Part shown: positions 1 through 64,000 of the stretch, one piece after another
Position numbering within the stretch: the first letter of the stretch is position 1
How the letters are laid out: every line of letters starts with the position of its first letter
Origin: Paraspadella gotoi
Taxonomy: Eukaryota > Animalia > Chaetognatha
Assembly (NCBI GenBank): GCA_051294375.1
Contig: CM119270.1
Coordinates: 5,850,027 to 5,914,026 of the forward strand
Length of the DNA: 64,000 nucleotides
Direction of reading: 5' to 3'
Made by a program: the position numbers and the translations under genes
The notes under the pieces: model-generated
Database searches by the model: none
Seen by the model: the letters and a program-made list of their open reading frames with translations, nothing else
Told to the model about the DNA's origin: nothing

Positions 1-14318: not shown

Positions 14319-15499
14319 TGATTGGACCAAGCTTATGCTAATTGACGAAATTAATGCCAGTTGACCAAAGTTGCAAAGTTAACAAGTTTTGCCTGTTCGC
14401 ACCCAAATTAGCTAGTGATAAAATTATGCAGTTAACCAAATTTATGCCGGTTGACACCAATTATCTAAATTGATCAAATTCATGTCAGTTGAACCCAAAA
14501 TTATGTCAGTTGACCAAAATTTTTTTTATTGTTTCATTGTAGACGCCAAATTATGTCAGTTACCCAAATTTATGTATAGTTTGACCAAATTCATGCAGTT
14601 GATTAAATTGATGCAAGTTGACGCAAGATAGCTTATTACACCACTAATTATCGTTTGACCTGGAAATTGTAATGGGAGTAGAAAAGTGTGTGATTGAACC
14701 AGGAAACCAAGTTTCGGATGGAATTTTGAGTGGAATTGAGTTTAAATGGAAAAAACAAAAAACCTGTTTCACTAATTGATTATGCTTCTTTTTCCTTTTT
14801 CATATTATGTATATGCAGCGATGTATTAATTACAAAGTCAAATAATTAATCAGTAATCTAATCAATTAGTCCAAATTAATTAATCAATTAATCTTAAATT
14901 ATCAGTCAATCAATCCGTCCATCCGTCCCACCTTAGCAAAAAGCTCCAATCAACTCGTGAATTGGCTTGGATTGGATGAAATGAAATTTTGTGTGTGGTA
15001 GGAAGTGGTGTGATGAAAGCTGGATATAAAGTTTCGACGGAATCGTGTGAGTGGAAATGAGCTTTAAGTGAGAAAAACATAAGTCGCATTTACTAAATCT
15101 TTTAAGCTTATCTTAACCCAATAAGTATCTCTAATAATCAAAATTGGAGGAAAGATTGAGTTGCAAATTTTTTTTGTGTGGGTAGAAAAATGTGTTTCGA
15201 TGCTTGATATAAAGTTTCGGTGGAAACGTAAACGAGTGGAAATGAGTTTAAATAAAAAAATTATGAGTCACGATTTCACTTGAATCTTTTACTTATTCTT
15301 ACCACTAATAGATTCTAGATGAAGATTTTTGTAGGCTGGGTAAGGAAAGTGTGTGAAAAAGCTAGATTAACTAAATTTTGACAGGAATGTGCAGCTGAAA
15401 TGAGTTTAAAATGAAAAAAAAAAAAAAGTCCACAATTTACTTGAAGCAGAAAAATGATACACGTTAAAAAAATATAAAAGATAAGGATCGTCGCAATGC

Positions 15500-15581
<82 letters not shown>

Positions 15582-16229
15582 CGAGAGCAGCTAAGATGAG
15601 CAGATAGGATCGTCGCAATTTCAAGAGACGAGAGAGAGAGAGAGAGTGAGAGAGAGAGCACGAGCACGAGAGAGATGAGAGAAGATAGAACTTGGATGAG
15701 AAGAGAGTACCGAAGATTAGAAAAATTTAGCTGAATAAAAAAGTGTTATTATTTCATCACTGAATAAAAATACTGTACAAATACTTACAAAATACATAAA
15801 ATTGATAAATTATTATTCCGATAAGACATTGTTTTAATCACATCTGCAATATAATCTAGTAAGCCTAATATCTAGAAGGCGGGCCAAATTGGACACTTTT
15901 TATAACTTCTAGTTCTCTTTAATTTTTTTTTTCTTTTCTACTAAATGATTTCAATTAACTTTTGAATTAGTTCATTGGTTGTTGCACTGAAGCTTTTTTA
16001 AATATTTATTAATCATATAATAATATATAAAGTTATTTGACGGAATTGGTGCCAGGGAGAAATGAGTTTAGATGGAAAAAACCAAGTCACATTTACCTTG
16101 AATCTTTACATATTCAATGATTACTAATAAATGTTTTAAATTAATTAATGATTAATTAATTAATTAATGTGAAAAAAATGATGCCAAGTTAAAAAAATCT
16201 GAAAAAAGAAAATCTCGCAATTGCAGAAA

Positions 16230-16278
<49 letters not shown>

Positions 16279-16535
16279 AGAGTGAGAGAGAGAAGAGAGA
16301 GAGAGAAGGAGACATAAAAATAAATGGAGATATTTGTTTGTTTTTGATAAAATGTAAACAAAACATATTTAATAACTGTCCTAACCCCAATTTTTTTAAG
16401 GAATCGATGATGATAAGTTGAATATACAATTAACAATTAATTTTACATATTAAAATTAATTAATTAATTAATTAATCGATTAATAATTAATTAATTAATT
16501 ATCGTGGGCAGATCCGACTGTTTGCTCAAAACTTG
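13535..16535 (+). mobile_element. Helentron-associated non-autonomous element (HINE/DINE-1-like), long copy with amplified internal repeats
   Basis: T-rich flank, 5' subterminal repeat GTCGGATCTGC (13539-13549), (CCGT)n microsatellite, about 8 copies of an internal unit 'gaaattttgtgtg..ggtaggaaagtgtgtga..gagtggaaatgagttt', inverted 3' subTIR GCAGATCCGAC (16508-16518), small hairpin and T run. Homologous to 45296-46090. Confidence 0.75.
14335..14625. repeat. degenerate ~20-bp minisatellite (GTTGACCAAATTTATGCCA-like)
   Basis: Repeated 'cagttgaccaaa.ttatg' units inside the HINE copy. Confidence 0.75.
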
Positions 16536-17359
16536 TTTTTTTAACATTTAACTATTTATACACCAGTGCGCGTTTTAAATGCTCTTGTTTAATTTCACCG
16601 TTTTCTCAATTGAATAATTTCAATCTCACATTCACTTTTTTTAAAAATTGCGCATAAAATTTCGCTCAGTTTTCTGCAACTTGTTCATCTGTTTGCACCA
16701 ACGTGTTTCACCGGTTTTTCTGCTGACGTTTATCGTCTTCCGCTCTGTTTCTTTCCCCTTTTACTCTCGTCACGAGAGGTTGCTAGAAACTTTATTTAAA
16801 ATATATATTTTTTATATTAATATATATATTTTTTTTTTTTTTCAAATGAACAAGGTACCATTTTATATATTTTTTAAAAATTTTTTTCAGTTTTTCTTTA
16901 AATATTTACTTCTTATATCCCTTTTTCTAATTTTTTTTCTTTTCCTCCTCTTCCTTCTTATTCCTCTTCTTCCTCCTCCTTCTCTTCCTCCCTCAGCCCG
17001 GTCTTGCTCATGTGCCTTGAGTACCCGCTTTTTTTTCTCCTGTGCTTCCATTATTTAGGTTTAATTTTTTTTTTAAATTTAAAACAATGCTTCAGAATAT
17101 TGTTCATTTCTTTTTAATTACAGATTTATATAAGCGGTTCAGTAACTGAATACTTTTTTTAACTGCAAATAATACTTATTAAAAAATAGATTTCAATTGT
17201 AATTCTTTTAGATTTCGTAGATCTTTTGACAACGAAGCATCGTCTTGAATTTTCCGTCGCGATTTTTTTCTCTGTGAAAGAAAAGTTGAAAGTCACGTGA
17301 AAGTCGGAGGATGAAAGGGAAACGAGGCCGAGTCACGGAGATGAAAGATGAGGAGGGAG

Positions 17360-17590
17360 ATTTTGAAAAAAAGAGAGGAAAAGAGAAGTTAAAGGAGATG
17401 GTTGGTGGCAAGACATTTTTTTTTAAAAAGAGAGGAAGAGATAAGTTAAAGGTGATTGTTGGTGGCAAGACATTTTGTAAAAAAAAAAGAGAGGAAAAGA
17501 TAAGTTAAAGGAGATGGTTGGTGGCAAGACATTTTGTAAAAAAAAAGAGAGGAAAAGATAAGTTAAAGGTGATGGTTGGTGGCAAGACAC
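17360..17590. repeat. ~58-60 bp minisatellite, about 4 copies
   Basis: 'aagttaaagg.gatggttggtggcaagacattttgtaaaaaaaagagaggaaaagat' repeated. Confidence 0.9.
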
Positions 17591-17971
17591 AAAGATAAAA
17601 GCGACTTTAAACACTGAGGAACCTTCAGGTTGAACGTTGATAACAAAATAACAACCGATAGAAGTCGGAGAAAAAAATTGTGTCGTTGTCCTTGGATTCG
17701 AGAAGAATAAAGGCTGGAGTGAAAGGAGTCATCAAAAGTTTCTTTGGTCTCGGCGCGTATCTGACAAAATCGCACGCCTTCGTAAACCCTCTTCCTAATT
17801 TTAAACCAATGTAGAGCAAAATCTTTGTCGGCCAACAAATTCCTCGCCCAGAAAAGAAAAGCAAGATGGCGTCGACTCTGCGTCGTATCTCGCCTTCCAA
17901 CGAGAGATGTTCTCTCCGCTCAATTCGTCCATTAGTCGATATCCGAAAGAGGATGGGGAATTTCCCATCGA

Positions 17972-18060
17972 CGATAGAATGATGGAATGATGGAACGATG
18001 GAATGATGGAACGATGGAATGATGGAATGATGGAATGATGGAACGATAGAATGATGGAAT
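17972..18060. repeat. (GATGGAAT)n 8-bp repeat
   Basis: About 11 units visible. Confidence 0.9.
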
Positions 18061-19011
18061 GTCATTAGCAAGACGCAACGAAGTTCACTTTCTCCTCCGC
18101 CGCTTTGCATGAGCGGCTTCGTTCTCCACAAAGGGCCCGTTGATCGAATCGAAAGGTCGAGAGACATCTTCTCTCATCGCGCCCTTCCAATCTTCCGTCG
18201 GGGAAACTTTTCCATCGCCTCGAAAATCAGGAAAATCCTCTGCGGCGTCATCGTCTTTGTATCCGTTGCCTTCGCGGCCGCTTCCGACGCCGCAACCGCC
18301 GCCGCAACCGACGCCGCAACCGACGCCGCAACCGCCGCCGCAACCGCCGCCAATTCTCATCCTAAACATGGAATGATCCTAAGCGACTCTCCCCAACGCT
18401 CTCGTCAACGCCGCCTCTTCCAACGGCTCTCGACAATCGACGAAGAAAGCGACGGAGAACAAAGCGGCGCCGGAGCGTTGCCTCAATTCGTTCTGGGCTT
18501 CAAAGGCCTCCAAGGGTCGTCCGAATCGACCCCGGAGTCGCTCGTCAACTCGTCGCACTTTGTGAGCGAGGATGCGGAGTAGGAGGTAGAAGCGTCGAGC
18601 GGTGAGGAAGAGGCAGGTTAAGGTCGTAGTGATGAGGACGTGGAGTAATTCCCTAAGTTTGTTTTAATTAATGAATAAATTATTTATTTATTTTTATCTG
18701 ATTTTTATTTGATTGGGGAGTATGTTTTTTTAGGTGACTGGGCAGTGGCCACAAGAAAAAGGACCAAAATGGATATTGTTGATTTTTTATGAGGTAAATT
18801 TATTTTTTTTCCAAGACGGTAGACGAAGGAAAGAGATTGTTAGTATTATAATAAATTCCCTTTTAAAAATAACTGGTTCATTTGCGACTCAATTTAAACT
18901 CGACCTCTTTCATATTGTGCAGCGGCGTCAGCGATGTTCGTTTTCGCGAGGGTAAGAAAATAACAAAAGGACTCACTTTGGTCAAACGATAAACGAATTT
19001 GACTCTCGGTT

Positions 19012-19052
<41 letters not shown>

Positions 19053-19520
19053 GTCTCCATCTCTCATCTCATCTTCTCATCTCTGGCGACATAATACCGA
19101 CAAACGGCCACAATCTAGCCTAAAAACTGGCCTAAAAAGGGGCCTTAAACTGGCCACGATGGATGAGCGAGGCGTAACATATTTTTTATTGACCTTACAC
19201 ACATGGCACACTACGATCGAACACGGCAAGACCTTTCCTCCTTTGTGTTCGATGTTCTTTTGTAAACTGATATGCAAACTGCGGAGCTTTCATTTTGGAG
19301 GGCCATCTGCCGAGATTCTTAATAACAAAAGTTCTCGTTATTTAAAGATACAAAAACAAACAAATTTATATTTAACAAATCACTCGTGGAGAATCACGTT
19401 TCATTAATTTGAATGCTTTCTAGTTCTCAATTAGAATTTAACAGCTGCTGATTCCCCAGCTGCTTTTCTGAAAACTGTTTTAGTGTTTTTTTTTTGTAAT
19501 ATTATCGAAGGAAAAAATTT

Positions 19521-19627
<107 letters not shown>

Positions 19628-21578
19628 ACAGGATGAGGCGAAATTCGATGATTACAGTTTTTTCCCAAAGAGTTATGAAACGAACTCGCGAGCGAGCGAG
19701 AGAGAAAGAAAGATAAAAAGCCAGAGTGAGCAAGGAGGGTGAACGCGAGAGAGAGAGAGAGATACCGCCCAGCGCTTTATAACAAGACGTGCGGGAGCAA
19801 GGGGAAAAGATTTATTCTATTATCAAATTGAAAAAACTAAATTTTAAGGGAAAAATCGATTGTAAACAAATAAAATTATTTGAAAAATTATTTTTCATTT
19901 ATTTAAAAACGATTGAAAGATACATAAAAAAAAATAGTTACATTTTACATCAGAGGTCGCCAAAAACAAAACATATGAGCTAATTTTTATACGACAAGAT
20001 GTAAAAACTAAACGACCAAATTGAATGAATAAAAATTGAATAAATATATAAATGAATAGATTAATATCTAAACAAATTAAATAATAAATAAAATGACTGA
20101 CGGAATAATTAAATAATTGAATTAATAATCGAATAAAAGCACGATGAATGAATTGACCGTATCTACTAACGACCCACCGGCTCGGGCGGCCCAGAAGGCA
20201 CAACCGGTCGGGACGCCCCCATCTCTCTATTTCATTTTCCTCCCTGTACACTTCCTCCTCCTCCTCCCTCTCATCCTTCCCACCTTCACCTTTACCCCAC
20301 CCCCCCCACTACCCACCCATCCACCCCCATCGCCCCCCCCATCCCGTCCCCCCGTTAATCGTCGTCTCCCGAATGATCGAAGATTTTGCGTCACGGCAAA
20401 CTGCGAACGCAGTCAAATTTTCAAGCTCGGAGTCGAAACCCTAAGGTTCGCTCGCCGGAGTGCTAATGAACAGAGTCCTTGAGCGAGAATTGAGACTCGG
20501 ACATCAGACCGCAGCCGAACAAAACGGTCCGCGTTCAAAAGTTAATTCTATGAATCGGTAAGAAACGTGAGACCGAAGTTAAAAAAAATAAGCGTCCTTC
20601 CTAATCCAGAGTTTTAGGTTGAGATACAAAAAGTCAATTTAGGTCCGAAATTCGTTATCGTCGTCTTTGATTATATTTTTATTTAATTTGTTTAGTTAAT
20701 ATCATTTTTTTTTAAATTTTGACAGATTCTTCAATTTTTTAAAATCTTCAAAAAGTTGACCAATTGAATCATTATGTTTAACTTCTGTTAAAGAAAAAAA
20801 GAATATTCCGAAAAAGATTCAACGACCAAAGTAGCAATAAATTTTAAAGAAATCCGTCCTATCAACGTTTTGCTATTTGAAGAAAGATAAAAAGCCGCTT
20901 GAAAGAAAAAGTAGCCAGAGAACGAGCGTAAACAGGATGAAGAGAAAAAGTTAAGACGATGAAAAAAAAATGAAGGAGATAAAATGAAGAAAGAAGTAGC
21001 AGAAAAACGAGGAAAGATTTTTACTTAACACAATTTTTTTTTCTCTCTCTCTCTTTTATCGTGTGAAGATTTCTTTCATTCAAGCTTTTCGAGGTCTAGT
21101 TTTTTTATTTTGTTTTTGTTTTTTTAGATAAGATTGTTTTAGCACTTGAGAATAAGTCAATCGTTTTCGTCTACTCAACTGCGTTTTATTATGTTTTTTT
21201 TTCTTTACGGTCCAAAAGATTTTTAATTATTTTGTTTTTAATTAAAATTTATTTAATAAATTTTTAATCGTTTAATTTTCATTAAAATAATTTGAATTTC
21301 TTATGAAAGAACTGTCAAAATTTAATCCAATTTCAAATTGTAATTGTTTTCAATTTTGAATTGATAATTTACATGGCAAATTTTGATGCAAGTTCGTGTT
21401 GACAGCGGACTGACGAAATAGAGACAACTTTCTGTAGGAAATTCTCTAACGCTGATAGAAATACGATGTGATATGCGACTGTCGCAGTCGTTATCATCAG
21501 TTAACATATTTTTAAAATAAGTCATGACCGATTCAAGAAACTTTAAATTAAGACGGAAAGAAAACTTTTATCTTATTT

Positions 21579-21758
21579 ATAGAGAAAAGAAAAAAAGAAT
21601 TTTTGTTTTGTTTACATACAACGAAATTTAATTCACAAAGAGAAAACGTACATGTTTCGGCTGGGTTATTAGCCGAAACATGTACGTTTTCTCTTTTTGA
21701 ATTAAATTTGGTCGTATGTAAACAAAACAAAACAAAATTATTTTTTTCTTTTCTCTAT
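21579..21758. repeat. near-perfect palindrome (foldback/MITE-like)
   Basis: ~85-bp arms '...agagaaaacgtacatgtttcggct GGGTTATT agccgaaacatgtacgttttctct...' with an 8-nt spacer. Confidence 0.9.
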
Positions 21759-22010
21759 ATTTATTTAAATAAATGTATAGAAAAAATCTTCTAGATTACG
21801 TAGTTATTTCTTTTTTATTCATATTGTTAGTAATGAATGCTGCTGTATCATTCTTAATATAAAAAAGAATTCTCATCGAACTATGCCATTTCAAACTAAT
21901 CTTCAATCGTCGATAGATTGTGAATGGAGGCTTCCCCTCGTGTTGAATAAACGAAACGTGACTGGAGACGGCCTCACCATCCAAATCTTGGTCCCCACTC
22001 CTTAACTTAC

Positions 22011-22067
22011 CTTGACGCCTCTGGTGATGATCACCGTCTCCATCTCTGCCGTCGGCGCTTCTCCCAT
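22011..22067 (-). CDS. candidate first coding exon of an unidentified minus-strand gene (MGEAPTAEMETVIITRGVK)
   Basis: ATG in AAGATGG context, 19 open codons, perfect AAG|GTAAGT donor. Downstream exons could not be linked confidently. Confidence 0.3.
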
Positions 22068-22447
22068 CTTCGTTGCTGTTGCTGTTGCTGCAGTAGTTTT
22101 AATTAATCGCTTTTAATCCAAAAGTTGGAGCTGGAGTTGGATTTGGCTCGACGAGATGGAGAGCGAGATGAAGAGCAGGATAGAGAGCGAGACAATCCTT
22201 TCCCGGAAACGCCGACGACTTTCTCCCCTTTCTCTCTTTCTCCGTCACCTTCGCTCGCTCTCTCTCTCTCTCTCGCGCGTCGACGACTCTATCTCCCTCT
22301 GCGATTATTTCTTTATTATACTTAATCGCGCGACGTGAGTCCGAGAGAGAGCGAGACGCCGATTGCTATCTTTTTTTTATCTATCGACGCGAAGAGCAAG
22401 AAAGGGACTCACGTGAGAGAGAGAGAGAGACGCACGATGGAGGAGAG

Positions 22448-22485
<38 letters not shown>

Positions 22486-22720
22486 TTTAGGATCGAAATA
22501 GCACCCCAATGAGGAAGACAGGAAAAGTAAACTTTTAACCTAAATTTTTAGTTATAGTTATAGTATGCCTATTATAAGAACTAAAAAGAATTGAAATAAT
22601 AAGCAAGAATTGTGAGAACCGTTTAGAGCAATTTATTTTAAATAATTTACTTTCGAAATTCTTATTAAATTATCTTCATAATTACAATAAAATCCCGAAG
22701 AAAAATAATTTTTTCAGTGC

Positions 22721-22797
<77 letters not shown>

Positions 22798-23145
22798 TCA
22801 GCCCATGAGATTTTTCGATCAAAAAGCACGCGCGTTCATATAACCTGCTTCTGCCTTTCGATCCGATTTTCGAAAAACTTTTCCAGAGTGATTTCTCAGC
22901 TCACGTTGTTTACCTCACGTAGTAACTCGTATGCGCGGTAAAAAGAAAAGTAATAACCATACAAAAAAATGTGTGCGTTTGCATAGATGGGAAGACTGTC
23001 GTTAATTCCGAGCTCTGTTGCTTTCCATTATTGCCCTGTTGTTACTTGGTTGTGGGCTAATGCTTCCTGACGAGGAATTTTAGTCGCCAACGCTGAGGTA
23101 GACAAAATACGTATACCGAAACGTATGTCCTCTCTCTCTCTCTCT

Positions 23146-23236
<91 letters not shown>

Positions 23237-23439
23237 TTCTCTCTCGTGCAATACGTGATTCTTGGGTTTATGTTTAAATCAAATTGCACTCTAATAACTA
23301 GATGTCCTTCTTTATTTATTCTTTTATTTTTTAATGAAAGAATTCCAATCTGTGATTCAGTCTGTTTCCTTGGTTGTAAAACAGATCGTAAACTAACTTG
23401 GACACGTCACACTGCATATTAATGAATTGTTTACTAAGG

Positions 23440-23690
23440 CAACAAGGAACGGTTATAGCAAGGTGTTGCGCCGCATTACTTTTCTTTTTACTTATAATTA
23501 AAAACAAAAGGCGGCGCCAGTAGTCGCTTAGATTTGATTTTCAACAAATGAGCAACAATCTATAGGCAAGTTATAAGCGTTTTTAACATAAGTGGGACGG
23601 ACCGACGGACAGACATACCGACTGACCGACCGACCGACCGAAAAGTGACTTATAGAGTTGCTCCGCGAGTACTCGCGGCGCAACTAAAAA
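23440..23690 (-). mobile_element. second HINE/DINE-like family, short copy
   Basis: On the minus strand: TTTTTAGTTGCGCCGCGAGTACTCGCGGAGCAAC hairpin, (GGTC)n microsatellite, and inverted subTIR GTTGCGCCGC at ~23465. A related 5' end lies at ~40288 (+), and related end motifs at ~12879 and ~37470. Confidence 0.65.
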
Positions 23691-24029
23691 CCAAAATTCT
23701 AGCAATTAACCGTCTATCCCGTTTTGTTGTTAGAGACAATTTTAAACTGGCTCATCAATTATTTTCTTCCTTAGTAGTTTCTTTATTCTTATATTCATCT
23801 CCTTGTTTTCTTAACGCCGGTAAATACCACTGGGAAATATTTGCCCAATTACAACTATGCTCCATGAAAATATTTTATAAATTACCTTTACATATTAATA
23901 AGTGACTATGTTCGAAACATATCAGTCCACAGATTAAAATGTATGATACGTCACAATTCGTTATTTGACGGCATTATTGATCGCATTGCTTTGAATACCA
24001 TCTATACAAATATTTCCCCGAAAGAACTT

Positions 24030-24350
24030 ATGTTGGGCTGGGATAGGGTTTCTTACAAAAAGAGTTGTTTACACTGTGTTTTAGAAAGAGTCCATACAGC
24101 TTGTAAACTTGAAAACAATAAGCTACTTAGTACAATTCACTGTTTCAAATAATACGACCGTGTTTAAAAAATATTTTCGATAAAGTAGCTTGAAGTACCA
24201 TTGAAGTACAAAGTACAATAAAATAGTTTGAAGTACAATTAACTGTTTCAACTTTCAAGTAATACGATTGTGTTGTAAAATCTAATTTCGATAAAGTAGC
24301 TTTTTGAGGTAGTTTGAATAACTGGCCGAAAGCTCTGCTTTTATTTTCAA
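24030..24350 (+). repeat. dispersed repeat, second copy at ~40635-40830
   Basis: Both loci share 'ctggg.t.gg...ttagaaagag..ca.aca.c.tgtaaact.gaa.a..a' and 'gtagctttt..aggtagt.t.aa..actggcc'. Confidence 0.6.
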
Positions 24351-24353
24351 TAT

Positions 24354-24412
<59 letters not shown>

Positions 24413-24889
24413 TTTTTTCATATCTCTATCTCTCTCAGGTGTTGGAGGCAGAGGTTATGGTGGTATTGAAAATTATAATGACGATTATGATAAGGATCAC
24501 AGATCATTTATGATTATTTAATATGAATATATGATTGTAGTTGATAGCTACTGATCATACTAATAACCTTTAAAAAGTGACGAAGTTATAATTTGATTTT
24601 ATATAACTGGCAAATGTTGTACAATGTACATGTACAATAATCAAATCCAAATCGATATGGAAATTAAACGTTTTAAGACAAATGTTTAGCTTCAAATTAG
24701 AAAAGAAATTCTTGAGATTTAGCAAAAAAGTCTGAAAAAGTTTTAAACTATGAAGGAATTCCTTGACTTCAGACATTTAAGCTTTGACATTAATCCTTTA
24801 TAGTTTTATTGGAGAAAAATTCCGGTTTTAGTTTTTAACCGTCCTTGGCATTTAGCAATTTTAATTTTCTAGTCGCAGTTTAATTTTTT

Positions 24890-25734
24890 TATCAAGCCAT
24901 GACCGGCGAAGCCGGTTCAGGCTTGATATTGATTCGGGTGAGGCTTCTTGTGACGTCGTCGTCGTCGTCGTCGGCCGTCACGCTGTTTTTTAAATAAAAA
25001 AACTACTACGCTTTTATAGGTTTGGCTGTCACTTACCGTTTTTTTTTAAATAAAAATTATTATGAATTATTCTAAAGTTTTACAAAAGTGTGCGATCATA
25101 GTAAGTTAAAAAATTAGATATGGCTTCTCAACTTGAAATAGCTTTGATATTTTCTAATTACATTTTGATTTAAGTATTTTTTGTTTGAATTTCCACTTCA
25201 TTATGATTTACTGCAATATGCAAATGGAATTTATAGTACTGATTATAATATCCAAATTAGTATATAGAAATGCTTTAAGCTAATTACATATTGCAGTATA
25301 TAATATTGAAGATGAAATTCAAAAAATTTTTTTTAATTTCTGATATAAAAATGGGAACTCAAAGGATTTTTTTAATGAGAAGCTATATCTTAATTTTAAT
25401 ACAAATAAAAATAAAATCTTTTACAAGCTGCGATTGGAAAAAATTGGAAAAGTTTCCAATTGTAAACCATTGTAACATTTTTTGCCTTTCTTTTATTTAT
25501 TTTTTAATTATATATATTTTTTTTAGGCGCTGCCTTTTCTGAATCGTTTAAAACGAGTTCAGTTTCTCTCTGTCTCTCTTTGTGTGCGATCTTTGCGTGA
25601 TCGTTCGTTTTTTGAAAAATTCTGATTATTTTTCTTTCTAAAAAACATATATATTGATCAGGCGCGCCTTTTTCTGAATCGTTTAAAAAAAACGAGTTCA
25701 GGCTCTCTCTCTCTCTCTCCGTCTCCCTCCGTCT

Positions 25735-25784
<50 letters not shown>

Positions 25785-26150
25785 ACAAAAAAAAAAATTA
25801 TTCACTTTGTTTTACCACCGTTTTTGAAAAATCTCTTATTATTTCTTTCCTTCTAAAAACTTTTATTATCGCCATTTATTCCGCGCTTCTTTCTCAATAC
25901 AAAATCCCAAATTTACATCTGAGATTTTCGTGGATTTTTTTGAGAAAAATGTGAAGAATAACTTACTTGACCTGGATTTCGTGGCCGTTGCGGGGCAACG
26001 AGTAAACAATGTCGAGGAACATGACCTAATAACGCGTTTTTGATGGCAACGGAAAACGTTACGTGTATAAAAAAAAATCAACTTGACGAGATCACGCCGA
26101 TATAAACAAGAGTGACCTAATATTGCGTATCGTTGGCGGGAAAACTTTCT

Positions 26151-26235
<85 letters not shown>

Positions 26236-26281
26236 TTTTTACAAAAAAAAAATTTAAACTTGTAACGAGTAAACGAGTTCC

Positions 26282-26326
<45 letters not shown>

Positions 26327-26552
26327 ATCTTTCTCTCTATCTGTCTCTCTCTCTCTTTCTCTCTTTCTATCTCTTTTTTTGTACAAAAATAATTTTTAGT
26401 CACCTTTTTTTCACCTCCGTCATTAAACGAGTTCCGGCTCTCTCTATCTCTCTCTCTCTCTTTTTTTTTTACAAAAAAAAATTTTAGTCACTTTTTTTTT
26501 CACCAGGCGACGAAGTAAACGAGTAAACGAGTTCCGGCTCTGTTCAGCTTTT

Positions 26553-26637
<85 letters not shown>

Positions 26638-27343
26638 AATGTACGATCGTTCGTTTTTTGAAAAAATCTTATTATTTTTTTCTATCTAAAAACTTTTATT
26701 ATCGCCATTTATTTTTTTTTCTCTATACAAATACCAATTACATCCGAGATTTTCATGGATTCATTTATAGAAAAAAATGCACGGCAATGTCACATGTACA
26801 TCAGCTTGCTGCTGTACATATAGCTGCTATATATCCGGCAATTGCGCGGATTAATTTAATTACATATATAACTTTCTAACAAAAATAAATTTTTTGTTTT
26901 TTTTATTACTGTAACTTTGGACCGGTCGGCCCACTATTGGAAAATTATATCTAAAATAGGAGTTGAGGAAGAGAGATATTGTCAAATTAAACATTACTTT
27001 TTTGTTATTCTAACAATTTTTAAAATTTTAAAATTTTAAATTTTTTTTAGTGTATATATTTAATCATTTTTATTCTTTTTTAAAATAATAATTATTGAGT
27101 TGGGATAAATATTTATAAATTAGTTAAATATTCAAATATGAAATTTGACTCGCGTCTGGTTTCTCTTTTAAAAAAAAAAAGAACAATCTAAAATTTCATT
27201 CAAGATTAAAACTTTTTAAGTGAGGACATAAAATTTTTTTTGATAAGTAAAAAAAATATTAGAAAGGAAAAGAGTTCGTCCCTACTCAGATACGTCGAAA
27301 AACGAGTTCAGCTCTGCAGGGCGGTCCAGCTTCTCCTCTATCT

Positions 27344-27400
<57 letters not shown>

Positions 27401-27922
27401 CTTTCTATTTATTCCGCCATTTATTCCGCGCTTTTTTCTCAATACAAAATCCAAATTTACATCCGAGATTTTCGTGAATTTTTTTTCTAAAATTTTGATT
27501 ATTCTTTATATAAACGAGAGTGAAACTGACCAGCCTCTCTCACTCTTTCTCTCTCTCACTCTTTCTCTCTCTCTCTCTCTCTCTCTCTTTCATTCATACA
27601 CGCATTTGTTTGTTTTATTTACGATGAATGACTCATCGCGTCAATGAATGACTATCATCGCATCAATGAATGATTATCATCATATCAATGAATGATTATC
27701 ATCACATCATAATGAATGACTATCATCGCATCAATCATTTGATTATCATCACATCAGTTATTTTATTATCATCGCATCAATTATTGGTTATCATCGCATC
27801 AATATTTAGTTATCATCGCATTAATATTTGGTTACCATCGAAAGCTGGCTCGATCCCTATTGCTTTTAAGATTTTTCCCTAAAAATTCTGAATGCGTTTC
27901 GTTGGCGGGAAAACTGGTCCAG

Positions 27923-27976
<54 letters not shown>

Positions 27977-28100
27977 TCTCTCTTCTCTTTCACTCATACA
28001 CGCATTTGTTTGTTTTATTTACGATGAATGAATGACTATCATCGCATCAATGAATGACACTATCATTTCATGGGCTATGGATCCTTATGCTTTTAAGATT
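24890..28100 (+). repeat. complex repeat region starting with a HINE-like 5' hairpin, containing recurrent 'aaacgagttc.ggctctctc' units and a 22-bp minisatellite (27625-27840)
   Basis: Hairpin ATCAAGCC..ACCGGCGAAGCCGGT..GGCTTGAT followed by (GTC)n. Internal units recur at ~25551, 25690, 26271, 26425, 26525 and 27300. Confidence 0.5.
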
Positions 28101-28916
28101 TTTTTTTTTAATTTAATTCCAGTTTTTTTTCAGCAACCTTGGCATTTAAAGTTTAAATTTAAACTCACAAACGGATGTGAACCAAAGTGCAACAATACAT
28201 TACAATTTTATGGGTGTAGTTATTTTCTAAAACATAATAATGAGAGAACCAGGGGAAAAATAGAAACAAATTGTACACATTTCGAATTGAGTTTAAGTCG
28301 GGTATAAAATTTGTAGACTTCAATGACTCAGTAATTTCTTGAACAAATACATTTTTTTAGTTATGGATCTTTAAAAATCCTTTTTTTTTATAAATAATAT
28401 TTGGCAAGCAATTTCGGATGTACCAAAATAATTCAGCTAATCAGTGATAGATATTGTAGTAGTAGTTGTAGTTGTAATGATTATAATAATGTTAAAGATG
28501 TTTTAAGTGAACCAAACAAAGTCAACCAAATAAAGTCGAAAACTGACAGACCAAAAATGTCAACTATAGAATCGCGTCTACTGAAAGCAGATCTTATTTA
28601 AAGTAAAAACCAGAAATAAGTTCTTTCATTTTTGAGTAATCTCAAACAAAGAGAGTTTTACTTTTGCTTTTGTAACAAGATAAATTTAGAAAAGTTTCTC
28701 TACGCGTTAAAGGTTTGTTCCACACCCAAATACAAAAATATTTCACCAAAAATCTATTATAGCAATAAAGTATTTCTTTACTGGTTAATAATTTTATGGA
28801 TGATAATTAATATTATTTATTTTAAAATTTAAAATTTTAAGTGTTTTAATTGATATCTAAAAATTCACATCTTTAAAAATAATATTTTTATTATTTACGA
28901 GAAATACGGAAGAAAT

Positions 28917-31900
28917 ATGGAAAAGCAAACATTTCTATTGCAATTAGTTTTGATTTTCACGCTAAAGACGACTTCAGTGGTGAATGGAGGTAAGTCTTCA
29001 ATGAATGAAAACGTTAATGTGTCTCTAATTTAGCTTGAGGTCAAATATGTAACAGAAAAAGCTAACTATAAAATAAATTCTTTTAAATATTTTCCACTTC
29101 ATTGATAGGGAAGCCAGGTACTCTGGGAGTGAATAAACGAGACTGTGAGAGAGTCTTGATTGAAAGCTTGCAGGGACCTGCTATGTCATTATCTTGTAAG
29201 AGTGATGGAAGCCTTAAACCACCAAAGCCTGTCCAAAGTCAGGGGCAAGATAGCTTATTTATTAAATGAATGGATAATTTTTATATTGGTTGTACCAATT
29301 TCATAAGAGAAGAACGAAAAAATTGTATTTTTAATTTATTATTAAATAATTATTAAATATACATGTTTTGATGTAAACATCAAAACCTCGAAATGGTTTT
29401 TTATTAGTTTTGAAAGCAGAAAAAAAGTTTTTCTGAAAAGTTGTGATTTAACTCTTTAAAAAATATTTTAGTAAATTTGCTAAAATTAAAATATACATAA
29501 ATATATATTTTAACACATGATTAAAAAATAGGTTATATCAGAAAAGGTAAAAAACAACTCAATCAAACACCAACTACAACAAAATTCTTTACTTTTTTAA
29601 GGTTTTTCTTCAAGCTTTATATTCTAAAGTTGTTTAATTAACTAAAATAAAAGCAAGTCACATAGCAACCTAGTTTTATGTCAGCATAATTGTTGACAAA
29701 GTTAAGAAATTTATCTTTCTATTTTTTTAGATGTAATCCCTGTAAAACAATATCGTGATGATTACAAATGCGGGCCAGGCTATCCCATTAATGGACAACC
29801 TTCTATTTGTCAATCGAATGGTGAATTTCCTTGCTGTGCCCCCACTGGGTGGTGTGGAAAAACTTCGGCTCACTGCAGCTGCCCAGAATGTATTGATTAC
29901 TCCAAGACACCAGGTCCACCTTTTTTTTTGTCAAAATGTAAAATCAGATAAAATTATCTGATACTGTACTTTTGTGTGTTACTATCTGACTTTTATACTT
30001 TTATACTTTTATACTTTTATACTGTTAGTATATGAGGATCAACTCACTTTTTGTTTGATTTGTTAGTAGATTCATTTCAAGAGTTTTTCTTCAAGCTTAT
30101 ATTCTTAAGTTTTTTGATTTACTAAAAAAAAGCAAATGACAGAGCAACCTAGTTTTATGTCAGCATGATTGTTGACAAATAACAAAATTGACTTTACTAC
30201 ATTTTTAAAGTTAGAAATTTATCTTTCCATTTTTTTAGATGTAAAACAATTTCGTCATGATTACAAATGCGGAGCAGGCTATCCCATTAATGGACAACCT
30301 GCTATTTGTAATCCAAATGGAGAATTTCCTTGCTGTGCCCCCACTGGGTGGTGTGGAAAGACTTGGGCTCACTGCAGCTGCAAGGGATGTGTTGATTATT
30401 CCAAGATAGAAGGTCAGCAGTCAACTAATTTTATTTAATTTTTTTTTTATTTCTATTCCTTAAATATCTAAATTTCTAGTTTTGTTTTAAGACAAAGATA
30501 AAATTACTAGGTACAAATCTTAAAGCAAAACTCAATGAGATAGTGCCAGGGATTGAGCTAGAGACCCTCCCGACAATTTGGAAGCACTAAAAGCAGGCGC
30601 AAGCCGCACCATATAAGGGGCTTAGCCTTGAAGAGACAGTAGTTATTATTATGTGTTAGTGACAGAACCGTTCAATGTAAGCAGTCCCTGAGCTTCAGAT
30701 CAGGCTGTAACACCATGTTACAGGCGGGTTAAGCACCCCGTCTCTCTTAACTGCTAGGCAGCCACCGGGCTAGAACCCCGGACCTTTAGGTTGGGAGGCA
30801 AATGACTTGCCTCCGAAACCAATGGCCGCTGATGAATGGTTGGTGGATTTTACTCCACCATACATCCCCCCTCCTGTAGGGAGAAGTCTGTTGCGTCTCT
30901 TGAGTGAATTGTTGTTGGTGGAAAGTGCATCACCAAGTTGAGGCATGTCGCCTAATGTGTTGTGGGCGGAAAGTGCATCGCCTGGTTGAGGCATGTCGCC
31001 TGAAAGTGTTGTTGTTGCTGTTGTGTTCGGAAGTCGGGCTCACCAATGAAGAGACAGTAATTATTATTTTGTGTTAGTAACAGAACTGTTCAATGAAAGC
31101 CGTCCCTGAGCTTCGAATCAGGCTGTAACACCGTGTTACAGGCGGGTTAAACGCCCCGTCCCTCTTAACTGCTAGGCAGCCACCGGGCGAGAACCCCGGA
31201 CCTTTGGGTTGGGAGGCGAATGACTTGCCTCCGGCTCCAATGGCCGCTGTTGAACGGTTGGTGGATTTTAGTCCACCATAGCCTCTTTAATGATAGGCCT
31301 TTCCTTAAAGATCCGTGGTACTGAGCGTTTCGAGCTAACCAAGCGCCAACTCATCAGGATGTGTTTAAAGTACCATGGAGGTACAGCTGGCACCTACACC
31401 TGTCTCGTGGTCTCATGGTGTGACGGGTGGGGTGGTAGCTGGAGGAAAAATCTCCCAGATCCATGGGGCTACCCAGGAACCATACCGTCATAGGGTATGG
31501 TTAATGGTTATTGCCTCTCCTTTTGTTCACTTCATTATAATACATGTTTTATTAAATTAATATTTACTTCCGTACTATTTATATATATATCTATATATAT
31601 ATTTATTCGGGAATAAAACACTGGTCACATTTTTTACGTTAATAAATCGAAAGTGTAAATCATTATCAAATCATTATCATTATTATTACTTTCAAATAAA
31701 ATCCTTATCATTATTATTATTACCTTCTTTTTTTCATTTAGGAAGGTTAGGAACCATAATGATAATATTTACTTATGATTTTCAATTTTCAATTGCAATG
31801 TCCGCAATGATCCTTAATTATTTGAATTTTATTTTTAGTGCCATTAGTGCAATTAGTCTTGCTCAATACTCATTTATTGTTTAAATGTCATATTGTTTCA

Positions 31901-32320
31901 AATCGTTTAATCTTTTTATCGTCTTAACTGTCAAATTGTCTCTTTTATTTCAGAAAAAAAAAATCTTTTTTTTCATTTAGGAAATGGTGATTCCGCCGAA
32001 CACAAACAATTTCGTGATGACCTTAAATGTGGTCCAAATTATCCGGTCAACGGAAAACCTGCGATTTGTGACCCAGAAGGAAAATATCCGTGTTGCGCTC
32101 CTTCAGGGTGGTGTGGGAACCAATGGGGTCACTGTAAATGCAAAGATTGTATTGATTATTCCAAGGTACCAAAATCAATTTTTCCATCAATAAGTAGTAA
32201 TCTTTGCAAGTTGCAATAATAAAAAAATATTAGTGAAATAAAATTCTTATTGGGTAACAAAATGAATATGGTTTTTTTTAGATTAAGAGGACGTTGGAAG
32301 AAATCTTTGAAGAAATGTAG
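28917..32320 (+). CDS. secreted protein with three tandem hevein-like (ChtBD1/CBM18-type) chitin-binding modules
   Basis: Exons: 28917-28989 (MEKQTFLLQLVLIFTLKTTSVVNG, signal peptide, G|GTAAGT); 29731-29913 (..YRDDYKCGPGYPINGQPSICQSNGEFPCCAPTGWCGKTSAHCSCPECIDY..); 30239-30412; 31981-32165 (..FRDDLKCGPNYPVNGKPAICDPEGKYPCCAPSGWCGNQWGHCKCKDCIDYSK). It ends either in a last exon 32282-32320 (IKRTLEEIFEEM*) or by read-through to the stop at 32219. All phases are compatible and the 8-Cys pattern is conserved. Confidence 0.88.
29091..29305. mobile_element. dispersed repeat family ending in the ATTGGTTGTACCAAT hairpin
   Basis: Near-full inverted copy at ~51143-51350. Terminal fragments at ~1126-1145, 51467-51530 and 59787-59880. 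Confidence 0.7.
30758..30829 (-). other. tRNA-Gly-like (CCC) sequence in the 3' LTR of the TRIM
   Basis: 72 nt. Acceptor stem GCGGCCA/TGGCTGC, T-arm CCGGG-GTTCTAG-CCCGG, loop CTCCCAA. The anticodon stem is unpaired, so it is not a functional tRNA. Confidence 0.6.
31176..31247 (-). other. tRNA-Gly-like (CCC) sequence in the 5' LTR of the TRIM
   Basis: GCGGCCATTGGAGCCGGAGGCAAGTCATTCGCCTCCCAACCCAAAGGTCCGGGGTTCTCGCCCGGTGGCTGC: 72 nt with a 7-bp acceptor stem and a T-arm. Confidence 0.6.
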
Positions 32321-32519
32321 ATAAAGAATGATCATCGAACTTGAAGTTGAACTTTGAAGGAACAATTATACCTACATACCCAGAACGGATGGCACTAATA
32401 AAATCACTCCCATTTCTGTATGTATTTAGATACATTCAATCAGATTGTTTTATTAGTTATAAAAGTCATTGACGTTTTATGTGTATCATTTTCAATTTAT
32501 TAATTGACTTTTTACCTTG

Positions 32520-32833
32520 TGAAATTTGACTTTTTATGAACCACATTAAAGATGGCATCGGAATCAAAACGGATCGGCGACTCGGATGAAATCAACCAAG
32601 GACTCTCTGATTGGATGAATCACCACCGAGAATCAACCAATGGGAAGATGGGCTTCATGCCATCGTGAAAGAGAGCCCACGTCGTTGATCCGTTTACTCT
32701 GTATAAATACTACTATATATACTCACGCCGCTCTTTGCTGATATTCGATACAAGAATAAAATCCACTTTTGGTTTCATGTTGAAATCTCTGTCTACTTAC
32801 TTAAATGTGGTGGCAGCGGTAAGATTCGAACCC
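32520..32833 (+). mobile_element. LTR remnant followed by a tRNA-Leu primer binding site
   Basis: TATAAA and AATAAA motifs, then TGGTGGCAGCGGTAAGATTCGAACCC (32808-32833), complementary to a tRNA-Leu 3' end. The LTR 5' boundary is uncertain and no gag/pol follows. Confidence 0.55.
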
Positions 32834-34687
32834 AATCTTTCACCGAAAATTTTGTAAGTTATAATTAAAAAAAACTATATTTTTAAACCAGAAATTGAAA
32901 ATCGGCGTCTTAAATATAGTTTTTTTCATTTTTAACCAACTTAATGAAATAATTTTTAAAAAAGGAAAATTATACTTTCTTAATTTTTAACGTTTTGCAA
33001 GGAATCCAAATCCGATCTTAAATTTTAAAATTTGAAATTTTAGCCTCTATTATATACTTAATTACTATATTAAATATAGCTCACTGGTGCCCACCTATGT
33101 ATAAATTTTTTTAAAAAATTTACCAAAGTATTTTTATAGGTTTTTTATTTTCATGTTTTATATGGTAAATTTAATTTTTAAAAGTGTATCATTTGCACAT
33201 CACTCTATTGGAACCCAGTGGAGTGATATGAAAAGATTGAGCAATTGAACATTATTTTTTTGCTGCCTATATATAATTAACAAATTTTAAATCCTTTTAA
33301 AATTTTTTTTAGCAAAACAGTATAGTGAATTGAATTATTTATGTAGTAATATTGTTATAAAATCGTTAAATTTTAAAATAATTTTTTTTATTTTTAAGAG
33401 CAGATTTGGATTCGCCATAAAAAACTAAGAATCTTTTATAAAATGTGTTATATGATAATTTAATGTTTGAGTTTTTTGGGTTTTTTTCTGGTTTTCTCGT
33501 TTTTTGTTTCTGTGTAATAAATTTTTAGTTTGTGCCCTCCGTTCTTGGTCTCGGGGTATATGTAGTAGTTTTGGGTTTTAAAACCTAAACTCATTAACCC
33601 CCAATTTTAGCTTTTAAACTTTTTTTTGGTTTTTTGGTTTTTTGGTTCTTTGGTTTTTTGGTTTTAAGCTGCAAGAGGAACAATTTTACAGTTCTGCGCT
33701 TATATGCTTATATATTTTATTTTTTCTGGTTTTCTCTTATTTTGTTTTTTTGTCTTTTTATTTTTTTTTTATTTTTTTTTGGGTTTTTTGATTTTTACTA
33801 GTTTGGACAATATGAAGTTTTCTCTTTCTTTATTTTTTTTTCTTTCTTTCTTTGTCACTTTCTTTCTTTCTAACCTCATATTCATGGTGACAATTTTAAA
33901 TTTTAAAAAGAAGCTGCCATTTGCAAACCCGTAAAAATGTTTTCAATGTTAGATACTAATTTAAAAATAAAAACCAAAACTATTTATGTGTCCAAATTTT
34001 ATATTAATCGACTTTGATATGCCTTAGAAATGATAAGAGAAAGATAGATTTGAAAACTGTGTCTCATTTTTAAACTCTCGCTTTTTATATTTAATTTTTC
34101 TCCCACTATCTGTATGCTTTTTCAAAAAAATGTGAATAAAATAATATTAATATTTTCATCCTCTGACAGCCCTTGCAAATATGAAGAGAATGATGTACAT
34201 ACAAATATCGTACAGGGTTCAGATTCAAAACTTAAAATAGTATTTACCATTAGATTTCAATGGATAATAATTATTTTATTTTTTAATACCTAAGAATAAT
34301 CACTACGGTTTTCTCTTTCTGATATAGGTTTAATTTTTTTAATGCTCGTACAATACACTGCGCTATCTCGAAGAATGCAACGTTAGTTGAATTTGTCCAG
34401 CGCCGGTTTTTTGCCTAAGACCACTACTAAAATATGTTAACGTTCTCTAGCAGTATATTATGATATTTATAAGGTGATTAGGAACAAGAATAACTACTAT
34501 TCGAGGTCGGGAAACCGTGCACTCAAGCCGAGGCGATGAGTGCCATTGTTTATGAGGTGTTGCAGCCTACAATTGTAGCATACCCAAAGCAAACAATATG
34601 CATTAAGGCGTAGTAAAATTTCTAAATTTAACTTTAATTAAAATTCTAAAAGTGAGGAACGAACAACATTATACTAATGAACATTTA

Positions 34688-34699
34688 TAATAAATAATA

Positions 34700-34795
<96 letters not shown>
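34688..34795. repeat. (AAT)n microsatellite
   Basis: Long, nearly perfect AAT run. Confidence 0.95.
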
Positions 34796-34816
34796 TTATA
34801 TTAAATTTTACAATTT

Positions 34817-35192
34817 ACGCAGTAGGCCATATTTATACTAGTTCTAAACCAATAAATGTTAAAATTTCAAAACAGTTTTTTCTAAGATTTTTTGCAGATT
34901 TGGATATGTCATAAAAAGTTGATAAAAAGAAATATAACTCTTTTTGAAAAATTCCTTCATTAAGTAGGTCAAAAATTAGAAAAAGCTATATTTTAAGCTG
35001 AAAATTAACTTTTTATATATTAAATATAGTTTTTTAAATTGTAACCCACTTAATGAAAGAATTTTTAAAAATGATTTATATTTTCTTTTATCAACTTTTG
35101 ATGAGGAATTCAAATCTGTAATAAAAATTAAGAAAAGCCTATTTTGAATTTTTTCAATTTTATAGTACTATATATAAATATAGCCTACTGCG
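34817..35192. mobile_element. foldback MITE with ~185-bp imperfect inverted arms
   Basis: CGCAGTAGGC.ATATTTATA... vs ...TATAAATATAGCCTACTGCG. Related fragments at ~32860-33080. Confidence 0.7.
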
Positions 35193-35778
35193 AAAATTAA
35201 AAAACATAACTAACTGATGGGTAGGTCCATCATCTCTATCTCTCTATGAGTGAAGTCAAAGGAAAAGTCCAAAAAATAGGCAAAAAAAGTATATTCTCTG
35301 AGAGGGAGCTCTCGAGCTGAAGTAGAACCCAAGACAGAACTAAAATCTCTCTCTCTTTGCTCCTTCTGTCGTCGCTCGATGAGGAGGAAGGGAAAGGGAG
35401 GAAAAAAGGCGGAAGAGGAAGAAGAAAAGGTCTCGAGCGAGAATGGGGAAGAGAAATGAGGGAATTCAGTGAAATATACTTATCCCTCTGTCTGCATAAA
35501 ATTTTTTTTTTTACAAATTAATGTTCACTGATGGTATGTTGTTTATAATTGACTTTTAGAATTTTCGAATGTAACTTTCACTACGCCTTAATATGCATTC
35601 TGGTAGCTCATTTCTATGCTAAAAGGAAATTTCGAAATGGAGCAAATAAAAAATTTAATTTATGAATATTTACTGGGACATATTATCTTTACTACCCTAT
35701 GGCCATTAAACTACAGCAGCTTGAGAAGTTATTTTTATTGTTGATTATCAAAAGTAATTTTAATTTAATTTTTTTTTT

Positions 35779-36072
35779 TTAGGGTAGTTTGGGAAGGTTT
35801 GTTATTGAGCCGGTTAGTCGGTAGAGCAGGGAAACTTTATCCTGGGGTAGGAAAAACCTTGGTGAAATCCTGATTGGGCGCCACTCTGAAGGTATGTATC
35901 TATCTGTGGTAATGCTATTTGCCCTCTGCAGGGAAAAGAGGTAAGTAGGGTGATAGTATATATTGTTATTAGGGAAACAGGTACAACAAGGGAAACAAGG
36001 GTACATAAAAGGGGGAGAGGGAAGAAGGAAGGTTCGTGGCCCCGAGACTCTGGTAAGTTGTTGTGAATCCAA
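35779..36072 (-). mobile_element. degenerate non-LTR (LINE) reverse transcriptase fragment
   Basis: The translation has VSGP.., YIPSEWRPIRISP and LYRLTGSITNLPKL, resembling the LINE RT N-terminal motifs SPGPDG / P..WK...I.PI.K / YRPISLL....KL. Confidence 0.5.
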
Positions 36073-36962
36073 TCTCCAAGACCCTTTCCTTGATTCGGGG
36101 ATAAGGAGGAGGGGACGACCAGGGGAGGAGGAGGAAGAGAGGGGGAAGAGAAGACCTGGGGGAGAGAAATGCCCTGACGTTAGAGTGGCGTCTATCTTGT
36201 TAATTTTATTCTGAAGCGGCTACTCTGGCTGAGTTCGATCTCTGTACATAGTCTTGATAAATCAATAACTAATGAAGTTGGGACTCTCTGTATAAAATAA
36301 CAAGTTAATAGCATGGTGCAATCCACTGCAGCATCAGATAAGCGCAACGCAGAGAATAAAAAAAGATTATGTGTCAAAACAGTATTTTTTTATTGTCCTT
36401 ATTAATGATAGCTACCGAGAAGATACTAAATATTCATTAGTAATTTAATGGCAAATGGCATGACCAAAAATAAAATAAAGCGATTTACAACCTACTTTTA
36501 TACAGTCAACAGACACGCAGTCAACAATGATGAAACGGCAATTTAGAAGAATCATCAATATTAGATTGAGTCGACGATAAATGTATAACCACCCACAAAG
36601 GAGATCACCACTCACTTTCGACGCATAAAAACACCATTTAAACACCATTTAAACACCATTTAAACAATTTACTATTTAAAGTGGATTATTAAAAGCTTCG
36701 TCAGAATTACAAAGTTGTAATTGAATCATTTCAATTTGTAAGGTCTACAACTTCGGCATACATTTTTTTATCTTCGCAGGGACAGTTAAGGCACGGCGTA
36801 AAACACGTCACTTTTTTTCTGAATTTAAAAAAAATTGAAAAAGAAAGTGTTTTTTTATAACTTTAAAACAATTAATAATTAATTAATAATTATTTTTAAA
36901 AAATTGAAAAGAAAATGTTTTTTTTTATAACTTGAAAACAAATTAATAATTATGACGTAATC

Positions 36963-37205
36963 TCAAATAAACCTACGTTTTCTGTAGTCGGTGCATGTGA
37001 TGCAATTGCAATGGCTGTACCCATTGCCGCACCATCCATCGTCGCTGCAGCAAGGGAAAACGCCCCCACATATCGATGGCTTTCCATCGACGAGAAAATT
37101 ACCTCCGCAACGGAAGTCGGGCCTGATGAGGCTCGGTTGGGCCACCTTGGGGAGGGAAGGAGTTTGGGCAATGAGAAGAAGTGTGAAAGACAAAAATACA
37201 AGTAG

Positions 37206-37284
<79 letters not shown>

Positions 37285-37285
37285 G

Positions 37286-37320
<35 letters not shown>

Positions 37321-37371
37321 AATAAGGAAAATAATAAAGAAAAAAAAAAGAGAATATAAAAATAAAAATTA

Positions 37372-37447
<76 letters not shown>

Positions 37448-40400
37448 AGGAAGAACGGTAATTCCAATGTGTTGCGCCGCAGTGACTTTATTTTCACGTG
37501 TATTTCCTTTTGATCACATGATATGACATGACATGACATGGCTTAAAAACGATTTTTGCAAGTAAAAGTGTCGAGGAAGAACTAGATATATTATGATGCT
37601 AATGGTGCGAAATAAAATAGTACTCGCCGATTTAATAATGAGGGAAGTGGTAATAAACACATCCCAATTAATTTATTGATGATATAGAACTCGGGTACTC
37701 TCAAATGAAATAAAGTAGACTGAACTTCGAGAAACTTAATTGTTAACTATGTTGCTATTTTGTAAGAAAGTAACTTAATTATTAGATGAATGAATAATTT
37801 CATTGGGAACAAGGATATTACTTACTACTTAGTTCGTAAATAAAGAAAAACTCAAGGTAAAGTTTTTAACGTCAAAAGGTTCATAAACAATGTCAGTCAG
37901 CGGCGAAGAGACAAAAGGCGGGGATGATCATGATCAGAGATCATGGGAAGAGAGATGATTTGACATCTTAGGCAGGACCGTTGTGCTCTTTACTTTATCC
38001 CTTTTTGGTCAGATGAGGATTTTGGTAAGTCGCCAGAACTCGTCAGAACTGATCTACAGCGGTAACTGAAGTGATCTCTTGATTCGACCGTGAACGAGAC
38101 ATAAAAGTTACTAATCGACTCACCTTCTTGATGGAGTTATCCTTGCAGCCCCTGCAATTGCAATGACTCTTCGAACTGCCGCACCGTCCCCAGTATGAGC
38201 AGCATGAGGAAGTGCTGTACGGGTTGCAGATGCTCGGTCTTCCGTAAAGTGGAAACCGATTGCCGCATCGGTTGTCTCCGCGATAAATGCCCAAACTCGT
38301 CTCTGATTTTGTTTTTATAAGAAAGTAAATTAATTAACAAGTTTGAGCAAATAATGCCGGATCTGCTGGCGATAATTCAGAGGAAATCGAATGAATAATT
38401 GACTGATCGATTGAATGATTGATTGATTTGTATATTTTTTTCACTATTCAAAAAATTCAAAAGATTGTTGAATAAATTTGATAAACTTAAATAATACACT
38501 GAACTCAATCAATATTGTTGTTGTTGTTTCGTTCTTCGCTGCTACTTTATTTGATGGGTTTTTTTTTTATTTTTGCATTGTGTTTTTTTATAATTTTTAC
38601 ATTCGTATCTTTATTTAAAAATTCCTTTTCTGTCTTTCTCTTTATTTTTTTTTCTTTTATTCAAAAATGTTTTCTTTTTTTTAGTTTGGTTCATTTTTTC
38701 GTTCAATTGTGGCGGTATATTCACACCGCCTCACAATAATATTTTTTTGATTTAATTCGCTCGTTTTTTTATTACATATTGTTTATTTTTCTTCATTTCT
38801 TTTTAACCAGATTCTTATTAGCAGATTCCGCCTCAAACAATGCATATGTTTTTTCTTCTTTTTTCTCCTGATGACTTATAATTTAAATGTTGACTCTTTT
38901 CACTCACTTCTGCGATAGTCTACGCAATCTTTGCAGCCGCAATGCCACTTTGAACTGCCGCAATATCCTCCACTGGAGCAGCAGTAATGATCCCCATTAG
39001 GGTCGCATTCAGACATCTGCCCGTCCACCATAAAGTTTGGGCCACATCGGAGATCTTGGCGATACAGGGGTTGTTTGCCTCAAAAGACAATTACAATGAA
39101 TTTAGAAGTTGGAAAATTTGTATCGCTATAAGCTACAAAACAAAAGTAACAAAAATTACAGACAACAATTTTCATTATTTTTTTTTCATTTTTTGTCTCA
39201 TGTTTTTGTTAATCTAAAAATCTAAAAACTTCGATTAAGTCATAAGACAATAAGAAAAAATTCATGTTACTACACAAAGACTTGCTTTAACGAAGGTTGA
39301 CTCTCGAACAAGATAAATTTTCCTTACTAATAAATGTAGTAGCAAAATAAAAAAATATTTTTATGTGATGAAATCAAAATTATGCCAAGCAATGATAAAA
39401 ATATTTTAAGAACAATTAGGTGTGAAAATTGTTTTCATATACCTTGTATATTGCATTCATTATGTTCACAAATATGTTGTTCACATGTAATTCCGGTGTA
39501 TTTTGGCTGGCATACGCACTGATAAAAAAACATAATAAGCATTGAAAATTCGATACTCGACTTCAGAGATTTGTATTTTGAGACAGTTTAGAAATACTAA
39601 AAAAGATTTATGCTAAGTTAAGTAGTAGCTTGTAGTTTTTTTTTAAGATTCTAGAACTTCCCAATATTTACTTTTTTATTGCTGCAAGTTCCTCCATTTT
39701 TACAAGGTTTTTGTTTACAGTCAAAGCCGGCGACATTGATTTCACAGTTTATTCCTTTAAATCCATTAGAACAATGGCATTTGTAGGCACTAATGGATAC
39801 TGGAAGTTTCGAGCAAGTTGCCCCATTACATGGATTCGGGTCACAAACTTTTGCTCCATGAATTTGAATATTACTTATTACAACAAATTTATGACCATTG
39901 CGTCGCCCGAATACACTTAACACTTTAATCTTATAGGTTGGAAAAATCTCATAATTTAGCAAGTTCACTACAATTGGCTCTCGATATACAACTTCGTTAT
40001 TTGTCACAAATTTCAAAAGCTTCTCTTTATTGTTGCTATCAATTCCATAAATCTCAAATGTTTTGGGACAATCATATTTCCAATTGGATTTACTAAGCCT
40101 TGGCAAAAAGCTAATTGAGCATGCTGCTTCAGGCTTGGGTAACGTGTAACTTATCCATTGGGGCATTCCGTGTAGACTGTGCCAAATAGTGCTCGAACTT
40201 CCAAAGCCTTTGTCTGGTGTCGCTGTACTATAGACAGATGAAGCTCGAGCAGTTCCTCCTGTAAAATGAGACAGTTTTTTGTTTTTGTTTTAGTGGAGTC
40301 GCGAGTACTCGCGGAGCAACTCTTATACTCATTTTTAGGTCGGTAGTCTGTATTTCTGTTTCTATCTGTATGTCTGTTTATCATCAATCTGTCTTGCTTA

Positions 40401-40564
40401 CGTTTCAATTTCTCCTAAATCCCGTAATACTTCAACTATTTAATTTATATTTAGTAGGTAAGGTAAATAAGGTAAGGACCTATCAATATGTTATCAGAAA
40501 AAGAGGGAAAATGTAGGAGCGGAATCATAATTTTTTTTTCTCTCTCTCTCTCATCCTCTCTCTC

Positions 40565-40628
<64 letters not shown>

Positions 40629-40841
40629 GAAATTTTGCTGGGTTGGGTCCGAGTTTCTGACAAGAGTAAATGTTTAAATTGCGAATTAGAAAGAGCGCAC
40701 ACAACCTGTAAACTAGAAGAATAGTAGAATACATCAGTTCTTGTTATTATATGAGTAGTAATTTTTCAAAAACGTAGCTTTTAAAGGTAGTGTAAAACAC
40801 TGGCCTCAAGCCCCACTTTTGCTTTCAATATTCAATATTCA

Positions 40842-40927
<86 letters not shown>

Positions 40928-42292
40928 CTCTCGCAGATATTTCATGAGTAGTTGAATATACTTTCAAGTTAACTAACCTGTGGCTAAATTTCGATCAGTA
41001 CATGGAAATATGTCCTCTTTTCCAAAAAACTTCATATCCCTAACGAGCACGAACTTCCTGTTTCCGCGCCCAGGGACGTCAAGAATGTTCAGTCGATAAT
41101 ACTTGAAAGCTTCTTCATTGGGAAACGAATGTGTAAAAAACGTATTATCCGGTTCACAAGGCTTCCGGTTTTTTATGTCTACCAAAGTTTTGAAAGATTT
41201 TCCATCGTTTGATCCTTCAAACTTGTACGATTTCGGACAATCTTTTGGTACATTTCCCAAACTGTTATCTCGTCGCGGAAGAAATGTAACTTTGCATATG
41301 GTCTTTCCGGACGGGAATTCATACATTATCCATTGCGGCACACCTAGCCCTGAATGCCACTCTTGTATAGGTCCTGTATAATGAAATAAATTTAGGTTAA
41401 ATTTCCATGAAAAAATGTTCGTAACTACGATCCTCATGTTTACCACGGGTCACAAACCCAAGACTAACATGATGAGATGAGAGAATGATCGCTAATCAGT
41501 TATCGGTCCGCGAGTGAAGATTGAGTCGCAGCTCAGAACTTTTTACTCGGAGTGCTTATAAAACCTTTATTGCAGTTTATTAATAGTTTCGAGTTTTGGT
41601 TGTTTACACAGAATCTTCGACAACCACTAAGGATCCAAAGCATTTGAATCTTCTTATTTTCAAACGATCTTATTAAATTTCCCTCATTTTTCGAAATATT
41701 TACCTTGAAAGGCTTTGGCCGCAGTCGCTGAACCCATGTGTGAGGAGGACGTTGCTTTTCCTCCAAGGGCAAGATTAATTGTTCCTTGACATTCTCCTTC
41801 CAATTCTGAAAAAAAAAAAAGGTTTAAAAAATCATAGAAATTCGAAAAAGCATATTTTAGTTTTGCCTTTGCTTAGGCCGCACATACGGCTCCGGAAATG
41901 AGATTTTTATTGGGTTCACAGGTTGGACTTGATCCATTTAGATAATCTTATCCCATTGACATTGCAATAACAAAACGACGGTGTTAAGGTTTGATAATGA
42001 ATGCAATAATATACATTTATAAAATTAGGTTTAACTTACCTCTCGTATCAAAGGAGAGAGATTCGTTGGCGTACATCGTCGCTGGGAATTTTCAAAAAAT
42101 GGTTTAAAATAACGATTAAATTATTTAAAAAGTTACTCACTAAAAAAACTACCTAATGGTAAAAAAAAATTACTTTTACGGTTTATCAACATTTTGCGTG
42201 ACTTAATTTCTCTTACCAGTGGCAATGTTTGTCGCAAACTTCATGGTGCAGATCAAAAATAAAGCGCCGAGGATCCTCATTTGCGCCATCAT
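36963..42292 (-). CDS. secreted mosaic lectin-like protein: signal peptide, 2x F5/8 type C (discoidin/CBM32-like), 2x EGF, 3x hevein-like ChtBD1
   Basis: Exons (minus): 42217-42292 MMAQMRILGALFLICTMKFATNIAT; 42040-42081; 41704-41805 (..NLALGGKATSSS..AAKAFQ); 40978-41373 (..WHSGLGVPQWIMYEF..PKSYKFEGSNDG..FKYYRLNI..); 39672-40258 (second F5/8C plus CDPNPCNGATC..YKCHCSNGFKGINCE, CKQKPCKNGGTC); 39443-39518 (CVCQPKYTGITCE); 38908-39078, 38124-38302 and 36963-37145 (hevein-like modules). Phases match at every junction; the 3' end is ambiguous. Confidence 0.9.
37206..37450. repeat. (AAAG)n microsatellite in an intron
   Basis: Two long AAAG runs. Confidence 0.95.
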
Positions 42293-42468
42293 AATGGAGT
42301 TATTTAAAGAAAGACAAAAGTGAAGAGGGAAGACTTGAATTAAAATTTGTGAAATGAAAACTAAAAACTTGAAATCATTTTTAAATAGATTTTTTTAAGA
42401 AAAAACTAGTCAAGTTCGCACTCTTTCCTGTTTTTTTTTTCTCTCTCTCTCTCTCTCCTGTATTTTAC

Positions 42469-42850
42469 TGAGGCGACTTACCATCGGTCTCTCTCTCTCT
42501 AAATCCTTCCTCTCTCCTCTTTCTCCCAGCCGGTCTATCCACACGGTCACTTTGCCCTAGCTTTGGCAATGACCTTAGATTGATCGGACACATTTTTTTT
42601 TTGATCGGACACATTTTATTACGACATGAAAACAATTTTAAATATTGTTTACTGTTACTACTTTATTATCATTATTATTTTCCCTCTCTCCCCTTTTTTT
42701 TAAACTCATTTTTCAGACTTATGTATGTATGTTTTGTTTGTTTTCTGTACAGACTTAACCTTGTTGCATTCGAATAAAACGCTTATAATAGGGCCGAGGA
42801 GACCGTTAGGGTTTAGAGAAAGAGAGAGAGTCCGGTGGTAAGTCGCCTCA
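42469..42850. mobile_element. MITE with ~40-bp imperfect TIRs and a 4-bp TSD
   Basis: TTAC|TGAGGCGACTTACCA.CGG...CCG.TGGTAAGTCGCCTCA|TTAC. Confidence 0.75.
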
Positions 42851-44556
42851 TTACTTGTTTTAATTGAATTGGTTTCCCTGATTTAAATGCTACTGCAAAA
42901 AAACGCACCACTTTAGATATCACCCTGTATACTTAGATTTGAAAAAAAGTATATTTAAGTTACTTAAAAAATAATTATTTAAGATTAATGTTTTTCTTCT
43001 TATATTTTTTATTTTTGTAATTGATTTAGGAGGAAAAAAAAAGTTTATACACAATGTAATTGATTTAAAATGAAAAAAAAATGCACTGTACATCCTGTGG
43101 ATGGACAATGCTTATTCTTAAATAATAATTTTAAGGTGATTAAAACATAAGATGAATGACAGATCAATGATTCTGAAACTTTGGAATAAAATTCGATTTT
43201 CTCTTTTTGTTTTAGAACACTCAAGTTTAAAAAATGATATCTTTTAAATCATTAGACCAATTGTAATAAAATGTATACACATGAATTCTTTTTTTAAAAA
43301 ACTTTTCTCATGGAATGTCCGGAATAAAGTGGCGCGTTTTTTTGCCCATGAGTGCATATTAAATCGCTTTTATTCTTTAACTTAGATTTTCAAAAGACGG
43401 TTGAGTTATGTGTTTATTTGTATGTATGTATATGTACATGTATGTATTTATTATTAATCAATAATGAATTAATAACCATCATTCTGAGCGTCTGAGTTCG
43501 ATCCCGGAGTGACATGCATTTTTTTATAAAACGCCGACATACTGTCGATAGAAAGTCCTATTCATGGTGTAAGGCCCTAAAAATTTCAAAATTCGTCTTT
43601 TCTGGGCATAGCGAAAAATTTACACGTACTCAGACTACAACTTCCAATAAAACTTGTTCATGATTGCCACGGACGTTTGATTAAAATATTTGAGACTAAA
43701 TGTACAACTAAGGTCACTCGTCTACCGGTTAAAAGTCACGAAAAAAAAATGACGTCTAGCTTTAATTAATCAAAGTCATAAAAGTAAAAAAAAAATATGA
43801 GAGGAAAGTTTTCCCGGTTTTTTCAAGTCGGGACGATCGAAATAAAGAAATTTAATCAGTGCTAAGTCTTCCGTTTTAAGCCTTCTTTACCCAATTGAAA
43901 CAGTTTCAATAATAGGTAGTTGAGCCAATTTCATACATTCCTCTCCCTCAATGTTAAAAAATACAAACAATTCGATAAGAATTTGGTGGAAGCGCATCTG
44001 GTGCCATAGGAGGGTAACGTCTTCCGAGCCGACGTTGGGACGTTAATAGAAAGTTGCAACGTTGGTAGCGATGACATAAAATTAGTCAGAAAAACATTTT
44101 CTTTGTCTCTCATTTTCACTTTCTTTCATTTCCTTTTATCTCTATTGTTAATTCGTTATAACAAATGTAAATAGGGATATAAATTATTAAACTTTGAATT
44201 TTAAATCGACTAAAAAGAAGAATGTCTTGACCGAGGTGACCAGTTTTTTCGGTTGTTTTTTTTTTTTTTTTTGTCATTAAATCGAAAAAGCTGTAGAGAA
44301 AAAAAATAATTACGACGAACTTTTCTTGTCTATCATAAATTAGACTGGATCAATTATTTCATTTTTTTTTTCTTAAAAAACCTTCACCTTCTAACAGAAG
44401 TTCAGTGCTTTTTAGTAAGTCATTTCAGGTGTAATGGGAAAGACAAATTTGGGTCATCAAGTTTTTCAATGATTTTAACAAGTGACGCCGATGGTCGGTT
44501 AGGAACTATGATGATAATGATCATGAGAAAATGTAAGGCAAACAGTGAGAGAGAGG

Positions 44557-44619
<63 letters not shown>

Positions 44620-45009
44620 AAGGAAGAAACGGTTAAACGAATTCTCCTCAGATTTTAGTTCTCTCGAGGAATCTTCAAACTTCATCGTGTTGACTTTATT
44701 TCGCCGTTGTTATTAGTTGTTAGTTGTTATGTATAGATTTAACAATAATATGACACGGTCAATCAAAAGTTTTGTGTTTTGAGGGGAATTAACCGAAATT
44801 GTTTGGTTTTTTATTCTAGCTTAATATTTATATATATTATATATACGTATTTCGCAATCTGACAACAAAAATAAATACAAAAGTAATAATGCTACGTAGC
44901 TAAAATCTAAATCTAGATAAAAACAGAAATTTTCAGAGAGGTCCTTCGCTTGCTTTCTGCTTCAGATTTCATAAAACAGGTTTCGGGGTTATTCGATCAA
45001 AACAGTAAC

Positions 45010-46510
45010 TAGTGTTTCCTCAACCGTTAATTTTTCAACAACTTTTTTAACCGTTAACGGTTAAAATCGGTTAATTTAGTGACTTAGCTTATTTGATAAT
45101 ATAAATGCCAAAAAAAGAAGGAAAACAATTAAAACTTAGTATTCGAATATAATTAATTAATAATCAATAATTAATTCAATATACTGTTTCGACTCTGAAT
45201 TCGAGTCTTCAGCAGCGATTGAGACAGTTTTGAATATCCAAAGGAAATTTGTATTATAGAAGAGTGTCCTTTCTTAATTCTTTTTGAAAAATTTTTTTAG
45301 TCGGATCTGCTTATCAGCAGATCCCAACTCTATAATTCACTTTGTCGGTCCGTCGGTCTGCCCCCTCAATCTTGTCGGGCACTCACTTATATCATGTCAG
45401 AACATCGACTTATGATAAATTATGCAAAAAAATGATGTCCGCCCATCCATCTGTCAGTCCGTCCGTCCGTCCCACCTTAGCAAAAAACACCAATTACTCG
45501 TGATTGGACGGATGGATTGGAACGAAATTTTGTGTGTGGTTAGGGAAGTGTGTGATTGAGCTGGATATAAAGTTTTGATGGAATCGTCCGAGTGGAAATG
45601 AGTTTAAATGGAAAAAACCAAAAAATATATTTCACTATTTGAATACCAATTGCTCATGAGTGAATGGAGCGATTGACCTGAAATTTTGCATGTGGGTAGG
45701 AACGTGTGTGATTAAGCTGGAAATCAATTTTGGATGGAATCGTCAGTGGAAATGAGTTTAAATTGAAAAAACAAAAAACCTGTTTCACTGATTAATTATG
45801 CTTTTTTTTATTTTTATATTAAATGTAAATGCAAGATGTATTAATTAATCAAATAATTAATTACTCAATAATTAATTAATCAGTCAATCAATCAAGTCAA
45901 TCGTTATTGGCATTATTCTAATCGTCATCATTGCTTTTGTTGTGGTTAGTGACGAAAAGACCTAAAAACAAACATTTGGGATCAAATTAATTAATTGATT
46001 GCCTAATTAATTGTTAATTACTTAATTATTAATTAATTAATTATTTACCGATAATGATTGTGGGCAGATCCGACATTATTTGCTCAAACTCAAACTCTTC
46101 TGTAATACAAATTTCCTTTGGATATTCAAAACTGTCTCAAGACTCTCGCCAAATTACGACAAAAGAATGACAAAAGACCGACGAAATAACGAGTAAATAA
46201 TTTGCCGAACTTAAGTTGAGAACAACTTAAGTACTGTCAAATAACTGAGGCGAAACATAATATAAAATAAATAAATAATTAATATAAAAACTTATAAATA
46301 AAAATAATAATAATAATATTATATTTAAAAAAGTGAGTCTGATTTGAGCGCGAAAAACATAATAAGTTAAAGAAAACAAAATATTTTTTACCAAAATATC
46401 TAAATTGGAAAAAATAAAATTTAACCGAATTTAACCGTTAAAATAAAAAAATTAACGGTTAAGTTAAAAAAAATTTTAACGATTAATTTTTAACGGTTGA
46501 GGAATCACTA
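45010..46510. mobile_element. hAT-superfamily non-autonomous element with nested insertions
   Basis: TIRs TAGTGTTTCCTCAACCGTTAA / TTAACGGTTGAGGAATCACTA, exact 8-bp TSD ACAGTAAC (45002-45009 and 46511-46518), and subterminal AACCG/CGGTT motifs. Confidence 0.9.
45296..46090 (+). mobile_element. HINE/DINE-1-like element (short copy) nested in the hAT MITE
   Basis: subTIR GTCGGATCTGC (45300-45310) forming a hairpin with GCAGATCC, (CCGT)n, two internal units, inverted subTIR at 46064-46074. Confidence 0.8.
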
Positions 46511-46943
46511 ACAGTAACACGTAATAGTAAGAAAATAGATAAACGACCCTTTTCCAATTTTCAAGATTCGTGCGGACATCGTTTTTGAATTTTTGTTGGT
46601 TTACTATCGCCCTTCTTAGAGACTCACATATAATTTCTTTTAATTCCTTTTGATATTTTTATTGAAAATACGTTTTTTTTTCAAATTCACTGTTAGTGTT
46701 TTCTTCCTCTTCTCAACAGGTTAATTCGTTATTGTTTCTTTGAAAAACGCCAGGAAAAACACACTCCGACACCTCGCGCCTGATACCAGTCTCTATACGA
46801 TTTTACAGTCGTGCATCAGCCGAATTTCACCGCACACGATGCTGCTAGTATTAAACCAAACGAAAGATGATTAAAAAAGATCCAAAATGTAAACAAAACT
46901 AAATTTAAAAAAAACAATTACCCCCCCCTGCCCCCCCAACAAA

Positions 46944-48902
46944 ATGGGTTGTATGACGTCCATCGCTCGTCAAATGAGACGAGTTTCGGATAGTCATCAT
47001 CATCATCATCTTCTCGTTTTCGTCGTCTTCGTCGTCGTCGTCAATTTCGTCGTCATGATTCATTTGACTTCGCCATCTTTTCTTCCCAACGGTGAGAATT
47101 AGATTGTGGTGACAGTAAACTTTGATTAGGTACTCCTTCGCGTTTAGGAACACCTGGTATCGCTCGAGTCACTCGGACAGAAAAATACGTCTTCGCTTCC
47201 AGTTTTCCAGACCAAAAGCCGGTCAACGTTTTAGTCGTTAGGGGCGCTACTGTCAGTTCCTGAACGTGGCTTGACAAGAGTACGAACAAAAGAACATGGA
47301 AAAATGGCGTCTGTATCGTCGAGTTCATATTTCAATAATGTTTAATAATTAACATAGGCGAACCAATCCTGTTGATTCCCACGGGCTACGGCTGGGGCGG
47401 TCGTTCAGGATTCAACAACAGAATCCTTCTATTGCAGCAATGTCTTCTCGAGGCAAGGAAGTTGCTGCAGACCGCTGAGAGATTAGGACGTAAAAACTCA
47501 ACAGGCAAGACTGCATACTGTTTTTGAAAACAAGATTCACATTGTGTCATCCTAAATATTTTATTATACATGTGGAAAAAGTAAGAACCTTATTGTCAGA
47601 AAAACACCCATCACAAAATTAATATCTCATTTTTCTACAGTGATTGTGAACCATATTCAGTTCGGGTCGGGTCACATGGATGAAGATAACTCCTTTCCTC
47701 GTTGGAACGATTACCTCCGAACCTCAGCATTTTTTCTCAAGGTAAGGTAATGACTTGAAAACTCCACTAACCTTTTTTTTTCTCTCGATACAAAACGTCT
47801 TGCCCAAAGGGCTCTCTCTTTTCCAAAGGCACCCCAGGGAATACAGTTAAAGTTTAGGGTTAGGAAATAGAATTAAGATTTCGTAAGTTATTATGGTTAG
47901 ATATTAGGGTTAAAATTAAGTTTAGCGATTAACTGATTAACTGCAACTGAAAATAGTTCATAGAATAGTATCGATTATTGAATACGATTGACGATTCCCT
48001 CCAACACCCCGTCGCAGCACTTCGCCCCTCGGCCCGTCTCCCGCTTCACCGGCTTCCGGCGAATTCCCTGCACAATGGAGGGACATTGGATCTTTCGGCC
48101 GCAGATGACGGACTTTTCCGGCGTCACCCAACGCGTGGCTCGAATCCGCGACGCCATCATGGAGGAGTTGGGGATCCGGCGCGGGCGGTTCCTGCTCTTT
48201 CAATACCGGAGCGGCGATTACGTCGAGTCGCGTCACGGAACCAGGTTCGCCGAGATTCGGTCATCAAAAAAGTAAAAAAAGATTTTCTGAAAAAGAAAAA
48301 AAAAATATTCAAAACTTGTCATATTTCTTGCGCCTTACCCTTTAACCCCACTCTTCCTACTCACCCCAACTCCACCCTTTTCGTACAGGTGGTGCGGAGA
48401 GAGTCTCCCGATCAACTCGACGATCTTCTGCGGGACAGACTTGGAGACTTTCGAGAGGATCGTCGAGTTCGAGACTAAGCGGGAGAAAATGGAGGCGGAG
48501 CACAACAAAGACGACGACGACAACAACAACAACCGCCTCGTCGTCGTCGTCATGACGAACGAGATGCGCGAGGAAGTCAGGGAGAGGATGAAGAGGAGGG
48601 GGTGGCTCCTCATCCCTTGCTTCGCCCGCGATTGCGACGACAAAGCGTCAAAGTGGGCGTGGCTGAAGGAGATGTTGACGGAGATGTCGACCGGGGATTG
48701 GCGGGGAAGGACGACGGGGAAGACGGGGACGCTGAAGGGGACGGCGTCGGCAATGGAGCAATTGTTAGCGGAGATGGCGCTGGCTGGAGAAGCGAGAAAA
48801 TCTTTCTTCAATTTCGCGTCGACTTTTTGGAATTTGGTGGAGAGACTTCACTATCGGGGGAAGGAGGGGGTTGAGTTTTTGAGGAGGCCGGGAGAGGGTT
48901 GA
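46944..48902 (+). CDS. type II membrane O-fucosyltransferase-family glycosyltransferase (GT-B; O-FucT/POFUT-like motifs)
   Basis: Exon 46944-47091 MGCMTSIARQMRRVSDSHHHHHLLVFVVFVVVVNFVVMIHL.. (TM anchor). Stem exons in 47148-47322 are uncertain. 47358-47504 ..GWGGRSGFNNRILLLQQCLLEA.. (GFNN motif); 47641-47741; 48018-48271 ..FLLFQYRSGDY.. (motif I, H.R.GD-like); 48389-48902 ..VVVMTNE.. (motif II) and ..EMALAGEARKSFFNFASTFWNLVERL (motif III, STF). Confidence 0.82.
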
Positions 48903-49464
48903 AGAGAGAAGGGAGAGAGAGAGAGAGAGGGAGAGGGAGGGAGAGAGAGAGAGAGAGAGAGAGATATTCTCAAGTTATTTTTTTGTCAAAATTTGCAAGT
49001 CATTATTTGTATTTTAACTTTAAAATATACTCTGATTAGCGTCAGCTAATTTTTTTTTAACTCTGATTTTGTGTAATACTCACTGAAGAAAACTACTTAA
49101 GACCAACCGTAAAATATTTATCCAGCTCCAATTGGCATAATGAGTCTAAATAGTTAAGACTTAATTAGTATATACGTACTTCCTTTTAAAGGCGTTCGAT
49201 CGTCTCGGGTTTTTCGAGGTTCAAGTATGTATGCGGAGAGAATAAAATCGCGGTCTCAGATATTATGGAGCGTCCACCATCCATAAGCCACGACCCAGTT
49301 AGATGAATCCTGGCCGACACGACACCCTCTCTCATCTCCTACCCCCTCAACACCTCCACCCCTTCTCGTCACCCCCATTCAGTTCTCTCATCACCAAAAC
49401 CCTTTCCACGGAAAACAAAAACCCAAAGTCTGGCACGCGACCCGATCGTAGCTCATTTCGCTCA

Positions 49465-49550
<86 letters not shown>

Positions 49551-50459
49551 ATCTGTCCGTGTTTCCTTCCTTTTTTTAAAAAAAAAATAGATAAGGAGTC
49601 TTGAGATTCCGATTGAAGATAAGTAAAGGCAGATAAGTAAAGAAGTAAAGATAAGTATAGTAATGTAAAAAAAATGTAAATATAAAAAAAGTTAGGTAGA
49701 TAATTAGATAAAGTCTTTACAACATACCGGAGACTAGAAAAGAAAACATAAAACGAGTGAAATAAAAAAATATTAAAGACAAGATATTTCAAGAAAAATA
49801 GAATGAAAGCTGAATGTTCACTAAATCAGTTGACAATGCTAAAACAAAAGGTTCAGATACGTGATTTATACATAATTTTTAGTTCTTAATCGCGGGAAAT
49901 TAAATGGTTTTGTGCTTTCACCCTTTGCTAATATAAATTTACAAACGAATAAACAAGGAAAATGGGCGGAAAAAATTAAAAAAAGAATTTACGACTAAAA
50001 TAAATTTAAACGTTTTTAGATTGCGCTGCAATGCATCCCTGTAGAATGGGTTTTTTTCCGCGACTTTTCGTCAAATTTAAAGATTGTTAGAAAAAACTAT
50101 ATAACTGTGAGAAAAATAAAGGAAAGAAAAGAGGAACACGATGGATTAATAATGTAATAATGTAATGATGATAATGATAATGATAATGATACGTAGAAGA
50201 GCCATGAAGTATACATATCAATGAATTAAAAAAGAGAACCTTTAAAAACCGATTATTTGATAAATAAAAATACTACGTTGTAGGTCGTTTGGCCCACGTT
50301 TTCGGGTTGATATTTTAACTGCGAAACAAATTGAGTCAAACGAAATCGATTTTTCTTTTCGCTCATTAGCTTAAAGGGTCACCGAGTAAGAAAAAAAGAG
50401 TTTTTTTTCCTTTACTCTACGTCTTGCTAACGACAATCTCTCTCTGCTCTCTCACTGAC

Positions 50460-50505
<46 letters not shown>

Positions 50506-50863
50506 GCGGTCGTCGTCTATCTCTCGTCTCTCTTCCTCGCCTCTGCTAGTTTCACTCATGGAATAGATTGAAAAAGCAATGAAAAAAAACTTTATGGTTT
50601 TGGATTTAAAAAGAGAACACAGAAGTTTCGACAATGGCGACAGTTTTCTCTATTAATTTTTGTTTACCGGCAAAAAAACGCATCAAATTTTAAAAATTTG
50701 TTTCCTAAATAAAAAAAGCTCGATTTTAATTATCCTTGTGTTTCTTTGTGACGCATACAATGTTGATCATTTGTCGGTTGAATGTCTGGTTGACCTTGTA
50801 ATTACTAGAACTTGTTCAATTGCTTAACAACTACAATAGCAACAACTACTCTTACATAAATAC

Positions 50864-50920
<57 letters not shown>

Positions 50921-51534
50921 AAGAAGTGCAAATACAAAATGAAAAACGAGCAAAGGAGAAAAAAGCGAATGACTCGATAGTCGATTCTAAATTCGTCTCT
51001 TTAACGAGTTTTAAAGACCTCATTAACATTTTTTTAATTCCCTCATCCGCTGCTAAAAATAACCAGTTTCCATCCGAAATAAATAAATAAAGTTAAATAA
51101 AGTTGCAAGCTTTTCCTCTCTCTCTCTCTCTCTTTCTATGACATTGGTACAACCAATATATAAATTATCCATTCATTTATTAAATAAGCTATCTTGCCCC
51201 TGACTTTGGACAGGTTTTGGTGGTTTAAGGCTTCCCTCACTCTTACAAGATAATGCCATAGCAGGCCCCCGGCAAGCTTTTAATTAAGACACTTTCACAG
51301 TCTCGTTTATTCACTCCCAGATTACCTGGCATCCCTATCAATGAAGTGGAACATATTTCACAGAATGTTTCAATTGTATGAAAAGACCACTCCCTTAAGT
51401 ATTAGATCGGGGAATACTATATTGTACTCCGCAGCATCAAAATACAAGGAGCTGAATTTCATAAAATTGGTACAACCAATATATAAATTATCCATTCATG
51501 AAAATTTAATAAATAAGCTATCTTGCCCCTAAGA

Positions 51535-51583
51535 GAGATTCTCTCCTCTCTCTCTCTCTCTTCTTTCTCTCCTCTCTCTCTCA

Positions 51584-51623
<40 letters not shown>

Positions 51624-51629
51624 CTCCTC

Positions 51630-51679
<50 letters not shown>

Positions 51680-52872
51680 GTTTGTTTCTTTCTCTCTCTC
51701 TGTCTCTACATCATCATACTACATAACATCTCTCTCTCTACTCTCTCTCTCTCTTCCTCTCTTGCTCCTTCTTGCTCTCTTCTCTCTCTCATCTCTGCTG
51801 TTTTCATGGGTGTGGAGAAGGGAAGGAGGGGTTGCAGGGGATGGATAGAGATAGNNNNNNNNNNNNNNNNNNNNNNNNNGCCCTGATTTTGGCTTTTTAT
51901 GTCTGTCTTCTTCGCTCTCTCCCCTCTCTCTTCTCTCTCTGCTCTGCTCTCTCTCTCTCTCTCTCTCTCCTGGTATCATATCTCCGTGCTCCCCGAATTC
52001 TAAATCGAAGTCAAGAAGGATTCGTCTCTCAATTCGAAGTTGTTGCGTCTCTTCTTCTCTTCTCTTCTCTCATCTTCTCTCCTCTCATCTTCTCTCATCT
52101 TCCTCTCTCTTCTCGTCTCTCTCTCTTTTCTTCGTCTATCTCTCTTTTCGTCTTTCTCCTCTGCTCTGCTCGTTCTGCTCTCTATCTCTCTCTCCTTTTC
52201 GTCTCTCTCTTCTCTCTCTCTCTTCTTCATTGTCTCTCTCTCTCTTCTCTCTCCTCCTCTTTCTTTCTTCTCTCGTCTTCTCTCTCTCTCTCCTTTTCCT
52301 TCTCTTCTCTCACTCATTCTTTCTCTTTCTTCTTCTCTCTCTTCTTTTCTCTCTCTCTCTTCTTTTCTCTCTCTTTCTCTCTCTTTTTCCCCCTCTTTTC
52401 CTCTCTTTCTTCCTTCTTTTTCTCTCTTCTCTCCTTCTCTCTCCTCTTCTTCTTCTCTCTTTCTTCTCTTATCTTCTCTCTCTCTCTTCTTCTTTCTTCT
52501 TTCTTCTCTCTCTTTTTCTTTCTCTCCTCTCTTCTCCTCTCTCTCTTTTCTTTCTTTCTCTTCCGTCTCTTTTCTTCGTCTCTCTCTTCTCTCTTCTGTT
52601 TTTTCTCTCTTCTTCTTTCTCTATCCTTTTTCTCCATTCTTCTTTCTCTCTTCTCTCTCTTTTTCTCTCTTCTTCTCTCCTTTCTCTTGCTCATTTCTCT
52701 TCTCCTCTCTCTTTCTCCTCCTCTCTCCATTTCTCTTCTCTCTTTCTTTCTCTCTCTTCTCTCTCCCTTTCTCTCCTCTCCCTCTCTCCTCTCTTTCTTC
52801 ATCTCTCTTCCTCTCTCCTCTACTCTGCTCTCCTTTTCTCTCTCTTCTTCTCTCTCTCTCTCTCTTCTTTCC

Positions 52873-52948
<76 letters not shown>

Positions 52949-53080
52949 CTCTCGTCTCTCTTTCTCTCTCATCTTCTCCTCTCTCTCTCTCTCTCTTCTC
53001 TTCTTCTCTCTCTCTCCCGTCTCCCTCCTCTTCCTCTCTCTCTCCTTCTCTCCTCTCCTCTCCTACCTCCCTCTCTCTCT
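51535..53080. repeat. long degenerate polypyrimidine (CT/CTT) tract
   Basis: About 1.5 kb almost entirely C/T; this is the source of the spurious 499-aa Ser/Leu/Phe ORF. Confidence 0.95.
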
Positions 53081-56000
53081 TCGGAAAGGGTGGAAATGGT
53101 GGGAGTGGATGGTGGAAAGAAATGAAGCGACGAAAAGACTCTCATCTTCTCTCAGTCTTTCGATTTTCTTCCCCACGAATTTTCTATTCTCTATTTTCTA
53201 TCTTCTATTTTCTCGTTGAATCTTTTCTTTTCTTCGCATTTTCGTCCAGTTTTTCGTTTTTGGATTTTTAGCGTTTCCCAATATTTTAATAAAATGTTAT
53301 ATAAATTTTGATTTGTCGTATATATTTCATTTTCTTCCTACACAATTATTATTATTATTATTAGCAATTTATTTTCGACTTTCTAAAAAAATCAGACTCT
53401 TTAAATGGAAGACTTTACTTTTTTTTAATTTCAACGGTTAATGGAAAAAAATATAATCAATAACTATTTTTAGCTTTTGAAGCTCATCAGGTGAGACTTA
53501 TATCTTTTTATAACTTATAACAAGAGCTAAAATACTTTGAGTCATATATTAAGATTAGAAGAAATTAGTTGTTAGTAAATTTGGCGATTTATTTTTGTGT
53601 AAAATGAAAAACAAACGAGAGAGATTAATGCGACGGACCTCGACTGGCGATGATTTTAATCGTTATACAAACTATCGAAGGCTAACACACACTCTTTTCC
53701 GATTAATCGTTTTTTATCACGTGGTTCAACGCATACACACCTCCGGGCAACTTTCACGTCACGTTTACGCACAGATTATCGTCACGCAGCGCATTCACAG
53801 AGACGCGCTCTACTATATAAAATGCTTTCAGACCTCTCCTATTCGTTTCAAGTCGCTTGCATCTCCACATTCGCCTCCGAAATCGCACCTCTCTCTGACC
53901 GTGCTCGCTTCTTCGATTTGCTCGCTCGCGCTGTTAAATCGCTCTTCGTGCCTGCACGTCTGTCTAATCTTTCGCTCGCCTGGTCCGGCTCGCACATGGA
54001 TGTGGTCGTTTGAAATTGATGTCGGATGTTGCGGAAAATGCATTGACAGCTTACATACTTGAACCCAATCCAGTTAAATGATGCCAGCGAGATTGAAATT
54101 GCCGGGGAGCTGCTGCGGCCGTGCAAAGCTGGAAGTGTGGATTTCCGCAGCATTCGCCCATTTCTCACTAATTTTGGTGCTGATAATACTACCTTTTAGC
54201 CTTTCCTCTTCCGGCTGAGGAATGAAGTACGAACTTTTAAATTTTATTTAAGTTGCATATTAAAAACGTCTACGTTGTCTCACTCTACGCCGGCTAAAAC
54301 ATGGCTCCTCTGTGGACGTTCTTCTCTTGGCGCGCAGGCGGCTGCTGCCACTGCCGGCTCAAATGGTGGCTTTTCCTCTTTCTGCTGCGTAGCGCGCGGT
54401 TCTGGCCGCGCGGGACGGAAGCTCTCGGCGCCGAGATTTGCGAGTCTGACAGGTTTGGGGCAAAGTTTTTATATCCGTAAATAGATGCGATTCTACGCTG
54501 CGAAGAGTTGGACGGAGGCTGTGGACGCGCTGCCAAAAGGCCGCCGACAGCGTAATCCCGGGGCAGAGTTCCGCGCGCCATAACAGACGGTTCGGCTGGC
54601 CGGTGGTCGATTCGGCTGACGTTAGTATTTTCCTGCGCCGCGAAAGAAAGGATCTGATGTCAATTGCAGCTCCGGCAGAAATCTCGCTGGTGAACGAATT
54701 GATTGATACGCCAGTGGTGAAATGAAATCACGAGTGAAATGTGGAATGTGAGAGGAAATTTGAATTATAAAAGTGTGATTCGAGATAGTTTTTGAAATCT
54801 TGTGAATGTTGTGGAGAGTGAATAATGTTATGGAAAAATTATCTTCCTTATGAATGTAATATATATGAATTCGTGTTGGTTTCTGTTAGATATATATTTT
54901 AGTTTCGGCGACGATTGTTATTAGTAATCTGCTCTGGGAAATAATGAATTTGGCCGTAGACTACTGCTTGCCTTTTGGCGACCAATAATTTTAGAACTTT
55001 AGAACAGAAAGGGCACTGTCGTTTGTTCGTTTTTGAGATGCAGAATCGAAAATTAACCGAGAGGTGAATCCGACTTTGCGTTCCCTCCTGCTCTTCTTCT
55101 TCTCCTTTCTGAATTCGGCTTTCGTCGATTCAACTTACCTCGAGCGCCACATGAATACGAAGGACGCCTCTTACCTCCTCCTCTTCCTTCTCCTCCTCTC
55201 ACTCTCATCTCTCCTCCTCCCTCCCTACGGTTAAAACGTCGAACTGTTTATTTCAAACTCAAACAACAATTTGATGTTCACTAACTGTTCCCATTCAGTC
55301 ATGATTCAGCTCAGCCTGAGCCTCAGTGGACTGACGGGCCGGTCATTCTTACATCTTGCTTCTCTTCCAATAAAAAGCTTAATAAAATTATAAGCGATAT
55401 AGTTATCAGAACTTCTTTTGAGTTGTTCGATACTTAGAATTCTGGTAAACATCGCATATTTAGAAATTCACACTTTTTGCGAAATGAAACAAAAAATATC
55501 GCTAACTATCGTGTGACCTCGATCCAGTGACTCGACAATAAGTTACCAACTCAGCATTTATATTGAAACCAAAGTTATTATAAGTTATAAGAATTTGGAA
55601 ATAAGAAAATTACTGACAAGGAATTCAATCAAGGCACCTGTTTTTCTTAAGTTTCAACTTCAACTTAAAATATAATACAGTAAGGAAAATTTCAAAAATG
55701 CCACAAAAGAATTGAGACTCCCTCCGAAATGAATGGTACCATGTAAAAGATCGTTAAAAAACTGGCTTTTAATGCGGCGATGGGTCGAAGACTTGACCCT
55801 ATTGGGCAAAGGTGTACCCTGAAAGTCCCGAAATCTGGCCAAAGAGAACGGAGTCGACAGTGAAGTCAGTATAGTGTTGGGACTTCTGGTAAATCGAAGA
55901 CGATAATTTTTAATTTTTTTAATTATTTTCGAATGTTAAGGCATGTCAATGTTGGAAGTTTAATTGTGAAATTTGCAAATTACTTGGTTTCATATTTTCT

Positions 56001-56086
56001 ATTTTTTATATTTATAAAGGATTTAGTATTAATCTAATATTATTTAAACAAAGTAAATTGCTTTTTCTTAATTCTTAATTTTATAG

Positions 56087-59000
56087 GTTTCAGAGATGGC
56101 AACTTTTTTTCTTCTCCCCCATCCTCTCTGCCCTACGCGTGATTGAGTACATTAAAGGCGAGAACACTTTCGAATGGATTGTGTCTAAACGTCCCAACTA
56201 TATTTCTAAGTCGGTCACTGGAGATTAGGTTGGGGGTCATACGTTTTTGGATTTTTCGCCTCAGAACTCCGGATGTACCCGATTACTTAAAATCCTTGTG
56301 AATACAGGGGGGAAAAAAGTTTGGACCTGCTAAGCTATCAGGAAATTATCCCATTTTCGATCGAAAACAAAGCGTCAAAATCAACAGAGCAAAGAAAAAT
56401 CGATAAAAATCCGCAATTTCAAAAACTTTGTTTTGTTCTGTTTGTTCTGCTTTAGGGATGACAACGTCCATCCGCTTCGACGATGCTAGTTGAGAGACTT
56501 TACAGAAATCCATTCGGGTTAGTTTGGAACTATAAGTCTTAAGGGTTTCCAAAAAGGTATAGAGGCCTTATAAGGGCTATGAGGCTTTCATCACCGGCTT
56601 ACAAGGCTTATTAAGGGCTATGAGGATTATAAGGGCCTATAAGAACTTTTTCAAGAGCTGAAAAGGCTTATAAGGGCTATAAAGGCTTTAAGGGGCTATG
56701 AGAACCACACACAAGGTCTATAAAGTCACTTATGGTTTTGAGGCTGTGAAGAATTCTTTGTTTGCTTCTGCTTTGGCGTTTAAAATTATTTGGTTTAAAA
56801 TATTCGACTTAAAAAACTGGTCAAACGCCGAACGAGGGCGAAAAAAGAGGGAGAAAGGAATGCTCGACCTAATCTTTTTTCACAAAGCCTATTAAGGCTA
56901 TCATATTTCCTCGGAATCTTGGAAGCTCATATCCGCTCCGATTCAACCATTACAATATTAATCGCGTTATCTCTCTAAATATCGAATAAGCTTCTTGGAA
57001 CTAACAAAAAAAGCATGCTCTCTCCCATGACCCTGTCCTCCAGAGTGCGACGCGGCCACTCTGACCGCCAAGAATTCATTCCCCTCTTGGCGCCTCTCTC
57101 GTCAGACCGAACGCGGAATCCGTGAGGGCAGCAGATGGTCGAAGGCCTGCTCGCCGCCGCAGCCAGACTGGACGGCGCCCGCTTTCGAGGCTACAGGGTG
57201 CGGGTGATTGGCGGGAAAGATGTAATTTGGAATTATTATTATTATTAATAGTATGTTTCTGTTAATATTATTCTAATTTAATCATTTCTCATTCCCAGAA
57301 TCTTTAAAAAAAATAAAGTATTTTTTTATAACATTCAGTATTTTTTTTCTGACAGAAAAAGATTTGACATAGGGAGATTAAAAAAAATACACAGAACTAA
57401 AATGCTCACGCTGATTAAATTAAACTCGGTGAAAAAAAAATTTACCCAAAAATATAAATTCAAAAGGAAAAAAACAAATCTAAACGAAACGACATACAAA
57501 TTAAGATTAAATTAATTTAATTAAAACGCAACCGAAAACAGTCTCTCCCGATCGATCGCAAGTTCCATGGACGATTTCTCCTTCGGCACGTCAGAATTCA
57601 GATGGCGGAGGCCATTCCGGAGCTTGACTGCAAGACCGTTAGAAAAGGCGCAGCATAGAGAGAGACGAGAGAGATAAACTATTACACTCGACACAAACAA
57701 CAACGATTAAAAAGGAAAACGACTTCCAACAAAGATGCGAGACCCACCTCCGACGATGAAATGTCGACGCTGACTAGTCGATTCCGAGTGCGAAAAGCTG
57801 AGGATCGTCCGCCACGATTGGGGCTCAAAGGCCTCAGCGCGGCGTTGGAGGTGATAACAGGAAGACAAGAACATGTCAGATCGTCGCTGCCTCTCTTCAG
57901 GCGCGCTTTGGGAGACACGCGGGAGAATAGGATAAAAATCGCGCGCGGGGATCTGAGATCATTGGGAAACGTTAATTGGGAGCGGACGTCTTTCCGGTTG
58001 GTTCATGCGGAGATGGGAGAATTACAGCTACAGAATAGAATTCGTTCTCCTTCCTACAGTCTCTCTCTTGGTACAACGAAGAGAGAGGCATAATTGGTTG
58101 ACACAGAGAAATCTCTCGAGAACGTTTCTATTCGGTGGAACGCAACTTCCACGAATCTCGAGAACTCCTCACGATTGGTTCTTCCTCTGTTGAGGGATAA
58201 TGATGGTACAAAGGAATAATAAATAAGATATACAGAGGTATTTAACTCCCCCAATTCTCGTCTCTCACGAACGCCGCTCCGGATCAAGAGTATCGCGTCC
58301 GCGAGGCGCGCTTCATCCTCTTTCTTCCGCTCCATTCTCGGAAAGACGCGAACGATGGAGCATCTCCTATCCCATCGCCGTTTTGCTCCTTAAGGTCAGT
58401 CGCCCTTTTGCAGGAGCGAATCGAAGCTTTACCATCGTTTTTTTTGGCAAAATGCTGCTCCGTGAGCTTAGCTCTCTTCTAAAGTTCGGTGAATTTAGAG
58501 GAGCAAAGTCTGCTCATTAGACGACGACTAAGCTTTCTCTCCCGCTCAAATATTCATGAATGTAATATTAGAAATATAGATAGTAAAGAATTCTAAGTGA
58601 AAAAGGTTTTTTATTTCATTAATAATTTTTTTTTATTTCAAAATAATAAAAACAACAGGTTACATAAAGGTGACAATAAAGTGACAATAAATACATAAAA
58701 GACAATAAATACCTTAATACTAAAATGATCCAAAATGTTTAACGACCATATAAATGACATGTCACAATGACGTAATGAATAAAGGACCAAAACATGACTT
58801 TAGATTCGTAAATAACATAAAATGAACCAAAACATAATTAAATTTACTCACAACATATAAAATGCATAAAAGGGATCAAATGTATTATCATAACAATTGA
58901 TATAAATTTACATAAAAGACCTTGACCTTATGAACTAATATGGCCGTCAAAATCGTGTAACGACATAACAATGACATGCATAATGACGTAAGAATAAAGG

Positions 59001-62000
59001 TCTAAGACATGACTTAAATGATGTTTAATGGACATTAATAAAGTTTATTAATTTTATAATTTAAAAATTATGTTTTTCAGATTAAGAATGAAATATGTGA
59101 TAAAAACCTCATCGTGTAACTTTCATATCTACTAATTTTCTTAAGTTTTTGCTCCTCTAGGTGACGTAATTGAATGGAGCGAGGCCTTCTGCTCCACAAC
59201 CCCACTTGAGCCGTTATTTATTCTCCTAACGTAATGAATAAAGGACTAAACATGACTTAAATGAAGTTATTGACATTAATCAAAGTTTATTAATTTTATA
59301 AATTTAAAAAATTATGTTTTTCAAGAATTAAGAATGAAATATGATAAAAACCTCATCGTGGTAACCTTTCCATATCTACTATTTTTTAAGTTTTGCTCCT
59401 CTGGTGATGTAATTGAAAGGAGCGAGGCTTCGCTCCACAACCCACTTCGCCGTTATTTTTCTCCTAACAGTAATGAATACAAGGACTAAAACGACTTAAA
59501 TGATGTTATTGACATTAATAAAGTTTATTAATTTTATAAATTTAAAATAATGTTTTTCAGATTAAGAATGAAATATGAGAGAGAAGCTCATAGTGTAACT
59601 TCATATCTACTATTTTTTAAGTTTTGCTCTAATAGGTGATCGTAATTGAATGGAGGCGAGGACTTCTGCTTCCAACAACCACTTCGCCGTATTTAATTCT
59701 CCTAACGTGATTTTGTTATTACATAAACGCTCCCTCTTCCCCTTTGAAATAGCTTACCTACAAAATTTTTTATTTATGTATATGAAATTGGTACAACCAA
59801 TATACAAATAATCCATTCATTAATAAAAAAAAAAACTATCTTGCCCCTGAACTCTTGGACAGGCCTTTGGTTTAAGGTTTTGGTTTAAGGTCTTCAGTTT
59901 AATTTTTGTATCGGTTTTTCATCAATTAATTGATATAAATGATAAATCATTAATTAAATAAAAAAACCAACTCTTTGCTCCATTCCCCCCCCCCCGCATT
60001 TTTTTCCCGCCGCGCTCTCCAGGACGATAACCGGAAAGTTCGTCTCGCCATTTCCGAGATGAAAGGTCGTGTCGTCGAGCTCGTTTGGAGTCCAAAAGCA
60101 TCGGTCAAACACCTTCATCCGACCACAATCGAGGTAAGGGCGCCGTGAGATAGGGTTCAATTAAAAACGGTCAAAAGGAACAAATGAACGCCGAGAGAGG
60201 CGAAGCAGAAACGGAGGAGTTTTTAAAAAAAAAAAAGATTGAAAAGAAGAGAAATCAACGAAAATAGAAAAGATAAATAAAAACGAAAAAAAGATAAGAA
60301 CGAGTGTGAGAAAGTAAGAGAAAAATAGAATAAAAGATAGAAAGAGAGGAAAGCGAAGAAGGAGAGAGAGAGAGAGCGGAAAGAAAGAGGAAAGACGAGT
60401 GAAAGAAAGATAAAGAGGAAGAAAAAAAAAAACAAACAAAAAAAAAGAAACAAAAATAAACAAAACGAAACCTTCTAACAAAGAAACGCCACCCTTTTCC
60501 TCCCTCGCCCCAAACCTCACCCCTTTCCCGACCCCTCCCTCCTCTCTCTTCCCCTCCCCCACCTCGTTCGCCGCCAAAACCAAAAAAAGTTATCCTCTGA
60601 ATTCAAAATGGCGACTCCGCTGTCGCGTCGTAGCCCTCGTTACCTTGCTTTTCGCTCAAAAACTGGAAGTCGAATTCGTCACGAGTTTTTGGATCAGTTG
60701 TGTCTAAGGAACGCTGGGTGGATCCGGTAATTCGCCGGTAATGGGTCGTTGTGGTCGTTGTTGTTGGTTGTTCTGAATTGTTGACGTGGGCGTTTGTTGT
60801 TTGTTGGTCCTCGTCGAATTTCGATCGAAATTCCGGACGAGAGAAAAGATCGTCGATCTGGAGACGTGTTACAGGCGAGAAAACGTATCTAGCTCGTCTC
60901 TCTCGTCATGTCCCTCTCTCTTCCCAGTACTCATGTCATCGTCTCTCTCCCTCTCTCTCCCTTTCTCCTCTCTTTCTGGGACGAAAAAAAAGGACTACGA
61001 TTCTGGGGACGTTCAGGAAACCATCTCTCTCTCTTCCTCTGTCTTATTCTCTCTCTCTCTTTCTCTCTCTCTCTCTCATCTCATCATCTCCTCTGGCTCT
61101 CACTCTTGAGAATCTACGTTTTCTGACAATCTCCGTCCTGGTCTGGGAGTCCGCGACAACGGCGTCCCCGCAACATGAGACCCTCACAGAAATCTTCGGC
61201 CCAGGCGTGACCCTGGCCAAGACCTTACCACAAGATCGGCTGCGTTTGGGGAATGGAGGACAATTCTCCACGCGGATGAAAGCTTACGCTCATACTGCTT
61301 TTACACATCGCGTGCGTCACGCAACTCAGGTGAGGATAAGGAGGTGATGGTGCGATAATTCATTTCTTTTTAGCCTTCTCCGGGTGGAAAGGAAAGAAAT
61401 TGGCACAGAATTTCAGAACCCATTATCCGTTATTCAAACCCTCTTAAATTTAAATTAAATTTTTAAAAAATAACCGCAGATCTCTTCGCGAATGCTTGAG
61501 TCAATTTAAACCCTAACTTAATTGCTAACATAAATCCTTATCCCTACCCTAATCCAAATGTTTAAAGTTTTAAACTTAAAAAACAGATAATTCTGAATTT
61601 TAAATCTGAAGATAGGGCGCCTTGGACATAGACATGGTTAAATATATGTATTTTTTTTTCCAATTTTTAAAAAAAATTCAATCCATTCAGCATTAAGATA
61701 TTTTTACGATACTATTATCTTTTTTCATTCAGGTTGTAGACCCATAATGAATATAATTCAGTTGTGACCCATAATAATATTTGACTGGGATATTTACAAT
61801 TAGAAATTCCATTCAGGACTTCAAGCGGTCAACAACATATCATCGTCCCCTCATGAAGAAATCCTCTGCGGAACAAAAGTTGCCAACGTCAAGATTCAAC
61901 GTTGCCAGGAATCTTTGGGGTCAGAACTAATACTTTATTGTCAAAAGTTCAAAATAAACCTCATAATAATTGTTTTTATTTTTCCCTCTTGCTTTCTTAT

Positions 62001-63311
62001 AAACCAATCAATCAATCATCAATAAATAATCATCAATCATAAAAATATAATCCATAAATCAATAAATAAATAAATCAATAAATAAATCAATAAATAAATC
62101 ATAATAAATCATGAAATAAATTCATAAATAAAAATAAATAAATCAATAAATATAAATCAATGAATAATGCAATCATCAATCTTTGAAATCAATAAACTAA
62201 TTAATATTGTTTCTTTTTTTTCATGCGAATGGGTCCTTTCGTTTCGTCCGTCTACATCAGACAGAATTTAAACTGATTTTGGAAAGCGAAAGGTGACGCC
62301 TTCTGTCATTAACTTTCTTCGCTTGTCCATCTGTAAATCTTTCTAAGCCCTGTCGGCCAATAAATAATATCTGTCTATCTGTATATCTGTCTCTTAATGG
62401 AATGGATCGGTTTGTTGTATATCTCTTCTTCAAGTTCTGATCGGTTTGCCTGTCTGTCAATCAGCCATGCACTGTCGCGTCAATCAGTCTAATCCATCTG
62501 ACCGTCCCTTTTTGGCTTGTTTGCCCTTATATATCTGTTTCGTCCGTCTGTCCGTCCTTTCGTCCCTCTTCATTACAGCCATCTTCTTACACACCTCCCT
62601 CCGAATTTAAGTCTGATCGGTTTTGTTCTGTCTGTCAATAGCCCATCACTGTTTCATAAAATCAGTTCGTCCGTCCTTTCGTCCCTCTTCATACGCAGCC
62701 ATCTTCTTGCCCCCCCCTCCGAATCTTCAGACGATGAAGGATGACGAATGTCTCAGACTTCGCCCAGGCGGCGCTGGATGTGCTTGGCATCTCGGGGCGG
62801 AAAGTGAGCTCGCTCGTTCAAAATGGCGGAGAGAAAACATGGCGCCCGAAATGATTCCGCGCAGCGCAATTGCCTAATAACGTCCGAGCCCAGCTTTATG
62901 TACACAGAAATCAATCTTGTGGAAGAAGCAATCGTACATTTACGCGAAGAAGAATTTCAATTTGTTTCTTTGAAAATAGAATAACATTTTAAATATTAAA
63001 GTTTAAAAACTATATATTGTTCAAGAAGATGGTTTAATCCGTATCCGTAGTAATTTAATAAGCGAGCGCTAAAATGGTTAGTAAAAAAAACTCCGCCTTT
63101 GTCTGTGTTGTTGTTCGTTCGTCGTCCTCAGTCGTCCGTATTAGTTACATTTTCATAGTCGTTCACCGGCAAGTACAGCTTAATAGATTAAGACGAGCTG
63201 GTTGGCTTGATATCAAATGCCTGTTTTCCTTGTTTGTAGGCGGGCGATTTTGTCTCCAACTCTCAACCTGAACTAGAAACTGCCACTGAGCGTGAAACAC
63301 CTAAACTGGGG
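56087..63311 (+). CDS. putative multi-exon gene of unknown product (partly frame-disrupted)
   Basis: A series of GC-rich AG..GT bounded blocks. Clean phase-0 exons at 60023-60133 (DDNRKVRLAISEMKGRVVELVWSPKASVKHLHPTTIE) and 63240-63311 (AGDFVSNSQPELETATERETPKLG). Further candidates near 56087, 57044, 57542, 57901, 58060, 61110 and 62731, several needing frameshifts. Confidence 0.4.
56560..56702. repeat. ~19-bp minisatellite (GGCTTATAAGGGCTATGA-like)
   Basis: About 5 degenerate units. Confidence 0.75.
58985..59707. repeat. ~240-bp tandem repeat, 3 copies
   Basis: Units start near 58985, 59232 and 59471 ('taatgaata.aaggactaaa..gacttaaatga...ctccacaacccactt.gccg.tatt'). Confidence 0.9.
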
Positions 63312-64000
63312 GTATCTATAGGTAACATGAACTGCCGTTTGTCTGCACCATGCCGAGTCGAACGATGCGGGACCCATTGGGATTATTAATTTTATATCAG
63401 GAACGGTTCAAAACTATAGTAGATGGGGAACGCAAAAGGTAAATGTAAAGCAATACAATCTCTCTGCTCTCGTCGCCGTCTTCTCTCTCTCTCTCTCTAC
63501 TCTCCCTGCTCTCTCTCTTCCACTCTCTCTCTCTCTCTCTCTCTCTCTTCTTTATTTGAGTAATATAGATAAGGGCCGTTGCATCGATTTTCACGAGTCA
63601 CCCATTTTCGGATACGTATCTCTCCTTTTTATTTAATTTTCATGTGTTTCCAAAAATCGATTTTTTGTCATAAGTTATCAGTATTTTAATCCAGCGAATA
63701 GCGCTAAATTCAAATGCATTAAATAAATCCGTAAAAAATAATAAAAAAGTGTGTTTAAATAATAAATATAAAGTTTTCTTAAGTATAATTAAATCTGATC
63801 TTGCTTGAAAAGTTAATTAAAGATAAAATTATTGTAATTTTATAAATTTTTATATTTGTCAGTGAATTACATTAACAAATTCAAAATTTGAATCAAATTT
63901 AAAAAAAATCATAATTTTTCTTTCTAAATTATTAATTTTTCCAAAACGTATTTGGGGAAGTTTCTCAAATAAAACTTTTGACCCTTTCTATTGACAATCC

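Follow-up and report, generated by a model that had tools for sequence, protein, structure and literature searches.

TRIMs with tRNA-derived LTRs have been described from six animal phyla under the name Helenus, or TRIMp3 (Kojima, 2024; PMC10886601). Box B of Helenus has the sequence GGTTC, and box A shows TRGCY and YGG in 'most' families. Gypsy elements are the inferred helpers, some Trp-primed families are listed from wasps, and Pol III activity was left unproven in that work (PMC10886601). The portion of the paper that is available gives 4 bp TSDs for animal Helenus; the exceptions are one family and one subfamily, for which the length is left undetermined. A 2026 meeting report cites Helenus, and its available text does so without a ribozyme (PMC12859917). 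Animal retrozymes, in the available part of a 2020 review, have no LTR, PBS or PPT, and twisters are mentioned there only for RTE elements (PMC7761336). In the accessible portion of the chaetognath genome paper the word 'ribozyme' is absent, and CpG methylation of LTR elements is reported (PMC12460157).

The locus described here lies in the window, the whole stretch of 64,000 nucleotides of Paraspadella gotoi DNA that was analysed. It contains a TRIM that is very likely of the Helenus type, and in each of its LTRs a predicted twister ribozyme fold sits behind the tRNA-like part. Coordinates of the features are collected in Table 1.

Table 1. Features of the TRIM and of its predicted RNA, in window positions.
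Feature	Position	Strand	Basis or details
Whole TRIM, 652 bp, without detected coding capacity	30629..31280	-	Repeat comparison; ends from other family copies
5′ LTR, 234 bp, TA..CA	31047..31280	-	Repeat match and family junctions
3′ LTR, 234 bp	30629..30862	-	21 differences from the 5′ LTR
TSD, upstream copy, 4 bp, GCCT	31281..31284	.	Sequence and family-defined end
TSD, downstream copy, 4 bp, GCCT	30625..30628	.	Sequence and family-defined end
PBS, tRNA-Trp type, 1 nt past the 5′ LTR	31033..31045	-	12/13 nt match
Polypurine tract (PPT), 2 nt ahead of the 3′ LTR	30865..30875	-	Sequence
Internal region, 184 bp	30863..31046	-	Repeat analysis
tRNA-derived segment, 5′ LTR	31175..31247	-	A-box-like 31228-31239; B-box-like 31186-31194
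tRNA-derived segment, 3′ LTR	30757..30829	-	A-box-like 30810-30821; B-box-like 30768-30776
Predicted type-P5 twister fold, 5′ LTR	31098..31173	-	General-base G 31160; predicted cut 31149/31148; L4 31110-31117
Predicted type-P5 twister fold, 3′ LTR	30680..30755	-	Predicted cut 30731/30730; private P2 mismatch 30743
Predicted unit RNA, 418 nt, cut site to cut site	30731..31148	-	Inference

The direct repeats are offset by 418 bp and, over the span originally proposed for them, are identical at 211 of 232 positions, the differences being 13 transitions and 8 transversions. The internal region contains a duplication with a period of 48 bp (30910-30953 and 30958-31001). No open reading frame of at least 120 amino acids is present in the TRIM, and there is no second copy of it within the 64 kb window; no autonomous partner was seen in the sequences analysed. 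Contigs from six of nine public sequencing runs of the same organism (three studies) were therefore compared with the window sequence, and they define the family; one run, X9, is a presumed RNA run represented by contigs only and has no bearing on expression. In run X1, 16,419 contigs fell on positions 30300-31700, and summed depth was ∼0.6-3.3 million over the element versus 133-199 in most flank bins. Summed depth is no copy number, and the claim is therefore limited to 'many copies'; the contig junctions place the family at many insertion sites.

These junctions define the ends of the element. Contigs diverge from the window sequence at 31280 (n = 127, 123, 95 and 26 in runs X1, X4, X6 and X9, respectively), at 31281 (n = 31, 34, 20 and 9) and at 31047 (n = 43, 46, 25 and 15), and in the 3′ LTR at 30862 and 30628/30629. 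None of the divergence points listed is at 31278 or 31279, weaker ones lying outside the list. Because the contigs of other copies diverge at the family junctions, the LTR is 234 bp with TA..CA termini and the TSD is 4 bp, read at one locus with the ends fixed by other copies. The sequence-only reading had proposed a 650 bp TRIM with 232 bp TG..CA LTRs and a 6 bp flank duplication, TAGCCT. The element is real, has minus-strand orientation and is a member of a high-copy family, but its ends had been misplaced; the 6 bp duplication resulted from counting in the LTR's own two terminal bases. The Trp-type PBS and the PPT of that reading are both borne out. Two independent SINE copies had been considered as another origin of the repeats; this was rejected on the grounds that family depth runs through the LTR, PBS, internal region and PPT and stops sharply at shared ends. 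The examined copy is an old insertion of a non-coding miniature LTR retrotransposon family.

Flank majority letters of other copies start, and mostly end, with AT, which fits an AT-rich 4 bp target. Approximately 10 contigs per run, in three of four runs, differ from 31277 on, such that the LTR would begin with TG, 2 nt outward; these represent a minor subfamily. TG precedes the 3′ LTR (30863-30864), though most 5′ ends begin with TA (31277-31280), and the difference between TA and TG ends may reflect a shift in integrase end-processing. At 31171-31180, directly behind the tRNA-like part, some contigs switch sequence (loose ends and joints) and likely represent related subfamilies with a common head. 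Among the joints listed there is no empty-site joint, and pattern scans of metagenome contigs gave 0 matches.

The PBS matches the 3′ end of the Apis mellifera tRNA-Trp (Fig. S2 of PMC10886601). The single mismatch to the insect tRNA is at 31039, where the contigs show no variant, and no PBS position has a variant at a share of at least 4% in the family contigs. Perhaps the acceptor stem of the host tRNA-Trp differs, which may explain the fixed mismatch.

The TRIM is antisense in an intron between the second and third of three repeated cysteine-rich exons on the plus strand (29741-29916, 30240-30415 and 32000-32175), which flank it; these gave one weak Chitin_bind_1 match, which falls short of the cut-off. 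The opposite strand has a gene (36950-41449, minus) with similar cysteine-rich exons together with EGF and F5/8 type C domains, gene content that marks the host as an animal, and protein searches with two of its open reading frames found no homologues. Other repeats in the window are long, MITE-like self-inverted repeats (21578-21759, 87%; 34806-35204, 76%), a dispersed repeat present in several copies (29077-29305, 51137-51530 and 59781-59880) and tandem arrays at 13533-15720 and 45294-45901, which are mutually related, and at 58986-59711 (period ∼243 bp).

Each LTR has a segment of 73 nt in which seven base pairs form an acceptor-like stem, the anticodon position reads CCC, and a 5-bp hairpin resembles a T-arm. 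Likeness to tRNA was scored at 23 invariant or semi-invariant tRNA positions at fixed spacing, with dinucleotide shuffles as the null. The 3′ LTR has 20 of the 23 and is the best site in the window, a score reached by 3 of 20,000 shuffles; the 5′ LTR has 18 (208 of 20,000 shuffles). Positions 14, 24 and 57 are missed in both LTRs, and the 5′ LTR misses two more through private changes of the examined copy, other copies mostly having the conserved A58. Of the A-box bases, T8, R9, G10, G18 and G19 are present in the segment. A14 is absent from both LTRs, and most other copies lack it too, those with A14 making up 12% of X1 depth (91 contigs). The B box has a T at position 57. It displays GGTTC in both LTRs, and contigs show no variant at 31191-31195, within which GTTC occupies 31191-31194.

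At the level of the whole molecule the likeness is incomplete. ARAGORN at default settings finds 0 tRNAs; at -ps90 the 3′ LTR segment is the only match in 64 kb, and at -ps85 both LTRs are among eight matches. Rfam RF00005 has no match on the element at E ≤ 10. The acceptor-like and T-arm-like stems are paired, but shifted by one base against the A- and B-box bases; the anticodon stem is paired at three of five positions, and an 8-bp hairpin of the D-loop and anticodon arm is predicted instead, with mean pair probabilities of 0.76 and 0.99. Polymorphic sites number 12 in the 73 positions of the tRNA-like part and 7 in the 85 of the remaining LTR, many of them at CpG. A functional tRNA gene is ruled out by the default ARAGORN result, RF00005 and the predicted fold. 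The segment is a promoter-like relic rather than a tRNA, and its sequence makes it a likely Pol III promoter.

The sequence-only reading had seen here a captured 72-nt tRNA-Gly(CCC)-like cloverleaf. The stem, the CCC and the T-arm-like hairpin do recur in both LTRs, but the length is 73 nt, the stems are off register, and the anticodon stem, the rival 8-bp hairpin and the RF00005 search all argue against a cloverleaf. Assignment to glycine has no other basis than the anticodon letters. Nor are the tRNA stems and boxes more conserved than other LTR parts, as the counts of polymorphic sites reveal, and covariance-model similarity, offered as a check, was not found at the above threshold. The broader proposal, namely that a non-autonomous family of LTR elements has a tRNA-derived and probable Pol III promoter, holds by sequence in both LTRs, but it was already in print, since it equals the definition of Helenus, among which are animal families having 4 bp TSDs, a Trp PBS and TA..CA termini (PMC10886601).

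The 76-nt fold behind the tRNA-like segment is absent from the earlier reading. From 5′ to 3′, its first half consists of a P5 strand, a P2 strand, G-A, three T2 bases, a 6-nt linker and U-A-A; the second half consists of the other P2 strand, G-C, an 8-bp P3 hairpin, a 5-bp P4 with a U-NNN-A-A-G-C loop, and the closing P5 strand. This strand order is that of the type-P5 twister permutation (available parts of PMC5408937 and of the segment table in PMC8501958). The eight conserved single-stranded bases do not differ between the LTRs, and the contigs show no variant at any of them. The N-A-A cleavage loop, the general-base G and A46 are all present, and both LTRs have the L4 loop on a 5-bp P4. 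With pairing tallied from X1 contig letter shares, and T1 and T2 taken as sequence complementarity, the commonest letters pair at 2/2 positions in T1, 3/3 in T2, 8/8 in P3, 5/5 in P4, 7/7 in P5 and 2/3 in P2, or at three in P2 with a bulge. The examined copy has two private changes per fold (in all, two T2 wobbles, one per LTR, one P5 mismatch and one P2 mismatch), as expected for an old insertion; this copy is probably inactive.

Relative to the canonical motif, both bases have changed in the P4 closing pair and in one T2 pair, with pairing kept; the P4 closing pair is A-U, and that of the Rfam consensus is G-C. P1 is reduced to the 6-nt linker, with at most one wobble pair, versus 14-30 nt in all 32 rows of natural P5 twisters. 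The 3-nt P2 strand occurs in 22 of the 32 rows, as in the element. The available text of PMC5408937 describes P1 as dispensable for the twister, and that of a high-throughput study indicates that defects in P1 and P2 and wobble pairs in the pseudoknots are tolerated (bioRxiv 2024.07.11.603121).

Within the fold, 4 of 64 constrained positions are polymorphic, compared with 4 of 12 in loops (Fisher p = 0.019, a small, post hoc comparison in one run); constrained sites display no significant drop in variability versus the rest of the LTR (p = 0.17). Nested folding gives probabilities of 0.79-0.94 for P3 and 0.51-0.98 for P4. P5 is supported in one of four folds, with 0.01-0.02 in the other three, P2 has a probability of 0.0 in all four, and a competing 4-bp hairpin is predicted in which the cut site is looped out. 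Other pairings are seen in the LTR: a possible 9-bp long-range helix (31251-31259/31084-31092, and 418 lower) around the tRNA-like segment and twister fold, with one mismatch per LTR at different pairs, and a 7-bp hairpin at the LTR 5′ end (31260-31278).

A strict twister descriptor was composed from published consensus features, in P1- and P5-type order, after the candidate had been seen. It has a single match in the 64 kb window, in the 5′ LTR (31160/31149/31117), and 1 of 60,000 shuffles matched; the 3′ LTR is missed because of its private P2 change. A looser descriptor finds both LTRs and a site at 54122 when a bulge is allowed (31 of 40,000 shuffles), and the 5′ LTR and 54122 without the bulge (21 of 40,000). 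The site at 54122, on the plus strand, passes only the loose form and is probably due to chance. Phage contigs, which carry many canonical twisters, served as a benchmark: of 111 distinct phage loci preselected by the canonical 16-nt L4 motif, the strict descriptor recovers 87. The remaining 24 fit neither order in the descriptor and may be of type P3 or other permutations. Rfam, applied to 20 of 133 phage loci, identified six P5 and two P1 twisters. On the element, RF03160, RF03154 and RF02684 have no match at E ≤ 10, even when stretches of 101 nt are searched, and the P3 sequence resembles the RF03160 consensus. Hammerhead and HDV-like ribozymes were sought by eye and by Rfam scan and not found; the Rfam scans show no hammerhead in the LTRs. 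From its sequence and layout the fold is in all probability derived from a twister, and it is fairly likely to be active as a ribozyme in young copies.

By a narrow preference, the sequence features suggest that young copies propagate through a self-cut 418-nt RNA that is closed as a circle and copied by a Gypsy-type helper. Pol III would start near 31247 and read through both LTRs, and the transcript would hold both folds. The twisters would then cut at the two predicted sites, leaving 5′-OH and cyclic-phosphate ends. The released unit would consist of one LTR and the internal region, without terminal redundancy. As a double cut leaves no terminal repeat, ordinary strand transfer would be impossible unless the unit were closed. 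A host ligase would join its ends, and the predicted circle junction sequence equals the genomic LTR sequence. tRNA-Trp would prime the helper reverse transcriptase, copying around the circle would restore both LTRs, and the integrase of the helper, likely of Gypsy type, would generate the 4 bp TSD. The same cycle of double cut, circle and helper copying is proposed for plant LTR retrozymes in the available text of PMC4918200. The sense strand of the element has no T4 run, the first being 36 nt beyond its end; this is weak evidence, because 799 of 10,000 shuffles also have none.

If the fold cleaves, the template may nevertheless be linear. An RNA cut in one LTR only would keep a terminal repeat, e.g. 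from the tRNA start to the cut site (∼99 nt), and could be copied by ordinary strand transfer, the ribozyme having replaced a T-run terminator. The missing T4 run is consistent with this, as are the ordinary PBS, PPT and TSD, and the weak P1 and P2 together with the competing hairpin would leave cleavage partial. However, the LTRs of a fresh copy are identical and the 5′ fold is wholly within the predicted transcript, and both folds should therefore cut; in addition, plant LTR retrozymes of the same layout accumulate circles, according to the available part of PMC4918200. The linear template is considered improbable. That a circle serves as the template is an evenly balanced proposition.

The fold may also be non-cleaving, that is, the relic of a dead twister or a structural or packaging signal in a plain Helenus element. 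Such a role would account for the lack of a match to the Rfam twister models, the near loss of P1, a P2 that is not predicted to form, and conservation not significantly above that of the remaining LTR. Against it are the preservation of the catalytic bases and of both pseudoknots in the commonest letters, the two-sided changes relative to the canonical motif, and the rarity of the arrangement in shuffled sequence; a fold of this kind that does not cleave appears unlikely. A different question is whether the resemblance to tRNA is accidental or merely carried along, e.g. an old SINE piece or GC-rich hairpins in an ordinary Pol II TRIM. The failed RF00005 and default ARAGORN searches, the missing A14 and a tRNA part no less variable than the rest would agree with this. 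Yet 20 of 23 positions at exact spacing are rarely reached by shuffling, the B-box core has no variants, and the design matches published Helenus, which makes chance or passenger status very improbable. The full reading, an animal LTR retrozyme in which a terminator-less tRNA-derived Pol III promoter and a P1-less permuted twister lead to a 418-nt circle and to Gypsy-helper insertion at many sites, is put forward tentatively, at slightly under even confidence.

The element and Helenus have in common a non-coding TRIM of <1 kb, a tRNA-like segment in both LTRs with GGTTC and a non-functional tRNA fold, a PBS and PPT, and a 4 bp TSD. In the available Helenus data, the nearest by PBS are Helenus-2_SyJa and Helenus-2_SyUm (Trp) and Gypsy-32_NVi (PMC10886601). 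The element starts with TA, as do 8 Helenus LTR records, whereas 226 start with 'tg' in the part of the data at hand (PMC10886601). Its tRNA-like part is in the 5′ half of the LTR (34-106 of 234), with 128 nt and the twister-like fold behind it and no T-run, whereas in most animal Helenus LTRs examined, from the available records, the tRNA part is near the 3′ end with a T-run just behind (PMC10886601). None of five short motifs of the element occurs in the available Helenus supplement (PMC10886601), and the element is therefore assigned to a family separate from published Helenus. Six short motifs for a twister-like context gave none among the matches listed from the same, partly available data. 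The twister-like fold sets the element's family apart from published Helenus. Cassandra and the element each have a small-RNA-derived Pol III promoter in both LTRs, that of the element by sequence; the Cassandra promoter is derived from 5S, Cassandra is found in plants, and no ribozyme is reported for it (summary in PMC10886601).

The combination of a likely tRNA-derived promoter and a predicted twister fold in an LTR was not found in print; a tRNA in the LTR alone would be another Helenus family. In the openly accessible literature searched, LTR retrozymes are described only from plants and only with hammerheads, and twisters occur only with non-LTR elements; searches of it brought up neither an LTR-borne twister nor an LTR retrozyme from an animal. 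The supplements of bioRxiv 2024.07.11.603121 may list chaetognath or LTR-borne twisters. If the fold is active, ribozyme-driven circular replication of LTR elements would have arisen twice, with different ribozymes, and twisters would have a second biological role. The element would also supply a natural near-P1-less twister, and a Pol III TRIM would have a means of setting its RNA ends with no terminator in the first LTR.

With the type-P5 twister (RF02684) and the Perere-3/RTE variants, in the available part of PMC8501958, the element shares strand order, catalytic bases, T1, T2 and a 3-nt P2. It differs from them in a P1 shrunk to 6 nt, the presence of P3 and an A-U pair closing P4, and its fold sits in an LTR, whereas Perere-3/RTE twisters are at the 5′ end of a non-LTR element (PMC8501958). 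Plant LTR retrozymes (Cervera, Urbina and de la Peña, 2016), as presented in the available text of PMC4918200, resemble the element in being non-coding, in having a small self-cleaving motif per LTR (predicted for the element), in the PBS, PPT and 4 bp TSD, and in a proposed Gypsy helper and a circular template, the latter proposed here. They carry type III hammerheads and use tRNA-Met, whereas the animal element has a twister-like fold and a PBS of tRNA-Trp type. Cleavage and circles have been demonstrated for the plant elements and are predicted for this one (PMC4918200). By analogy, the element would act like an LTR retrozyme, yet would stand outside the class as it is defined, by the hammerhead.
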